A DNA stretch of 64,000 nucleotides from an uncultured Dehalococcoidia bacterium (GCA_913049785.1 CAJWXP010000007.1:7078-71077), one strand, 5' to 3'. Positions 1-64,000 are shown, counted from the stretch's first letter. A program made the numbers and translations. Notes: generated from the letters alone by a model not told the origin.

Positions 1-1045
1 GGTGGATGGCGTACTTCACTCGCACGCCCCTGGCCTCAAGCAGGTCGGCAAGCTCCCGCACCTGGTGTTGAGCCTGAGCCACTGCCAGCCCGTAGCCAGG
101 CACGAAGATGACCGAGCGAGCGTAGGCCAGCATGACGGCGACATCCTCAGCAGATACGTTCTTGGCCGTCCTCGTCTCCACTGCGGCTGCACCGCCACCA
201 CCGCCTGGCGCGGCGCCGAACGCTCCGAAGACCACGTTGGCCAGGGAGCGGTTCATCGCCTTGGTCATGATCTGGGTGAGGATGAGGCCAGCAGCACCCA
301 CCAATGCGCCAGCGACGATGAGCACCAGGTTGCCGAGCGCGAAGCCTGCCGCCGCTGCCGCTACGCCGGAGTAGGAGTTCAGCAGCGATATGACCACAGG
401 CATGTCTGCGCCGCCGATGGGGATGACCAGTTGGATGCCCAGCAGCAGGCTTGTCCCGATGAGCACGTAGAACACAGGCTCGTTGAAGTCGACTGCGACC
501 AGGTAGATGACCATGCCCACGATGGCAGCGAACATTGCCCCACTGGCGATGTTCTGGAACGGGAAGGTGATGGGCCTGGTGGTCATGATCTCCTGCAGCT
601 TGCCGAACGCTATGAGGCTGCCGGTCAGGGTGACGAGGCCGATGAGGGTGCCAAGCATGATAGCGATCTCTTCGTGTTTGGCCACACTCAGACCGTCGTC
701 GGTGATGCGCACGAACTCAGAGATGGCAATGAGGGCGGACGCTCCGCCGCCAACGCCGTTGAAGATCGCTACCATCTGGGGCATGGCCGTCATCTTGATG
801 GTGCGCGCCATGACTGCCCCGATGACTGCACCAATGGCGATGCCCGCGGCTATCAACCCGTAGTTCAAGACTTCCAGATTGACCAGCGTGACCAGTACGG
901 CGATGAACATGGCTGCAGCAGCAAGTAGGTTGCCCTTCCGTGCCGTGGCAGGGGAACCCAGCAGCTTGATGCCCAGGATGAACATTGTAGCTGACGCCAG
1001 GTAGATGTACTGGATGAAGAGTTCGCGGTCTGTGAAGAGTTCCAT
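1..1045 (-). CDS. pntB: NAD(P) transhydrogenase subunit beta, C-terminus cut by window edge
   Basis: Absent from the ORF track because it has no stop in the window. My translation of the minus strand from ATG 1045-1043 gives MELFTDRELFIQYIYLASATMFILGIKLLGSPATARKGN. The same frame gives LVIPIGGADMPVVISLLNSYSGVAAAAAGF (about 430-341) and AYARSVIFVPGYGLAVAQAQHQVRELADLLEARGVRVKYAIH at the edge (dIII NADP(H) domain). The start overlaps the pntAB stop (TAATG). Track ORF 2..928 (+) is its antisense shadow. Confidence 0.85.
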   Translation of the reverse strand, partial: MELFTDRELFIQYIYLASATMFILGIKLLGSPATARKGNLLAAAAMFIAVLVTLVNLEVLNYGLIAAGIAIGAVIGAVMARTIKMTAMPQMVAIFNGVGGGASALIAISEFVRITDDGLSVAKHEEIAIMLGTLIGLVTLTGSLIAFGKLQEIMTTRPITFPFQNIASGAMFAAIVGMVIYLVAVDFNEPVFYVLIGTSLLLGIQLVIPIGGADMPVVISLLNSYSGVAAAAAGFALGNLVLIVAGALVGAAGLILTQIMTKAMNRSLANVVFGAFGAAPGGGGGAAAVETRTAKNVSAEDVAVMLAYARSVIFVPGYGLAVAQAQHQVRELADLLEARGVRVKYAIH

Positions 1046-1359
1046 TATTTCTCTCCACCCGGCCGGCGGCGGAACATCTGCAGCATCCGGTCAGTCACCA
1101 TAAACCCGCCGACGACATTGATCGTCGCGAGGATGAGCGCGGCGAACCCCAAGACCACGGCGGTCGTGGTGTCCTTGGGCCCAACAACCACCATTGCGCC
1201 AATGATCGTGATGCCGGAGATGGCGTTCGCGCCGGACATTAACGGCGTGTGGAGCGTGGGTGGCACCTTGGTGATGAGCTCAAACCCCACGAACACTGCC
1301 AGCACAAAGATGTACAGCGCAATGACCAGGGGCATTCCCAGAACCTCTGTATCCGCCAT
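1045..1359 (-). CDS. pntAB: NAD(P) transhydrogenase subunit alpha part 2 (membrane component)
   Basis: 104 aa and hydrophobic (about 3 TM segments). It has the motif TPLMSGANAISGITIIGA, lies between pntAA and pntB, and has aaggag upstream. Confidence 0.85.
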   Translation of the reverse strand: MADTEVLGMPLVIALYIFVLAVFVGFELITKVPPTLHTPLMSGANAISGITIIGAMVVVGPKDTTTAVVLGFAALILATINVVGGFMVTDRMLQMFRRRPGGEK

Positions 1360-1374
1360 CGTAGCTCCTTGCGG

Positions 1375-2529
1375 TTACTTCGCGGCCAGTAGCGCCAATG
1401 TTGGCTCGTGGACGACTTTGCCGTCGTACGTGATGCAGCAGCCCTTGGTAATGGTGTCGTCGAAGTCGAAGTGCAGCTCTCCATCGACGATGAGGTGTTG
1501 CAGCAGCGTCAGCATGTTGCGTGAATACAACTGGCTTGCGTGGACGGGCACCGTGCTCGGGATGTCCAGCGGGCCGTGGATAGTCACGCCGTATTCCACC
1601 ACCGTCTGGCCGGGCACAGTCAGCTCGCAGTTGCCGCCTGCTTCTGCCGCCATGTCCACGATGACCGCGCCGGGATGCATATCCTGCACCATCTCTTTGG
1701 TCACCAGGATGGGGGCATCGCGACCCGGGATGAGCGCCGTTGTGATGATGAAGTCGGATTCTTTGGCGTGGATATGGATGAGGTCCTGTTCCAGGTGTTG
1801 GGCCTCCTGGTTCATTTGCTTGGCGTAGCCGCCCTCGTCCTCTATCTCGTCGGTGTGAATCGCCTCTTCGATGAACGTTGCGCCAAGGCTCTCCACCTGC
1901 TCCTTCACGGCTGGCCGAACGTCAAAGGCTTTCACCACAGCTCCGAGCCTGCGCGCCGTAGCGATGGCCTGAAGCCCGGCAACACCTGCACCCAGGATGA
2001 GGCCCTTGGCTGGTGGCGTGGTCCCTGCGGCGGTGACCATCATTGGCAGGTAGATACCCAACGACTCTGCGGCGATGATGGCTGCTTTGTACCCGGCGAT
2101 AGAGCTCATAGAACTGAGAGCGTCCATGGATTGCGCCCGTGCGATGCGTGGGACGGCGTCCATGCTGAAGCTGGTGATGCCTTGATCGGCCAGTTCCTTT
2201 GCCTGTTCAGGGTTGAAGAGGGGTTGGAGGAAGGAGATGAGGACCGCGCCGGAGCGCATCATCGCGATTTCTGGTGATGGTTGGCCGCCGTTGGAGTCCG
2301 GGCGTTGTACTTTGACGACCACGCCTGCTGACGCAAAGAGGGTCTGGGCATCTGACGAGATTGTGGCCCCGGCGGCTGCGTAGGCATCGTCGAGGAAGAA
2401 CGCGTTCTCGCCGGCACCTGCCTGCACCAACACATCGATGCCAGCGGTGGTGAGCTTGTTTACGGATTCAGGCACAAGCGCCACACGACGCTCATTCGGC
2501 CGGATTTCCTTTGGGACGCCTACAATCAT
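1375..2529 (-). CDS. pntAA: NAD(P) transhydrogenase subunit alpha part 1 (alanine dehydrogenase/PNT fold)
   Basis: Track ORF 1375..2559 trimmed to ATG 2529 (MIVGVPKEIRPNERRVAL), which is preceded by gaggtgg. Rossmann motif ILGAGVAGLQAIATARRLGA. 384 aa. Confidence 0.85.
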   Translation of the reverse strand: MIVGVPKEIRPNERRVALVPESVNKLTTAGIDVLVQAGAGENAFFLDDAYAAAGATISSDAQTLFASAGVVVKVQRPDSNGGQPSPEIAMMRSGAVLISFLQPLFNPEQAKELADQGITSFSMDAVPRIARAQSMDALSSMSSIAGYKAAIIAAESLGIYLPMMVTAAGTTPPAKGLILGAGVAGLQAIATARRLGAVVKAFDVRPAVKEQVESLGATFIEEAIHTDEIEDEGGYAKQMNQEAQHLEQDLIHIHAKESDFIITTALIPGRDAPILVTKEMVQDMHPGAVIVDMAAEAGGNCELTVPGQTVVEYGVTIHGPLDIPSTVPVHASQLYSRNMLTLLQHLIVDGELHFDFDDTITKGCCITYDGKVVHEPTLALLAAK

Positions 2530-2703
2530 CAACCACCTCGCATGCATTACCGAACGCAAGGCATACCACGCCAGAACCGCCCCCCAGATAGCCTCAGTCT
2601 ACCACATGGCGTCACCGGAATTAACCCGAATTGCAGGAATGTAAGCTGCATTATTGCGGATTTCGTCTCGCATTTCACAGCAATGATAGTGAGGGCAACA
2701 TCG

Positions 2704-2732
2704 TTGACAGCGTAGCTACATCCCCGTACTCT
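2704..2732 (+). promoter_or_regulatory. Candidate sigma70-like promoter for the MFS-MOSC-VOC genes
   Basis: TTGACA (2704-2709), a 17-nt spacer, then TACTCT (2727-2732), about 110 nt upstream of ATG 2841. A 7-bp hairpin ATCCCGC-TGT-GCGGGAT follows at 2764-2780. Pattern match only. Confidence 0.2.
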
Positions 2733-2840
2733 GAGGGAGCTCCCAGGCATCCCATTCCTCTATATCCCGCTGTGCGGGATGGTCACTTGCGCAGGTATCT
2801 GCAGCGGCCACCCTCCCGACCAGTGCCAAGAAAGCGGTTG

Positions 2841-4139
2841 ATGCAGACCTCACCAGATAGACGAAAGCACCCTCGGATCTTCTACGGTTGGTACATTGTA
2901 GCTGCCAGTTTCACCAGCAACGTGTTTGTGTCCGGCGCTTACTGGCAAGGGTTCCAGGTATTCTTCCTCCCCATCCTTAATACATTTGGCTGGAGCCGCG
3001 CGGCCCTGTCCGGCGCTTTTTCCATGCGACAGATGGAAACTGGATTGTTTGCCCCTGTAATCGGGTTCATGGTAGATAAATACGGTCCCCGCCGGGTCAT
3101 CATGAGTTCTGGGTTTGTGCTGGGGCTGGGGATGATTCTTGTTTCGTTTACGTTCTCCGTCTGGAGTTTCTACCTCTTTTTCATGATCGCTTCGTTAGGT
3201 GCCAGCGGTACTTCACACGCCATAGGGTGGGCAGTGGCTATCTCGCGATGGTTCAGGCGTAAGAGAGGCATTGCGTTAGGGATAGGAATGTCAGGCCCCG
3301 TGCTGACTGGCCTGGTTCTCATCTTTGTGACGTATTTTGTAAACAATTACGGCTGGCGATCTACTGTAGCTGGGGCTGGAGTTGTTCTGTGGTTGACCGT
3401 TATTCCTTTGGCCATGTTCATTAGAGGGACTCCTGAATCCCAAGGACTGCTGCCGGATGGTGGCATTCTCAAGGAACACGACGATGAAATTAAAGGCGCT
3501 GGGACCTCCCAGTCCAAGCCTGCTGAGCCGGGATTTACCGTGAGTCAAGCGTTGCACTCACGTTCTTTTTGGATCGCTTCTCTTTTGTTTGCAGGGATGT
3601 TCTTTGGCACCAGCGCTATCCAGGTTCATCAGATACCCTATTTCCAAAGCGTTGGTTTCTCTACAGGGAAAGCTGCTTTAACGGTTTCATTGGTATTTGC
3701 TCTTAGTGGGATCGGCCGCATTGGGGCAGGGTATTTAGCCGACTATATCGATATCCGTTTCATCCTTGGCGGGATGGTTGGTTTTCATGTGATCGCCTGG
3801 ACATATTTGGCCACAGCAGGCGTAGATTCGTTACTGAGTGCGTTGCCATTCACAATTCTTTTTGGAATTCCTTTTGGAGCTATGGTGTCCATTAGGGCTG
3901 TGCTACTGGCGCAACTCTTTGGCACCCGGGCCCTGGGGTCCCTGTCTGGAATGCTGCAAGCAACTGCCCTGGCTTCAGGCGTGGTAGGCCCAGTGTTTAT
4001 GGGTTGGATTTTCGACGTCCGAGGAACCTACGATCTGGCCATCTGGGTATTCATCTTCGTCACGGCACTTGCAATACCGCTTGCGTTTATGGTGAAGCCA
4101 AGCGTAGCTGTGCAGACCGAGGTTGTAGCAAAACCCTAG
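2841..4139 (+). CDS. MFS transporter (oxalate/formate-antiporter-like)
   Basis: Track ORF 2631..4139 trimmed to ATG 2841 (MQTSPDRRKHPRIFYGWYIVAASF). 432 aa with about 12 hydrophobic segments and a central hydrophilic loop. Confidence 0.75.
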   Translation: MQTSPDRRKHPRIFYGWYIVAASFTSNVFVSGAYWQGFQVFFLPILNTFGWSRAALSGAFSMRQMETGLFAPVIGFMVDKYGPRRVIMSSGFVLGLGMILVSFTFSVWSFYLFFMIASLGASGTSHAIGWAVAISRWFRRKRGIALGIGMSGPVLTGLVLIFVTYFVNNYGWRSTVAGAGVVLWLTVIPLAMFIRGTPESQGLLPDGGILKEHDDEIKGAGTSQSKPAEPGFTVSQALHSRSFWIASLLFAGMFFGTSAIQVHQIPYFQSVGFSTGKAALTVSLVFALSGIGRIGAGYLADYIDIRFILGGMVGFHVIAWTYLATAGVDSLLSALPFTILFGIPFGAMVSIRAVLLAQLFGTRALGSLSGMLQATALASGVVGPVFMGWIFDVRGTYDLAIWVFIFVTALAIPLAFMVKPSVAVQTEVVAKP

Positions 4140-4180
4140 AACGCTCAGATTCGATATACTGCTTGCCAGGAGAGTGGATT

Positions 4181-4699
4181 GTGAACGGACGTGTGGTGCA
4201 GATAAATCGGAAGCCTGAGACCCCCGGCCAACATGGACTCCCCAAGCATCCTGTACAGACGATTCACGTCTCGCATCACGGGCTGGATGGCGACTTCAAT
4301 CGCTTCCGTCGTGATGTGAAGGCTGACGACCCCGGCAGAGCGGTGATGCTGTTGCCGCTGGAAACCATCCAGCAGTTGAACGACGAGGGCTGGCCGGTGA
4401 AGCCCGGCGACATGGGCGAGAACATCACCACTGAAGGTATCCCCTACGACGACTTCGTGATCGGCGCGCAGTACAAGCTGGGCGAGGCCATTATCCAGAT
4501 AGCTGAACCCTGCACCGCCTGCAAATACCTGGAGTCCCTTCCCTACGTGACAGAGACCAGGGGCGTGGAGTTCATCACGACTCTGACGCGTTTGGAGCGC
4601 GGGCTTCTGGTGAACCGCCGGGGATGGTACGCCGCCGTGGTGGAAGAGGGAACCATATTCCAGGGCGATGCTATAGAACTCTTGCCCGCCTCTGCATAA
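4181..4699 (+). CDS. MOSC domain protein (YiiM-like)
   Basis: Track ORF 4004..4699 overlaps the MFS gene, so I trimmed it to GTG 4181, which is preceded by ggagag. The segments GDMGENITTEGIPYDDF and IAEPCTACKYL fit the MOSC beta-barrel with its conserved Cys. 172 aa. Confidence 0.65.
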   Translation: MNGRVVQINRKPETPGQHGLPKHPVQTIHVSHHGLDGDFNRFRRDVKADDPGRAVMLLPLETIQQLNDEGWPVKPGDMGENITTEGIPYDDFVIGAQYKLGEAIIQIAEPCTACKYLESLPYVTETRGVEFITTLTRLERGLLVNRRGWYAAVVEEGTIFQGDAIELLPASA

Positions 4700-4793
4700 C
4701 CTTCTTGACCGCGCGTAACCACAGCGACATAATCCCGCATCATCGGCAGGGTCACTTGTGTTGGCATAGGGGAGAGGTAAGAGGAGGAGCAGC

Positions 4794-5297
4794 ATGGGTA
4801 GTGGATTTACCATCGGCAGAGTCGGCCACATCGGCGTTCAAGTAACAGACATGGACCGGTCCCTGGAGTTCTACACGGAGACCCTAGGCCTCACGCTGAC
4901 GGGCAGGTGGCCCATGGGCGAAGAGGGTGCGATGGCCTTCCTCAGGTTCACGGACATGCACCACGACATCGTGTTGTTCACCCACCCGAAGCACGAAGAG
5001 GATACGAACAGACACATCGGCTATAAGGGCTTGCAACACATCGCCATGGAAGTGGAGAATCGCGATGAGTGGTTGAAGGCTCTGGCGGATCTTAAGCGCA
5101 AAGGCGTTGAGATAGTGAGTGGCCCGCTGGTGCACGGCCCCGAGAGCCAGCCGTGGAACATCGGCGGCAGCGGCACGCGGTCTTTCTACTTCCTTGACCC
5201 GGACGGCAACAGCTTGGAGCTCTACTGCGACATGATGAAGGTGCCTGACGGTGAGCAGTTCCCGCGACAGGAGTATCAAGACGTGTTCAAGGACTAG
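4794..5297 (+). CDS. VOC family protein (glyoxalase/extradiol-dioxygenase fold)
   Basis: 167 aa. GHIGVQVTDMDRSLEFYTETLGLTLTG and LQHIAMEV match the paired beta-alpha-beta-beta-beta pattern. Strong SD gaggagga. Confidence 0.75.
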   Translation: MGSGFTIGRVGHIGVQVTDMDRSLEFYTETLGLTLTGRWPMGEEGAMAFLRFTDMHHDIVLFTHPKHEEDTNRHIGYKGLQHIAMEVENRDEWLKALADLKRKGVEIVSGPLVHGPESQPWNIGGSGTRSFYFLDPDGNSLELYCDMMKVPDGEQFPRQEYQDVFKD

Positions 5298-5367
5298 ATA
5301 CCAGGACACTGAAAGAAGACTCCCTTCTATATAATCGGGGGGGGTCTTTGTATTATCAGCCACAAAG

Positions 5368-5405
5368 AAGAAGCCCAGCTCCGAATTACCGGAGCGGGGC
5401 TTCTT
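5368..5405. terminator. Bidirectional hairpin between convergent VOC and S1 genes
   Basis: AAGAAGCCCAGCTCCG-aattac-CGGAGCGGGGCTTCTT: 16-nt arms with one mismatch. Confidence 0.5.
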
Positions 5406-5426
5406 GGATTCCTTAGCTACTTAGGT

Positions 5427-7205
5427 CTACTTCTTAACGGCCTTAATGTTCTCCATGTGGGTCCACGTACCGGTGATAGCCCCCGGCCAGACCCAATCCG
5501 AAACAAACTTGGAGTTGATTACTGCTTCGGCTGGGAGCCAGAAGAGCGGGATGCCAATGAACTCGTCAAAGAAGATGTCACCCATCCGTCGCGCCAGTGC
5601 ATCAGCCTTTACAGGATCAAGGGTCTGAATGAACTCGCCCATGATCTTGCTGCTTTCAAGGATCTCCACACCGCCGCCCCGTGGCGGGAAGGAGGTGTTG
5701 TATACCTTGGGGCCGATGGTGATGTTGGAGCTGGTGCCACCCATGGCGATTTCCCGGGTGTACTCAAAGGCACGGCCCTTGGCCCTGCGGATGGCGTTGT
5801 CCTGTGTGTACTGGTTGACTTTCACACCAATGTCTCTCCAGTAGCCGGCCAGGACCTCCATGATGTCATCGGCGCTGGCGTACCGGGAGATGGGCGCCAC
5901 TTGGACGTCAATCTCCAATGGGTTGCCGGAGTTGTAACCAGCCTCTTCAAGGAGGGCCTTAGCAGCGTTTGTGTCAAACCCATACTTGCTCTCAAACTCA
6001 GCTTCCCAACGAGGGTTCCAGCCTAAGCGTCCAGGATTGAGGTGGTTTACCTGCATAAGTGAACCCTTGCCGCCAAAGAAGGCCGAGTTGACCTCGTCCC
6101 TGTTGATGGCCTGGTTTAGGGCCTGCCGAACGCGCACATCCAGGAAGGGGCTGCCGTTGTCCTGGTAACCGTTGGATGTTGCGTGGGATTCCAGCTCGTA
6201 CTGGCCCCGGAACTGGGCGAAGGCGCGCAGAGCCGTCACGTTCCCGGTGGCCACCTTAAACCCAGCCTTCACAGCTTCTACAAGCTGGTCCTCAGGCAGG
6301 TTGGTGATGTGGATCTCCTCCGTCAGGAGGCCAGCCTGGCGGGTTGATGCCTCATTGATGAACTTGATCTCAAGTTCCTGGAAGTCCGGGGTAATGCGCC
6401 AGTGGTCCGGCGTCCTCTCAAAGACGATGTTCTGGGATTGGGCGCGTTCCAGGTACTGGTATGAGCCAGTGCCCACTATCGGCTCGTCCTGGCCTATGAC
6501 CACCGGGTCTCCCGCGGACTCCAAGTGTTTCTTAGAGATGATCTCCATGCCGCCCTGATGACGGGCGGTCTGGGCAAAGAAGTTGCTGTTGTTTTGGGAG
6601 AGCTTGATGATCACCTCGTGGTCGTTCACTGCTATAGCTTCCGGGGTGACGTTGATGAAGTAAATCACTTCACCGTGGAGGGAGTCCTCCCGCTGGTGGT
6701 TTTTAAGGGTGAAGACCACGTCGGCGGCGGTGAACTCACCCCAGCCCTTCTGGAACTGGATGCCTTCCCTGAGCTTGAAGCGGACCTGAGGCCCGTCCTC
6801 TACGGCCCATTCCAAGGCCAAGCCAGGGAGCATCTCGCCGGTTACTGGATCCATGTCAATCAGGTACTCGTAGATAGGCTTCATCTGCCACATGGTGGTT
6901 TGGCCGATGTGCCTGGTCTCATTACCCTCCAAGCTGGGGGCCTCAAAGGCCGTTACCACGCGCTTGATCAGCGGCTCCATGGCTGCCGGGACAGCGGTTG
7001 CTGCTGCAGGTGCGGACGTGGGTGCTGCTGCAGGTGCGGACGTGGGTGCTGCAGCAGCAGCTGCTGCAGGAACTGACGTGGCTGGGGCTGCTGAGCCCGA
7101 ATCCACATCGTCATCGCCGCTGGAACAGGCTACTGAAAGCATCGCGGTGACTACCGCTAAAACTGCTATCAGTAGCAGTTTGCTTAACTTAGTTTGACTG
7201 AACAT
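5427..7205 (-). CDS. ABC transporter substrate-binding lipoprotein, family 5 (S1)
   Basis: Track ORF trimmed to ATG 7205 (MFSQTKLSKLLLIAVLAVVTAMLSVACSS), with aaggagg SD. It has a lipobox Cys, then the Ala/Pro/Thr/Ser linker APATSVPAAAAAAAPTSAPAAAPTSAPAAATAVPAA, then an SBP_bac_5-like body. 592 aa. Confidence 0.8.
   Translation of the reverse strand: MFSQTKLSKLLLIAVLAVVTAMLSVACSSGDDDVDSGSAAPATSVPAAAAAAAPTSAPAAAPTSAPAAATAVPAAMEPLIKRVVTAFEAPSLEGNETRHIGQTTMWQMKPIYEYLIDMDPVTGEMLPGLALEWAVEDGPQVRFKLREGIQFQKGWGEFTAADVVFTLKNHQREDSLHGEVIYFINVTPEAIAVNDHEVIIKLSQNNSNFFAQTARHQGGMEIISKKHLESAGDPVVIGQDEPIVGTGSYQYLERAQSQNIVFERTPDHWRITPDFQELEIKFINEASTRQAGLLTEEIHITNLPEDQLVEAVKAGFKVATGNVTALRAFAQFRGQYELESHATSNGYQDNGSPFLDVRVRQALNQAINRDEVNSAFFGGKGSLMQVNHLNPGRLGWNPRWEAEFESKYGFDTNAAKALLEEAGYNSGNPLEIDVQVAPISRYASADDIMEVLAGYWRDIGVKVNQYTQDNAIRRAKGRAFEYTREIAMGGTSSNITIGPKVYNTSFPPRGGGVEILESSKIMGEFIQTLDPVKADALARRMGDIFFDEFIGIPLFWLPAEAVINSKFVSDWVWPGAITGTWTHMENIKAVKK
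7000..7047. repeat. Perfect 24-bp tandem duplication inside the S1 linker
   Basis: gctgctgcaggtgcggacgtgggt occurs at 7000-7023 and again at 7024-7047. It is in frame and encodes the repeated PTSAPAAA unit on the minus strand. A degenerate third unit follows. Confidence 0.9.
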
Positions 7206-7250
7206 AGGACACCCTCCTTTTTCTCTCCCCTCGGAGTTCGGCAACACACA

Positions 7251-7278
7251 CTATTATGTCTTTTAACGAGATTGTCAA
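7251..7278 (-). promoter_or_regulatory. Candidate promoter for S1
   Basis: On the minus strand: TTGACA (7278-7273), a 16-nt spacer, then TAATAG (7256-7251), about 45 nt upstream of ATG 7205. Pattern match only. Confidence 0.25.
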
Positions 7279-7388
7279 CGGTCGTTCGGCTCATAGATAC
7301 GAAATTATTCTGGATTCGGGTAAAATTAGATGCCGGGTTAATGATGATAGGTGCGGGATCTGGTGCGTGAATTGTGCGCGGGTGCCCC

Positions 7389-8525
7389 TTACCAGAGCTG
7401 TTCTGATGCCAGTCGAGCGCCCTCTGCCAACGACTGGATCTTGGCCCAAACGATCTCAGGCTCAACGGTGTGCGTAGCGCTGGCGAAGGTGCCGAAGCCG
7501 CAGTCACTACCCGCTATCACGCGCTCCTTGCCCACAACCTCTGCGTATCGCACGATGCGCTGCGATACTACTTCTGGGTGCTCAATGTAGTTGGTGGTGG
7601 AGTCAATGACGCCGGGGATGATGACCATATCGTCCGGGAGTCTGATGTCCTGGAACACGTTCCACTCATGCTCGTGGCGCGGATTAGCCCCTTCGAAAGA
7701 GATGGCGCCTACCTTGGCCTTCAACACGGCTGGTAGGATGTCTCGCAGCGGTATGTCCCTATGGTGTGGCCCCTCGTAGTTCCCCCAGCAGAGATGGATA
7801 CGTACCTGCTCAGCGGGGATGTTCTGCAACGAGTGGTTCAGGGCTTCAATGTTGCCTTCAGCGATCTTCACGAACTCCTCAGTGGTCAGGTCTGGGAAGC
7901 GCAGGTGCCTACCCATCGCCAGATCAGGGCAATCGAGCTGCAACAGGAACCCAGCCTGGGTGATCGCTTCAAACTCGTCCTTCATCACGTCGGCCAGCGT
8001 CGCCAGATACTCGTCACGCGTTGGGTAGTACTGGTTCTGCAGGAAGTGGGCGATGACCCCCGGCGATGCAGCGGTCATGAAGGCCTCTTCGGACGGGTTT
8101 GCGGACACGGCGGCACGAAGAGTATCGATGTCCGTCTGAACGGCGGACTTGTCCTTCCATGCGATAGGGCCGTTGCACGATGGCCTTGCTACGCCTGGCG
8201 ACCGTTGTTGACGGGCCAGCGCATCCGGAAAGTCAGCCCAATCTGCGCGGATGCTCACACCAGCCTCGCCGTCAAAGCCAGTGAGCCGGTCCTTCACGTA
8301 CGTTGAGTAGCCTATCTTGCCCTGCTCGCCGTCACTGACGATGTCCACGCCAGCTTCCACCTGCTGCCGCACGATCTCCGCCACAGCGCTCTTCACGCTG
8401 GAGTCAAAGCCGCTGAGATCGGTCAGGGTCCCGGCTTCCTTGCTGTTCAGGAGTTCAACGATCCCCAACGGTCGTGGCAGGCTGCCAGTGTGGGTTGTCA
8501 GAATACGTGACGTGCTGCGCTTCAT
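7389..8525 (-). CDS. Cobalamin-independent methionine synthase (MetE C-terminal domain)-like methyltransferase
   Basis: Trimmed to ATG 8525, with aaggag SD. It carries TTHTGSLPRP plus the zinc-ligand-like motifs IHLCWGN (His-x-Cys) and GSDCGF. 378 aa. The substrate cannot be assigned. Confidence 0.7.
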   Translation of the reverse strand: MKRSTSRILTTHTGSLPRPLGIVELLNSKEAGTLTDLSGFDSSVKSAVAEIVRQQVEAGVDIVSDGEQGKIGYSTYVKDRLTGFDGEAGVSIRADWADFPDALARQQRSPGVARPSCNGPIAWKDKSAVQTDIDTLRAAVSANPSEEAFMTAASPGVIAHFLQNQYYPTRDEYLATLADVMKDEFEAITQAGFLLQLDCPDLAMGRHLRFPDLTTEEFVKIAEGNIEALNHSLQNIPAEQVRIHLCWGNYEGPHHRDIPLRDILPAVLKAKVGAISFEGANPRHEHEWNVFQDIRLPDDMVIIPGVIDSTTNYIEHPEVVSQRIVRYAEVVGKERVIAGSDCGFGTFASATHTVEPEIVWAKIQSLAEGARLASEQLW

Positions 8526-8610
8526 GGGGCTCCTTTGCAACGGGCATTTTTATCGGGTTGAATATAGACTGTTGGGAGTCAGAACACCAGCGTACGCAAG
8601 GAGACCACAA

Positions 8611-9087
8611 ATGGCTGACCAGACCCCTCAGGAATCCGCTGCGCTTTACCGTACAACCACGACTCATGCGCTGAGTATCCTCAACGGTGTGCAGCTTCAC
8701 CAGCTTGATGACCCTACTCCCTGCTCAGAGTGGAATGTGCGAGACCTCATCATGCATTGCATCGGCGGGTAACAGTTTTCTGGTGGGATGCTGGCGGGGA
8801 AACCAACGGGCATCGAGTTTGGAGGCATCGCCACGATATCCGGCGCAGAGTTCCTGTTCACCGAATTCATGGACCAACTCGTTCATAGTTGGGACCTGGC
8901 GATCGCAACGGATCAGGACGCTACACTGGAACCCGCCCTCGCCGAAGCGGCGCACACGCTGTTCCAATCCGGAGGGTTGTTCGGGCCGGGCGGGATAGGC
9001 GAGGCCATCGAGGTTCCGGAGACTGCCAGCAGCCAGGACAGACTCCTCGCTGCGGTGGGCCGCAACCCTGGCCATCCCATCGCCTAA
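8611..9087 (+). pseudogene. DinB/mycothiol-maleylpyruvate-isomerase N-terminal-like protein interrupted by an in-frame TAA
   Basis: ATG 8611 follows aaggag. Track ORFs 8317..8772 and 8788..9087 are in the same frame, separated only by TAA at 8770-8772 (..DLIMHCIGG*QFSGGMLAGKPTG..). Both halves read as one about 158-aa DinB-like protein (PTPCSEWNVRDL .. LVHSWDLA). Confidence 0.6.
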
Positions 9088-9178
9088 CAAAAAGAAAGGG
9101 CCTCCATTGGAGACCCCTTCTCTTCATGCTCTGGTATATGGGTTAGATTGCTCTCTTCATGCATCGATGGCGGAGATG

Positions 9179-10252
9179 TCAGGCCAGTTTTGGAATGACC
9201 TCATTGATGAGCATCTCAGTCGAGTGCGTCCACTTGTCCTTGGGAAGCCACTCGTGGCCCATTGCGAGGAGCACGCCGAACCCGCCGACTTCGTCCGAGA
9301 GGGCTTGGAGCTTCTCTGCGACCTCGTCCGGGCTACCGACGATCCAGACGTTGTCGGCCATGTACTCCGCCGTCACGTCCGAGTCTGCCATGTCCGGGTT
9401 TTTCTTGACCAGGTCCAGGTGTTTGACCTTGGGAAGCAGCTTGCGGAAGTATTGATCGAAGTCGCGGGCCAGGACGCCTTCCAGCGCCTCCTTGCGTGCT
9501 TCCTTGCTGGTATCGGCAACATAAATCTCGCGGGCGATGCGCCACGTTGCGCGGTCGGGGTGCCTTCCGGACTTGCTCGCGCCGAGTTCCACTGCGTCCC
9601 AATGGGTCTTGAGGACGCGACCCGGTACCAGGTTGATGCTCATAGGAATCCAGCCACGCTCGCCTGCTTGTATCAGAGTATCCGAATTCTCTGTGACTCC
9701 TGCGACACCGATGGGCGGGTGAGGCAACTGGTAGGGCTTCATGTGAAACCGAAGGCCTATCTCGTCGTCAGGCTCCGGGATCGTGAAGCGCCAGAACGGT
9801 GATTCGTAGAGCCCGGGCTTGGGGTCGTCCCATATCTGCAGGATCAGTTCAATGGCGTCTCTGGTCATTCTACGGTTGTCACCCGTGGAGGGGTCGTAGC
9901 CGAACACCTCGAAATCGCCGGGGAAACCACCGGAGCCCACCCCCCAATGGAAACGCCCCTTGGCCATCTGGTCCAGCTGCGCGATACGGTGGGCCACAAC
10001 GAAGGGGTTGTGGTTGGGCATACACGTAACGCCTGTGCCCAGGATGATGTTCTTGGTGAGCGCCAGCGCCTGCGCAATGAAGAGGTCAGGGGCCGGGATG
10101 TTCTCCCACATGGTGGTGAAGTGTTCGCCTATCCAGGCTTCTTTGTACCCCAGCTTGTCCAGCGTGATGATCTGCTGAAGGTCGTCCTCCAGGGTCTGGC
10201 TGATGTCTGACCCCGGCGGGTGCATAGGCATGGTGAAGTACCCGACCTCCAT
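9179..10252 (-). CDS. LLM-class (luciferase-like) flavin-dependent monooxygenase
   Basis: 357 aa. MEVGYFTMPMHPPG..LDKLGYKEAWIGEHF..GTGVTCMPNHNP is typical of the bacterial-luciferase TIM barrel. Confidence 0.8.
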   Translation of the reverse strand: MEVGYFTMPMHPPGSDISQTLEDDLQQIITLDKLGYKEAWIGEHFTTMWENIPAPDLFIAQALALTKNIILGTGVTCMPNHNPFVVAHRIAQLDQMAKGRFHWGVGSGGFPGDFEVFGYDPSTGDNRRMTRDAIELILQIWDDPKPGLYESPFWRFTIPEPDDEIGLRFHMKPYQLPHPPIGVAGVTENSDTLIQAGERGWIPMSINLVPGRVLKTHWDAVELGASKSGRHPDRATWRIAREIYVADTSKEARKEALEGVLARDFDQYFRKLLPKVKHLDLVKKNPDMADSDVTAEYMADNVWIVGSPDEVAEKLQALSDEVGGFGVLLAMGHEWLPKDKWTHSTEMLINEVIPKLA

Positions 10253-10362
10253 GAGGAGCCTCCTTTGCGCTGTAGGCGACTGGAGCTTCTGAGAACGGTT
10301 GCGCCCCCAACCTCGATTCGAGACTGAGAGCGCAACCGCCTATTCGTTTAGAGTTGCTGTGG

Positions 10363-11178
10363 CTACGAGGTGAAGAAGTCCAGGACATCCTTGTTGAACC
10401 GCTCTGCTGCCTCGGTTGGCACCAGGTGGCCGATCCCGTCATAGACGATGAGTTTGGAGCCGGGGATGCCTGCTGCGGTGGCCTCGCCCATCTCCAGTGC
10501 GTTGGTCTTGTCATCGCTGCCCCAGATCACCAGCGTGGGAGCCTTGATCCTGCCGAGCCGTCGAAGGGTGTTGTAGCGAGGCCGAGTGATGGGGTCAGTC
10601 ATGTGCTTCATGACCTTGCCGAAAGCCTCATCGTGGCCGGGAAGCTCGGTCTTTTTGATGAAGGCCGCTGACATCTCCTCCAGGTCTACGGTGCCTTCAG
10701 GGAATCGGTTTGCGACCTGCGTGCGGATGGATTCATGCGTCGGCATCTTGAAATCGACCATGTTCTGCAGGGGGCGGGTAGCTGTGCCGCCACCGGCGAC
10801 GTTGACTACCTTGTTGACGCGATCCGGACTCTCGTAGGAGAGCAAAGTCACGATCCAGCCGCCCATTGAGTGGCCGACGAAGTTGGCCTTGTCCATGCCC
10901 ATCACGTCCATGAACTCTCGTACGTGGTCCACCAGGTAGGCAAAGGACATCTCCTGGTTGAAGATATCGCCCGTCCCCCAGTTCAGGCAGTCGATTGCGT
11001 ATACGTGGAGCTTCTCAGACATCGGGCCCATGGCCAACGCCCAGTTCTCGCAGCCGCTGGTCCAGCCCGCACCGTGGAGCAGGATGGTGGGATAGCCGGT
11101 GCCGGCTTCCCAGTAGCGGGTTTTACCGTGACTCATCTCTGCGAAACTCTCTGTCCATACCTTTGTAACTGTAGTCAT
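10363..11178 (-). CDS. Alpha/beta hydrolase (C-C bond/meta-cleavage-product hydrolase-like)
   Basis: Trimmed to ATG 11178, with aggaggga SD. Oxyanion region LLHGAGW, nucleophile elbow GHSMGG, C-terminal GH. 271 aa. Confidence 0.75.
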   Translation of the reverse strand: MTTVTKVWTESFAEMSHGKTRYWEAGTGYPTILLHGAGWTSGCENWALAMGPMSEKLHVYAIDCLNWGTGDIFNQEMSFAYLVDHVREFMDVMGMDKANFVGHSMGGWIVTLLSYESPDRVNKVVNVAGGGTATRPLQNMVDFKMPTHESIRTQVANRFPEGTVDLEEMSAAFIKKTELPGHDEAFGKVMKHMTDPITRPRYNTLRRLGRIKAPTLVIWGSDDKTNALEMGEATAAGIPGSKLIVYDGIGHLVPTEAAERFNKDVLDFFTS

Positions 11179-11318
11179 AGATCCCTCCTGTAGGTAAATA
11201 CCAAATTGAAGTTGGGTCTGCCAGTTCTTCGAGTTATGATACCCGCCCTCGAGCAAGATTCAACCCCCGGCGCATATCGAGTACAATGCCCGTGTTTATA
11301 GCAACAGGGGAGGCGACT

Positions 11319-12503
11319 ATGACGAATCTCTCAACGCGGTTCCAGATACGGCAGCGCAATCCGGTTTCCGGGCGCACGCTACCTTCGCCTATGCCGGAAC
11401 CCATGCAGGGTAACTTGGATAGGGCGCAGGCGTTGTTGGCAGAGGAGTTCATGGGCGTCACCACGGACGGTCGCATTGTCCCAGGCCTCTACACGCTGCA
11501 AAAGACAGGCCTCTCCATAGACCCGATAAAGAACGCGGCGAACACCTTCCTCGCTTCACTTAATGCCGAGCAGAAGGACACCGCTTCGTTCGATGTCGAT
11601 AGTAGCGTGTGGCGTCAGTGGAGCAACATTCACCCCTTCCTGATGCGGCATGGGGCGTTTTTGGACGAGCTATCGCCTGCCCAGCAGGACAACGCGATGG
11701 CGCTGTTGAAGGAGAGCCTGAGCCCGACAGGGTACCAGACTGCGCGGGACATCATGCGCCTGAACGAGTCGATTCTGGAGATCACGGGCAAAACGGATGA
11801 GTACGGCGAGTGGCTGTACTGGATGAGCATGATGGGCACACCATCGTCCGACGAGCCCTGGGGGTGGCAGATAGACGGCCATCACCTCATCATCAACTAC
11901 TTCATGGTGAATGGCCGCGCGGTGATGTCACCGGTGTTCATGGGTTCCGAGCCCATCGACGCCGATGTCGGCAAGTACGCAGGGACCCGTGTGTTCCACG
12001 ACGAAGAGCATCTAGGTCTGGTGTTGGCGCAGTCGCTATCGGCGGAGCAGCGGAGTAAGGCGGTCATCGGTGATGAGCTGCCGCCGGAGGTTTTCACCAC
12101 CGCGTTCCGTGACAACTTCGAGCTGAAGTATGAAGGTATTCGCTACGACGACCTCTCAAGCAGCCAGCAGGGGATGATGCTGAGCGTCATCGACACGTAT
12201 GTCGTCCGGATGCGACAGGACCAGGCATCGCTCAAGATGGATGAAGTGAAGGAGCACCTGAGGGAGACCTACTTCGCGTGGATGGGTGCAGCTACGGAAC
12301 AGGATGTCTATTACTACCGCATCCACAGCCCTGTCATCCTCATCGAGTTCGACTACCAGCGCGGAGTGGCGTTGGACACGGATAAGCCTACCAAGGACCA
12401 CATCCACACTGTGGTGCGGACGCCGAACGGCAACGACTACGGCAAAGACCTGCTGCGCCAGCACCGCGAGAACGCAGACGCCTCACATGGGCACAGAAGC
12501 TAG
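11319..12503 (+). CDS. DUF3500 family protein
   Basis: WGWQIDGHHLIINYF and YYYRIHSPVILIEFDYQ...DHIHTVVRTPNGNDYGKDLL match my recollection of the DUF3500 signature. The start is set at ATG 11319 (track gives 11286). Confidence 0.6.
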   Translation: MTNLSTRFQIRQRNPVSGRTLPSPMPEPMQGNLDRAQALLAEEFMGVTTDGRIVPGLYTLQKTGLSIDPIKNAANTFLASLNAEQKDTASFDVDSSVWRQWSNIHPFLMRHGAFLDELSPAQQDNAMALLKESLSPTGYQTARDIMRLNESILEITGKTDEYGEWLYWMSMMGTPSSDEPWGWQIDGHHLIINYFMVNGRAVMSPVFMGSEPIDADVGKYAGTRVFHDEEHLGLVLAQSLSAEQRSKAVIGDELPPEVFTTAFRDNFELKYEGIRYDDLSSSQQGMMLSVIDTYVVRMRQDQASLKMDEVKEHLRETYFAWMGAATEQDVYYYRIHSPVILIEFDYQRGVALDTDKPTKDHIHTVVRTPNGNDYGKDLLRQHRENADASHGHRS

Positions 12504-12510
12504 CTAGCGG

Positions 12511-13050
12511 TTACGCAGGAAACCAGCCCTTGCCGGTGAGCATGCCGCGTATGTACTCTATCTGACCGGTGTGTTTGAAGGTATCGGAACACGCGCCCAT
12601 GAGGGTGCGCCAAACGGGACGGGGGTCGCCTCTGCCGGGGATGTAGTCGACGTTCTTCGCCAAGTCTTCCGCACTCATGCTTTCCACACGTCTGGTGAAC
12701 GCCTGGTGCGCTGCGTCAATGTAGCCCCAGAGCAACTCCTGGCTGGGCTTGAACTCGGCAACCTGCTCCAACGTATCGCCAATGCCTGAACGGTCTGCAG
12801 GCATGCCGAACTTATCGTGCCAACCGCCGCTGACCCAGACCTCGTCCTCGCCCACAGCCTGGGCGCTCTGTTTGTCTTGCCATCGGTTCGCGTGCCACGC
12901 CAGCCACACCATGGAGTTGGTGTCCGCTGTGGGCTGCTTTTGGAGCTGCTCCTCCGTCAGGCCGTCGAAGGCTCGTTTCATAGAGCTATACGCTCCATCC
13001 ATGAACGTAGTGATGAAATTTGCTACGTCGATTGGCTTATCGGTCGTCAT
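12511..13050 (-). CDS. DinB family protein
   Basis: 179 aa. Four-helix-bundle-like pattern with His residues (WLAWHANRW, TFKHTGQIEYIRG). SD caggagag. Confidence 0.6.
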   Translation of the reverse strand: MTTDKPIDVANFITTFMDGAYSSMKRAFDGLTEEQLQKQPTADTNSMVWLAWHANRWQDKQSAQAVGEDEVWVSGGWHDKFGMPADRSGIGDTLEQVAEFKPSQELLWGYIDAAHQAFTRRVESMSAEDLAKNVDYIPGRGDPRPVWRTLMGACSDTFKHTGQIEYIRGMLTGKGWFPA

Positions 13051-13077
13051 AGTTCTCTCCTGAGCGTTGCGGTTGAG

Positions 13078-13938
13078 TTACAGGGCATTTGCTATCTGCT
13101 GCGCTTCTTGCAGCCCTTCATCGAAGGGTGTGTTGTTGGACAGGCTGATGGTAATGGTGGTGGCTCCTAGTTCGCCCCACGCTTTGGCATCGCTAATGTG
13201 GCTGTCAGGGTCTCCGTTCGTGAGGCTCAACCTGCCGTCTATGCCGAGGGTGTCCATGTCCCTGCCGAACTCTGAGGCGTAGGACTTCAACTGGTCCACC
13301 ATCTCGCCGTGCTTGGCCATGTCCGATTCCATTGGCGAGCCGATCCAGCCGTCCCCGATCTCCGCCGCTCGCTTGATGGCCGCCTGCGACGCACCAGCGA
13401 TCCACACAGGAATCGGCTGTTGCACGGGTTTGGGGTTGATGCCTGCACCGTGGATGTGGTGCCAGGTGCCTTCAAAATCGATGGAGTCCTGGGTCCACAG
13501 CGCACGCATCACCTCGATCTGCTCTGCGGAACGTGCGCCACGGGTGTGGAAGTCCTCGTTCAGGCTCTCATACTCAACGGTGTTCCAGCCCACACCGATG
13601 CCCATCTGGAACCGTCCACCGCTTATCAGGTCTAACTCTGCGGCCTGCTTGGCTACGAGCGCGGTCTGTCGCTGGGGCAGGATGAGGATGCCGGTCATGA
13701 ACCGGATCGTTGTAGTCGCACCTGCCAGGTAGCTGAACAGCGTGAACGGTTCGTGGCTGAAGGTGGCGTTGGTATATGACCGCTTCCAGCCCTCGTGGTA
13801 CGCGGGATCTGCGCCAAGCACGTGATCGGCAATGACCACGTGGGTCATTCCCAACCCCTCTGCAGTGACAACGAACTCTTTGATCTTGCCCACATCAGGG
13901 CCGATGGCTTCCCCTGGGATGGCTACTCCGACTTCCAT
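13078..13938 (-). CDS. LLM-class oxidoreductase (F420-dependent type likely)
   Basis: 286 aa. MEVGVAIPG..AEGLGMTHVVIADHVLG..GGRFQMGIGVGW matches short LLM/F420-dependent family members. Confidence 0.7.
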   Translation of the reverse strand: MEVGVAIPGEAIGPDVGKIKEFVVTAEGLGMTHVVIADHVLGADPAYHEGWKRSYTNATFSHEPFTLFSYLAGATTTIRFMTGILILPQRQTALVAKQAAELDLISGGRFQMGIGVGWNTVEYESLNEDFHTRGARSAEQIEVMRALWTQDSIDFEGTWHHIHGAGINPKPVQQPIPVWIAGASQAAIKRAAEIGDGWIGSPMESDMAKHGEMVDQLKSYASEFGRDMDTLGIDGRLSLTNGDPDSHISDAKAWGELGATTITISLSNNTPFDEGLQEAQQIANAL

Positions 13939-13951
13939 GAATTCCTCCGTA

Positions 13952-15208
13952 TTAACTCGATGGCGTATTGTCGCGTGACGACTCCGCCGTGTCTACTGGC
14001 TGTTCATCCTGTTGATCGAACTCGTGGATGCTCATGATGGCGTTTCGGCGAAGCAATACGTTGATCACGATACCGATGCCGCCCGAAGCGACCATCAACG
14101 GCACACCCACTTTCTCGCCGACAACGCCCATGACGGCGCCGCCCACGGCTGTGAACGAGATGGCCAGGCTGTGCAGGCTGACGGCGCGTCCCCTCATGTT
14201 GGCCGGAGCCACCAGTTGGATCAGCACGCCGAGTGTCAGGTCGTAGGCGTTCAGGAATGCCATCACTGCACCGGCCAGGAAGATAGACAACGGGAGCGAG
14301 CGTGAGAACGCGAAAGCCGTGAGGGCTACCCCTGCACCTAACGCGTTCCAGAACACGATTCGAGGTTTGTTTCGAGAATCGCCTTTGGCGGCCATGATGA
14401 TCGTCGCTACAAAGAGACCGGTGCCGATACCCGCTTGCAGGTAGCCCATGCCAATGGCGTCCACCTCAAGGACGTTCTTGGCCATAATCGGGACCATTAC
14501 CAGAAACGCGAATCCCAGGGTCTCCATAACAATACTGACGGTGAAGAGGATGCGCAGAGCAGGGTTGGCGGCAGCGTATTGCAGACCTTCCAACGTCTGC
14601 CGCAGGATGTGGCCGCTGGAGGACTCTACCGTTCCCGAAACCCTGACTAGGGCGAGGAATGGAAGGGAAATGGCCAAACTACCGGCGATAAGGGCATAGG
14701 CGGCCCAAATCCCCGACCACTCGATCAATAGGCCCGCCAGCAGTGCTCCACCTATCATCATGGGAGTGTTGGACACACGCCAGAGCGATACGCCGTTCAC
14801 TAGCTTGCCTGGCCCCACGATGTCGTAGATGAATCGATTGATACCTGTGAACCGTGTGGCCCTGAGGCAGCCGATGATAAAGGCGAGGGCTATGGCCATC
14901 CACAGCTCGATCACGTCAAGGTAGGTCGCCACTGCCATGAGGGCGGCCATTGTGGTGCTGATGACCCCCTCGAGGAGGAGGAGGCTCCTGCGTTGGAAGC
15001 GGTCTGCAAGTGTTCCTGCCAGGGACGAGAAGAGGAACTGCCCACTACCCAACACCAGGGCGTAAATACCTGTCCAGAAGGCGGAATCGCCTGAGAGTTC
15101 CAACACCAGCCAACCATGCACGGCCATGCGGACGTTCATGTCCACCGCGGCAAAGGTGCTGTTGATGTAAAAGAGCTTGTAGCCCGGCGCTTTGAAGGAA
15201 GCCAGCAT
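13952..15208 (-). CDS. MFS transporter (MFS_3/EntS-like)
   Basis: 418 aa, multi-pass hydrophobic, with LADRFQRR after TM2. Confidence 0.7.
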   Translation of the reverse strand: MLASFKAPGYKLFYINSTFAAVDMNVRMAVHGWLVLELSGDSAFWTGIYALVLGSGQFLFSSLAGTLADRFQRRSLLLLEGVISTTMAALMAVATYLDVIELWMAIALAFIIGCLRATRFTGINRFIYDIVGPGKLVNGVSLWRVSNTPMMIGGALLAGLLIEWSGIWAAYALIAGSLAISLPFLALVRVSGTVESSSGHILRQTLEGLQYAAANPALRILFTVSIVMETLGFAFLVMVPIMAKNVLEVDAIGMGYLQAGIGTGLFVATIIMAAKGDSRNKPRIVFWNALGAGVALTAFAFSRSLPLSIFLAGAVMAFLNAYDLTLGVLIQLVAPANMRGRAVSLHSLAISFTAVGGAVMGVVGEKVGVPLMVASGGIGIVINVLLRRNAIMSIHEFDQQDEQPVDTAESSRDNTPSS

Positions 15209-15343
15209 TGTATTTGGAGCAGAGTCGTTCAGAAGAGGGCCTCCGGAAGAATGACGGATTCAGCGTTGCTGCGAATGGTAACAGAAACACCTCTGCGCTA
15301 CCGATTGGCCCCTCAACTTTTCGACGAATGTAGATTGCAGTGT

Positions 15344-16966
15344 CTACAGGTTAAGGATATTCCCCTCGGCGTCCACGTCGAGAGCCCTGGGAGAGCCCGG
15401 CAGGCCCGGCATGGTCATGATGCTCCCGGCGATTGGGTAGATGAACCCCGCGCCCACGGACGCCCGCACGTCTGACACCTCGAACGTGTAGCCGGACGGT
15501 CGACCCTTCAGCGATGCCAGATGGGAAATGGAAAAATTCGTCTTGGCCATACAGACTGGCAGTTCACCCCAACCGTTGGCCTCGTAACTACGAAGCGTGC
15601 GCTGCGCGGCGGGACTCCAGGAGACATCGTCGGCGTTGTAGACCGTGTGGGCCAGCGCCAGCACCTTGTCCTGAATGGATGCCTCAACCGGGTACAGATA
15701 CGTTATCTCCGGTGATGGCCCTTCTGTCGCCTTGATAACGGCCTCTGCAAGCTCGATTGCGCCTGCACCACCCTCTGCGAACACCCGACTCTCCACCGCA
15801 GCGAAAGCGCCAGCCTCTTCTGAACCCTGCTTGACGATGGCCATCTCGGCATCGGTGTCCGTGGGGAAGTGGTTGATGGCCACCACAACCGGCAGCCCCA
15901 ACGCCTTCACAACGCCTATCAGGTGGGCCAGGTTCTCCATGCCCTTGCGTACGGCGTCCTCGTTGGGTGTGTCCAACTCTTTGGTCGCCATGCCGCCGTG
16001 GGACTTCACTGCTCGCACTGTAGCTACCAGCACCGCCGCGTCTGGTTCCAGGTCGTTGAACCGTGCCTTGATGTGCATGAACTTCTCAAACCCTAAGTCA
16101 GCGCCGAATCCCGCCTCCGATAGGACGAAGTCGGCATATCCCAGAGCCAGCTTGTCGCCTACCACCGAACTGCATCCGTGGGCGATGTTGCCGAAGGGGC
16201 CTGTGTGGACGATGACCGGCTGGCCCTCCGTGGTCTGAACCAGGTTGGGCAGGATTGCGTGGCGAAGCAGGGACATGAGCGACCCCACGGCGTTCACGTC
16301 GGTCGCAGTCACGGGCACCTTCTCTGAGGTGTAACCCACCACGATCTTGCTCAGCCGCTCCCGGAGGTTATCAAGGCTGCTTGCCAGGGCCAGAATCGCC
16401 ATAATCTCGGATGCTGTGACGATATCGAAACCTGTCTCACGCATGGGAGCGTTCGCCGCCCCGCCGATGCCCGTCACGATACTTCGCAGTGCGCGATCCT
16501 CCACATCGGTCACGCGTCGCCAGGTGATGCTCTCAGCCCGGAAGCCTGGGATCAGGCCGCGCTGAGCAACGTTGTCCGTGAGCGCTGCCAGGAGGTTGTG
16601 GGCTGAGCCTACAGCGTGAGCATCGCCGGTGAAGTGGACATTCACCTCGTCCTGGGGCTCCACCAGCGAGAGGCCGCCTCCGGTGCCGCCGCCTTTGATG
16701 CCGAATATGGGGCCGAGGGACGGTTCACGAAGGGTAGCTACAACGCTTTTGCCAAGTCGCCCGAAGGCCTGGGTCAGCCCCACCACTGTGGTGGTCTTTC
16801 CCTCACCGGCGGGTGTGGGCGTGATGCCAGTCACCACCACCATCTTGCCTCGTTTCTCACCGCTACGGATGGCCTCTAGGGGTATCTTTGCTTTGTAGTG
16901 GCCCTGTGGAATGAGGATCTGCGGGTCAAGTCCTAAATCTTTGGCCACTTCTACTATTGGTCGCAT
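15344..16966 (-). CDS. fhs: Formate--tetrahydrofolate ligase
   Basis: 540 aa. It contains ITPTPAGEGKTTTVVGL and is collinear with Fhs along its whole length. Confidence 0.9.
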   Translation of the reverse strand: MRPIVEVAKDLGLDPQILIPQGHYKAKIPLEAIRSGEKRGKMVVVTGITPTPAGEGKTTTVVGLTQAFGRLGKSVVATLREPSLGPIFGIKGGGTGGGLSLVEPQDEVNVHFTGDAHAVGSAHNLLAALTDNVAQRGLIPGFRAESITWRRVTDVEDRALRSIVTGIGGAANAPMRETGFDIVTASEIMAILALASSLDNLRERLSKIVVGYTSEKVPVTATDVNAVGSLMSLLRHAILPNLVQTTEGQPVIVHTGPFGNIAHGCSSVVGDKLALGYADFVLSEAGFGADLGFEKFMHIKARFNDLEPDAAVLVATVRAVKSHGGMATKELDTPNEDAVRKGMENLAHLIGVVKALGLPVVVAINHFPTDTDAEMAIVKQGSEEAGAFAAVESRVFAEGGAGAIELAEAVIKATEGPSPEITYLYPVEASIQDKVLALAHTVYNADDVSWSPAAQRTLRSYEANGWGELPVCMAKTNFSISHLASLKGRPSGYTFEVSDVRASVGAGFIYPIAGSIMTMPGLPGSPRALDVDAEGNILNL

Positions 16967-17048
16967 ACGATTATTCGCGGCACATGGCGCAGTGTGGGTT
17001 ACGGATGCCGCTACTTCCTCCGGTCGTTAATAGGTTGCTATGCCAGAA

Positions 17049-17082
17049 CCGCCCCCAGGCCGAACAAGCAGCCTGAGGGCGG
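17049..17082 (-). terminator. Hairpin downstream of the SnoaL-PPOX gene
   Basis: On the minus strand: CCGCCCTCAGGC-N10-GCCTGGGGGCGG (12-nt arms, one mismatch), followed by ttctgg. Confidence 0.4.
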
Positions 17083-17106
17083 TAATGATTCAATGTGAGT
17101 TGGAGA

Positions 17107-17898
17107 CTAGCGACGGAACTTCACACGTCCGTCAGGAGTACCGCCGTCTACCTGGTCCAGATCGATGATGACCGCTGCGCCGGCTTCCCAGGACTCGTGG
17201 TTCTGCTCAACCTCCGGCGATTCGTCAAAGATTTGCTTGCGCACTGCCGGATCGGCGTCAACGCGGGCCGTGCCCTGCAAGATGATGGTGGAGCGCGTTG
17301 GGTTATCGCGGAACAGGAAGGACATGCTAGGATTGGTGCCAACAGCCTCGGCTAAGCCCGAGTCCTTGCGTGCCCAGATACTTAGCGAGTGGTCGCCGTA
17401 CGTCCGGACGCTGCCTCGCAGGGAAATCTTGGGCTTGCCGTCCTTGCCCACGTAGGTCACGGACAGGGGTATGTCGTTGGCCAATGCCGAGTTGATTCGA
17501 CTCGAGATGAAATCTGGGAGGACATCGGTCTCAACCAGTTGTGTCTTCACAATGTTCTCAAGGTTGACCTTGTTGATCTGATCGGAGTCGTTGAAGCCAA
17601 AGGTGACATTCACCTCTGCGGGGCCTGCGCCTACGGGCTTCATCGTCGCATTGACCACCACGTCGGAACCTGTCTCCTTGGCTGCGCCCCATGTACCGTT
17701 GCGATACACGGGTGTCTGCGGCCAAACGCCGGTGATGCGGCTGAGTACTTCGTCGTGACCCTCAAACGTGCGGTTGCCAACTGTGGATACGACGTCCTGT
17801 GCGATGTGTTTGTCTGCGGCTGCCGCTGCGCCCTTGTCCCCGGTGGCCAGCGCCTTTGCATACGCATCTGCTGCTGCCAAACGTTCCTTTGTAGCCAT
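17107..17898 (-). CDS. Two-domain protein: N-terminal NTF2/SnoaL-like region fused to a pyridoxamine-5'-phosphate-oxidase-like (split-barrel flavin/F420) domain
   Basis: 263 aa. The C-terminal half (LSVTYVGKDGKPKISLRGS..FLFRDNPTRSTIILQGTARV..) looks PPOX-class. The N-terminal 120 aa resembles a small alpha+beta cone. The domain calls are by eye. Confidence 0.5.
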   Translation of the reverse strand: MATKERLAAADAYAKALATGDKGAAAAADKHIAQDVVSTVGNRTFEGHDEVLSRITGVWPQTPVYRNGTWGAAKETGSDVVVNATMKPVGAGPAEVNVTFGFNDSDQINKVNLENIVKTQLVETDVLPDFISSRINSALANDIPLSVTYVGKDGKPKISLRGSVRTYGDHSLSIWARKDSGLAEAVGTNPSMSFLFRDNPTRSTIILQGTARVDADPAVRKQIFDESPEVEQNHESWEAGAAVIIDLDQVDGGTPDGRVKFRR

Positions 17899-18028
17899 GG
17901 TGCTCTCCCCCTATGTTTGTACTACTATCGATGGCCGAAACTCCACGGAAAAGACTCCGCTGGTAATATCTTCGGCGGCAAAAATGCTACTGCCTTGGGC
18001 CTGCGAGGTCAAGTGCCACAGATGGATA

Positions 18029-19111
18029 CTATGTATCCGCGATACACGCGGCCTTGTATCTCCGGGCCGTCCACTGCGTACCGATGGGCGCGGAATATCG
18101 TCCGATTCCGTTGGTCGCCACGCCAGGGGAGGTCTCCGGGTTCATGTACTCCCAAACAATTTCGCCCTCAGTTGTGACCTCAACCAGTCGACCAGTTCGG
18201 CCATCGCAGATGAGGGTGTTGCCGTTGGGGAGTCGTTGCGCGCCGCTGATGCCCGTGCTGAACAGTGATAACGGCGGATCGCCGCGATACTGCCAGACGA
18301 TCTCGTTGGTCTTGGGGTCCAGCTCCACCACACGGGAGTAGCAGCTGCCTCGGATGCGATGCTCACCGTTGTCGAACACCAGGAAGTTTCCGTTCTCGAG
18401 TTCTGTAGGGTTATGTTGGTGGGAGAACTCACCGGGCCCGAACCTCCAGTTCACGTCGCCGGTGGGCTTGTCGATGATGAGGATGGTACTGGTCTGCCGG
18501 AAGCTCAGCAGGAGGTTTCCGTCCTGCAGTTCCGTCACACCGTTGCAGTGCGTCCACTCATGGCGTCCTTCAAGAGCACATATGACCTCATGGGCAGGGT
18601 CAAGGTGGTCTGAGCCGTGCCACTCCCATGCCGTTGAGCCGTCAGGAGCCAATTCTCGTAGGTAGTCGCTGACGACTTCATGGTCCTCTTCGCCGGGAGC
18701 TACGGACCCGCCCTGTATCTTGGCTACAAGCTCTCGCGCCAACGGTTCCCAGCCTATGACCATCGTGTTGCCGTTCCGGAGGATCTCATGGTCGTGGTGG
18801 ATGGCAGGGTTGTCGTATCGCCATATTACATTGCTGTCCCAGTCCAGCTCGACGATGGTGGCACTCGCCCCACCAAACCCCAACAGCTCTTCGCCGGACT
18901 GGCAACGCAGTGACAGGTTGCCGTTGGGTCGCATGAAGCCGTAGTAGGGTTGCACTAGCGATGGAGGTGTCCAGTTGTGGACGACCTTGCCATCCAAATC
19001 GATGAGGTTGACGCGGTCAGACCCGAAGGTGGTGTACACCGTTACGCCGGGAAACGCTTTCTCTCGATCCCAGTGCGTCATACCCGTTGAACCGAAGATC
19101 GGAAATCCCAT
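18029..19111 (-). CDS. Arylsulfotransferase-like beta-propeller protein
   Basis: Trimmed to ATG 19111. It has repeated NGN-containing blades (RPNGNLSL, LRNGNTMV, LQDGNLLL, LENGNFLVFDNG, LPNGNTLICDG) and HHDH. No signal peptide. 360 aa. Confidence 0.5.
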   Translation of the reverse strand: MGFPIFGSTGMTHWDREKAFPGVTVYTTFGSDRVNLIDLDGKVVHNWTPPSLVQPYYGFMRPNGNLSLRCQSGEELLGFGGASATIVELDWDSNVIWRYDNPAIHHDHEILRNGNTMVIGWEPLARELVAKIQGGSVAPGEEDHEVVSDYLRELAPDGSTAWEWHGSDHLDPAHEVICALEGRHEWTHCNGVTELQDGNLLLSFRQTSTILIIDKPTGDVNWRFGPGEFSHQHNPTELENGNFLVFDNGEHRIRGSCYSRVVELDPKTNEIVWQYRGDPPLSLFSTGISGAQRLPNGNTLICDGRTGRLVEVTTEGEIVWEYMNPETSPGVATNGIGRYSAPIGTQWTARRYKAACIADT

Positions 19112-19146
19112 GTGTCTCTCCCGTTTTTTCAAGGAATGCGGTGCTG

Positions 19147-20436
19147 TCAGCCTTCAATGACTGTCTCAGATGCGCTCTTCGGCTGTTCTCTACCAAGGTT
19201 TCGAACAACTTTATCTCGGCCAAGCACGGAGAGGGCTATGACACAGGCAATTGTGCCGCCGATGGCCACGGCTGCGGACGCGCCGATACCGCTTGCCAGA
19301 GCCCCTACCTGCATCTGGCCCATAGGTTGTGCAAGAGTGTAGGTCATACCCCAGATGCCCATGACGCGACCACGGTACTCGTTCGGCACCTCTGAGTGGA
19401 GGATGCTCTGCCCGATAACGGTGAACATCTCGTTGCCCGCGGCGGACAACCACTCCATCGCCAGGAGTAGGGCGTACCAGGGGGACAGAGCGAAGACGAT
19501 GACCGATCCTCCAAATGCCAGTGCGCTTCCCAGCAGGATGCGACCTTTGCTCCGAGTACTGCCTATCGAGCCACCGACAATTGCGCCAGTCAACCCGCCG
19601 ATGCCTCCTGCAGCGAAGATGTAGCCAATGGCCGACCCCGATGCTTCTCCCATCAACTCTTTAGCGAACACTGGGACAAGGATGATGTGGGAGCCTGCGA
19701 AAAAGGCGTTCATCAGGCTTGTGCCGATGATGACCCTGAATATCCGGTTGTTGCGTACGTACTTGATGCCGTCTTTCAGGTTCTCAATCCCAGAAGCGCC
19801 CTGTGCTCGCTGTATCTCTTTGGGCCGTGTCCGGTACACCATGAAGCTGTAGAAGAAGGTGCCCACAGAGACCATGTACAACACCACGCCAGCGCCCTGC
19901 AACGGAATTCCCAGGTGGTCAATGAGCAGGCCCGCAAACACCGGGGCGAAGATGCGCGCTCCTGGATGGATGGCCGAGTTCAGCCCAACGGCGCTCGACA
20001 TATGTTGATGGTCGATCAAGCTGGGGAAGAAGGCCTGCCTCGACGCTTGCTGGAAGGACTGGACAGCTCCGATGCCGAACACGATAGCTAACACCTGCCA
20101 GACTACGATGTTCTCCGTAAATGTGAGCGTGGCAAAGAGGGCCCAGAGGAAACCGTTGATGGTGATGGTGATCATCAACAACCGTCGCTGGCTTACCTTG
20201 TCGGCCATGATGCCGCCGAGGAGGCCAAGGAACACCGCAGGTGCGGCGCGGGCCAGGCCCAGCAACCCGAGTGATAGCGCTGAACCTGTCAGGTCAAAAA
20301 TCAACCACGCCTGAACCGTGATGGCCATCTGCTGACCGATGACAGACGCGAAGTTCCCAGACCAGTACAGCCGGAAGTCCCGGTGCTGCAATGCCTGGGT
20401 GATGGCGAGTTTTTGGCCTATGTTGTTTATGATCAT
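19147..20436 (-). CDS. MFS transporter (MFS_3/EntS-like)
   Basis: 429 aa. RDFRLYWSGNFASVIGQQM N-terminus and about 12 TM segments. Confidence 0.7.
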   Translation of the reverse strand: MIINNIGQKLAITQALQHRDFRLYWSGNFASVIGQQMAITVQAWLIFDLTGSALSLGLLGLARAAPAVFLGLLGGIMADKVSQRRLLMITITINGFLWALFATLTFTENIVVWQVLAIVFGIGAVQSFQQASRQAFFPSLIDHQHMSSAVGLNSAIHPGARIFAPVFAGLLIDHLGIPLQGAGVVLYMVSVGTFFYSFMVYRTRPKEIQRAQGASGIENLKDGIKYVRNNRIFRVIIGTSLMNAFFAGSHIILVPVFAKELMGEASGSAIGYIFAAGGIGGLTGAIVGGSIGSTRSKGRILLGSALAFGGSVIVFALSPWYALLLAMEWLSAAGNEMFTVIGQSILHSEVPNEYRGRVMGIWGMTYTLAQPMGQMQVGALASGIGASAAVAIGGTIACVIALSVLGRDKVVRNLGREQPKSASETVIEG

Positions 20437-20555
20437 GGTAGGTACGGGTGTGCCTGATACAAGCCTTCTAGTGGAGTGAGAGCATCCTACGCCAATGGGG
20501 ATGTGTCCGTCTAGAAGCCCAAGGATTTGTTGAAGTTTCTGGCGCTGCGATGCAC

Positions 20556-20595
20556 GAAATCAATAGACCCCCTCATGAGGGGGTCTATTGATTTC
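20556..20595. terminator. Perfect 40-nt palindrome (20-bp stem) downstream of R1
   Basis: gaaatcaatagaccccctca followed by tgagggggtctattgatttc, which are exact reverse complements. Confidence 0.6.
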
Positions 20596-20639
20596 GCCAA
20601 CCGGGGTTACCAGCTGGCTCCTACCAAGCTACAGTCAAC

Positions 20640-21941
20640 CTAACTGCGCTCAGTTGCTATTACAGATGCTGTATTGATCACTGCCGGTACCGTGTCATTG
20701 AAAGAGATGCCACGATCCTGGAGCAGCGACACCGATCGCAACCGGTAATCAGAACCCTTTTCAGGAGTGAATGGGTCACCGCCCTCCATGATCTCTCTCG
20801 CACCTCTGAGATATATCCTTCGCAGGTTGATGATGGCGGAGTCCGATGTTCCCAGGTGCTCCTTGGTCCTATCACAGATGGCACCCATGCCTTCCTGGAT
20901 GCCCGCGTCCTGCACTGAGCCGTTTGCGATGCCCGTGAAGTTCACATTGCGTTGCATCTCACGGTCAATACCATAGTCGTTATCTTTATTGATGGTTGCC
21001 CGCAAGGTGCGGGGCTCCAGTTCAAGGTCGCTGGCGGGGTGGTTCTCGCCCTTGTTCAGAGGCCTGCTTGCGTTCCAGCTGTACGTGAACATCCAGCAGT
21101 TCTCGTCGTCTGCAGGAATCCATCCATGGCCGCTATACGTTAAGTCGTCGGGGTTACCGATGGAACCTGGAATGATCGTGAAGAATGGCATCATGAACGG
21201 GGTGATGCGCCAGTAGTATTCATCGTTCTCCGCGTCACGGTTTGCACCGTACACGAAGCCATAGTTGGTGTCCTGTACGACGAATCGAGGAGCGCTGTCA
21301 CCGATCATGGCGGTAGGCTGCATTGTCCCTCTCCGTACTGGACGCGCTTCCGGGTGGTCACGCTGATAGGGCGTCAGGCCGGAGTGAAGGAAGGAGACGT
21401 GGCTGGAATCGATCCCGCCTTCGATGCCCTGGACGTAGTTGTTCTCCTGAAGACGTCGCGATACCTTGCGGTGGCTGTCGGGCACCATGGCCCAACCCAC
21501 TTCCGGCAGGTCCGGCTGATGCTCCACGGGGCCCATGTACGCCCAAATGAAACCACCCCAGTCACGCGCCGGGTAAGACTTAATCTTAACCTTGTCCTTG
21601 AAGTTACTCTCGGAGGGCTCTGAAGGCATATCCACGCATTCGCCGTTCACGTCAAACTTCCAGCCGTGATAGACGCAGCGCAGTCCACACTCCTCATTGC
21701 GACCGAAGAACAAGCTGGCGCGGCGATGGGGGCAGTAGTTGTCCAGCAGGCCAACATCGCCGTTGGTGTCCCGGAACGCTACCAGTTCCTCATTAAGGAT
21801 CTTCACGCGCACCGGAGGGCTGTCTGGCTCTGCGATCTCGTCGGAACAGAGTGCCGGGATCCAGAATCTGCGCAGGTAGTCTCCCATAGGGGTACCGGGG
21901 CCTGTCCTGGTGATCATTTCATTATCGTTCTGGGTCAGCAT
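20640..21941 (-). CDS. Rieske [2Fe-2S] aromatic-ring-hydroxylating oxygenase, alpha-only phthalate-dioxygenase type (R1)
   Basis: 433 aa. Rieske motif CPHRRASLFFGRNEECGLRCVYHGWKF (CxH-x16-CxxH) and iron motif EGGIDSSHVSFLH. SD ggggagga. Confidence 0.9.
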   Translation of the reverse strand: MLTQNDNEMITRTGPGTPMGDYLRRFWIPALCSDEIAEPDSPPVRVKILNEELVAFRDTNGDVGLLDNYCPHRRASLFFGRNEECGLRCVYHGWKFDVNGECVDMPSEPSESNFKDKVKIKSYPARDWGGFIWAYMGPVEHQPDLPEVGWAMVPDSHRKVSRRLQENNYVQGIEGGIDSSHVSFLHSGLTPYQRDHPEARPVRRGTMQPTAMIGDSAPRFVVQDTNYGFVYGANRDAENDEYYWRITPFMMPFFTIIPGSIGNPDDLTYSGHGWIPADDENCWMFTYSWNASRPLNKGENHPASDLELEPRTLRATINKDNDYGIDREMQRNVNFTGIANGSVQDAGIQEGMGAICDRTKEHLGTSDSAIINLRRIYLRGAREIMEGGDPFTPEKGSDYRLRSVSLLQDRGISFNDTVPAVINTASVIATERS

Positions 21942-21965
21942 GTGTCCTCCCCATATTTGTTGATT

Positions 21966-22001
21966 CTCGTAGGCTGATAGCAGTCACTATCAGCCTACGA
22001 G
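21966..22001. terminator. Hairpin between S2 and R1
   Basis: CTCGTAGGCTGATAG-cagtca-CTATCAGCCTACGAG, a perfect 15-bp stem. Confidence 0.55.
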
Positions 22002-22006
22002 CGAGG

Positions 22007-23788
22007 TTACTTCTTGGCAACCTGGATGTTACCGAAGTGACTCCAAAGGCCGGAGACGTTGCCGGGCCATACCCAACTTTCCACGAACTCCGGGTTCAAG
22101 ACGATCTGCGGTGGGAGCCAGAAGAGGTTGATCGCTATATGAAGCGGGTGGGCGATGTCGCCTAGCTGCCGCAGCAGTGCGTCTTGCTCTGTTGCATCCA
22201 TCTTGCTCTGAAGATCCTTGATCAGGTCTTTAAGGAACAGAGGCTCAAACCCGCCGCCCCTGGGCGTGATATTGGCGTGGTGGACCCGCGTGCTCTGGAC
22301 ATCAAAGGAGGCGGTGGACGTCAGGCCTATCCAGTTCTTCAGCTTCAGCGCCCTGGACCGAGGTCGGTGGGCGGCCGAATCGGGGGCCTCGAGTTTCGGC
22401 TTGACGCCTATGTCCTGCAACATCCCCGCGATGGCCTCCATTGTGTCAGCCGCCGCGGCAAAGGAAGCCACGTTACTGACGTTAACGACGATTTCCAAGG
22501 GGTTGTTGGGACCGTAGCCAGCCTCTGCCAATAGTGTCCGAGCCGCCGCCGGGTCATAGCCGTATTCCTCTGGATAGGCGGCTTTCCATGCCGGGTTGAA
22601 AGCAGGGCTGGACTCGGGGATGGCCTGGATGATCATGTTCTGGCCCGCCCCGCGGAGGAATGCTTCGTTCAGCGCGTCCTTGTTGACCGCTTTGTTAAAG
22701 GCCTTCCGCACCTTTGCGTTTAGCCAGGGTGAGTCGCAGTGGACGTACCCACAGGGGGTGTTTTGCGCTTTATAGCTGCGGTCCGTTGAGTCGATGTAGC
22801 CTCCCTGGAACGCTCCGAAGATCCTCGCGCCCTGCTGGGTGCCCTGTGAAACGACCATTCCTTCATTGGAGGCCAACTCGGTGCTATCTGCCCCCAACTG
22901 GGTGATGTGGATCTCGTCCGTCAGAAGCCCTGCCAATCGGGTGGATTCCTCGTTCATCCACCGGATGGTCAGCTTGCTGAATTCCGGGTTATAGCGCCAG
23001 TGGTCGTAGTCCACTCGCTCGAACTGGATGTCCGTTTGCTGGTCACGGCTGACGAACTGCCAGGGAGAAGTGCCCGCCGTGGGCGCAGTGGTCATCATGG
23101 GCGGTCCTGAAGCCGCGTAGTCCGCAGCGCCCATGATCTCCATGCCACCGACCTGCGCGGAGAGCCTCCTCATCTGCTCTGCCAGTGGGCCTGGGAGCTG
23201 CCAGATGAACTCCAGGTCGCTGACCGCTTCGATGGTAACCGTCTTGTAGTTCCGTTGGTGGGTATGCGACGAGTCCTCGGCGCCAAACTCGCCTACGGTG
23301 AGGGCCACGTCTCTGTAGGAGAGCTCTGAGCCGTCATGGAAGCGAACTCCGTCCCGCAGCTTGATGCGTATATCAGAACCGTTCGGCTCCACGGACCACT
23401 CCGTGGCCAGCTGCGGTATCAATGCCCCAGTATTGGGATCCGTACCAATCAAGTACTCGTACATGGGTACCAATTGGATCTGCGACTGCGGAGACAGCCC
23501 TCTGCCGACGTTGTTAGACAGCAGCGAGGGTAACTGCGCCCCAATGATGACCTTATCCGTCACCGGAGTCATTGCTGCTGGCATCGCTGCGGCAGCTGCT
23601 GTTGGTGCAGGCACCGCTGCTACTGAAGTAGCTGCCGGTGCCGAAGGAGCCTGTGTGGCCGCTGCCGGTGCGCCTACGTTGGTATCGTCATCCTCATCCC
23701 CGTCGCTGGAACAGGCGGTTACCAACACCAACGCCATGACCAAAACCATTGGCCAGACTATGAACTTCAACGCTAGTCGATTTGGCAT
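22007..23788 (-). CDS. ABC transporter substrate-binding lipoprotein, family 5 (S2)
   Basis: Trimmed to ATG 23788 (MPNRLALKFIVWPMVLVMALVLVTACSS), with gggggaggaag SD. Linker: APAAATQAPSAPAATSVAAVPAPTAAAAAMPAA. 593 aa. Confidence 0.8.
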   Translation of the reverse strand: MPNRLALKFIVWPMVLVMALVLVTACSSDGDEDDDTNVGAPAAATQAPSAPAATSVAAVPAPTAAAAAMPAAMTPVTDKVIIGAQLPSLLSNNVGRGLSPQSQIQLVPMYEYLIGTDPNTGALIPQLATEWSVEPNGSDIRIKLRDGVRFHDGSELSYRDVALTVGEFGAEDSSHTHQRNYKTVTIEAVSDLEFIWQLPGPLAEQMRRLSAQVGGMEIMGAADYAASGPPMMTTAPTAGTSPWQFVSRDQQTDIQFERVDYDHWRYNPEFSKLTIRWMNEESTRLAGLLTDEIHITQLGADSTELASNEGMVVSQGTQQGARIFGAFQGGYIDSTDRSYKAQNTPCGYVHCDSPWLNAKVRKAFNKAVNKDALNEAFLRGAGQNMIIQAIPESSPAFNPAWKAAYPEEYGYDPAAARTLLAEAGYGPNNPLEIVVNVSNVASFAAAADTMEAIAGMLQDIGVKPKLEAPDSAAHRPRSRALKLKNWIGLTSTASFDVQSTRVHHANITPRGGGFEPLFLKDLIKDLQSKMDATEQDALLRQLGDIAHPLHIAINLFWLPPQIVLNPEFVESWVWPGNVSGLWSHFGNIQVAKK

Positions 23789-23858
23789 GTCTTCCTCCCC
23801 CTTGTTTTGTTCTATGAGCACCTCTGACCACTACCCTGAGAAAGCTGCTTAGATGTCC

Positions 23859-24047
23859 TTAAGTCCTAACACCTGCTCGCTTGCCTGCTTCCAGATAGGC
23901 TTCTCCCAGGGTCATGAACACCATTGACTTCTCGCCTTTGAACTGAATAGTGTACTGAAGCGGCTGATTCGACTCGTAAAGTTCGAATATCTCCGCATCC
24001 CCGTTGGGGCCAGATACGACTTCTACTTTGGTTGCTTCTACTGCCAT
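23859..24047 (-). CDS. Small hypothetical protein (62 aa)
   Basis: ATG 24047 is preceded by gaggagaagg. It lies between R2 and S2 on the same strand. I recognise no family for MAVEATKVEVVSGPNGDAEIFELYESNQPLQYTIQFKGEKSMVFMTLGEAYLEAGKRAGVRT. Confidence 0.45.
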   Translation of the reverse strand: MAVEATKVEVVSGPNGDAEIFELYESNQPLQYTIQFKGEKSMVFMTLGEAYLEAGKRAGVRT

Positions 24048-24139
24048 CGCGCCTTCTCCTCGGTTGTTCCAGGCTCCAGAATGACGTTGTCACCCTCCCC
24101 GAGGAGCCAGACGGTACACCAAGCCTGTATAACTTCTAG

Positions 24140-25471
24140 CTAACCAGCTGGTTGTTCTTCTTCTGAAAGGGCTCCCCATTGCAGATCTTGAGTCGCCTCG
24201 ATCCCGTTGATACCGTTGGGTAACAGCGTTGAAACCGAGCGCACTTTGTAGAGCTCAGGATCATCCACTGCAGGCGGTGGCGTTCCGTCTTCACGGAATG
24301 CCAGGGCATGCTTCACCAGCAACCGTCGCATCCGGATGATACCGGTGTCGGTTACCGCCAAGTGCTCCTGTTCACGCTTGTAGATCACGCCCATGCTCTC
24401 TGTCATGCCGTTGTCCTGACCACGGCCAGGGAGGCCGCTCCAGCCAAGACCACCGACTTTAGCGCGCTGGGCATCACGGTCTATCAAGTAGTCGTTCTCT
24501 CGGACGCCAGCAATCTTGAATCGGTCGTACCAGCCGGTTCCGTTGTATGACGCGTTCAAATGGAAGGAAGTAGGCAGGCCATCGACTATTTTCGGGCCGC
24601 CAAAGCCTGGCCGCGGGGGCTCAGAACTTGAACGGATGCTCACGTGCCATCGCATGCAGTTCTGATCATCCATGGGCACTACAGCGATGAAAGACTTCTC
24701 TCTGAAACTGGCAGGGATCATTGCATAGAAGGGGAAGAGGAAGTGGGCGATGCGCCAGTAGGTGGAATCCTCTTCCGCCGGGCGGTTGTTGCCTGATGTG
24801 CAGCCGAACTCCGTGTCTGTAACGAAGTGCCGCGCCCAACGGGTCTTCAGTGCATAGCGCTCAAACGTTACGTCTGTTGCTTCGTCAATCTCTTCAGGTT
24901 GGCGGGCACCCGCGTGGAGCCAACTGACGTGGCTTGTATCGTAGTCTCCTTCTAAGGACTGCATCCAGTTGCACTCAGAGTAGTACGCACTGATGGTGTA
25001 CTCCCCCTCAGGCTGCATGTTGGCTACCAGCGAGGGTAGTGGCGGCGGCTCGCTGCGGGCTCCCATATACACCCAAATGAGGCCACCCCGCTCCTGTACC
25101 TGATAGGTGACCGTCCTGACTTTCTCCAAGTACCTGCTCTCCGGCGGCTCTGAAGGCATATCGACGCAGTGACCGTCGGTGTCGAACTTCCAGCCGTGAT
25201 AGACGCATCGAAGACCTTCCTCTTCATTGCGGCCATAGAACAGCGAGGCACCACGATGGGGGCAGGAATTGCCGACGACGCCGATCTTTCCCGATGTCGC
25301 ACGAAAGGCGATCAGGTCTTCGCCAAGGAGTTTCAAACGTACGGGGTCACAGTCAGGCGCTGGCAACTCGTCTGATGTCATAGCTGGCATCCAGTACTCA
25401 CGCATCAGGTCACCCATGACGGTGCCAGGGCCAACTCGCGTTAAAATCTCGTTCTCTTCTTTGCTCAGCAT
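24140..25471 (-). CDS. Rieske oxygenase alpha-only type (R2)
   Basis: 443 aa. CPHRGASLFYGRNEEEGLRCVYHGWKF and EGDYDTSHVSWLH. SD gaggagg. Confidence 0.9.
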   Translation of the reverse strand: MLSKEENEILTRVGPGTVMGDLMREYWMPAMTSDELPAPDCDPVRLKLLGEDLIAFRATSGKIGVVGNSCPHRGASLFYGRNEEEGLRCVYHGWKFDTDGHCVDMPSEPPESRYLEKVRTVTYQVQERGGLIWVYMGARSEPPPLPSLVANMQPEGEYTISAYYSECNWMQSLEGDYDTSHVSWLHAGARQPEEIDEATDVTFERYALKTRWARHFVTDTEFGCTSGNNRPAEEDSTYWRIAHFLFPFYAMIPASFREKSFIAVVPMDDQNCMRWHVSIRSSSEPPRPGFGGPKIVDGLPTSFHLNASYNGTGWYDRFKIAGVRENDYLIDRDAQRAKVGGLGWSGLPGRGQDNGMTESMGVIYKREQEHLAVTDTGIIRMRRLLVKHALAFREDGTPPPAVDDPELYKVRSVSTLLPNGINGIEATQDLQWGALSEEEQPAG

Positions 25472-25565
25472 CCCCTATTCCTCCTCAATTTCTCCGTCCA
25501 CCGAGAAATCCACGATTGATTCGCGGGCATATTGTATGAAGTTCCGCGTGGCGTCAACGCCTTGA

Positions 25566-26846
25566 TTACACTGCTGGGGAGTACCCTTCTCCTTCAAACA
25601 ACGCCTCATGTAAGGCGTCCTGCCACCTGACATTCTCAGGCAGCACACGTTCAATGGCGCGGATCCCGTAGTACGTGCCAGCTACGCCTGGAGGGCTCCC
25701 GCCGTCTTCAACGATCTTGGCAGCCTCCAGCAGCATGCGACGTGCAGAGATGATGGCTCGGTCTGTTGTGGCCAGGTGTTCATGGGACCTGTCGTACTGG
25801 ATGCCCATGGACTCCTGAATGGCCCTGTCCTGCAGGTTTGCGGCACTCTCAATGCCTGTGTAGGTCTTGGTTCGCTGCACTTCTCGGTCGATTCCGTAGT
25901 CATTGTCGCGGTTCCAGATGCATCGGAAGCCATTCTCCACATCGATGTACTTGTAGACCTCCGGGCCGTGCTTGGACCGTAGCTCATCGCTGAGGGGTTC
26001 CGGAGCCAGCGTGTACGTCCAGTTGTAGACCATGCAGTTGTCGTCATCCATAGGCACCCACATGTGTCCGGCCACCATCGGCGGTGAATCGCCTCGACCT
26101 ACGGTGTTCTGGTTTGGCCGTAGCTGGGTGAAGGGCATGACGTAGTGGTATGCGCGGACAAAGTTGCCGTCCAGGTCAGGCACAGGACGAACCGAACCGT
26201 AAGTGTAGCCATAGTCCGTAGGCTCAACTTCAATGTGGGCAACGGTTGCACGCTGTTCATAGCGAGCGGCGTTGGTGATGTCATTGTTATGAAGATAGGT
26301 AGCGTGGATGGAATCAATGCCACCCTCAAGTGCCTGGGACCAGTTGCCCTCCTGCTTCACTTTGGTGACGCCTCTGTGCGTGTCCGGCACCTGTGTCCAC
26401 TCGAACTTGGGTGGGGGAGGCTGCTTGTCCGGCGGCCCCATGTATGTCCAGATGACGCCGCCCATATCCAGGCACGGATATGAGGTTATTTTGACCTTGT
26501 CCTTGAAGTTGCTCTCAGCGGGCTCGCTGGGCATGTCGACACAGTTGCCGTTCACATCGAACTTCCAGCCGTGGTACACGCAGCGCAGTCCGCATTCCTC
26601 GTTCCGACCGAAGAACAGGCTGGCGCGACGGTGGGGGCAGTAGTTATCAACTAAGCCGATATTGCCATCGGTGTCCTTGAACGCGATGAGTTCCTCACCA
26701 ACTAGCTTGACGCGGACGGGCGTGCAGTCAGGCTCCTCCAACTCCCAGGAAAGCAATGCTGGCAGCCAGTAACGCCGCATCACCTCTCCCATAGGCGTTC
26801 CGGGCCCGGTGTGGACGATGATCTCGTTCTCTTCTCTGTTCAGCAT
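25566..26846 (-). CDS. Rieske oxygenase alpha-only type (R3)
   Basis: 426 aa. CPHRRASLFFGRNEECGLRCVYHGWKF and EGGIDSIHATYLH. Confidence 0.9.
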   Translation of the reverse strand: MLNREENEIIVHTGPGTPMGEVMRRYWLPALLSWELEEPDCTPVRVKLVGEELIAFKDTDGNIGLVDNYCPHRRASLFFGRNEECGLRCVYHGWKFDVNGNCVDMPSEPAESNFKDKVKITSYPCLDMGGVIWTYMGPPDKQPPPPKFEWTQVPDTHRGVTKVKQEGNWSQALEGGIDSIHATYLHNNDITNAARYEQRATVAHIEVEPTDYGYTYGSVRPVPDLDGNFVRAYHYVMPFTQLRPNQNTVGRGDSPPMVAGHMWVPMDDDNCMVYNWTYTLAPEPLSDELRSKHGPEVYKYIDVENGFRCIWNRDNDYGIDREVQRTKTYTGIESAANLQDRAIQESMGIQYDRSHEHLATTDRAIISARRMLLEAAKIVEDGGSPPGVAGTYYGIRAIERVLPENVRWQDALHEALFEGEGYSPAV

Positions 26847-26886
26847 TGAACTCCCCTTCCCCCACTTTTGCTAAAAGACGTTGTTG

Positions 26887-28146
26887 CTAGGCCGCTCCGA
26901 CAGCCACCTTCTCTGTGGTCTCCTCAAATGTGACCTTTTTATCCATCACATCGGCGACGGAACGGACGCGGTAGGCCGAGCCCTTCATGGGCACGAAGGG
27001 CTCTTTGCCCTCCAACAGGTCTCGACAGCCCTGTAGGTACATCCGACGCATGGCGATGACCGCCGAGTCCGATGTTCCCAGGTGTTCCTTGGTCCTGTCA
27101 CAGATGGTGCCCATACTCTCCTGGATGCCTGAGTCCTGCACGGAGATGGCCTCTATACCGGTAAAGGTCTTGGTGCGTTGCACTTCACGGTCTATGCCGT
27201 AGTCGTTGTCCTTGTTCATGACAGCGCGCATGGTGCGAGGCTCCTTCTCAAGGAAGCTGGCCCCGTGGCCCTCTCCCTCGTTCAGGGGCCTGCTGGTGTT
27301 CCAGCTATAGGTAAACATCCAGCAACTCTCATCATCGGCGGGCACCCAACCGTGACCGCTGTATGTGCGCTCGTCAGGGTTGCCTGAGCCGCCGGGGATC
27401 ACCGTGAAGAAAGGGAGCATGAAGGGGGTCAGACGCCAGTAGTAGGAGTCGTTCTCCGCTTCACGATTGGCTCCGTACACAAACCCATAGTCCGTGGTCT
27501 TCACAATGAAGTGGGGCGCGGTGTCTTTATTACTGAGGGAGTGGCCAGCGCGGGCAGGGTCGTCCCGTACAACCGGCGGAAGACCGAAGTGCAGGAAGGA
27601 GATGTGGCTGGAATCTATGCCACCCTCAATGCCCTGCACGAAGTTGTTCTCCTGCAACCGACGGGAGACTTTGCGATGGCTCTCTGGCACCATTGCCCAG
27701 CCGACCTCCGGGAGTTCCGGCATTGACTCTGCTGGTCCCATGTACGCCCAGATGTAGCCGCCCCAGTCTTCAGCCGGGTACGCCTTGATCTTCACTTTGT
27801 CCTTGAAGTTGCTCTCTGCGGGCTCGCTGGGCATGTCCACGCAATCGCCCTTGGTGTCAAACTTCCAGCCGTGGTAGACGCACCGCAGGCCGCATTCTTC
27901 GTTGCGACCAAAGAACAAGCTGGCGCGACGGTGTGGGCAGAAGTTATCGATAATACCAACGTCGCCGTTGGTGTCGCGGAAGGCGATGAGTTCCTCGTTG
28001 AGGATCTTGACCCGTACCGGCGGGCTGTCAGGTTCAGCGATCTCTTCAGACAGCAAGGCCGGCATCCAGAACCGCCGAAGATACTCACCCATCGGAGTGC
28101 CGGGGCCTGTCCTGGTGATCATCTCATTGTCTTGCGCGCTCAGCAT
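26887..28146 (-). CDS. Rieske oxygenase alpha-only type (R4)
   Basis: 419 aa. It has the same Rieske motif and EGGIDSSHISFLH. It is close to R1 and R10. Confidence 0.9.
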   Translation of the reverse strand: MLSAQDNEMITRTGPGTPMGEYLRRFWMPALLSEEIAEPDSPPVRVKILNEELIAFRDTNGDVGIIDNFCPHRRASLFFGRNEECGLRCVYHGWKFDTKGDCVDMPSEPAESNFKDKVKIKAYPAEDWGGYIWAYMGPAESMPELPEVGWAMVPESHRKVSRRLQENNFVQGIEGGIDSSHISFLHFGLPPVVRDDPARAGHSLSNKDTAPHFIVKTTDYGFVYGANREAENDSYYWRLTPFMLPFFTVIPGGSGNPDERTYSGHGWVPADDESCWMFTYSWNTSRPLNEGEGHGASFLEKEPRTMRAVMNKDNDYGIDREVQRTKTFTGIEAISVQDSGIQESMGTICDRTKEHLGTSDSAVIAMRRMYLQGCRDLLEGKEPFVPMKGSAYRVRSVADVMDKKVTFEETTEKVAVGAA

Positions 28147-28200
28147 GTATGCCCTTCCTGTGTGTCCATTTTGTGAAACGACGATGCGGGGCGTTAATAC

Positions 28201-29490
28201 CTACTCCATGATTGGCGAGTATTCGGCGCCCTCAAACAGCAGGTCTTTCATACCCTCCTGCCACGGGACATTAACGGGTAACACCCGCTGGATGGATCTG
28301 ACTTTGTAGTACGAGGGTCCGGTGCCTCTTGGGGTGCCGCCGTCACCAACGACGTTAGCAGCCTCTTGAAGCATGCGGCGTGTGGCGATGATCGCACGGT
28401 CCGTAGTCGCAAGGTGCTCTCGGGTACGGTCAACAATCGTCCCCATGGATTCCTGTATGCCACGGTCTTGGAGATTGGCGCCCACGCGAGCATCGGCAAG
28501 GATGCCAGTGAAGGTCTGAGTGCGCTGCACTTCTCGATCGATGCCGTAATCGTTGTCGGCGTTCCAGATGCATCGGAACCCGTTGTTGATATCGATGACC
28601 TCATAGGCCAGGTCAGAGTGCTTGGCCTTGTCTGCCTCCGTCAACGGCTCATCGCCCAGGGAATACACGAAGTTCCAGACGAAGTGGTGCTCATCGTCTA
28701 TGGGCACCCACATGTGTCCGGCTACCTTGGGGGATGAACTGCTCTCACGACGGTCGTCAGGGCGAAGCTGTGTGAAGGGCATGATGAACTGGTACGCCCG
28801 AACGAAGTTGCCCTCCTCCTTGGAGAGGTGTCTGACAGAGCCGTAGGCATAGCCGTAGTCGGTCGGCTCCACCTCAATACTGGGTGCAGCAGAGCGGGAT
28901 TCGAATCGGGAAGTGTTGGTGATGTCGTTGTTGTGGAGGTAGGAAGCGTGGACGGAATCAACGCCCCCCTCCAGGCCCTGCAGCCAGTTGCTCTCCTGAA
29001 GGACTTTGTTCACAGCCCGGTGGGTTTCCACTACCTGAGTCCACTCAAACAGTGGTGGTGGCGGCTGGTTCTCCAGCGTGCCCATGTACGTCCAGACCAC
29101 ACCGCCCATGTCCATACAGGGGTATGCAAGCACTTTGACTTTGTCCTTGAAGTTGCTTTCTGCGGGCTCGCTGGGCATGTCTACACAGTTGCCTTCAACG
29201 TCAAACTTCCAGCCGTGGTAAACGCAGCGCAGGCCGCATTCTTCGTTCCTGCCGAAGAACAGGCTTGCCCGACGATGGGGGCAGTAATTATCGATGAGGC
29301 CTATCTTGCCATCGGTGTCTTTGAAGGCGATAAGCTCCTCGCCCAGCAGCTTCACCCGAACCGGTGTGCCATCTGGTTCTGCTACTTCCCATGATAGGAG
29401 GGCCGGAATCCAGTATCGCCGCATCAACTCCCCCATAGGAGTGCCGGGTCCTGTTTGGGTGACATGCTGGTTATCCTGAGCGTTGAGCAA
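28201..29490 (-). CDS. Rieske oxygenase alpha-only type (R5)
   Basis: 429 aa. It starts at TTG (29490-29488), preceded by ggaggaag. It has the same Rieske motif and EGGVDSVHASYLH. It is close to R3. Confidence 0.88.
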   Translation of the reverse strand: MLNAQDNQHVTQTGPGTPMGELMRRYWIPALLSWEVAEPDGTPVRVKLLGEELIAFKDTDGKIGLIDNYCPHRRASLFFGRNEECGLRCVYHGWKFDVEGNCVDMPSEPAESNFKDKVKVLAYPCMDMGGVVWTYMGTLENQPPPPLFEWTQVVETHRAVNKVLQESNWLQGLEGGVDSVHASYLHNNDITNTSRFESRSAAPSIEVEPTDYGYAYGSVRHLSKEEGNFVRAYQFIMPFTQLRPDDRRESSSSPKVAGHMWVPIDDEHHFVWNFVYSLGDEPLTEADKAKHSDLAYEVIDINNGFRCIWNADNDYGIDREVQRTQTFTGILADARVGANLQDRGIQESMGTIVDRTREHLATTDRAIIATRRMLQEAANVVGDGGTPRGTGPSYYKVRSIQRVLPVNVPWQEGMKDLLFEGAEYSPIME

Positions 29491-29534
29491 AATCTTCCTC
29501 CATCATCTCTGCTAGGTTCTGGAGACTCAATACG

Positions 29535-30827
29535 TTACCCGCCGACAGGCTGATCCTCCGGATACATCTCCGGCAGTAGGACATCCCGCCAGGCCAGCGC
29601 ACCATCGAATACCTTCTCTATTGCGCGGACGTTGTAGTAGGACGTGGTGTCAGCGCCTCTGGGCGTTCCACCCTCTGCGACGTCTCGCGTGGCTTCGATG
29701 AGCAGTTTGCGAGTGGCGATGATCGCCGCGTCCGCGGGCCCAAGGTGCTCACGCGTGCGATCTACCACGGTGCCCATGCTTTCCTGCACGCCACGGTCCT
29801 GGGCGTTGATCCCATCTATGCCGGTGAACGTGTCTGTCCGCTGGACATCGCGGTCGATCAGCCAGTTGTTGCGGACGTTGCCCTTGGCCCTGTACTGGTT
29901 ATCGGGGTCTACGTTGGGCCAGGCATTGGCAGAGCCCTCCTGGGTCCGTTCCTTCTCTGTAAGCGGCTTCTCCCCAAAGCTGTAAGTCCAGTTCCAGACC
30001 ATGACGTTGTCGTCGTCGATGGGTACCCAGTGGTGTCCATCGACGTGGGTGCGATCAGGCTCTCCGGCACGGCCGATCTGGCTTGGTCGAAGCTGCGTGA
30101 AGGGCATGGCGAAGTGATAGCCACGCACGTACTGTTCTTTATCGCCAAGTGGTCGGATGCCTGTGTACCGATAGCCGTAGTCAGTGACGTCAACTTCAAG
30201 CTTGGGAGCGCCGCCTCGGACGAAGGGCGTGGACATCTGAATGCCAGCGCTCTTCGCGTTCTCTCGAATCTGTCGGTGGAGGATAGGTGCGTGAGAAGAA
30301 TCGATGCCGCCCTCAAGGGCCTGGAGCCAGTTGGACTCCTGCCAGACCTTGGTCACGCCGCGGTGCGTCTCCGGCACCCGTGTGTACTCAAAGTCGGGTA
30401 CGGGCGGGATCTTGTCTTTCGGGCCCATGTAGACCCAGATGATGTCCCCTGCCTCGTAGGTGGGGTATGCCTTAGCCTTGACCTTGTCTTTGAAATCGAT
30501 CGGTTCGTTCATCTGGTCGACGCAGTTGCCGTTCACATCGAACTTCCAACCGTGATAGACGCAACGAAGCCCGCTTTCCTCGTTGCGACCCAAGAATAGG
30601 GAAGCGAGTCTGTGCGGGCAATTCTCTTCAAGAATACCGATGTCACCGTTGGTGTCGCGGAACCCTACCAGGTCCTCGGCAAGGATGCGCAATCGGACGG
30701 GGTCACAGTCCGGATTCGGGAGTTCGGTTGAGAGCAACGCGGGCAGCCAATACCTCCGCATCGTTTCACCCATTGGTGTCCCAGCCCCAATCTTGGTTAC
30801 CAACGCGTTTTCTTCAGCAGTTAACAT
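29535..30827 (-). CDS. Rieske oxygenase alpha-only type (R6)
   Basis: 430 aa. CPHRLASLFLGRNEESGLRCVYHGWKF and EGGIDSSHAPILH. It is the first gene after the divergent LysR intergenic region. Confidence 0.9.
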   Translation of the reverse strand: MLTAEENALVTKIGAGTPMGETMRRYWLPALLSTELPNPDCDPVRLRILAEDLVGFRDTNGDIGILEENCPHRLASLFLGRNEESGLRCVYHGWKFDVNGNCVDQMNEPIDFKDKVKAKAYPTYEAGDIIWVYMGPKDKIPPVPDFEYTRVPETHRGVTKVWQESNWLQALEGGIDSSHAPILHRQIRENAKSAGIQMSTPFVRGGAPKLEVDVTDYGYRYTGIRPLGDKEQYVRGYHFAMPFTQLRPSQIGRAGEPDRTHVDGHHWVPIDDDNVMVWNWTYSFGEKPLTEKERTQEGSANAWPNVDPDNQYRAKGNVRNNWLIDRDVQRTDTFTGIDGINAQDRGVQESMGTVVDRTREHLGPADAAIIATRKLLIEATRDVAEGGTPRGADTTSYYNVRAIEKVFDGALAWRDVLLPEMYPEDQPVGG

Positions 30828-30907
30828 GGCTCTCCCCCTTCGTGTTTCTTCCCCTGAGTCCGCTCCACAATAGCTATATACCCGGTCTCAAATCGACTGG
30901 CAATCTT

Positions 30908-30958
30908 CCTTAGCGCAAAGATGCGCTAAGGAGATACAATTGTCAATGCATAAATTGT
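30908..30958. promoter_or_regulatory. Candidate operator sites in the R6/LysR divergent intergenic region
   Basis: There is a perfect dyad CCTTAGCGCA-aaga-TGCGCTAAGG at 30908-30931. Next to it is ACAATT-N11-AATTGT at 30936-30958, which contains the LysR-type T-N11-A arrangement. Confidence 0.4.
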
Positions 30959-31004
30959 GAACATATCCTTTCCAAAATGGAACAATGTGACGAGGGGTGA
31001 TGTG

Positions 31005-31883
31005 ATGCCTGAACTACCGGAATGGAGAGTATTCTGCGCTACGGCAAAGTTCCATAGTATCTCCAGGGCTGCAGAATCCCTTGGGATAGGGTCTCCAACA
31101 GCTACTAAGCAGATTACGAAGCTTGAAGAGCGACTTGGCGTGCAGCTTCTCGATAGGACGAGGCGGCCAGTTCAGCTTACGCCGATGGGTGAGCGATACG
31201 CCGCGCTGGCGTCACCGCTGGTAGAGGGTTTTGACAACATGGTGGGCTCCGTGGCGGCTGAGGGCACGAGCGACCCCGTAAGTGTCACTGCGCCTTCCGG
31301 GTTTATCAGTTACAAGCTGCCCGATGCGGTGAAGTTCTTTCAAGACGCATTCCCCCATAACCAGGTGAGGATATATTCACGTACGAAGTCGGAGGCCATC
31401 CGTATGCTGTCCGACGGCGATGTGGATATGGCCTTCGTCGACCCACAGGTGCCGCCGCACATTGATTTCCAGCCGCTCATCACATTTGAGCGGGTGCTCA
31501 TCGCCGCAAGAAATCACCCCCTGGCCCAGCAGTACGAAGCCACTATCGATGAGATCGCGCGCTACCCGCTGACGTTCCTCCGTGCGGGCACAACAACAAG
31601 GACCATGCTGGAAGCGGAAATGAAACGCCAGGAGATCCCCTATGAGGTCGGCATTGAGTTGGACCATATAGAGGCGGTAAAGCGCTACGTGTCGTTAGGC
31701 CTTGGGGTATCCGTGGTGCCGGAATTCATCGTTGAACCCAGAGACAGGGAAAGCCTGGCCATCATCCGCGTACAGGGCTCTTATGCTACCGAGCAGATAG
31801 GTGCCGCAACGCTACGGGAGAAGCCCCTCACAACGTCTGCAAGCAACTTCCTGATGGTGCTTCGACAGTCGGTGGGGCAATAG
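31005..31883 (+). CDS. LysR family transcriptional regulator
   Basis: Track ORF 30957..31883 trimmed to ATG 31005. Winged HTH: FHSISRAAESLGIGSPTATKQITKLEERLGVQLLDR. 292 aa, divergent from the R6-R2 array. Confidence 0.85.
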   Translation: MPELPEWRVFCATAKFHSISRAAESLGIGSPTATKQITKLEERLGVQLLDRTRRPVQLTPMGERYAALASPLVEGFDNMVGSVAAEGTSDPVSVTAPSGFISYKLPDAVKFFQDAFPHNQVRIYSRTKSEAIRMLSDGDVDMAFVDPQVPPHIDFQPLITFERVLIAARNHPLAQQYEATIDEIARYPLTFLRAGTTTRTMLEAEMKRQEIPYEVGIELDHIEAVKRYVSLGLGVSVVPEFIVEPRDRESLAIIRVQGSYATEQIGAATLREKPLTTSASNFLMVLRQSVGQ

Positions 31884-31889
31884 CTTTCA

Positions 31890-33200
31890 TTAAAGCTTCT
31901 GCGCAGGTAGTTGGGGTGGCCTGATGGCGACTGCGGCCAACGCTGCCAGTATCCACGTCCCAACGACCAACAGAAAAGGCACGGTGTACGAGCCGCTCCA
32001 GTCATGCATGGCTCCGATCATGAGGGGCGCCACAGCCCTGGTCCCGTTGGCGAAGGGTGTCATGAACCCTCGGATCGCGCCGATGTGGCCTCGCCCAAAA
32101 AACTCGGCGGTGGCCAGCGACTGGAGCATGAAGAACCCCGCCAGGTTGATGCCCTGGAACACTCCCCAGGCCACCATCATGACGGGATTGAAGATGAACA
32201 GCATGAAGATGACGCCCACAGTGGCCAGACACCCCTGCAGGATCATCATGGTGCGGATGTTGTATTTCCCCGCCAGATAACCCCAAACGAATCGCCCACC
32301 AACGTTGAAGAAGCCGTAGACCGCCACGCCGCTGGCAGCTACCTCCAGGCTGAAGCCCTTTTCCTGGAAGTAGGGTATCCAGTGGGCCTGGTACCCGGTG
32401 ATACCCACTACTGCCAGAGCCAATGCCAACGTCAGGATCCAGAAGGATTTGGAGCGAAGCGCCTCGCCTTTGGTGAAGCTGTATTCCTCAGCAACGGAGA
32501 CTTTTTGCGATGTGGGGGTTGTGGATGATGGTGCAGGTTTGGTGTCGGGCGTGTCGCCATCGGGAAGCATGCCCATGACTTCAGGGCTGGTTCTCGCCAT
32601 GAGTGACAGGGGGAGGACGATGATGAAGGTGGTGATCCCCAGCCAGAGCCAGGCGTCACGCCACCCCATGCTGCCGATGAGGAACGTGAGGAACAACGGG
32701 AAGATCAGCGGACCACTGGCTGCCCCGGCGTTGCTCCATGAGAGGGCCTTGGCGCGATTGCGCACGAACCACTTGATCGCCAGGGTCTGCCACATGCCAC
32801 TGCCCTGAGCTGCTACCCCAAGGGCGCCCAGGACGCCGTAGACCATGTAGTACTGGAACGGGGTTTCCACCCATCGAAGCAGGATGAACGAGAGAGCGAG
32901 GAAGATGCTGCCGATAGGTAGGATCACCTGCGGGGCCCAGGGGTGGTCGGCTAACGGACCAAGGATCGGCCCCATGAGACCGCCAAGTAGCACGCGTACG
33001 GACAGTGCTCCGAAGATGACGGTCTGACTCCACCCAAGGTCCGCTTGCATGACAGCTAGGAAGGTGCTTGTTGCGAACCCGGCGCTTCCCAGGTTGAATG
33101 CGCCGCTGATGGCCCCGGCTCCCACGATGATCCAGCCGTAGAAGAAGGGGAGCTTGGTCCGTGGTGAGCCCTTATCGTTCATGGCGGCAATTATAAACAC
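31890..33200 (-). CDS. MFS transporter (oxalate/formate-antiporter-like)
   Basis: 436 aa as tracked. The start is uncertain (GTG 33200 or ATG 33182), and neither has a clear SD. LPFFYGWIIVGAGAISGAF N-terminus and about 12 TM segments. Confidence 0.7.
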   Translation of the reverse strand: MFIIAAMNDKGSPRTKLPFFYGWIIVGAGAISGAFNLGSAGFATSTFLAVMQADLGWSQTVIFGALSVRVLLGGLMGPILGPLADHPWAPQVILPIGSIFLALSFILLRWVETPFQYYMVYGVLGALGVAAQGSGMWQTLAIKWFVRNRAKALSWSNAGAASGPLIFPLFLTFLIGSMGWRDAWLWLGITTFIIVLPLSLMARTSPEVMGMLPDGDTPDTKPAPSSTTPTSQKVSVAEEYSFTKGEALRSKSFWILTLALALAVVGITGYQAHWIPYFQEKGFSLEVAASGVAVYGFFNVGGRFVWGYLAGKYNIRTMMILQGCLATVGVIFMLFIFNPVMMVAWGVFQGINLAGFFMLQSLATAEFFGRGHIGAIRGFMTPFANGTRAVAPLMIGAMHDWSGSYTVPFLLVVGTWILAALAAVAIRPPQLPAQKL

Positions 33201-33236
33201 GTACTCGGGTTTCGTGCTTCGCCATCTTGTGAATGG

Positions 33237-34538
33237 CTATTTGGGGGATAACGTCGTATCGGGCTCTTTGGTTTTCGTTTCCGGCGCAAACAGAGCGATC
33301 AGGAGCGCGCTCACTCCCAGCCAGATTGCGACCAGGATGAATGCCCCACCAAAGCTCCACCATTGGGCCATCGCCCCAACCGCCAATGGCGCTACGAACC
33401 CTCCTGAAGCCTGGAAGAGCGACCATACTCCCAGGAATGCACCCCTTCCCTCTTTGGGTGCCAGGTCCATGGCATATACCTGCGATGTGCTCTGGCTCAT
33501 TCCCCATGCCAGGCCGTAGAGAAGCACCATCGCAAGGATGCCGATGTAGCTTTCGCTGATGCTTAGGAGGAACGCTGCTCCGGCCAGAAGGAAGAGACCC
33601 GGCACCAGGGAGAACTTCCTGCCATATTTATCGCTGAGCATCCCATTGGGGAAGGCCACGACCACGGCCACAATGCCCCCCATGCCGAGGAGCGTGCCGA
33701 TGCTTGTGGGGCTCAGGTCTGCAAGTTCCTGGGCGTACAAAGGCAGCAACGTCTGGAAGACACCCTGCCCCATCATGCTGACGGCAAAGGTCGCAAGGAC
33801 CAGGAACAGAAAGGGCTTGGTCTTGAACGGAGCGAGCTTACTCGAGATGGAACCCTGCTTCTTCTCAGGTGCATTCTGCGCTTTGGGTACGGCCTTTGGC
33901 TTGCTCTCCCCGATGAAGAAAAGAGCAACTGCAAGCGTTGCGACCTTGGTAACGCCGTTGAACAGGAAGATCGCCCTGAAATCAAAAAAGAGCAACAGCA
34001 TTCCGCCCATCAGCGGTCCAGCCACCTGCCCCAGCCGTTGAGACATCCCTCGAAGGGCGACGACGCGGCCACGGACTTCCTGGTCAGTGACATCGGCGAT
34101 GAGGATGTTGGCGCTGGTCATCCACATGGCGATGCCGATACCGCCGATGAACTCCAGCACGAAAAACTCGATGTAGCTATCGATGAACATTTCTATGAAT
34201 GCCGTGACAGCCCGCAGGCTTGCGCCGGTAATCATGAGGGGTTTGCGACCCCATTTATCGCTCATGAACCCTGTGATGGGAGATGCTACAAGGATTGCGA
34301 CAGCGTTGAAGGCCAGGATGAGGGTGACCAGGAAGATGTTCGGTTCCAGGGAGTATGCGAAGAGCGGCCGACCCAGGTTCTGAGCGCCGCCGCCCGCACC
34401 CCAAAAGAAAAATGCAACAAAGATCGGCACAGTGCGTTTGGTAAGGATGCCGGGTTTGGTTGTTTGTTCCTGTTCAGGGGTACTCAAAGTAGGCAGAGTA
34501 TACCGTTGGTTGCTTGGCCTGTCGCTAGACCCGTGCAC
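33237..34538 (-). CDS. MFS transporter
   Basis: Track ORF 33237..34595 trimmed to GTG 34538, which is preceded by ggagggaga. It has the sugar-porter-like motif MSDKWGRKPLM. 433 aa. Confidence 0.7.
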   Translation of the reverse strand: MHGSSDRPSNQRYTLPTLSTPEQEQTTKPGILTKRTVPIFVAFFFWGAGGGAQNLGRPLFAYSLEPNIFLVTLILAFNAVAILVASPITGFMSDKWGRKPLMITGASLRAVTAFIEMFIDSYIEFFVLEFIGGIGIAMWMTSANILIADVTDQEVRGRVVALRGMSQRLGQVAGPLMGGMLLLFFDFRAIFLFNGVTKVATLAVALFFIGESKPKAVPKAQNAPEKKQGSISSKLAPFKTKPFLFLVLATFAVSMMGQGVFQTLLPLYAQELADLSPTSIGTLLGMGGIVAVVVAFPNGMLSDKYGRKFSLVPGLFLLAGAAFLLSISESYIGILAMVLLYGLAWGMSQSTSQVYAMDLAPKEGRGAFLGVWSLFQASGGFVAPLAVGAMAQWWSFGGAFILVAIWLGVSALLIALFAPETKTKEPDTTLSPK

Positions 34539-34594
34539 CCGTTCTCTCCCTCCAACATCTAATAGCGTGAAAGTCCGCGCATGAGGGAAGACCA

Positions 34595-35176
34595 ATGAAA
34601 GCTAAACGATGGGCTGTTCTATCCGGACTCTTCATGATGATCTTGGTCCTTGCTGCAGCTTGCAGCAGCGGGATTGACGCGGAACCGGCAAGTCCTGCGG
34701 CGGCAGCGGCCAGTATCGATGCGGCTCAGGATGAAGCGTACTACGCGGAGTTAGCTGCGGCGCAGGCGCTGACCCGAGCCAACTTTACAAACTTCGGCAA
34801 GATATTTAGCAGTTCATGGCCCATTCGCAGCGCGTTGATCAGCGCACTTCTGGATGCCGGTGTGGGCAACGCGTTCTTTGACGGGTTGGAGGCGTTGAAG
34901 CAGATCGCCTTCCATAGCCTTCGGGATGGCAACCGTGAGATCTACGTAATGGATGCTGACGGGGGAAATCAGACTCGCATAACCTTTGACCCAGCGCTTA
35001 ATTTTACGCCCGTGTGGTCGCCGAATGGGAAGCAATTCGTCTTTACGAGTCAACGCGATGGTATGCATGAGATCTACGTGATGAATGCTGATGGCAGCAA
35101 TATCACGCGACTCACTTTCAACTCTGTTACGGATAGAGATCCCAAGTGGTCAGCGCACAGAAAGTGGGTTGCCTAG
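34595..35176 (+). CDS. Lipoprotein with PD40/TolB-like beta-propeller repeats, apparently C-terminally truncated
   Basis: Lipobox MKAKRWAVLSGLFMMILVLAAACSS. It has two repeats, RDGNREIYVMDADGGNQTRITF..PVWSPNGKQ and QRDGMHEIYVMNADGSNITRLTF..DPKWS. It then diverges (AHRKWVA*) at the point where GC drops. Confidence 0.6.
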   Translation: MKAKRWAVLSGLFMMILVLAAACSSGIDAEPASPAAAAASIDAAQDEAYYAELAAAQALTRANFTNFGKIFSSSWPIRSALISALLDAGVGNAFFDGLEALKQIAFHSLRDGNREIYVMDADGGNQTRITFDPALNFTPVWSPNGKQFVFTSQRDGMHEIYVMNADGSNITRLTFNSVTDRDPKWSAHRKWVA

Positions 35177-35441
35177 CCGTCTATGTCGACTAAGGAGGGG
35201 CACATAGCTAGGGGAGTTGACCTTACCAGATGGCGAGGCAACCTACTTTCTGTGGCTCGCATTCTCCAAAGGCGTCCCGGCAACGTCAAGCCGAGAAAAT
35301 CGGGGAACCTGATCCTCCAAAAAGATTCCCTTTTGGTGGTGTGCTTCAGTGTGTCATCAAAGAAGTGTTTTATGACACTCGGTAATCGAAATGGATCAAA
35401 CACAGATTCTGTCAGCGTTTCGTCGGAGGGTTTGTAACAGG

Positions 35442-36197
35442 TCAATCCAGTGCCCTCCGTCGGGTCCGAAAGACTTTGACGAAGATAGAAACAAGTTGTG
35501 TATAAGTGCCCTTGCCACCAAGTAAGTCCCAAAACTCTCTGCCAACAAGGACTTCCTTTCCATCGTAGTCAAGGTATTTGCTGCCAGCCCGGTGTTGCTT
35601 CTTAGGCTCCGGATTGTACGGAAAGACGGCGATCGTTTGTACTACGTCTGGGAGCCTGAGTGTCTTGATTTCGAGCAGCTTGGCTTTTATTGATCGAGCC
35701 TGCTCGGAGTTCGGTTGGGGGGTCTTCATATAAAAGTAGTATTCGCTGCCATTGATGTTAACGAAAAGATCAAGAGTTACATCATCTGCTGTTGTCTGCT
35801 CTAATCCCTCGACTGACCGTTTACGCAGGATGGCATATTCCCGCGAGACGTTCGGGGCTGACGTCTTCCTCTTTGCAGTGACCTTTTCGATATAGTTCCG
35901 GGCGGCAAAGGGCATCCGGCCCGCTACATGGACATCAGTCTCTGCGCTATAACCGTTGCTCCGGGCGATATCGGCGGCGATCTCCTGATACTGTATCCCT
36001 GTGCTCCCAGATAAGGACCTTTCAATCCTGCTCGCCCGTAAAACCCGTTTCGGTAAACCGGAAAAAAAGGGGTTTCTCCGGCTGCTCTTACCTTTTCGGG
36101 AGTTCTGGATGGTCTCGTCTAGTTTCTCCAGAATTTCTTTCTCAACTCTCCTTCGGAGCTTGGGAGAATTCCGGAGGACAGATCCTCGCCCGGGCAT
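35442..36197 (-). CDS. TdeIII-like type II restriction endonuclease (orphan)
   Basis: Trimmed to ATG 36197, with gaggaggtg SD. The segments IERSLSGSTG, SEYYFYMKTPQPNSEQ, VFPYNP and VLVGREFWDLLGGKGTYTQLVSIF match my recollection of the RE_TdeIII family. It is lower in GC than its flanks. 251 aa. Confidence 0.55.
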   Translation of the reverse strand: MPGRGSVLRNSPKLRRRVEKEILEKLDETIQNSRKGKSSRRNPFFSGLPKRVLRASRIERSLSGSTGIQYQEIAADIARSNGYSAETDVHVAGRMPFAARNYIEKVTAKRKTSAPNVSREYAILRKRSVEGLEQTTADDVTLDLFVNINGSEYYFYMKTPQPNSEQARSIKAKLLEIKTLRLPDVVQTIAVFPYNPEPKKQHRAGSKYLDYDGKEVLVGREFWDLLGGKGTYTQLVSIFVKVFRTRRRALD

Positions 36198-36724
36198 GGC
36201 ATGCACCTCCTCACTTCCACACAACTGTATCGGCCTAGGCCGGCATGACATTGCGAACCCTAACACAGACGTGCGGTTTGGTCACCGCATCCTGCGTTAG
36301 ATAGCTGAATATTTGGGCAACAAATCCAATTACAACTTGCGATCGATTAAATTCCCCTTGTTGGCACATCAAAAGGGAATCTTTACGGAGAGAATTGATT
36401 CAGGCAATTTCCAGCTTGGGACCACAGACAGCACTTTCGGAGAAGCAAGACTCGGTCGGTGCCCTCAGAATCTCCTGGGGTATGCCCTGAACCCGTTCCC
36501 TATGTGGCCTAGGGTGGCTGCGGATGACCACCGGCAGTATTTGGCCTGCCGTCATAGCTCATGGAACCCATAACGCCCTCTCGTTGAGTGCCTTCAACGA
36601 TCTGACATCGCAGACGAGCGATGCTCCCTAATCAAAGAATTGACGCACGCATCAGACTGGACCATCATCCCGTTGGCAATCGTGCCGACTTGATGCGGAA
36701 GAACATTAGCGGACACGGCCCGCC

Positions 36725-38014
36725 TCAATTCCGCGTCAGTAGCTGGTCTTCTGTGGCTAATTCCCGCCAATCACCATCGGGTGCGATAACAATATCTTCA
36801 GACCGAATCATGTCGAAGGGCATGGCGGCGTCCAGGCCTGGAGGATCCTCTCCTTCTTGGAGCCCTCTCACGGCCTTTAGCAACAGCCGCCGAAGAAAAA
36901 TTATAGCCGAGTCACTCGTCCCGAGATGCTCTCGCTCCCGGTCACAAACCGCTCCCATGCTCTCCGTTACGGCGAAGTCCTGATTCGGGATGCCGATGAT
37001 ACCCGTGATGCTCATTGTTCGTTGCGCCTCTCGGTCAATGAGGTAGTCGTTTGATGGAGTACGTACGCGATTGCCATCGGCGTCGTTTACTGCTCGGGCA
37101 GCAGCGCCGGCCTCCCTCTCTTTCTGGCTAAATGGCCTGTCCAGCCTGCAACGAACGGCGTATCGCATGAAGCTGTCATCATCGATCGGCACTGTGATGA
37201 AACAGCTGCTGGCAGTATTCTTATCATCGTTGGGAATAAAGAAGGTCAATGGCAACGCATGTTTGGTGATGCGCACCCACTGGTTCCCCTTGTCCGTCGG
37301 GCGGATTCCGGCGTATTTGAACCCGTACGGTGTCTCCTCGGCCTGGAGGTCCGGGGTTCTGTACTTAGTGGTGAAATAGCGGAAGAGCGCTTGGGATAGG
37401 TGGCCTGGCTTATCCGTTCCGTCATCGCTTACCGGAGCATCATCGCCGACGTTCCGGTGCAGCATGGCAATGTGCGCGCTATCGATATGTCCTTCGACGC
37501 CCTGTAGGTAGTTACAGTACGAGCGGTTCTTATTGACTGCCACGTGGTCAGCAGGAACAGTGTGCATGACGTGATTCTGAAAGGGTGGTTCCAAGTCCTT
37601 GGGCCCCATATACGCCCAGACCATGCCCGCTGACTCTTTCGTGGGATAGGCGGTGATTTTAACTTTGTCCTTGAAGTTGCTCTCAGCAGGTTCCGACGGC
37701 ATGTCCACGCAGTTGCCGTTAACGTCAAACTTCCAACCGTGGTACACGCATCGGAGACCACACTCCTCGTTGCGGCCAAAAAACAGGCTGGCTCGGCGAT
37801 GGGGGCAATGATTGTCAAGGAGACCCACGATTCCATTGGTGTCACGGAAGGCTACAAGCTCCTCGTGCATGATTTTGACCCGAACGGGAGGACAGTCTGG
37901 TTGCGGCAACTCTTCTGAGAGCAAGACGGGGTGCCAGTACCGGCGAAGAAGGTCTCCCATGGGTGTTCCGGGACCTACACGACACAGTAGTTCATTGTCT
38001 TGCTGGCTCAACAT
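36725..38014 (-). CDS. Rieske oxygenase alpha-only type (R7)
   Basis: Trimmed to ATG 38014 (MLSQQDNELLCRVGPGTPMG), with ggaggtgg SD. It has the same Rieske motif and EGHIDSAHIAMLH. 429 aa. Confidence 0.9.
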   Translation of the reverse strand: MLSQQDNELLCRVGPGTPMGDLLRRYWHPVLLSEELPQPDCPPVRVKIMHEELVAFRDTNGIVGLLDNHCPHRRASLFFGRNEECGLRCVYHGWKFDVNGNCVDMPSEPAESNFKDKVKITAYPTKESAGMVWAYMGPKDLEPPFQNHVMHTVPADHVAVNKNRSYCNYLQGVEGHIDSAHIAMLHRNVGDDAPVSDDGTDKPGHLSQALFRYFTTKYRTPDLQAEETPYGFKYAGIRPTDKGNQWVRITKHALPLTFFIPNDDKNTASSCFITVPIDDDSFMRYAVRCRLDRPFSQKEREAGAAARAVNDADGNRVRTPSNDYLIDREAQRTMSITGIIGIPNQDFAVTESMGAVCDREREHLGTSDSAIIFLRRLLLKAVRGLQEGEDPPGLDAAMPFDMIRSEDIVIAPDGDWRELATEDQLLTRN

Positions 38015-38408
38015 CGTCCACCTCCCCTGAGATCTCCAGTCGACAGTTGTTGACCTATTTAATGCCGCAATTGTATGCCCCATCTTGGGGGTGTCAACGG
38101 ACGGGTCGTTAGGAACCAGGAGAACCGGCGCGTCAAGACGCTCTTACAGCCAATCTTGCTGACCGTGTACATGTAACTTGGAGGATAAGTTGGAGGTCGA
38201 GTCTCGAGTCTCCAGGGTAGGATTCAACCTAATCTAGGATTGGAATTCTGCTGATTAGCTCTATGGAAACTGCTATTTTGATTCGAAAAGAGATTACTAT
38301 CGAGGAAACGGTAATGGCCAGGGCCCACTCTGCACATCAGTTCGTTCTCATTTGGCGATAGCACGATCGCAAACTCAAGGTAATTTTGGGGTGCTGGCCG
38401 TGCCGCGA

Positions 38409-39701
38409 TTATACTTTGATGCCTGCATCTTCACCGGCATATGCGCCATACAACCGCCAATCCGCGTCGCCGGGGATGATCTCCTCATGTGAACGGACTT
38501 TCACTACGATGGAGGGGTCAGGCATCGGTGGGTCAATGCCCTCCATGAGGTCGCGGGCTGCTTTGAGCAATACCTTTCGGTTGTGAATGACGGCCTGGTC
38601 CGTCGTGCCGAGGTGCTCCTCGGTTCGGTCGGCAATAATTCCCATGCTGTCCTGGACTGCCATGTCCTGGGCCTGCACACCGGTGACTCCTGAGTAGCTC
38701 ACTGTCCTTTGGGCTTCCCGGTCCAAGAGGTAGTCGTTCCAAGGGCCGCGAAGGGGTTTGCCGTTTTCGTCCAGCTCTCCACGTTGGCTGGTTCGAGTCT
38801 CACGTTCTTCCGTTGTGTAAGGTCGGTCCAGTTTGCCGGAGAAGTTCCAGCGCCAGTGGTTCTCGTCATCTAAGGGAACAAAGAGCGAAAACCCAATGTC
38901 CTGGTCCGGGAGTCGCGAGACCATGTTAAAGATAGGAAACACGTTAGTGGTGATGCGCAAGTGCTGGTGTCCATTGGCGGTTATTCGGATCCCCGCATAT
39001 CGCCAACCGTAAGGTGTCTCTTGCAGCTCCAGGCTTGGCGTGCGGGAAGTCCCCCGTATCTTTGTGGACATCTTGGCGGAGGGGAAGCCCGGCACGTCCG
39101 TGCCGTCATCAAAGTCAGTCATCTTCAGGTCTGCCAGGTTCCGGTGCAGGTAGCTGATGTGGGAGCTATCGATGTTGCCCTCAATGGCTTGCATATAGTT
39201 GCAATACGCTCTGGTCCTGCCCGCGAAGATATGGTTGTCAGCGAGGGTAAACATCTCAAAGTTCCAGAAGGGCGGTTGCTTTTCTCGTGGACCCATGTAC
39301 GCGAAAACCGCGCCGCCGCGCTCAACCGTGGGGTATGCGGTAATCTTCACCTTGTCCTTAAAGTTGCTTTCTGCGGGCTCCGAAGGCATGTCGACGCAAT
39401 CGCCATTCACGTCAAACTTCCAACCGTGGTACACGCAGCGCAGTCCGCACTCCTCGTTCCGGCCGAAGAACAGGCTGGCGCGACGATGGGGACAGTTGTT
39501 GTCCAGCAGCCCAACATTCCCGTTAGTGTCCCGAAATGCGACCATCTCTTCGCCTAACAACTTCACCCGTACCGGCGGGCTATCAGGTTCAGGGATCTCA
39601 TCAGAGAGGAGCGCTGGAATCCAGTACCGCCTAAACAGGTTTCCCATAGGTGTTCCAGGGCCTACCCTGCAGAGCAGTTCGTTGTCTTCATGTGTCAGCA
39701 T
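38409..39701 (-). CDS. Rieske oxygenase alpha-only type (R8)
   Basis: Trimmed to ATG 39701 (MLTHEDNELLCRVGPGTPMG), with ggggaggga SD. It has the same Rieske motif and EGNIDSSHISYLH. 430 aa. Confidence 0.9.
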   Translation of the reverse strand: MLTHEDNELLCRVGPGTPMGNLFRRYWIPALLSDEIPEPDSPPVRVKLLGEEMVAFRDTNGNVGLLDNNCPHRRASLFFGRNEECGLRCVYHGWKFDVNGDCVDMPSEPAESNFKDKVKITAYPTVERGGAVFAYMGPREKQPPFWNFEMFTLADNHIFAGRTRAYCNYMQAIEGNIDSSHISYLHRNLADLKMTDFDDGTDVPGFPSAKMSTKIRGTSRTPSLELQETPYGWRYAGIRITANGHQHLRITTNVFPIFNMVSRLPDQDIGFSLFVPLDDENHWRWNFSGKLDRPYTTEERETRTSQRGELDENGKPLRGPWNDYLLDREAQRTVSYSGVTGVQAQDMAVQDSMGIIADRTEEHLGTTDQAVIHNRKVLLKAARDLMEGIDPPMPDPSIVVKVRSHEEIIPGDADWRLYGAYAGEDAGIKV

Positions 39702-40057
39702 GACTCCCTCCCCAAACAAAAGTGCGTTATCCGCAACAAAGCTTCTTGCAAAGTAATCTGAGATATGGGCATTGTCAATGCGCGTGGACACGATCATAAG
39801 AAAAAAATATCTGGTGTTTCCAATCTATCAATATTCATGATGATTCAGAGGGGGATCCAATCGCCGCGCCTAAAGTAGATTGGACGAGCATTAGCAACTC
39901 ATGGGGGTAGCTGTTGACATAGTGACGATTAATCAAACCCTGGCTAAGGTGACGACGGGTACGCGATTGCACCATTGACGATTATGCTTGAATCCAAGTA
40001 CAAAAATCTCTAAGCCATACGGACCGACTTAAGAATCGTTGGGATTCTTCCTTATAG

Positions 40058-41596
40058 TCAATCCGGCATTAAGTCCCCGGACGCTTTGGCCCGAATTCTT
40101 GTCACATTGCTGGGCAGATATGTAAGAGGAACCTCGTCTATCTCTATTAGATCGACCGTATTGGGATCTGCGCCCGCGGCCACGGCCTTAGCAATCGCCT
40201 CGTTTCGGGCAGAGTCACGGGCCTCTTGACGACCCATTCGATCGAGAGAAAACACCCTTTCAACCTGCCCGCCCACTTGAGCTATCGCAGAGCCAACGGC
40301 GTTAGCGACAGCTGCATTTTCAGGCCGTATGACCTCCGTCGCTCCCTCCAAAACATCACCGATGAGGATGTTTCCTCCACCTACCAGCACCACTGGGACG
40401 TCGTCAGCATTGAACTTTACCTGGTCAATAGAGTCTTCTACTTTCTGGCGTATTTTTGTCAACGCTTGATTTGCCAGCCTGGGCTCTATCCCCAGGACCA
40501 AATGGGGGCTTCCTACGTCGGAAAGGCCTCCTGCAACACTCACGTCAGTCGTGGTCAAAATTGTGCCACCGAAAACTAACGCTTCGTCCATCAATCGGTA
40601 ACCCACACTCTCGGGGCCTATGGTGAGAGGCTCTTGAGTAATGATGCTCCCGCCCCCCAAGGCTATGGAGAGTACATCGGGCATGCGAAAATTTGTCCGC
40701 ACACCACCGATACTGACGGCCACCGATGCCTCCCGCGGGTACCCGTTTACCAATACTCCGACATCGGTTGAGGTACCTCCTATGTCAACTACGATGCCAT
40801 TGGTCACTCCAGAGAGGAACGCTGCCCCTCGCATGCTATTTGTAGCGCCGGAGGAGATAGTGAACACTGGATATCGGGAGGCATACTCAGCGCCCATTAG
40901 TGTCCCATCGTTCTGGGTTATGAATAGCGGACATTCCAGCCCCAAAGACTTCAGAGCTTCTTGAACACCCCCCAACGTGTTGGCCGCCAGGCCAGCTAGG
41001 CAGGCGTTGAGTGTTGCGGCGTTCTCCCGCTCCAGGAGGCCAATGCGCCCGATCTCATGGGACAGGGTCACCTGGATATGGGGCGCCTCATCCTTGATGA
41101 TTTCGGCTGCTGCTTCCTCATGGGAGGAGTCTACTGAGGAGAACACACCACACACGGACGCCGCTTGGACCCCTTTTTGACGCATGTCCCTGGCTGCCGC
41201 CTGAACCGCTGCTCGGTCCAATGCAGAAATCTCGCGACCGTCGAACTCGTGGCCTCCGTGCACCAGATAGACGAAGCCTCCGATAGCATTTCGGAGCGAA
41301 TCGGGCCACTCCACCAGGGGAGGTAAGAGCTGGGTTGCAGGAAGGGCCAAACGGAGGACAGCCGTTGGCGCCAGACCCTTACCCTCCAGCAGGGCGTTGG
41401 TGAAATGCGTCGTGCCCAGCATCACACCCTGCAGCCGGATATCATTAGGGCCCTGGCTCAGGACCTGCTCAACAGCTTGCAGGATTCCGGAGGTCACGTC
41501 GGCAGTAGTCGGGCATTTGGCCTGAGCTTCGATGGAGGTACCATTCAACAGCACTGCATCAGTGTTCGTTCCGCCAACGTCTATCCCAATACGCAA
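40058..41596 (-). CDS. Hydantoinase/oxoprolinase family protein (HyuA-like)
   Basis: 512 aa. It has the ASKHA-type start MRIGIDVGGTNTDAVLL and a second phosphate motif VVDIGGTSTDVG. Confidence 0.8.
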   Translation of the reverse strand: MRIGIDVGGTNTDAVLLNGTSIEAQAKCPTTADVTSGILQAVEQVLSQGPNDIRLQGVMLGTTHFTNALLEGKGLAPTAVLRLALPATQLLPPLVEWPDSLRNAIGGFVYLVHGGHEFDGREISALDRAAVQAAARDMRQKGVQAASVCGVFSSVDSSHEEAAAEIIKDEAPHIQVTLSHEIGRIGLLERENAATLNACLAGLAANTLGGVQEALKSLGLECPLFITQNDGTLMGAEYASRYPVFTISSGATNSMRGAAFLSGVTNGIVVDIGGTSTDVGVLVNGYPREASVAVSIGGVRTNFRMPDVLSIALGGGSIITQEPLTIGPESVGYRLMDEALVFGGTILTTTDVSVAGGLSDVGSPHLVLGIEPRLANQALTKIRQKVEDSIDQVKFNADDVPVVLVGGGNILIGDVLEGATEVIRPENAAVANAVGSAIAQVGGQVERVFSLDRMGRQEARDSARNEAIAKAVAAGADPNTVDLIEIDEVPLTYLPSNVTRIRAKASGDLMPD

Positions 41597-41608
41597 ATTA
41601 TCCTCCAG

Positions 41609-42679
41609 CTAGAGGTTGAGCGGAGTGTAGTCAGTGTCGTAGCCGAAGGCCCGCGGACCTACAACGGCCAGACCCTCAGGCGTAGTCCACAACGCTGGGG
41701 CGGGGAAACCCAGGACAGTGACGCGGAATCCATACCTGAGGAGTTCGGTGGTAATCGGCTCGCCCTGGTCACTATCCACCAGACAGATAAGGTCGGGCAC
41801 GGTACAAACGATTGCGTCGCCCTGGCGTGCGATAAGGTTCTCGTTTTGGAACTCTATATCCATACGCTGGCCGTGGTAATGGCCCAAACCATCGATGGTC
41901 ATGCTTCCCCGCGCGAATCCGGCCGTCGTCGCGCGGTCCAGGTCCACGATCTTGCCCTGCATCAGCACGATCCCAGGACAGGTCGCCAAGATGGCGTCCA
42001 CAGGGTCCTCCTGGTGTTGACGGGCTTCCCTGACTGCGGCTCCCAGGTCCCTGGCTAAAGACAGCGTTCTAGGAATGGCCGTGCGGACTACTTGCTCAGC
42101 TGACATAGGCGCCACCGCGTATACAGCCACGCAGCCCATCTGTATCGTTACGGCCCTTGCGATCCGCTCAACCCACTCCGGGCTGACTGCTTCGGGAATG
42201 ATGACGGTATTTCCTTTCTCGTCACACAAGGCCATCGGTACATAGGGGACACCGTACACAAAGAAGGTCTTCATGTGATATTCAGGAAAGGCCCGCCCCA
42301 TGCCATCGCCATCCACTACAGGGAGGCCAGCCATGGCAGCGGGGATCAACTCCTCTACAGAGTTGCTGCCACCAATTTCGTTTGATATCAATGCGGTGGC
42401 CGTGATACCCGTGTACTTCTCAATGGCACGGAAGGCAGAGTACGACTGAGTGTCGCGCACTTTTTCAATGCCGACGGTAGGAGCGCCTATCCCACCCACA
42501 CACACGATCTGCGCGTCCGAGCTCAACTCCTCAGGGTCCAGGACGGTGACAGGCCCATGCTGCCTTAAGACTTGGCGGGCTCTGAGACGACCGATATATG
42601 GATTTCCTCCACCGCCGGTTCCGAGGATCCCAGCACCGATTGTTATTGATTCAAGGATATCCTCATCAACTTCCCACAT
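41609..42679 (-). CDS. DUF917 family protein
   Basis: 356 aa. GAGILGTGGGGNPYIGRL near the N-terminus. It lies 12 bp upstream of the hydantoinase gene, a common pairing for this family. Confidence 0.7.
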   Translation of the reverse strand: MWEVDEDILESITIGAGILGTGGGGNPYIGRLRARQVLRQHGPVTVLDPEELSSDAQIVCVGGIGAPTVGIEKVRDTQSYSAFRAIEKYTGITATALISNEIGGSNSVEELIPAAMAGLPVVDGDGMGRAFPEYHMKTFFVYGVPYVPMALCDEKGNTVIIPEAVSPEWVERIARAVTIQMGCVAVYAVAPMSAEQVVRTAIPRTLSLARDLGAAVREARQHQEDPVDAILATCPGIVLMQGKIVDLDRATTAGFARGSMTIDGLGHYHGQRMDIEFQNENLIARQGDAIVCTVPDLICLVDSDQGEPITTELLRYGFRVTVLGFPAPALWTTPEGLAVVGPRAFGYDTDYTPLNL

Positions 42680-42774
42680 AGCTCTCCTAGCAACGCCAAC
42701 TTTTCGCCAGTCTCGTTTGAGGCAAGATTAATACCTGACCAACATCGGTTCGCTTGGCGATGCCATAAATATCC

Positions 42775-43314
42775 GTGATGCCGTCGCAATTGTATCCCGC
42801 AAATCAGAAGCCGCAAGGGTTCGAATCTAGCCGCCTAACGACGCGCTGCTGGTGGAGACGGGGGGAGGCCCTCTTGGAGTACTTGGGCAGTTCAGCGGCC
42901 CAACCAAAGTGCGGGGTACATCTGCTGGCAGCTAGCATCAAGGAGATGCAGGCGAAGCGGACAGAGTTACATCGCGTGGAGCGACGGTTGGCCACCTTAG
43001 AAACGGACTTTCAGAAGAAACTTGAGTTGCTAAAACGCAGCATGCTGGACGAAGCTGAACTCGTGGCTGCCAACCAGCAACGTAAGGATGAGCGAGAGAC
43101 ACTTGAAGAGAAGCAGGCTGAACTCGCGGGGTGGCTTGAGACTCAGGATCAAGTACCGGAGACCGCGGGTGCACTGAGCGCCAAAATCAGTTCGTTCGTC
43201 GAGGACTTCGGGAAGCTGGAAACTCAGCGAGCCAAGGCCCTGCTCCAGCCAATCTTGCAGGCGGTGCATGTGTACCTTGAAGGGCGTCTGGAAATTGAGT
43301 TCCGCGGGAAGTAG
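42775..43314 (+). pseudogene. C-terminal relic of a large serine recombinase
   Basis: Only the coiled-coil and tail are present (DFQKKLELLKRSMLDEAELVAANQQRKDERETLEEKQAEL ... QRAKALLQPILQAVHVYLEGRLEIEFR), which resembles the C-terminal end of large serine recombinases. No resolvase catalytic domain lies upstream; DUF917 starts at 42679 on the other strand. Confidence 0.45.
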
Positions 43315-43332
43315 GCCCTAACCCCATCCCAC

Positions 43333-43364
43333 AATAAGCCCCTCCGTAAACGGAGGGGCTTATT
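43333..43364. terminator. Bidirectional hairpin between the recombinase relic and the RidA genes
   Basis: AATAAGCCCCTCCG-taaa-CGGAGGGGCTTATT, a perfect 14-bp stem. Confidence 0.55.
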
Positions 43365-43442
43365 ACCTAGTAAGGGGGGTACCAAACTAGCTGTTTAATG
43401 GAGTCTTGAGTGATGCTGGTGCGTCACCACACCGCTCCCTAG

Positions 43443-44195
43443 TTACATGAGGCCCAGGATTTCAACTCTGGGGAATCCACCGCCCCCCAGATCGGTCTCC
43501 AGGATGTTTAGCACCGGTGCATCCTTTCCAGTGCCCACGAGCCTTTTAAACTCTTTTTCTACTATGGCTTCGAATTTCGCGTCGCCAATGAAGGCAGTTA
43601 CCTGCGTCAGGTTGCTGTACTGCGCCCCAGCGTCCTTAAGAACGGCGCCAACGCTCTCAAACACACTTGCCGTCTGTTGGCCAACATCCTCGCCACGCTG
43701 CCCAGCAAATATCCGGGAGCTGGTGATCAGATTGCCCGTCAAAGCCCCCATGGACATTGGGTCTTGGTGCACCAGGCCCTCTACCTCTAGCACTTTGCGG
43801 TTCGGCGCGTCGGCTAAAGCCATGACCTGAGCACTGACCAAAAGCCCCTCTGGCAAAGAGGTAGGAACGTACTTGTGGGGTGGCCTATCGTTTGGGTTGG
43901 GGAACCACTTCTCCCACGGAGGGTTCAATTTCTTTCGATCCGTCAGATCGGTCATGAAGAAGGTTACCCGCGTCAGATTGTCATGCCCAAGTCCAGCCGA
44001 CTTCAGAAAAGCATCAATCGCGTCGAATGTTGCCGCGATCTGACCGTCCAGATCCTTCCCTTTGATGGCTCCCGTACAGGGGTCTACGGGCGCCAGATTA
44101 GGTGCAAACACAAAGGACCCCAGCCGAACACCTACAGGCTTGGAGTTCTTCTCCAGACAGAGATACAGCTCTTCAAACATTTCACCAGTTGCCAT
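43443..44195 (-). CDS. Double-domain RidA/YjgF/L-PSP family protein (copy 3 in transcription order)
   Basis: 250 aa, made of two about 125-aa RidA-like halves (..QIAATFDAIDAFLKSAGLGHDNLTRVTFFMTD.. and ..QTASVFESVGAVLKDAGAQYSNLTQVTAFIGD..). Confidence 0.7.
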   Translation of the reverse strand: MATGEMFEELYLCLEKNSKPVGVRLGSFVFAPNLAPVDPCTGAIKGKDLDGQIAATFDAIDAFLKSAGLGHDNLTRVTFFMTDLTDRKKLNPPWEKWFPNPNDRPPHKYVPTSLPEGLLVSAQVMALADAPNRKVLEVEGLVHQDPMSMGALTGNLITSSRIFAGQRGEDVGQQTASVFESVGAVLKDAGAQYSNLTQVTAFIGDAKFEAIVEKEFKRLVGTGKDAPVLNILETDLGGGGFPRVEILGLM

Positions 44196-44226
44196 GATCT
44201 TCCTCCAATCCCTAGTAAGCAGCGCT

Positions 44227-44985
44227 TTAAAGGGCTGCCATCATTTCAATGGAAATCTGCATAGAGTTTGAGACTACGTTCACCATTTGGTGGCACACCG
44301 GGCGCTTCGCCGGGTCAGGGAACCGCTCTTCAAAGACTTTACGTGCAACTTCTTTATAAGAGTCATCCCGCCCGAACATATTGACCTGAACGATGTTGTC
44401 CTCTGTTCCTCCGGCGAGTTTTACTAGGGTTGCGAAGTTCTCAAAGGTCTGTCGTGTCTCTGCTTCGAGGCCGCCTTCCACGATTTTCCCAGTAGTCTGG
44501 TCGTTGCCGTGACATCGGGAGGTAAAGAACCAGTTCCCCATCTTCACAGCGGGGTCCCTGGCGGTGATGTTGGGGATATCGATCCGCGTCCGTTTGCCGC
44601 CGATAATCCCCACAGCATCCAGGTGGACCAGGTGGCCAGCCGGAAGTTCTGCCAGCAATGCCTTCAGCCCAGGCCGGTCTGCTTTGTCCGGGTACAGAGC
44701 CTCCCACGGTTCGTAGATGGGCTCCCGGTCTGCCATCGTCGTGACATATGCGGAGCAACGGACGACATTGTCCATGCTGCCGCCGGCCCGTTCCATCAAC
44801 CGCTGCAGGTGCTCAAGGATCTTGCTCATCTGGGCTACCAGGTCACCTGCGGGCTCTCCTGTGACGGAATCGATTCCAGCAAGTCCGTTAGCAAAGACCA
44901 TATCGTTGATGCGGATTCCTACGGGTATCGTTGCCTGCGGCTGGGCAGGATAGACCTCAAAGAACTGCTTGATATCAGCGGCCAT
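44227..44985 (-). CDS. Double-domain RidA/YjgF/L-PSP family protein (copy 2)
   Basis: 252 aa, with the same two-half architecture (QMSKILEHLQRLMERAGGSMDNVVRCSAYVT; ETRQTFENFATLVKLAGGTEDNIVQVNMF). Confidence 0.7.
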   Translation of the reverse strand: MAADIKQFFEVYPAQPQATIPVGIRINDMVFANGLAGIDSVTGEPAGDLVAQMSKILEHLQRLMERAGGSMDNVVRCSAYVTTMADREPIYEPWEALYPDKADRPGLKALLAELPAGHLVHLDAVGIIGGKRTRIDIPNITARDPAVKMGNWFFTSRCHGNDQTTGKIVEGGLEAETRQTFENFATLVKLAGGTEDNIVQVNMFGRDDSYKEVARKVFEERFPDPAKRPVCHQMVNVVSNSMQISIEMMAAL

Positions 44986-45007
44986 GTGCGCTCCCCTTTC
45001 GATCTGT

Positions 45008-45766
45008 CTAGTTGTCCTCAGAAGCGATGATTTCCAGCATTACCTGAAGCGCACCACCTCCGTACTTGAGGGGGTGCAGTACCGGGCGAGTGGAAGCGTC
45101 TGGGAAGAGCTTTTCCCACCGCCCGGTAATGAGTGGCAAGTTTGCGAGATCAGCAACGAAAGCGCGTCCCTGTTTGACGTTTGACCAGGACATGCCGCCG
45201 GTCTTCAGCAACGCTTCAACGTTGTTAAACAGGTGCTCCGCCTGGGCTTCAACCCCCTCTGCGGGCTTTCCAGTTGCTGGGTCATAGGGCAGGACTCTTG
45301 AGGAAAAGAGGTAGGGGCCCATCTTCACACCCAGAGGAATGGGGTTGGTGTGGGCCACGCCTGGGATATTCAGAATCTGCCTGGGTTGGTTCAGTACCGC
45401 AAAGTAATCCATATAGACCAACTCGTCCCCGGGAAGGTCCGCTGTCAGGAACTTGTATGTTGGGCGATCGTTCTCATCCGGGAAGGCATCTACCCACGGC
45501 GGGTTCATTGCTTCTCGGTCACGGCCAAAGTCCTGAAAGTACATACTGACCTGGGCGATGTTTGCGGTTGTTCCGCCAACCCTCTCAATGGAAACCCTCA
45601 TGTTCTGGTGAGCATTCTTGAGTTGGGTTTCGATGTCTTTGCCCAGGACTCCGGTATTGGGATCCGTACCCACGATCCTAAACCCTCGCACCATGTCCCC
45701 AGACCTGAGGGCTACAGGCAGCGGACTGACCGACTGGTCTCCAAAGATTTCTATGAACGTTGGCAT
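45008..45766 (-). CDS. Double-domain RidA/YjgF/L-PSP family protein (copy 1)
   Basis: 252 aa, with the same architecture (QLKNAHQNMRVSIERVGGTTANIAQVSMYF; QAEHLFNNVEALLKTGGMSWSNVKQGRAFV). Confidence 0.7.
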   Translation of the reverse strand: MPTFIEIFGDQSVSPLPVALRSGDMVRGFRIVGTDPNTGVLGKDIETQLKNAHQNMRVSIERVGGTTANIAQVSMYFQDFGRDREAMNPPWVDAFPDENDRPTYKFLTADLPGDELVYMDYFAVLNQPRQILNIPGVAHTNPIPLGVKMGPYLFSSRVLPYDPATGKPAEGVEAQAEHLFNNVEALLKTGGMSWSNVKQGRAFVADLANLPLITGRWEKLFPDASTRPVLHPLKYGGGALQVMLEIIASEDN

Positions 45767-45895
45767 GGATTATTCCTCACTTATGGATAAACCGCATTCG
45801 GTATCAAGCCGGATAGATTTCCTTAGTGTGCAAGAGACTCCCCCAACCGAGAGAGTCTCCTGTATTCACTACGGTCCCCTTTGGATGGTCCCTGA

Positions 45896-47170
45896 TTAAA
45901 CGGTGGAGACCATGTGCTTCTCAGCTTCCGCTATCCAATCTGCGTCCGCGTCTATGGTGAAACCTGTAGAACGTACTTTGAACTTTTCCGGAGCGTGGGC
46001 CAGCTCTGGTTCGTTACCCTCCATGAGGTCTCTAGCAAGGCCCATCACCATTTTGCGGAAAAGTATGATCCCACGGTCAGATGTGCCCAGGTGCTCCTCC
46101 CAGCGGGGGGACATCCCACCCATGCTCTCCTGGATGGAACAGTCCTGTTCACCGATACCCTTGATGCCGGTGAACGTTCCAGTCTTCTGAACTGCCCGGT
46201 CGATCATGTAGTTGTTGTCTAGGTTGCGGATGGGACTCCAGGCGCTTGAAATGTTCAGATCCCACCGCGTGGCGTTTTTATCGACTTCACAGTGGATACC
46301 ATATCCCTCAAGGTTCTTGTCTCTTTCTTCTTGGGTCAGTGGTCGGGTGGCATTCCAAGTCATGGTGTATGCCCAACAGTGGGTGTCGTCGATGGGTATC
46401 CAGACGTGGCCGCCAATGTTGCGGTCAGGCTTATCGCTGCTGGGTATCATCATGAAGGAGGGCGCCATAACCGGCCGGATACGCCAGTAGTGCTTCCCAT
46501 CAGGCTGGACGCGCCTGCCTGCTTCAATAAAGCCGAAATCCCGTAATGCTATCTGCATTACAGGAGATTTGTCTGCTGTGCTAGGGGTGATGTTATCCAG
46601 GTCCGAATTGTGTAGGTAGGAAATATGGCTGGAGTCTATCCCACCTTCTGTGGCCTGAGCCCAATTATTTTCTTGAAGCCGCTTAGTCACCTGCACGTGG
46701 CTATCGGGCACTCTTGCCCACTCTAAATATGGGATTTCAGCAGGCTCCAACTCCTTTGGTCCCATATAAGCCCAAATACATGCCCCGGCTTCTTTGGTTG
46801 GATAGGACTGGATTTTTACTTTGTCCTTGAATTCATTTTCTGCTAGCTCGTTAGGCATGTCGACGCAGTTGCCGTTAACGTCGTACTTCCAACCATGATA
46901 GGTGCAGCGCAGGCCACACTCTTCATTCCTACCCCAGAACAACTTGGCGTGGCGGTGGGCGCAGTAGGCCGAGACCAATCCAACTTTCCCGTTGGTATCT
47001 CGAAACGCCAACAGATCTTCACCTAATATCTTTGTTGCCACCGGTGTGCAATCCGGCTCAGGCAACTCTTCCGAAATGAGTACAGGTATCCAAAAACGCC
47101 GGAAGAGTTCGCCCATTGGAGTTCCCGCATTAGTCTCGCACAGGATCTTAGTTTCTTCGTGGCTCAGCAT
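45896..47170 (-). CDS. Rieske oxygenase alpha-only type (R9, most divergent)
   Basis: 424 aa. CAHRHAKLFWGRNEECGLRCTYHGWKY and EGGIDSSHISYLH. SD gaaggaag. Confidence 0.88.
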   Translation of the reverse strand: MLSHEETKILCETNAGTPMGELFRRFWIPVLISEELPEPDCTPVATKILGEDLLAFRDTNGKVGLVSAYCAHRHAKLFWGRNEECGLRCTYHGWKYDVNGNCVDMPNELAENEFKDKVKIQSYPTKEAGACIWAYMGPKELEPAEIPYLEWARVPDSHVQVTKRLQENNWAQATEGGIDSSHISYLHNSDLDNITPSTADKSPVMQIALRDFGFIEAGRRVQPDGKHYWRIRPVMAPSFMMIPSSDKPDRNIGGHVWIPIDDTHCWAYTMTWNATRPLTQEERDKNLEGYGIHCEVDKNATRWDLNISSAWSPIRNLDNNYMIDRAVQKTGTFTGIKGIGEQDCSIQESMGGMSPRWEEHLGTSDRGIILFRKMVMGLARDLMEGNEPELAHAPEKFKVRSTGFTIDADADWIAEAEKHMVSTV

Positions 47171-47207
47171 ACTGCGTGCTTCCTTCTTTCTGCCCTAATC
47201 TATCTGG

Positions 47208-48929
47208 CTATCGCGCCGCCTTGATGGTTTCGAAGTGGCTGAAGACCCGAGAAATAGACCCAGGGTACGGCCAGGATGCTACGATCTCCGGGTTGACTAT
47301 CATCTCTGCCGGAAGCCAGAACAGCGGCACTTGGGTGTGAAGCGGGAAGGCGGTGTCACCCAACTGCCTCAAGAGATCGTTCTGGGTGGGCTCATCCATG
47401 GTCACGGTCAATACGTCGTGCAACGCGTTGAGCTCTGTCTGCTCTAAGGAACCTCTGGGAACACCGTGAGAGTTGTATACGCGCCACGCCTGGATATCGA
47501 AGTTGCTGCTGGCGTTGATGGTAACCAGATCTGTCCACCCGAATTCACGGTTCACGTTGCGGAACCTGGTTGCTTCAATGACAACCTGGTCGACCTTCAC
47601 GCCGATGTCACTCCAGAACCCTGCTACGGCATCCTGGACGTCTTCTGAACCGCCGTAATCGGAAAGGTTAATCATTCGCATGGTCATTTCCAATGGATTG
47701 TTCGAGTTGAATCCCGCCTCTGCCAGAAGCGTCCTCGCAGCAGTGGGGTCATAGCCGTACTCCGATTCAAAATTCCGCGTCCATTCGGGATTGAAATACG
47801 GCTTGGAAGTAGGCATCTTATCAATGATCATGAGCTGTGCCTTACCCCCAAAGAACGCGTCATTCAATGCGGTCCTATCGATGGCCTTGTTGAGTGCCTT
47901 TCGCACTCGCACATCATGTAAGGCGATTTCTGGGTGTACATAGCCGGATGGCGCGTCCCCGTCAGTGTACACACCGTACATGGCCATCCACGTCCGCTGC
48001 TGGGTGATGGGACCACGAATCCTCGTGTGTCCTTCCGCTACCGCCTGTACGGCCTGGTCTTCAGGAAGTACTGTCACGTGGATTTCGCCAGTCAGCAAAC
48101 TGGCCAGACGCGTGGACGTTTCGGGTAGCCAACGCATCTGAATCTCAGGGAAGTCAGGTGTCCCGTTGTAGTGCTCCCACGATATCCGTTCATAGGTAAT
48201 GGCCTGACCCAAATCTCGTGATTCATATTGATATGGCCCGGTGCTAGCCACGGGCCGCTTTCCCAGGTCTATTTCACCGCCCAGGGAATCGAAATCAACT
48301 TTGCTCGTTATGGCCATGCTGCCAGACTGGCGGGATAGTTGATTGGTGTATTCCGCGTTGCCCCGGGTCAGCCGGAACACCACTTCGTAGTCACTGACCA
48401 CTTCAATTGTGTTCCTACGGTGGATCCGTGCGTGCGGATGAATGGAATCCTCGCGGGTTATCTGCTCGAATGAGTGCACCACGTCCTGAGCCGTAAACTC
48501 ACCGGCATCGTTATGGAACTGTACGCCCTTGCGGAGTTGGAATCGCAACGAGAACCCGTCAGGCTCCACGCTCCAACTCTCTGCCAACATGGGTTCAAAC
48601 TCGCCGTCGGTACCGTATCCTACCAGCCATTCCTGCATGGGCCGCAGCTGGAAGATGGTAAGCGGACCCAAGTCCACGTTGGGTTGGTTTCCCTCAGCCG
48701 CAGGAGGAGGCATGGCTATTACAAGCCGATCAACCTTTGGCTCCACTGCTGATGGCATGGCCGTAGGGGCCGCTGCCGGCGCAGATGTTGGAGCAGCGGA
48801 CGGTGCGGATGTCGACGCTGCAGCCGGGGCCGAAGTGGGTGCAGGTGTTGCCGCACCACTATCGTCGTCGCCGTCGCTTGAGCATGCTGCTAGTGCGAGA
48901 GATAGGATCAGAATCAGGATCAAACCCAT
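47208..48929 (-). CDS. ABC transporter substrate-binding lipoprotein, family 5 (S3); start uncertain
   Basis: From ATG 48929 the signal peptide is MGLILILILSLALAACSS, with no basic n-region and no SD. The frame stays open upstream (..GGATISRRVFTRFD-M) with aggggtgggg just before ACG/ATA at 48962-48957. Linker: ATPAPTSAPAAASTSAPSAAPTSAPAAAPTA. Confidence 0.75.
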   Translation of the reverse strand: MGLILILILSLALAACSSDGDDDSGAATPAPTSAPAAASTSAPSAAPTSAPAAAPTAMPSAVEPKVDRLVIAMPPPAAEGNQPNVDLGPLTIFQLRPMQEWLVGYGTDGEFEPMLAESWSVEPDGFSLRFQLRKGVQFHNDAGEFTAQDVVHSFEQITREDSIHPHARIHRRNTIEVVSDYEVVFRLTRGNAEYTNQLSRQSGSMAITSKVDFDSLGGEIDLGKRPVASTGPYQYESRDLGQAITYERISWEHYNGTPDFPEIQMRWLPETSTRLASLLTGEIHVTVLPEDQAVQAVAEGHTRIRGPITQQRTWMAMYGVYTDGDAPSGYVHPEIALHDVRVRKALNKAIDRTALNDAFFGGKAQLMIIDKMPTSKPYFNPEWTRNFESEYGYDPTAARTLLAEAGFNSNNPLEMTMRMINLSDYGGSEDVQDAVAGFWSDIGVKVDQVVIEATRFRNVNREFGWTDLVTINASSNFDIQAWRVYNSHGVPRGSLEQTELNALHDVLTVTMDEPTQNDLLRQLGDTAFPLHTQVPLFWLPAEMIVNPEIVASWPYPGSISRVFSHFETIKAAR

Positions 48930-49067
48930 GTCGAACCGAGTGAATACTCGTCGAGATATCGTGGCCCCACCCCTATTATGCGGACTATCTAGTTTCCTTT
49001 ATTACTGCATGTCGTTTACATATGGCCGCATGGTTGCAGACAACAGACTAAAAGTCAACGCATGTTA

Positions 49068-49087
49068 TAGAATGTATTTGCATTCTA
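49068..49087. promoter_or_regulatory. Candidate LysR-type dyad upstream of the second LysR gene
   Basis: TAGAATG-tatttg-CATTCTA (7-bp arms), 31 nt upstream of GTG 49118, in the S3/LysR divergent region. Confidence 0.3.
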
Positions 49088-49117
49088 ATATTTTGTATAA
49101 AGCAGGAGTAATGAACA

Positions 49118-50032
49118 GTGGACATTCGTGACCTGCAGCTAATTCGGCTAACCTCATTGGGCAAGAGCCTGTCACAGGCCGCTGAAACCCTGGGAATAAG
49201 CCAGCCTACGGCCACCAAACTTATCCGAAATCTTGAAATAGATCTTGGCGGTGATCTGTTCTTCCGGGGAAAGCGCCCTATTCAATTGACGCCCCTGGGA
49301 CGCTCAATGGCTGAACGCGCGTCCCCACTTGTTGAGGAGATAGAGCGTCTCATTCCACAAGCGCCGCAAGATGAGTCAGCCCAGCCCATCGTGATTGCGG
49401 CAACAACAGAAATATTTGCCCACGTGCTTGCTGATGTTCTCAGTCGCTTCCATGTAAAGTGGCCGGATGTCCGGTTCGCCATCCGCGAGGGCGTTCAAAA
49501 TGCATCATTTGAGTCGGTTGTAAGCGGTCAGGTTCATTTCATGATTGGTGGGAAGCCGTCAGCTCGCCTTAGATTGGACTATACGCCTCTTGGTGTTGTC
49601 CGCCGGGTGGTTTTGGCGCCCACTTCTCATCCCCTGCTGCAGGTGAGACGGCTAACGTTTGGTGAGTTGGCAAAATGGCCCCTCATCGTGAGTGGAATAG
49701 ATGAATATGACCCGTCACCCCGGGCATTGCTCGCTGGGTTCAAGCGCCAAGGGCTCCAAGGTCAAATCGCCTTTGAAGTAGGCAATATGGATTCCATGAA
49801 ACGGTATGTCGCCATGGGATTCGGCATAGGCGCAGGACCGGCGTACATCGTTGAAACCAGGGACCTGGAACAACTGGCAGTAATTTCGGCCTCACCTTTG
49901 CTTCCAAACCGCGAGATGGGGATCGTTACGCTTCCCGGAAAGCCTCTGCCAGCTCAGACCACGAAGCTGCTGGAGATGATCACGTCTGAGCTTCCCGCCT
50001 GGCTGGAGCAAATACAGTCATTCGCCGCTTAA
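49118..50032 (+). CDS. LysR family transcriptional regulator
   Basis: 304 aa with a GTG start after aggagtaatgaaca. HTH: LGKSLSQAAETLGISQPTATKLIRNLEIDLG. Divergent from the S3-R9-RidA module. Confidence 0.85.
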   Translation: MDIRDLQLIRLTSLGKSLSQAAETLGISQPTATKLIRNLEIDLGGDLFFRGKRPIQLTPLGRSMAERASPLVEEIERLIPQAPQDESAQPIVIAATTEIFAHVLADVLSRFHVKWPDVRFAIREGVQNASFESVVSGQVHFMIGGKPSARLRLDYTPLGVVRRVVLAPTSHPLLQVRRLTFGELAKWPLIVSGIDEYDPSPRALLAGFKRQGLQGQIAFEVGNMDSMKRYVAMGFGIGAGPAYIVETRDLEQLAVISASPLLPNREMGIVTLPGKPLPAQTTKLLEMITSELPAWLEQIQSFAA

Positions 50033-50033
50033 A

Positions 50034-50067
50034 AGAACAGGGACAGGCATTTGCCTGCCCCTGTTCT
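50034..50067. terminator. Bidirectional hairpin between LysR and the GlcG-like gene
   Basis: AGAACAGGGACAGGC-attt-GCCTGCCCCTGTTCT: 15-nt arms with one mismatch. Confidence 0.5.
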
Positions 50068-50088
50068 CTGTCGATAATCGATAGATAC

Positions 50089-50571
50089 CTAATCCGTATA
50101 TTCAGGAACATAGCGATGCATTGTGTCGGAGTGGGTGAAGCCCTTTCCTAGCGCGTCGAACCCGACTTGGGCATAATCCCAGTCGCCCTTTCCTTCTCCA
50201 CCGCCACCGCCTGCTACAGCGATTCCGCCTACCATCTTATCGCCGCTAATGATGGCCATTCCACCCGGCAATGTGGTCAGCATCGAGTCGTTCCAGTCGG
50301 CTGGACCTCTGTGTCCTTCTTCTGCCTGCCTGTCCCAAAACTTAATGATGCCATTGGTGTCCATGTCAAACGCGGCGGCGCTGTAAGCCTTGCGCCAAGC
50401 TGCCTTCATGAACCGGTACGGGCGTCCATCCATGCGACAGCCAGCAATGAAATCCGCGTGCTGATCCACTACTACTACGGCTATTTGAGAGCCTCTCTCT
50501 GTGGCTGCAGCTATAACCGCTTCGATTACACGATTTGCCTCTTCTAGGCTAAGCGATTTCTGAACTAACAT
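50089..50571 (-). CDS. GlcG/HbpS-like (DUF336) protein
   Basis: Trimmed to ATG 50571, with gggaggag SD. SLEEANRVIEAVIAAATERGSQIAVVVVD and GGIAVAGGGGGEGKGDWDYA. 160 aa. Confidence 0.7.
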   Translation of the reverse strand: MLVQKSLSLEEANRVIEAVIAAATERGSQIAVVVVDQHADFIAGCRMDGRPYRFMKAAWRKAYSAAAFDMDTNGIIKFWDRQAEEGHRGPADWNDSMLTTLPGGMAIISGDKMVGGIAVAGGGGGEGKGDWDYAQVGFDALGKGFTHSDTMHRYVPEYTD

Positions 50572-50744
50572 TGTGTAACTCCTCCCTACTCTCACTGTAT
50601 CTAATCAGTCCACATTCCTAAGTTCTGGAATCCCAGAAATTTATGTTTTGTAAGACTATCACGATGGTCAAGGCCCTGTTGCGCGTCGACCAGATCGCGG
50701 CTATTGTACCGAGCGTCCAACATGCAGAACGGGAGGGATGGGGA

Positions 50745-51569
50745 ATGGGACAGGCACTTGAGGGGAAAGTAGCCATCGTGACAGGAAGTTCTCGCGGAAT
50801 TGGTCGTGGAATTGCGATGTGCCTGGCAGACGAGGGAGCGGACGTGGTGGTTTGTGCTCGCAGCGACGAGTCGGCTGCCAATCCTCTGGGATCGATTGAG
50901 CAGACGGCACAGGAAATCAGAGATGTCGGTGGCAAGGCGACCGCCATGAAACTCGATGTCACAAAAGACGACGAGGTCCGCGTCGTTATCGAAGCGGTGA
51001 AGCGGGACTACGGCCACATAGACATCGTCGTGAACAATGCCGCTCGCATGGGCCAGGGTGGTGGCGATTTCTGGGGAAGCGGGCCGGAAAACCTTGATGC
51101 CTACTACTTCACCAACGTCCGCGCCCCCTACCTAATAACCACTCTGGTGGCGCCTCACATGGAGACCATTGGGGGCGGGGTCATCATCAACATCACCTCG
51201 GCTGGTGCGAACCTGCCACGACCGCCTGGCCCCGACTGGCAACTTCCAGAAGGTAGAACGTATGTCGGCTATGGCATCACAAAGGCCGCATTAAACCGAT
51301 GGGTAGCAGGAATCGCCGGAGAACTGCGGCTGCACAACGTTGCGATCGTAGCCGTAGACCCGGGTCGTACCGTGGTAGAGCGCAACATTGCAAATCCTAT
51401 TGCAGGAGTCGATTACAGTACAGCCAATATGCCGGAAACAACTGGCCGCGCTGTGGTTTTCATATGTCAAGATGCAATGGCTTATACGGGTCGCGTGATG
51501 GAGTCCAAAACGTTAGTCAATGAAAACAACCTGAAATTGAGCGGCATGACGCCGCGGAATCAAGCCTAA
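50745..51569 (+). CDS. SDR family oxidoreductase
   Basis: Trimmed to ATG 50745. It has the cofactor motif VTGSSRGIGRGIA, NNAA, and the catalytic YGITKAAL (YxxxK). 274 aa. Confidence 0.85.
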   Translation: MGQALEGKVAIVTGSSRGIGRGIAMCLADEGADVVVCARSDESAANPLGSIEQTAQEIRDVGGKATAMKLDVTKDDEVRVVIEAVKRDYGHIDIVVNNAARMGQGGGDFWGSGPENLDAYYFTNVRAPYLITTLVAPHMETIGGGVIINITSAGANLPRPPGPDWQLPEGRTYVGYGITKAALNRWVAGIAGELRLHNVAIVAVDPGRTVVERNIANPIAGVDYSTANMPETTGRAVVFICQDAMAYTGRVMESKTLVNENNLKLSGMTPRNQA

Positions 51570-51847
51570 CCGGTAATAATCATCAGAGCTCTCAGTCTCA
51601 GCCATTTCAAGTTAAAGCCGAGGGGCCAGCTCTTACCCTCCCGAATGTTATTCCCAAAATGACAATAAAAAGGACCTGATAGCTGATTCGACCACCCTTA
51701 GTGGCCGATATCGTCACTACCAGGCCCTCCCCGAAAGGTGAGAACACCTGCGATAGTGCTCTCGTTCTGCAACGTAGCGCCGCGATAGTAATAGGTCAAG
51801 GGTGCCACCGAGCACGCTGTGTGCTGGCTGTAGGGGATTATTTTTGC

Positions 51848-53125
51848 CTATTTTGTCGCAGCATTGAGCACCTTAGGTACAGTTTCATCAAAGGTGATGC
51901 TGCGATCCTGGATCAAAGAGACAGAACGCAACCGATACTTTGAACCCTGACTAGGCACAAAGGGCTCGCTGCCCTCCATGATCTCGCGGGCACCCCTGAG
52001 GTAGATCCTACGCAGGTTGATGATGGCCGAGTCCGATGTCCCCAGATGTTCCTTTGTCCTGTCACAGATGGCACCCATACTCTCTTGAATACCTGCGTCC
52101 TGTACCGAGCCGTTCGCGATGCCCGTGAAGTTCACGGTTCTCTGCATCTCCCGATCGATCATGTAGTCGTTGTCCTTGTTGATGGTAGCTCGCAGAGTGC
52201 GGGGTTCTTTCTCGAGGTCGCTGGCCTGGTGGTGTTCCCCCTCCTTGAGTGGCCTGCTGGCGTTCCAGCTGTAGGTGAACATCCAGCAGTTTTCGTCGTC
52301 GGCCGGCACCCAACCGTGGCCGCTGTAGGTTTTCTCATCGGCATCACCGATTTGACCTGGGATGATAGTGAAGAAAGGCATCATGAACGGGGTAATGCGC
52401 CAGTAGTACTCGTCTGTCCCAGAGTCTCGGTTAGCGCCGTAGACGAATCCATAATCGGTGTCCTGCACAGTAAAGCGGGGAGCGGGGTCGCCGGTTGTGG
52501 CGGCGGGCTGATTTTGCCTATTAGCTTGCCTGGTGTTGGTGTCACGCTGATGAGGAGTAAGGCCGCCGTGCAAGAAGGAGATGTGACTAGAGTCGATACC
52601 TCCTTCGATACCCTGAACGAAGTTGTTCTCTTGTAATCGCCGGGAAACGAACCGGTGGTCTTCCGGCACCATCGCCCAACCCACTTCAGGCAGGTCTGGC
52701 TGTAGCTCTGCAGGGCCCATGTATGCCCAGATGAAACCGCCCCAATCGCGTGCCGGGTATGCTTTGATTTTCACCTTGTCCTTGAAGTTGCTCTCCGCGG
52801 GTTCTGACGGCATGTCCACGCAGCCGCCGTTGACGTCGAATTTCCAGCCGTGATACACGCAGCGCAGCCCACACTCTTCGTTACGGCCGAAGAACAGGCT
52901 GGCGCGTCGATGGGGACAGTAGTTGTCGAGAATCCCTACTTCGCCGTTGGTGTCCCGGAAGGCCACCAGTTCTTCGTTGAGGATCTTGACCCGGACCGGG
53001 GGGCAGTCGGGCTCGGGGATCTCCTTGGAGAGCAGTGCCGGCATCCAGAACCTCCGCAGATACTCCCCCATCGGAGTTCCGGGACCCGTTCTGGTGATAA
53101 GCTCGTTGTCTGTCTGGGTTAACAT
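51848..53125 (-). CDS. Rieske oxygenase alpha-only type (R10)
   Basis: 425 aa. It has the same Rieske motif and EGGIDSSHISFLH. It is close to R1 and R4. Confidence 0.9.
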   Translation of the reverse strand: MLTQTDNELITRTGPGTPMGEYLRRFWMPALLSKEIPEPDCPPVRVKILNEELVAFRDTNGEVGILDNYCPHRRASLFFGRNEECGLRCVYHGWKFDVNGGCVDMPSEPAESNFKDKVKIKAYPARDWGGFIWAYMGPAELQPDLPEVGWAMVPEDHRFVSRRLQENNFVQGIEGGIDSSHISFLHGGLTPHQRDTNTRQANRQNQPAATTGDPAPRFTVQDTDYGFVYGANRDSGTDEYYWRITPFMMPFFTIIPGQIGDADEKTYSGHGWVPADDENCWMFTYSWNASRPLKEGEHHQASDLEKEPRTLRATINKDNDYMIDREMQRTVNFTGIANGSVQDAGIQESMGAICDRTKEHLGTSDSAIINLRRIYLRGAREIMEGSEPFVPSQGSKYRLRSVSLIQDRSITFDETVPKVLNAATK

Positions 53126-53194
53126 CGTATTCTTTTTCCTCTTTTTCCTAGTAACAAATTGTATTTCGGTGATTGCACTTCATAGATTAAGGAT

Positions 53195-54967
53195 TTATAG
53201 GCCCATCTCTTGGACTGCTGTGGGAATTTTAGCTGCAATGAGAGCCGGGGTCCCGTTTCTAACCTGTTCAAGGCCTCGACGCAGAGCTGGGCCGACATCT
53301 TCAGCCTCGTAGACCGTCTCTCCGTAGCCGTTAGCCGCTTCAGCTAGCTTCGCGAAGTCCGGAGGTGGGTCAAAGAGTCCACCATCGTAGTTTTCGGCGC
53401 GCATTGCCGCCCCGTCCGGGTATGTGCCCTTTAGGCCACGGGTTCCGGTGCTGTAGGAGCCGTTCACAAATACCACGGTCAGGTACGGGGCTCCATGATG
53501 ACCCGCGGCCCAGAGACCTGCTAGTGGTGTACCGAACATGTAATAGCCATCGCCAGAGGTCAGGATCACGTCACTATTCGGCTTGGCCACCTTTGCACCA
53601 AACGCAGCACCGCTGCCCCACCCACCGGTGCTGCCGCCACTCTTGAAGTAGGTGCGAGGCAGGTCGCGATTATGATATGCCTGCACGAACGGTGTGTTAC
53701 TGAGGGCATCATCCAACAAGATAGTATCCGGTTCCATGATTTGGCCCAGCTGATAGGCAACCCATCGCGGGTGCAGCGGTTTTCTTTTGCTAGCAACTGC
53801 CGCAGCGTCCTCTGCTGCTTTCCCCTTCTCCTGTTTCAGCATTTCAAGACGCGCCCGCCGATCAGCGATTCGGCTTATATCACTCTTGGTGAGGAGGCCA
53901 GTAGCGGCTTCGTAAATGGCCAATGCCGCCCCGGTGGTGCTGACGGGAAGCCACATGTCAGCCCTATGCTCCATTGTCTTGTACCGAGACTGAACGGGGT
54001 CTACGTCCACCCAGATAATCTTTGCGTCGGCGCTCGGCGCACCCCTTCCAGGCACGAAAGCCGCCGGGGACTCAATCACAAGGAGAGCATCCGCGTCTTT
54101 CGCCGCTGGGCCGGTCCCGTACAGCGGGTGGGTCGTCGGGAAGTTCATCTTGTCTGTTTGGGTTTCCATTACCGGTAGCGCCAGTAGCTCTGCAAGGCGG
54201 ACCAGCGCATCCACCGACTCTGGATGGCGACCCGATTTGGCTACGTAGATGCACGGATTGTTGGCTTTAATAAGCCATTCCGCTGCAGTCTTAGCGTCTT
54301 TAGGATCCGGCCAGGAGGTCCTAGCAATGCCTAGCTGGTCACGCGTGGGGAACCTAGTGGTGCCATCCATGGGCTGCATAGCTACTTCGCGCGGAACGGT
54401 GAGGTAGACGGGACCCTGGGGATCGCTCATTGCTACCTGCAACAGCCTGCTGACCATCAGGCCGGGATTGTCCATATGCTCCAGCCGGTGGTCATGCTTG
54501 GTGTACTGTCGTACGATCTCTCCCTGATCTCTGGGTTCCTGAACCCATTGGATACCGCCATCGCGCCCACCAGTCATGGAGCCAGGGTAAGCCCTTGGCC
54601 CAGCGCCCGCTGTTATCAGTACTGGATACCCGCCCCGCCAGGCTGTATGGATGGCCCCACCGTAGTTCAGTGTGCCCACGTCCACGTGGACCGCAGTGGC
54701 TGCGGGTTGCCCGGTTACCATTGCATTGCCTAGGGCTGCGTTCAATGCTGCGCCCTCGTGTGTCATGGTAACGAGTCGAGGTGACGGACGTTCCAATTCG
54801 CGCGCTCTTGCTGCGCTCTCCTGATAGAAGGCTATCTCAGAGCCTGAGACGAAGAATAGATTGTCCACGCCTCCAAGCTTCATGGACGCCATGATCGCAT
54901 CCGACGACTCCTCGGCCCCAGCCTCTGTCCACCAAGCTTCGCCTTCGGGTTGTCGTACTTCAGCCAT
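53195..54967 (-). CDS. Thiamine-pyrophosphate-dependent enzyme (acetolactate-synthase/benzoylformate-decarboxylase superfamily)
   Basis: 590 aa with three-domain collinearity. TPP motif GDGYYMFGTPLAGLWAAGHHGAPYLTVVFVNGSY (GDG..N). Confidence 0.8.
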   Translation of the reverse strand: MAEVRQPEGEAWWTEAGAEESSDAIMASMKLGGVDNLFFVSGSEIAFYQESAARARELERPSPRLVTMTHEGAALNAALGNAMVTGQPAATAVHVDVGTLNYGGAIHTAWRGGYPVLITAGAGPRAYPGSMTGGRDGGIQWVQEPRDQGEIVRQYTKHDHRLEHMDNPGLMVSRLLQVAMSDPQGPVYLTVPREVAMQPMDGTTRFPTRDQLGIARTSWPDPKDAKTAAEWLIKANNPCIYVAKSGRHPESVDALVRLAELLALPVMETQTDKMNFPTTHPLYGTGPAAKDADALLVIESPAAFVPGRGAPSADAKIIWVDVDPVQSRYKTMEHRADMWLPVSTTGAALAIYEAATGLLTKSDISRIADRRARLEMLKQEKGKAAEDAAAVASKRKPLHPRWVAYQLGQIMEPDTILLDDALSNTPFVQAYHNRDLPRTYFKSGGSTGGWGSGAAFGAKVAKPNSDVILTSGDGYYMFGTPLAGLWAAGHHGAPYLTVVFVNGSYSTGTRGLKGTYPDGAAMRAENYDGGLFDPPPDFAKLAEAANGYGETVYEAEDVGPALRRGLEQVRNGTPALIAAKIPTAVQEMGL

Positions 54968-55033
54968 TGCTCAGCACCATCCTTCTTTTCGATAGTCTAA
55001 TCACTTTGAACCTTTAACCGTTCATACACGATT

Positions 55034-55067
55034 GCTACTTCCTGCCGTAGATTCGGCAGGAAGTAGC
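55034..55067. terminator. Hairpin between S4 and the TPP-enzyme gene
   Basis: GCTACTTCCTGCCG-tagatt-CGGCAGGAAGTAGC, a perfect 14-bp stem. Confidence 0.5.
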
Positions 55068-55187
55068 CAATCCTAAACTTGAAAACCGGTCAGTCCGTTG
55101 AAAAGTGAGAGGCAGTGTCCCACCGCTTACCGGCAGGACACTCACCCTCTAACTTTTAGAAGTTTCACCTACGGAATTATGCACTTA

Positions 55188-56870
55188 CTAACGGGCAGCC
55201 TTAATATTGTGAACGTGTGTCCACGTGCCGGTGATGGCGCCGGGGAAAGCCCAATCACCTACGATTTCTGGATCTACCGTAGCCTCAGCGGGCAACCAGA
55301 ATAAATGGATGCTCCCATAATTGGTAAACATCGCTTCCCCAATATCTCGCCAGATAGCATCTCGTTTCGCTTCGTCTACTGTCGCTACGAGAGTCAGAAG
55401 ATGCCGTTCAGCCTCGAGAACATTGACGCCAGTGAAGCCCCGTGTATGGGATGAATTCAAAATGCCGACGCCAGTCCAGAGGCTTGAGCCCGTGCCAAAC
55501 ATTCGTATAGTGTTACTCACTGTGCCAGCTCGGGTGGCGGCCCTAAAAGCAGCAGCATCAACCCCCTCCAAATTAACGTCGACGCCAATTGCTTCTAAGT
55601 AACCTGTGACGGTCTCAGCAAGGTCTTTACCCCCAGAAATTCCGGTTACATTCAGCAGCGGAATGGTTGTTGTTAAGGGGTTGTTGGGCCCATAACCAGC
55701 TTCGGCGAGCAACGCTTTGGCCGCTACTGGGTCGTAGCCGTACGCTGCAGGGAACCGCTTGACCCAGCTTTCTTCCCAACCTGGACGGCTGGAGTTGAAG
55801 TGGTTCAGATACATGGTTAAGCCCTTACCGTTGAACAATGCTTTATTCATCTCATCGCGGTTGATGGCCTTATTGAGGGCTTCTCGCACTTTGACATTCA
55901 TAAGTGGGCTGTCAGGAAACTTGTACCCTGAATCAGGATTCTTTTTCTCATTCAAATAGCAGCAGTACATCCACCCAAACAATCGAACCCCCGGGAATAT
56001 GCCTACTCGAGTCTCCATACCCTCGCTCAACGCTTGAGTTAAAAGGTCATCAGGTAAATGAGCCATATGAACTTCTCCCGTCAGGAGAGACGCTAAACGC
56101 GTGGAGACTTCCGGCATAAAGCGATACTCAAACTCCGGAAAATCTGGAACTACACCGCTCCAGTGCTTGCCGGGAGCTCGTTCTAACACTATTTTAGTCC
56201 CCGGTTCACGGCTCTTGAATTGGTAAGGACCGGTTCCTGCATGAGCCCATTCCAGAGTCTCTGGATTGCCTCCCTTGGCCTCGACCTGCGCACTGCTCCT
56301 CACTTCCATCCCACCTTGTATCTCGGAAATGGACTCAACAAGGTAAGCAGTACCGACAGGGTGATATACGACTTCGTGGTCATTAATAACCTCGACATCT
56401 TCCATTGTTGACGCCCACCAGCCACTCTGGCCGTGACGGCTATCCTCTTTGCTGATGTCTTTCCACATAGCAACTAGATCTTTTGCGGTGAATTCACCAT
56501 AGCCCCCATGGAATTCAACTCCCTTCCGAAGTTTCACCCGCAATGATTTTCCATCTGGATCAACTGACCAAGATTCCGCCAGACCGGGCATTAGCTGTCC
56601 GGTGTTAATGTCCAGCGCTATCGGGTAGTCATAGACCGATCGGTATGGCCATACGGTTGGCGATGAACTATGCCTGAGTTCATTAGTCTCAACACCGCTC
56701 AATGGAACAACCGCCATTATCAATCGGTTTACTTTGGGTTGTGCCGCTGACGGCACTGCCGTCGCCTCTGCCTCACTTCCTGCATCAGAATCGCCTGATG
56801 AGCAGGCAGCCAATACCAGAAGAGAGAACACACTCAGAACGAAAATAACCATGGTGCATTTTGATAACAT
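55188..56870 (-). CDS. ABC transporter substrate-binding lipoprotein, family 5 (S4)
   Basis: Start set at ATG 56870 (MLSKCTMVIFVLSVFSLLVLAACSS), 10 nt after gggagga. It has a shorter acidic/Ala linker. 560 aa. Confidence 0.8.
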   Translation of the reverse strand: MLSKCTMVIFVLSVFSLLVLAACSSGDSDAGSEAEATAVPSAAQPKVNRLIMAVVPLSGVETNELRHSSSPTVWPYRSVYDYPIALDINTGQLMPGLAESWSVDPDGKSLRVKLRKGVEFHGGYGEFTAKDLVAMWKDISKEDSRHGQSGWWASTMEDVEVINDHEVVYHPVGTAYLVESISEIQGGMEVRSSAQVEAKGGNPETLEWAHAGTGPYQFKSREPGTKIVLERAPGKHWSGVVPDFPEFEYRFMPEVSTRLASLLTGEVHMAHLPDDLLTQALSEGMETRVGIFPGVRLFGWMYCCYLNEKKNPDSGYKFPDSPLMNVKVREALNKAINRDEMNKALFNGKGLTMYLNHFNSSRPGWEESWVKRFPAAYGYDPVAAKALLAEAGYGPNNPLTTTIPLLNVTGISGGKDLAETVTGYLEAIGVDVNLEGVDAAAFRAATRAGTVSNTIRMFGTGSSLWTGVGILNSSHTRGFTGVNVLEAERHLLTLVATVDEAKRDAIWRDIGEAMFTNYGSIHLFWLPAEATVDPEIVGDWAFPGAITGTWTHVHNIKAAR

Positions 56871-57074
56871 CCTCACCACTTCCTCCCATTTTAATATGCG
56901 ACCGGTAAATTCAGTTCTCCTGTTATTTCACAAAATATCTGTAGGTTGTATTACTGTGATAATCCCCTGAAATTATTCGCGTATTTATCCCCTGACTGCA
57001 TGTTTGGACGACGCCTCAGATCCCGGTAGCGGGCCCCACCTCCCCTCCATCCTCTATATTGGGCCCGATTGCCC

Positions 57075-58112
57075 TCAGGCAATCTGCATAATCGACTTAA
57101 CGCGGTCTTTCCATTTAGGGATCGCCTCAGGATTTACCACTGGAACGGGCAGATCACCATTCAGAGCGGTGATGGCGGTTTCCACTGCCATCACGCGGTT
57201 TGCGATGAGGCTCGCGTGGGTATGGGCGATACTGTGTGGCGTGAGAAACACGCGATCCGGATCCAGGCTTCTCATAGGGCTGTCAACGGGTAACGGCTCT
57301 TGATGAAAGACGTCAAGCCCCGCACCTGCTATCCAGTTCTCCTCTATCGCCTTTCTCAGCGCATTTTCTTCAATGGCTTCCCCTCGCGATGTGTTTATGA
57401 GATACGAGGTGGGTTTCATCAACCGTAGTTGCTCTTCGCCTATCATTTCGAAGGTCTCCGGGGTGATCACCACGTGAAGGGAGACAAAGTCGGATTCACT
57501 TAGCAGCGTGGACAGGTCAACCAGTTCCACGCCAAATTCGTCCGCGCGCTCCTGTGATATGTACGGGTCGTGGCAAAGGAGCCGCACTTCCCATCCTCCG
57601 AGTCGCTTGGCCACCCCTGAACCCGTTCGGCCCAACCCGATGATGCCGACGGTCTTCTGCCAGAGCAGGAAACCGCGATCAGCGTTCTGACTCCACTCCC
57701 CACCACGGATGCGCGCTTCCTTTGTCTTGAGGCGCTTGGCCAGCATCGTCATTAATGCGATAGATGCTTCCGACACGCTGACAAAGTTCTCGGGAGTAGG
57801 GCTGTTACAAACAATGATGCCCAAATCCGTAGCACCCTGGACATCCACTCGCTCGTAGCCGATAACAGGAACAACTAAGGTGTGGAGAAGAGGAGACGCC
57901 TCCATCACAGCATGCGTCAGCGTAGGGGTAGGGCCAAGAACAACGTGGACATCATGACACAACTCCATCAATTCGCCTTCGGTGTACGCTTCTCTGGGGC
58001 TTGCTACTGCTCCTGGCGCTGAAGGCCGACCAAAGACGACCTCATGACCTGCCTCTTTCAGAGGTGCCAGAGCCTCATCTTGCCCCGCTAAGTTCAACAC
58101 CAGCACTTTCAT
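57075..58112 (-). CDS. D-isomer-specific 2-hydroxyacid dehydrogenase family protein
   Basis: Trimmed to ATG 58112 (MKVLVLN). NAD motif GIIGLGRTGSGVAKRL. It has the later NTSRGEAI and a His near the C-terminal part. 345 aa. Confidence 0.8.
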   Translation of the reverse strand: MKVLVLNLAGQDEALAPLKEAGHEVVFGRPSAPGAVASPREAYTEGELMELCHDVHVVLGPTPTLTHAVMEASPLLHTLVVPVIGYERVDVQGATDLGIIVCNSPTPENFVSVSEASIALMTMLAKRLKTKEARIRGGEWSQNADRGFLLWQKTVGIIGLGRTGSGVAKRLGGWEVRLLCHDPYISQERADEFGVELVDLSTLLSESDFVSLHVVITPETFEMIGEEQLRLMKPTSYLINTSRGEAIEENALRKAIEENWIAGAGLDVFHQEPLPVDSPMRSLDPDRVFLTPHSIAHTHASLIANRVMAVETAITALNGDLPVPVVNPEAIPKWKDRVKSIMQIA

Positions 58113-58226
58113 GCCTATCCCCCCGTGTTCGATAAGATTGTCGACCCGATTCAGGCCGCTGAGTAGTACAGAAGTTGCGGTCTCCTTCCATGGCAAACGG
58201 ACACCCTCGGATGATTACAGCCTTGC

Positions 58227-59357
58227 TTAGAGCTTGTAGAACTCTTTCGCGTTGTCGTGCGTTATCTTCTGTCGCAACGCAGGGTCTATGCCGACCATCT
58301 CATTGTCTAAGATCGCCACGGAGTTGGGCCATGTACTATCGGGGTGCGGGTAGTCTGACGCCCACATCATGTGACCCTCACCGAAGAATTTGACAAGGTT
58401 CAACCCTACGAGGTCCTGCTGGTACGTGGCCCATAGCTGCTTTTTAAACACCTCGCTTGGTAGCTTCTTCAAAGGGTAGTCGGCAGTTCCACCGCGAGCC
58501 TGCGCCTGATGGAACCGGTAGTCCATCTCCTGCACCTGGAAGGGGATCCAACCGGTGCCGGATTCTGCCATGACCACCCGGAGGTTAGGCCGTTTCTCCA
58601 AGATGCCGTAGGAGAACAGCCCGACGAACGGCTGGTAGAACACCGTTGCGCCATCGCCTAGTCCCATGCCGAATGCTGGTTTTCGCTCGTTTTCGACCGG
58701 AGCTTGGTTGGAAGAGAAGGTGCCAGTCCGGCTAGGCCCGCCGACGTGATAGTTCACTACAATGTTGTTGGCCTCTGCAGCGTCCCAAAACCCATCCCAT
58801 GCAGGCTGGTACATCGCAGTGGTGACGGTGCCCACCAGGAAATTCACCTGACGAACGCCCATTGCAGCGCACCGCAACATCTCCTCGGTTGAGCCCTCCG
58901 GGTCGTCCGGTAACATTTGTGCGACCACCCGAAATCGCGTCGGTGCCGACTTCTCGAAATCCGACGCCCAGTCATTGAATGCGCGGATAACGGCTTTGCC
59001 TAGCTCCTTATCTTCCATCCGCATCCCGAAGATTGGCGGATACATTACGGAGAATTTGACGCCGTCCCTGTCCATATCTTCCAGACGGAGAGCTGTGGTG
59101 GTGGGGCGGATCCCGTAATTTCCTTCGAACTTGACGCGATCAAGCGCTACCCTTGGCCGCTCGGTATCTTCAGACCATCGCCCGGCACGCCAGTCGCCCC
59201 AAGTCGCACCATCACAAACCCACATCTCTTTCCCGTTCTTCTCCTCCACATGAGGAGCGCGATCCTTAAACTCTTTAGGAAGGCGCTCCAGAAACAAATC
59301 CGCCGGGAGATAGCCAAGATCAATATGGTCGTCAGCAGAAATCATCGCCTCAGTCAT
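58227..59357 (-). CDS. Amidohydrolase_2 (ACMSD-like metal-dependent hydrolase/decarboxylase) family protein
   Basis: Trimmed to ATG 59357, with agggagggg SD. N-terminal ISADDHIDL and C-terminal WASDYPHPD are metal-ligand-like motifs. 376 aa. Confidence 0.75.
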   Translation of the reverse strand: MTEAMISADDHIDLGYLPADLFLERLPKEFKDRAPHVEEKNGKEMWVCDGATWGDWRAGRWSEDTERPRVALDRVKFEGNYGIRPTTTALRLEDMDRDGVKFSVMYPPIFGMRMEDKELGKAVIRAFNDWASDFEKSAPTRFRVVAQMLPDDPEGSTEEMLRCAAMGVRQVNFLVGTVTTAMYQPAWDGFWDAAEANNIVVNYHVGGPSRTGTFSSNQAPVENERKPAFGMGLGDGATVFYQPFVGLFSYGILEKRPNLRVVMAESGTGWIPFQVQEMDYRFHQAQARGGTADYPLKKLPSEVFKKQLWATYQQDLVGLNLVKFFGEGHMMWASDYPHPDSTWPNSVAILDNEMVGIDPALRQKITHDNAKEFYKL

Positions 59358-60264
59358 TTTCCCCTCCCTTATGAAAGCCTTTAATTTCTTTAAAATCTTC
59401 CGGTTTCGTTGTCTTTCGAGCAAATTATCGATGGATATCGTCTTGTCATTAAATAAGGATAGCGGAAGTCGATGCAAACAATAGGGACTGTGGCACAATG
59501 ATAACAGTAATGTCAAATTAACTGAGTTCCATCCTGACATCCACCAAATCCCCCCGAATTGTTAGGGGCAACGTTGGCGTGGGAAACGACATTCTTTCAC
59601 GCTGCTGGCAAAGCAAGTGATACGATTTGATTGGGCGTAAGCGACAGCTGGAATAATAGTCCAGTAGGACCATGATGAGGGCCTCGGCCGTCTATCACCG
59701 TCCCAGCTAAAGAGATTATTGCTGACGCAATAATTCGCCTCTGCCAAAGCTACCCACGATTGGCGGCATCTTTTCAGGCTGGTGATGTCAGAGTTTGATG
59801 GCAATGGGGGCACACTGATGCTCCAGAGTTGACCTGCTCCATGCAAAAGTGTCAGGGCTGTGGTGGTCTTCAGCTGCGACCTGACCTAGCTTTGTTGCTA
59901 TATAAAGTCACGTGGAAGAAATCTTTGACATATCAGGTAGCCAGTTGCCCTCTCCCAACAACTGCGAGGATATTTAGAAAATTTGTCCTAGGAATGTCAG
60001 GACCGCTACTGTAAATGACTGTGGATTCTAATCTAGGGGATGAGCGAGGCTAGTGGGCGTGAACGCAGAAGATAAGCATTACATCATTGCCAAGACCGTC
60101 AGTGGAATATCCCTACCGAGCGGTCGCCAACTTAAACTTACTTTCGGCTCGGTAGTAGAAAATCTCAAGGTATCCCCAATAGAGCATGAAGAGAGTCTTT
60201 CTTCGTCAAACGTTCACAGCTCGATACCCGATGAAAATTTATCAAGGGTACTGCTAAATATCTA

Positions 60265-61074
60265 TTGGCTTCACGCTATAAAACAAGTAAATCAGAACTG
60301 GAGGGTCTTGAAGCCCTTTGCGACAGAATTGCATTGCCATTGCGACTTGCCACTGCAAGTAGGGCACTCCTTTTCGGGCTTAAAGTCGGGCAAGGGACAG
60401 AGGATGACGTTATACCAGAAGGCCTTGATACTCCCGCTCTTGAACCAGCAGGGAATAATTATTTTGTAGCGCTCACCGAAATTCAGTGTCATAAGATTGA
60501 AAAGGCTCTTCCGATTCTTAGTTATAACCCTGAGTTGCAACTTCCTATCGACTACTTTACAGACGGCCATTACCAGATGAGTCCAAGCGAATCGGGGCTT
60601 TCATTCTTACTCAGTCTAGAAACTTTGTTTTCGTCAGGGTTGGCTCATCAAAACGAGAATCGTGTTGCCCATATGTCGTCGGTGTTTTCTTCGTTTGATC
60701 CAGAAAGCCGAAAACGCGCAAGGAAATTGATAACTGAAGCTTATTTGCACCGTGCTACTCTTCGGCATGGTGAGACTGATGTTTCTAAGATTCAGGCGAC
60801 CCATGATTGGTTTGGGGAATATGCCTGGGAATTGAAAGCTAAGAATGCCTTTGCATTGCAGCGGGTTTTATACAAATACGCAGCGGATAAAACATTTGAT
60901 TTGGGCGCTCATATTTTGGGCCATAAAGGACGTCAACATGATGAGGCGATACAAAAATTGCCAATTGTATGGGTAGATCATCACCAGTCGATAATTCGTT
61001 TGGATATGCCACAAGGCACTGTGATATCTACGGGTGGGGGCTCTGTCGAACTTATTCCACATGGTCCAAATTAA
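60265..61074 (+). CDS. HEPN-domain (Rx4H) protein with an ambiguous 5' end
   Basis: The motif KLITEAYLHRATLRHGE has R at 60751-60753 and H at 60766-60768, which is R-x4-H. It is preceded by the helix LSFLLSLETLF. The tracked start is TTG 60265 with no SD, and the frame is open from 60235. The overlapping upstream ORF 60053..60469 is in another frame and could be its N-terminus if one nt is lost or gained near gaaaattt (about 60233-60240). The region has low GC. Confidence 0.45.
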   Translation: MASRYKTSKSELEGLEALCDRIALPLRLATASRALLFGLKVGQGTEDDVIPEGLDTPALEPAGNNYFVALTEIQCHKIEKALPILSYNPELQLPIDYFTDGHYQMSPSESGLSFLLSLETLFSSGLAHQNENRVAHMSSVFSSFDPESRKRARKLITEAYLHRATLRHGETDVSKIQATHDWFGEYAWELKAKNAFALQRVLYKYAADKTFDLGAHILGHKGRQHDEAIQKLPIVWVDHHQSIIRLDMPQGTVISTGGGSVELIPHGPN

Positions 61075-61196
61075 GTGCCGGGACAGGTCCAGAACAAGTC
61101 CCGGTCAGGCTTCGAGGATGACTTCCAGATAGTGTGTATAGTGGAGACGAGGCCTCCCCCTTCTCCCCGATTGATTCCATGAATATTCACAATGCC

Positions 61197-61242
61197 GTGA
61201 TAAGAAAGAGGGGTACCGTTCGGTACCCCTCTTTCTTATCAC
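61197..61242. terminator. Perfect 21-bp-stem hairpin between the HEPN ORF and NMT1-like copy 1
   Basis: GTGATAAGAAAGAGGGGTACC-gttc-GGTACCCCTCTTTCTTATCAC. Confidence 0.6.
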
Positions 61243-61295
61243 CAATTTCTATTCCCGTTAACTTAGCTTCTAGATATTCTCGGCATCCTGGGGTA

Positions 61296-62180
61296 CTAGA
61301 CGGCCACCACATCATCATAAGAAGCGTGTCCCACCTGGTCCTCTGGGAACATGCCCCACTCCGTCATCCACCGATGAGTCCTATCGAAAGTCTCCCGAGT
61401 ATACGGCTCGAACACCATTCTCTCGCCTGTACCGCATTGTCGAGCGTCAACCATTCCGTGGTACTTTTCCGGCAGCTCATCCAGCAGGTAGTGCTGATAA
61501 AGCTCTTTAGCCACATCGATCTCTCTCTGGGCTCGTTGTAACGCGTTGAAGTATGCCCAAAGTTGCTGGTCCGTGGCGTCTCCATGAATGAGGAAACCGA
61601 TCATGAACGACGTGTCCACTACCTTATGGAATCCTTGCTGCTCTAGTACGTACGAGGGGGTGCCGAACACGTTAGCAGCTGGTACGCGATGGTCTAAGAC
61701 GAGTTGGAGACGCTCTATGGGGCCACCCACAAACTGGAGCTTGATCTGATCTTTCGGCAGAAAGGGCTCCAGGGCTTGTAGCGTTGAGAAATGGCTGCCG
61801 GAGTGGTAACCGACCGCGACTTCCACATTGGCAAGATCCTCAGGCTTCTTAATTCCTGAATCTGGAGCCGCCCATAATCCACCTGGCGTGACGGAGTAAG
61901 CGTGGCCCCACATACGCCCATGCTCGCCGTGTGCTGCCATATTCACCGCCCAGTGACAAGCAGAACTAATCTCGCATGCCCGATCTTCAGCCTCCATGGT
62001 CTCGAACGCTCCGCGCTTTACCTCGTCCGGAGCCTGGTCAGCAGAAGCGACTGTTGGTTGGGCTGTACCAAAATAACTGGTTTTGAACTCGTACTCCAGC
62101 CCCTCTTCCTTGAAGTAGCCCTTCTCCTCAGCCACCCATTCTTGAAGTCTGCCGTGAGGTTGAATCCGAAAGATACTCAT
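61296..62180 (-). CDS. Cytoplasmic NMT1/THI5-like (periplasmic-binding-protein type II fold) protein, copy 1
   Basis: 294 aa with no signal peptide. The N-terminus RIQPHGRLQEWVAEEKGYFKEEGLEYEF resembles the NMT1/SsuA-like start. Cys/His-rich ACEISSACHWAVNMAAHGEHGRMWGHAY. SD taaggaggtag. Confidence 0.55.
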   Translation of the reverse strand: MSIFRIQPHGRLQEWVAEEKGYFKEEGLEYEFKTSYFGTAQPTVASADQAPDEVKRGAFETMEAEDRACEISSACHWAVNMAAHGEHGRMWGHAYSVTPGGLWAAPDSGIKKPEDLANVEVAVGYHSGSHFSTLQALEPFLPKDQIKLQFVGGPIERLQLVLDHRVPAANVFGTPSYVLEQQGFHKVVDTSFMIGFLIHGDATDQQLWAYFNALQRAQREIDVAKELYQHYLLDELPEKYHGMVDARQCGTGERMVFEPYTRETFDRTHRWMTEWGMFPEDQVGHASYDDVVAV

Positions 62181-62436
62181 GCTCTACCTCCTAAGGAGTC
62201 CTGTGATTCGTTTTGTTGCCAATAATTTCCAGTATCTTGAGTAGCATGTTACCGCTCAACGTTTAGTATTGCTAGCGCTTCCCAGTTGAATTGTTTGCCT
62301 GCACTGAGTGGTATTCCTGGCCACCGTTGTCTATTCCGACTTTTTCCCCTACCGATCATAAAAGCAACCTTGGCCGATGGCCTCCGCCTTGAGAGTACCA
62401 GAATTCAAGTCTAGCCATTGAGTATTGCAATGCTTA

Positions 62437-62478
62437 GATAAGAAAGAGGGGTACCCCGCGGTACCCCTCTTTCTTATC
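62437..62478. terminator. Second copy of the same hairpin (19-bp stem, different loop)
   Basis: GATAAGAAAGAGGGGTACC-ccgc-GGTACCCCTCTTTCTTATC. Confidence 0.6.
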
Positions 62479-62533
62479 ACCAATTCCTATTCTCGTTAAC
62501 CTAGCCTCTAGATGTTCTCGGCATCCTCATCTA

Positions 62534-63415
62534 CTAGACGGCCACCGCATCATCATATGAAGCATGCCCCACCTGATCATCCGGGAATATACCCCACTCC
62601 ACCATCCAGCGATGGGTCCTTTCAAAGGTTTCTTGAGTATAGGGCTCAAAGACCAACCGTTCCCCAATACCTGATGCTTTGGGATTGTACAGATCGTGAT
62701 ACTTTTCCGCCAACTGGTCATAAAGGTAGTGTTGGTACAGCTCCTTCGCGACGTCGATCTCACGTTGGGCCCGCTGGAGGGCGTTGAAATAAGCCCAGAG
62801 CTGCTCGTCGGTGGCTTCGCCGTTGATGAGGAATCCGATCATGAAGCTCGTGTCGACGATCTTACGGAACCCTTGCTGCTCTAGGACATAGCTCAATGTG
62901 CCGAATACGTTGGCAACCTGGACACGTCGATCCAAGGCCAATTGGCATCGATCTCCAGGCCCGCCTACGAACTGAAGCTTGATCTGGTCCTTGGGCAAGA
63001 ACTGCTCCATGCCTTGCAGAGCCGAAAAATGACTTCCAGAGTGATACCCGACGGCTACTTCGATGCCGGCCAGATCTTCGGGTTTCTTGATGTCGGACTC
63101 TGGGGCGACCCAGAGTCCTGCAGGAGTTACAGAATACGCATGGCCCCACATTCGCCCGTGCTCGCCGTGGGCTGCCATGTTGACTGCCCAGTGGCATGCC
63201 GAGCTGATCTCGCAGGCCCGCCCTGCCTCCATGCCCTCGAAAGCTCCACGTTTGACTTCGACAGGTGCCTGGTCACTTGAGGTAACACTGGGTTGCGCTG
63301 AACGCTGCTGACCACGAATGAACTCGTAGTCCAGGCCTTCATCGGTAAAGTAGCCCTTCTCCTCAGCCACCCACTCCTGAATCCGCCCATGTGGCTGAAT
63401 CCGAAACTGTGCCAT
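62534..63415 (-). CDS. Cytoplasmic NMT1/THI5-like protein, copy 2
   Basis: Track ORF trimmed to ATG 63415 (MAQFRIQPHGRIQEWVAEEKGYF), with gggaggga SD. 293 aa. By eye, about four fifths of residues are identical to copy 1. Confidence 0.55.
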   Translation of the reverse strand: MAQFRIQPHGRIQEWVAEEKGYFTDEGLDYEFIRGQQRSAQPSVTSSDQAPVEVKRGAFEGMEAGRACEISSACHWAVNMAAHGEHGRMWGHAYSVTPAGLWVAPESDIKKPEDLAGIEVAVGYHSGSHFSALQGMEQFLPKDQIKLQFVGGPGDRCQLALDRRVQVANVFGTLSYVLEQQGFRKIVDTSFMIGFLINGEATDEQLWAYFNALQRAQREIDVAKELYQHYLYDQLAEKYHDLYNPKASGIGERLVFEPYTQETFERTHRWMVEWGIFPDDQVGHASYDDAVAV

Positions 63416-63487
63416 AATGCATCCCTCCCTTGACGAATTGAGCTTTGCACAGTATGAGAGCAAACGAATCCTGGTGTCAATTCGGTG

Positions 63488-63865
63488 TCAGGACGCTTCT
63501 AGAACTAGTGTGGCGTGGATTCTGAATCCACCAACAAATCCTTCACGTTTCCACCGGAATGCTGCCTTTAAATGGTAATCAACTAGCTTTGATTCTTCCG
63601 TATGTAGAGTGCCAGTAACGGCAGCAACGAAATCTAAACGAGTTTCCTTCGTGGACGCTGTACTTGGTGCGATGGGATCCATGTCATCGTCGTCGAAGTC
63701 CAAGTAAACGGGCCTTCCAGCAGCGGCCGGGTTAAAATACGCCTCGAATATCGCTTGGTTCCACTCCTCATAGGTCGCCGAATCAACCCCCCCCCACTCG
63801 TCTATGGGTAACCCTTGGTTAACGGATCCATGACTTATCTTGTGTATTGTGTAAAACTGAGGCAG
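63488..63865 (-). pseudogene. Open frame with protein-like sequence but no canonical start (fragment?)
   Basis: The track lists 63488..63703 from TTG. The same frame stays open up to the TAG at 63866-63868 and reads ..GLPIDEWGGVDSATYEEWNQAIFEAYFNPAAAGRPVYLDFDDDDMDPIAPS.., with no ATG, GTG or TTG before 63703. A C9 run lies at 63787-63795, and an out-of-frame ATG at 63831-63829. Confidence 0.3.
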
Positions 63866-64000
63866 CTATGCTATCTGGGTGAAACGCTTCAGTCAATATT
63901 CCCCATATGTCAAAAGGATTATGGGGCCCAGTAGCCCATCTTTTTGTGCGAAGCTCGGGAGTTGAGGCTAGGCATCAGCCCAGAATCGAACTGACCGGAT

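Follow-up and report, generated by a model that had tools for sequence, protein, structure and literature searches.

Introduction

SAR202 Chloroflexota, an abundant group in the ocean, carry expanded oxygenase families with which they are thought to oxidise dissolved organic matter that is recalcitrant or of terrestrial origin; to our knowledge, none of these expanded oxygenases has a known substrate. In its section on enzymes, Saw et al. 2020 (PMC6946804) gives 1-62 RHD alpha copies per SAR202 genome, mostly annotated as "phthalate 4,5-dioxygenase", with few beta subunits, and the searched text of Colatriano et al. 2018 (PMC6123686) reports 30 ring-demethylating monooxygenases and 10 RHDs in a SAR202-VII-2 MAG. 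The role proposed there for so many PDO-like alpha paralogues is a wider range of oxidisable aromatic or recalcitrant dissolved organic matter. Both papers count copies per genome; operon-like tandem arrays are not described in the searched text, the word "tandem" being absent from that of PMC6123686 and the enzyme section of PMC6946804 holding copy numbers only.

The solved structures closest to the proteins described here are those of IPDO (9INA/9IOY), RO-CH34 (7FHR) and PDO (7FJL; also 7V25), with IPDO and PDO coming from Comamonas testosteroni KF1. LigXa, the 5,5'-dehydrodivanillate O-demethylase oxygenase after which Pfam domain PF19301 (LigXa_C) is named, uses a separate ferredoxin and ferredoxin reductase, LigXc and LigXd. 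The Comamonas IPDO and PDO are beta-less and are encoded by single genes with a cognate reductase (PMC12445078). The caffeine N-demethylases NdmA and NdmB are paralogous Rieske alpha subunits of differing regiospecificity, encoded together and sharing one reductase, and their alpha3alpha'3 assembly provides a precedent for the co-assembly of paralogues (PMC12445004).

Here we describe a locus in a 64-kb stretch of DNA (the window) that holds ten Rieske oxygenase alpha-subunit paralogues and comes from the same phylum and class as the published SAR202 expansions. The nearest species representatives of the host are Dehalococcoidia and Chloroflexota MAGs, and named homologues of the formate-THF ligase of the window are found at 85-86% in Chloroflexota, 77% in the SAR202 cluster and 77% in Dehalococcoidia. 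By these relatives, the host is a marine, SAR202-like member of the Chloroflexota/Dehalococcoidia. The ligase gene lies at 15344-16966 and a second C1-related gene, MetE-like, at 7389-8540; in the related contig L001, an S-methyltransferase gene adjoins the syntenic block.

The locus is a tidy local example of the paralogue expansion already described in SAR202, and the gain is incremental because the general phenomenon has been published. What is new is the run of five genes, its expansion from a version with three, a linked module comprising a small conserved protein (s62), a solute-binding protein and a sixth oxygenase (R1), and the comparison of pockets. With six co-directional oxygenases, distinct predicted pockets, a binding protein, a regulator and a candidate operator in one compact conserved set, the locus as a unit could reveal whether SAR202 expansions give breadth of specificity.

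Results and discussion

By the features that its genes carry, the array is real and functional, and consists of five intact, long-diverged phthalate-type Rieske oxygenase genes placed head to tail on the minus strand. Each encodes an alpha subunit: R2 (24140-25471, 443 aa, clade C, the most divergent member), R3 (25566-26846, 426 aa, clade A), R4 (26887-28146, 419 aa, clade B), R5 (28201-29490, 429 aa, clade A) and R6 (29535-30827, 430 aa, clade A), with gaps of 94, 40, 54 and 44 bp between them. R5 starts at a TTG, a start also used by its orthologue, and a purine-rich SD-like stretch lies 5-10 nt 5' of all five genes (GGGGGAG, GGAGG, GGAAGG, GGGGGAAGGGGAG and GAGGAGG). We found neither frameshifts nor internal stops in R2-R6. 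Together with five further Rieske paralogues (20640-21941, 36725-38083, 38409-39797, 45896-47170 and 51848-53125), the array brings the total to ten genes and about 20% of the DNA in the window.

An earlier note on this DNA had described five minus-strand ORFs of these lengths and gaps, each with its own SD, a given N-terminus, a CxH-x16-CxxH motif and a D-x2-H-x4-H motif, as diverged, intact members of a set of ten paralogues with nothing but oxygenases in the array. All of this was recovered at the exact coordinates, and the array contains no gene for a reductase, a dehydrogenase or ring cleavage.

PF00355 (Rieske) and PF19301 were found in all five array proteins, and PF19301 scores 76-160 bits in all ten window paralogues against a gathering cut-off of 27; the likeness of the ten to LigXa is this family-level match. 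No NCBIfam equivalog model came near its cut-off for the array proteins. The Rieske ligands C70/H72/C89/H92, which align with C69/H71/C88/H91 of IPDO, are kept throughout the array and in each of the ten paralogues of the window, and the columns of IPDO D174, H177, H182 and D337 (the 2-His-1-carboxylate triad plus the bridging Asp) are invariant in the ten, so that no copy has lost a metal ligand. No ring-hydroxylating beta-subunit domain was detected by Pfam in window ORFs of at least 180 aa, and the 40-94 bp gaps are too small for a gene; the array enzymes are probably beta-less, as IPDO and PDO are.

The best PDB match of R4 is IPDO 9INA (E 1.5e-99), and R2 matches the closest solved structures at E 5e-80. 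The fold was compared by model for R2 and judged from sequence for the remaining paralogues: the AF2 model of R2 (pLDDT 85.5) reaches a TM-score of 0.82 to 9INA and 7FHR and of about 0.75-0.82 to the PDO chains, while its identity to IPDO and PDO in the structural alignments is only 30-36%. R2 also carries an insert of about 24 residues (289-312) that is predicted to be disordered. With IPDO and PDO the array proteins have in common both domains, the fold, the ligands of the Rieske cluster and of the 2-His-1-Asp site, the bridging Asp and an Arg (R234/R244).

The five genes represent three old clades, interleaved along the array and each with 100% bootstrap, at 38-69% identity. R3 and R5 are 69% identical and group together with 100% bootstrap, and the nearest paralogues of R4, namely R1 and R10, lie outside the array. 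No recent gene conversion between copies was seen, the best DNA identity being 86% over 207 nt. Compared with the orthologues on a contig 84% identical in DNA, all five genes are under purifying selection at dS 0.43-0.83, with dN/dS of 0.044 (R2), 0.020 (R3), 0.030 (R4), 0.033 (R5) and 0.084 (R6).

Ten paralogues in 64 kb with no adjacent partner reductase might be taken for redundant or decaying duplicates, kept by chance and lacking functional differentiation. We find this hardly credible, as it is contradicted by the selection and ligand data: every ligand is intact, dN/dS is 0.02-0.08 in every copy, the reading frames are unbroken, and at 38-69% identity the clade-specific pocket residues stay constant in orthologues.

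At least 13 metagenome contigs show the five-gene order; over 14-17 kb they are collinear with the window, at a DNA identity of 84%. At least two related contigs are 97% identical to the window. Relatives at about 80% identity hold instead a three-gene array, from which R3 and R5 are missing and which consists of orthologues of R6 (L010a and L036a, 76% identical), R4 (L010b and L036b, 80-81%) and R2 (L010c and L036c, 79-80%); an R1 orthologue (L010d) is 81% identical. The five-gene arrangement is far beyond chance: of 80 related-genome loci, each taken with a homologue at its centre and up to 10 kb to either side, 68 have a single copy, 10 a pair and 2 a triplet, and none has more. The earlier note had implied that the locus is exceptional, which overstates the case, since the literature already describes PDO-like expansions in SAR202 (PMC6946804, PMC6123686) and relatives commonly have pairs or triplets.

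We then turn to the substrate pockets, whose positions were mapped by sequence alignment (L198, F249 and I294, which lie where the alignment has many gaps, are unreliable), with the roles of the IPDO residues taken from PMC12445078. The carboxylate-binding Arg (IPDO R234, PDO R244) is invariant in the paralogues, and it alone is retained among PDO S182, R207 and R244 or IPDO T175, V178, R234, H257 and F333. The other positions vary, also among the paralogues, and neither PDO S182 and R207 nor IPDO V178, H257 and F333 are kept in the array. The equivalents of IPDO G172, V178, I246, H257 and F333 depend on the clade, yet are identical in the orthologues at about 80% identity. The predicted pockets therefore differ between paralogues and are constant in orthologues. 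A strict identity as phthalate 4,5-dioxygenase or isophthalate dioxygenase was rejected, since the substrate-contact residues other than the Arg are not retained and no equivalog matched.

Because the pockets vary while the Arg is constant in all paralogues, each enzyme most likely acts on a different carboxylated aromatic compound, and the anchoring Arg narrows the search for substrates to carboxylated compounds. The array as a whole most likely gives the cell several substrate specificities for such compounds. Our preferred reading, which we consider probable, is that of a conserved catabolic block encoding self-assembling, beta-less, phthalate-family alpha subunits, each most likely with a different carboxylated aromatic substrate. 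Each gene would encode the alpha subunit of a beta-less Rieske non-haem-iron oxygenase of the PDO/IPDO/LigXa type that, by analogy with solved homologues, most likely self-assembles into an alpha3 or stacked alpha3alpha3 particle. The bridging Asp would relay electrons from a subunit's Rieske cluster to the 2-His-1-Asp iron in the neighbouring subunit, and each paralogue would most likely hydroxylate or demethylate a different carboxylated aromatic or similar constituent of dissolved organic matter.

Alternatively, the paralogues could act in turn on one complex substrate and be built as a linear pathway, for instance on a polymethoxylated aromatic acid of lignin or humic origin that is O-demethylated or hydroxylated regiospecifically in successive steps. 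The catalytic domain is named for an O-demethylase, a related MAG was annotated with 30 "ring-demethylating monooxygenases" (PMC6123686), C1-related genes lie nearby (formate-THF ligase and the MetE-like gene, with the S-methyltransferase next to the L001 block), and gene order is strictly kept between lineages at 84% DNA identity. However, among solved homologues the closest ones are dioxygenases that carry out cis-dihydroxylation, the window yielded no gene for formaldehyde handling, and relatives manage with three of the five genes or, in 68 of the 80 loci, with a lone copy. Given these three-gene relatives and mostly lone copies, independent modules fit better than an obligatory chain, and we regard a sequential pathway as unlikely.

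Comamonas IPDO and PDO are single genes with a cognate reductase, whereas here five to six oxygenase genes stand together with no gene for an FNR-like reductase or a plant-type or Rieske-type ferredoxin in the 64-kb window, nor any LigXc/LigXd-type partner. A few plausible full-length Fer2 reductase candidates occur near the 80 related loci (L061, L071), in non-Chloroflexota genomes. Under our preferred reading, the electron donor would be a reductase or ferredoxin encoded elsewhere in the genome.

Shared electron input has also been considered together with mixed assemblies, in which co-expressed paralogues would form mixed alpha3 or stacked alpha3alpha'3 particles with combinatorial or coupled activities. 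In favour of this are the tight linkage and probable co-transcription of the genes, the near identity of the paralogues in the Rieske loop and the Asp/His interface motifs, and the precedents of NdmA/NdmB (alpha3alpha'3) and PDO (alpha3alpha3) (PMC12445004). NdmA and NdmB nonetheless belong to another subfamily, matching R4 at E ~1e-17 in the Rieske domain only, and comprise two paralogues with a known reductase, NdmD, against five or six paralogues here. IPDO, which is the nearest homologue, forms a simple alpha3 homotrimer (PMC12445078). Moreover, array composition varies between three and five genes and single copies dominate in relatives, so that no member can need a fixed partner; since three of the five genes make a complete array in relatives, obligate hetero-oligomers are unlikely. 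Overall, we judge mixed assemblies to be distinctly unlikely.

Divergent from R6 lies a gene for a LysR-type regulator (31005-31883, plus strand; Pfam HTH_1 and LysR_substrate). Its ORF as listed starts at a GTG at 30957, but the likely start is the ATG at 31005, which is conserved in L001. The divergent control region between the two genes (30828-31004, 177 bp) is 85% identical to that of L001 and contains a perfect 10+10 bp palindrome, CCTTAGCGCA-AAGA-TGCGCTAAGG, at 30908-30931, whose core is kept in L001 and is unique in the window. This palindrome is a candidate operator, although it differs from the canonical T-N11-A box. A substrate or product would probably be the signal on which the LysR protein activates the block. 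The proposal that one divergent LysR regulator governs the array is in keeping with the gene and its palindrome, but the link is limited to the closest lineage: the LysR gene is present in L001-L005, L009 and L090 lack it 5' of their three-gene arrays, and in the relatives at about 80% identity SRP54 takes its place upstream of the array.

Co-transcription of R2-R6 would be in keeping with their four junctions, in which no terminator-like site and no significant structure was found. On the other hand, the 94-bp R3/R2 gap contains a promoter-like motif, TTGACG-15 nt-TACAAT (25531-25557, minus strand), which is a candidate internal promoter and was not listed by the promoter scan because its 15-nt spacer is under the consensus. 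The motif is kept in L001 as TTGATG...TACAAT, in a junction that is 83% identical, compared with 62-76% for the three short ones. With this conserved motif before R2, a single transcript is therefore not assured, and the motif may split the unit.

Downstream, the unit had been taken to end at 24140, but three more genes come before the first terminator-like site 3' of the array, an 18-bp GC-rich hairpin followed by UUU (20556-20595, minus strand; z -7.1). The unit probably runs on from R2, on the same strand, through s62 (23859-24047), an SBP_bac_5 solute-binding lipoprotein (22007-23821) and R1 (20640-21941) to this hairpin. R1, a sixth co-directional paralogue of 433 aa, belongs to clade B and has a dN/dS of 0.023. 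The SBP_bac_5 gene, assigned by Pfam, has a lipobox (LVTAC) and an uncertain start, and is syntenic in all relatives. In our preferred reading, R2-R6, probably with these three genes, make up one conserved catabolic gene block, into which the binding protein and MFS transporters would feed substrates.

The s62 gene encodes a conserved protein of 62 aa; in every relative (L001-6, L009, L090, L091 and L092) it is flanked by the R2-type gene on one side and the SBP gene on the other. Its dN/dS is 0.077, and 24 of 62 columns are invariant among 22 homologues. It has no sequence match in Pfam or the PDB, and its structure model is a confident beta3-alpha for which no fold match was found. It is conceivable, but in our view very unlikely, that the locus is one LysR-controlled operon whose six alpha subunits work in mixed alpha3/alpha3alpha'3 particles with a single unlinked reductase, the lineage-restricted s62 being an accessory or assembly factor for the R2-type enzyme. 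If so, the product would be a combinatorial oxygenase suited to chemically heterogeneous marine dissolved organic matter.

Finally, a strong 16-bp hairpin without a U-tract lies between the SBP gene and R1 (21966-22001, minus strand; dG -31 kcal/mol, z -7.6), and its stem is retained in L001 despite changed bases.

The five-gene array and its paralogues

We found that the array is made up, on the minus strand, of R6 (29535-30827, 430 aa), R5 (28201-29490, 429 aa, with a TTG start shared by its orthologue), R4 (26887-28146, 419 aa), R3 (25566-26846, 426 aa) and R2 (24140-25471, 443 aa). The ORF listing bears out the coordinates and lengths put forward in an earlier note, as well as the gaps of 94, 40, 54 and 44 bp counted from R2 to R6, and the N-termini are as quoted there. 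Ahead of every gene stands a purine-rich stretch resembling a Shine-Dalgarno sequence, and the CxH-x16-CxxH and D-x2-H-x4-H motifs occur in all five proteins. Five further paralogues, R1 (20640-21941), R7 (36725-38083, minus strand), R8 (38409-39797, minus strand), R9 (45896-47170) and R10 (51848-53125), lie outside the array and make up the ten that had been claimed. R7 and R8 form another co-directional pair (36725-39797, minus strand; 55% identical, 98% bootstrap) spaced by about 330-390 bp; their listed ORFs carry N-terminal extensions, and translation probably begins at the internal ML(S/T)..DNELLCRVGPGT positions.

All ten proteins match Rieske (PF00355) and LigXa_C (PF19301) well over the Pfam gathering scores, and every NCBIfam equivalog model stays far below its cut-off. 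On model scores and aligned residues, we rejected assignment as phthalate dioxygenase (PDO), isophthalate dioxygenase (IPDO) or any NCBIfam equivalog. By sequence, the nearest solved structures are IPDO (9INA/9IOY), a Cupriavidus Rieske oxygenase (7FHR) and PDO (7FJL), with best matches at E 1.5e-99 for R4 and E 5e-80 for R2, the most divergent copy. The AlphaFold2 model of R2 (pLDDT 85.5) gives a TM-score of about 0.8 to the IPDO, 7FHR and PDO structures; disorder is predicted for an insert peculiar to R2 (residues 289-312).

Divergence and purifying selection

The array members are diverged paralogues rather than fresh copies, as the earlier note had held. They share 38-69% identity (R3 and R5 being the closest, at 69%), and a bootstrapped neighbour-joining tree resolves clades A (R6, R5, R3), B (R4, R1, R10) and C (R2), each at 100%. 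The nearest paralogues of R4 lie outside the array, namely R1 (74%) and R10 (76%). No long near-identical DNA tract was found between copies, the best being 86% over 207 nt, which makes recent gene conversion unlikely. Together with the 38-69% identity this tract rejects recent tandem amplification or gene conversion, and amplification is further countered by the relatives of R4 outside the array and the three clades.

Loss of metal ligands, which would have pointed to decaying duplicates, was not seen. In an alignment of the ten paralogues with IPDO, PDO and 7FHR (residues as named in PMC12445078), the four Rieske ligands, the bridging Asp (IPDO D174), the iron ligands H177, H182 and D337 (IPDO numbering) and the carboxylate-binding Arg (IPDO R234, PDO R244) are unchanged in every protein. 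Against the orthologues on L001, a contig collinear with 17047-34503 at 84% DNA identity, dN/dS is 0.084 for R6, 0.033 for R5, 0.030 for R4, 0.020 for R3 and 0.044 for R2, so that strong purifying selection acts on every array copy. Intact ligands and dN/dS together exclude decay. In the same comparison dS is 0.43-0.50 for R2-R5 and 0.83 for R6, and rises outside the array to 1.0-1.7 for s62 (a 62-aa ORF downstream of R2), the adjoining SBP_bac_5 lipoprotein gene (SBP), R1 and the MFS and arylsulfotransferase-like (ASST) genes. This unevenness (24140-29490 versus 17107-23821 and 29535-30827) may come from exchange of the array core between lineages by recombination, or from a tighter constraint on codons.

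The predicted pockets are not essentially identical, since specificity positions differ by clade. We confined this comparison to well-aligned blocks, leaving out L198, F249 and I294, which fall in gap-rich regions. At the equivalent of IPDO V178, clades B and C have V or I and clade A has A; at that of I246, clades B and C have I and clade A has Arg. H257 and G172 are kept in clades A and B and replaced in R2 by I and D, respectively. At the F333 equivalent, R4 and R6 carry I, R3 and R5 carry A, and R2 has a gap; R1 and R10, which belong to clade B but lie outside the array, carry G. All five positions are unchanged in orthologues at about 80% identity, a pattern that fits functionally diverged paralogues.

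Conservation and history of the arrangement

Several metagenomes have yielded contigs, at least 13 in all, that encode a protein 97% identical to R4 (P0001). Six of these contigs were fetched (L001-L006) and have the identical five-gene order, with lengths of 431/429/419/426/443 aa, followed by a 62-aa ORF, SBP_bac_5, a sixth Rieske gene, MFS and the arylsulfotransferase-like gene. Upstream, where the contig reaches, stand LysR (L001-L005) and two MFS genes. The divergent LysR regulator proposed for the array is thus present in the window and in L001-L005, but SRP54 takes its place in two more distant loci, L009 and L090.

The nearest species representatives, at about 80% identity, are a Dehalococcoidia MAG chromosome (OZ252245.1, L010) and the Chloroflexota MAG RHO3_bin_79 (L036). 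These and L009 and L090 carry a three-gene array, whose members in L010 and L036, the two for which identities were computed, are R6, R4 and R2 orthologues; L009, L010 and L090 keep the downstream module of a 61-aa ORF, SBP genes and the R1 orthologue. R5 and R3 were therefore either gained in the window lineage or lost in the other. Both branch outside the R6 group, which contains a homologue from SAR202 OSU_TB62, and are thus of old origin. Of 80 related loci surveyed, each with at most 10 kb of flank per side, 68 have a single gene, 10 a pair and 2 a triplet; five in a row is restricted to the window's own lineage.

Considering these results, we think it probable that the array is a battery of independent oxygenases acting on different substrates, with joint uptake and regulation and an unlinked reductase. 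Each paralogue would assemble alone as an alpha3 or alpha3alpha3 oxygenase with a carboxylated aromatic or DOM-derived substrate of its own; uptake, regulation and reductase would be common to all. Mixed oligomers of the paralogues have a precedent in the alpha3alpha'3 NdmA/NdmB (PMC12445004), yet the variable composition of the array speaks against obligate partners, and we regard them as improbable. The main rival is a pathway in which demethylations or hydroxylations follow one another. It could draw on the LigXa family name, on demethylase annotations and on C1 genes in the left flank, namely formate-THF ligase (FTHFS, 15344-16966, minus strand) and a MetE-like gene (Meth_synt_2, 7389-8540, minus strand). 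However, array members are separable and the nearest structures are dioxygenases, so that we consider such a pathway unlikely.

The homologues that could be named come from Chloroflexota, Dehalococcoidia and SAR202 MAGs. According to Saw et al. 2020 (PMC6946804), a SAR202 genome holds 1-62 copies of the RHD alpha subunit and few beta subunits; most copies are annotated as phthalate 4,5-dioxygenase, and the authors doubt that phthalates are the substrates. Colatriano et al. 2018 (PMC6123686) likewise describe an Arctic SAR202 MAG with 30 ring-demethylating monooxygenases and 10 RHDs. The searched text of these two papers describes no tandem arrays, and a literature search on tandem Rieske arrays in Chloroflexi returned nothing specific. 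Judged from sequence, we conclude that the five-gene array is real, functional and conserved, and that it is a local, operon-like case of the already known SAR202 gene-family expansion.

Proposed transcription unit and control region

The single transcription unit suggested earlier agrees in part with our data. No coding-strand terminator-like site was found within the array, and folding of its four junctions showed no gain over shuffled sequence (z -1.3 to +0.2); the consensus promoter and terminator scan gave no site excess over shuffled sequence. The simplest interpretation is one unit running R6-R5-R4-R3-R2-s62-SBP-R1. On the other hand, the 94-bp R3/R2 junction holds TTGACG-15 nt-TACAAT and is 83% conserved in L001, against 85% for the main control region and 62-76% for the short junctions. 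An internal candidate promoter serving R2-s62-SBP-R1 is therefore possible.

The LysR/R6 intergenic region spans 177 bp if LysR starts at the ATG at 31005. It contains a perfect palindrome, CCTTAGCGCA-AAGA-TGCGCTAAGG (30908-30931), whose core is kept in L001 and occurs only once in the window. This palindrome is a candidate operator, though not a canonical T-N11-A box. Between SBP and R1 lies a 16-bp hairpin lacking a U-tract (21966-22001, minus strand; dG -31 kcal/mol, z -7.6), with a stem maintained in L001 despite altered bases; it may serve to stabilise or process the mRNA and so separate SBP from R1 levels. R1 is followed by an 18-bp hairpin with a trailing UUU (z -7.1). The Rfam scan of the whole window gave no match.

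The small ORF s62, binding proteins and redox partners

s62 (23859-24047, minus strand) encodes 62 aa with no Cys and has no match in Pfam, PDB sequences or PDB folds. It is modelled confidently as beta3-alpha (pLDDT 92), its dN/dS of 0.077 indicates purifying selection, and its place in all relatives examined is between an R2-type Rieske gene and an SBP_bac_5 gene. Among 1.84 billion representatives no more than 16 clusters match s62 at E<1e-3; a word-indexed homologue search turned up close relatives only.

Four minus-strand SBP_bac_5 lipoprotein paralogues (5427-7247, 22007-23821, 47208-48929 and 55188-56879) are 34-40% identical, all with a lipobox. Two lie directly upstream of R1 and R9 and a third upstream of R10 with a TPP-enzyme gene between; no ABC permease or ATPase genes accompany the four anywhere in the 64 kb.

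Pfam searches of 43 ORFs (s62 and 42 others with 180 aa or more, leaving aside the ten paralogues) and Cys-motif scans of small ORFs gave only chance or antisense matches to a reductase or ferredoxin in the 64 kb, and no beta-subunit gene was found there among the ORFs with 180 aa or more. Around the 80 related loci, plausible candidates for a full-length Fer2 reductase are few (L061, L071) and belong to genomes outside the Chloroflexota. The electron donor would be encoded outside the window, and is presumably common to the oxygenases. The conserved ORFan s62 and the missing reductase are the most original questions left.

Other genes in the window

Three consecutive double RidA/L-PSP domain genes (43443-45766, minus strand; 250-252 aa, 29-32% mutually identical) lie downstream of R9 and an SBP gene, opposite a second LysR (49118-50032), and make up a further tandem array of old paralogues. 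Upstream of R7 (38112-38184) and of the RidA array (43211-43283) stands a 73-nt direct repeat with 71% identity, which may be a regulatory element common to both or a coincidence. A gene for a TdeIII-type type II restriction endonuclease (35442-36266, minus strand) lies in a region of GC about 0.53, against 0.58 in the array. The left flank also holds two luciferase-like monooxygenases (9179-10252 and 13078-13938, minus strand); the flavin/F420 monooxygenase family and C1 genes have been reported as expanded or typical in SAR202. Finally, a 263-aa protein (17107-17898, minus strand) belongs to no Pfam family, with faint PNPOx-like and SnoaL-like matches only, and its gene is syntenic with the block in L001, L009 and L090.
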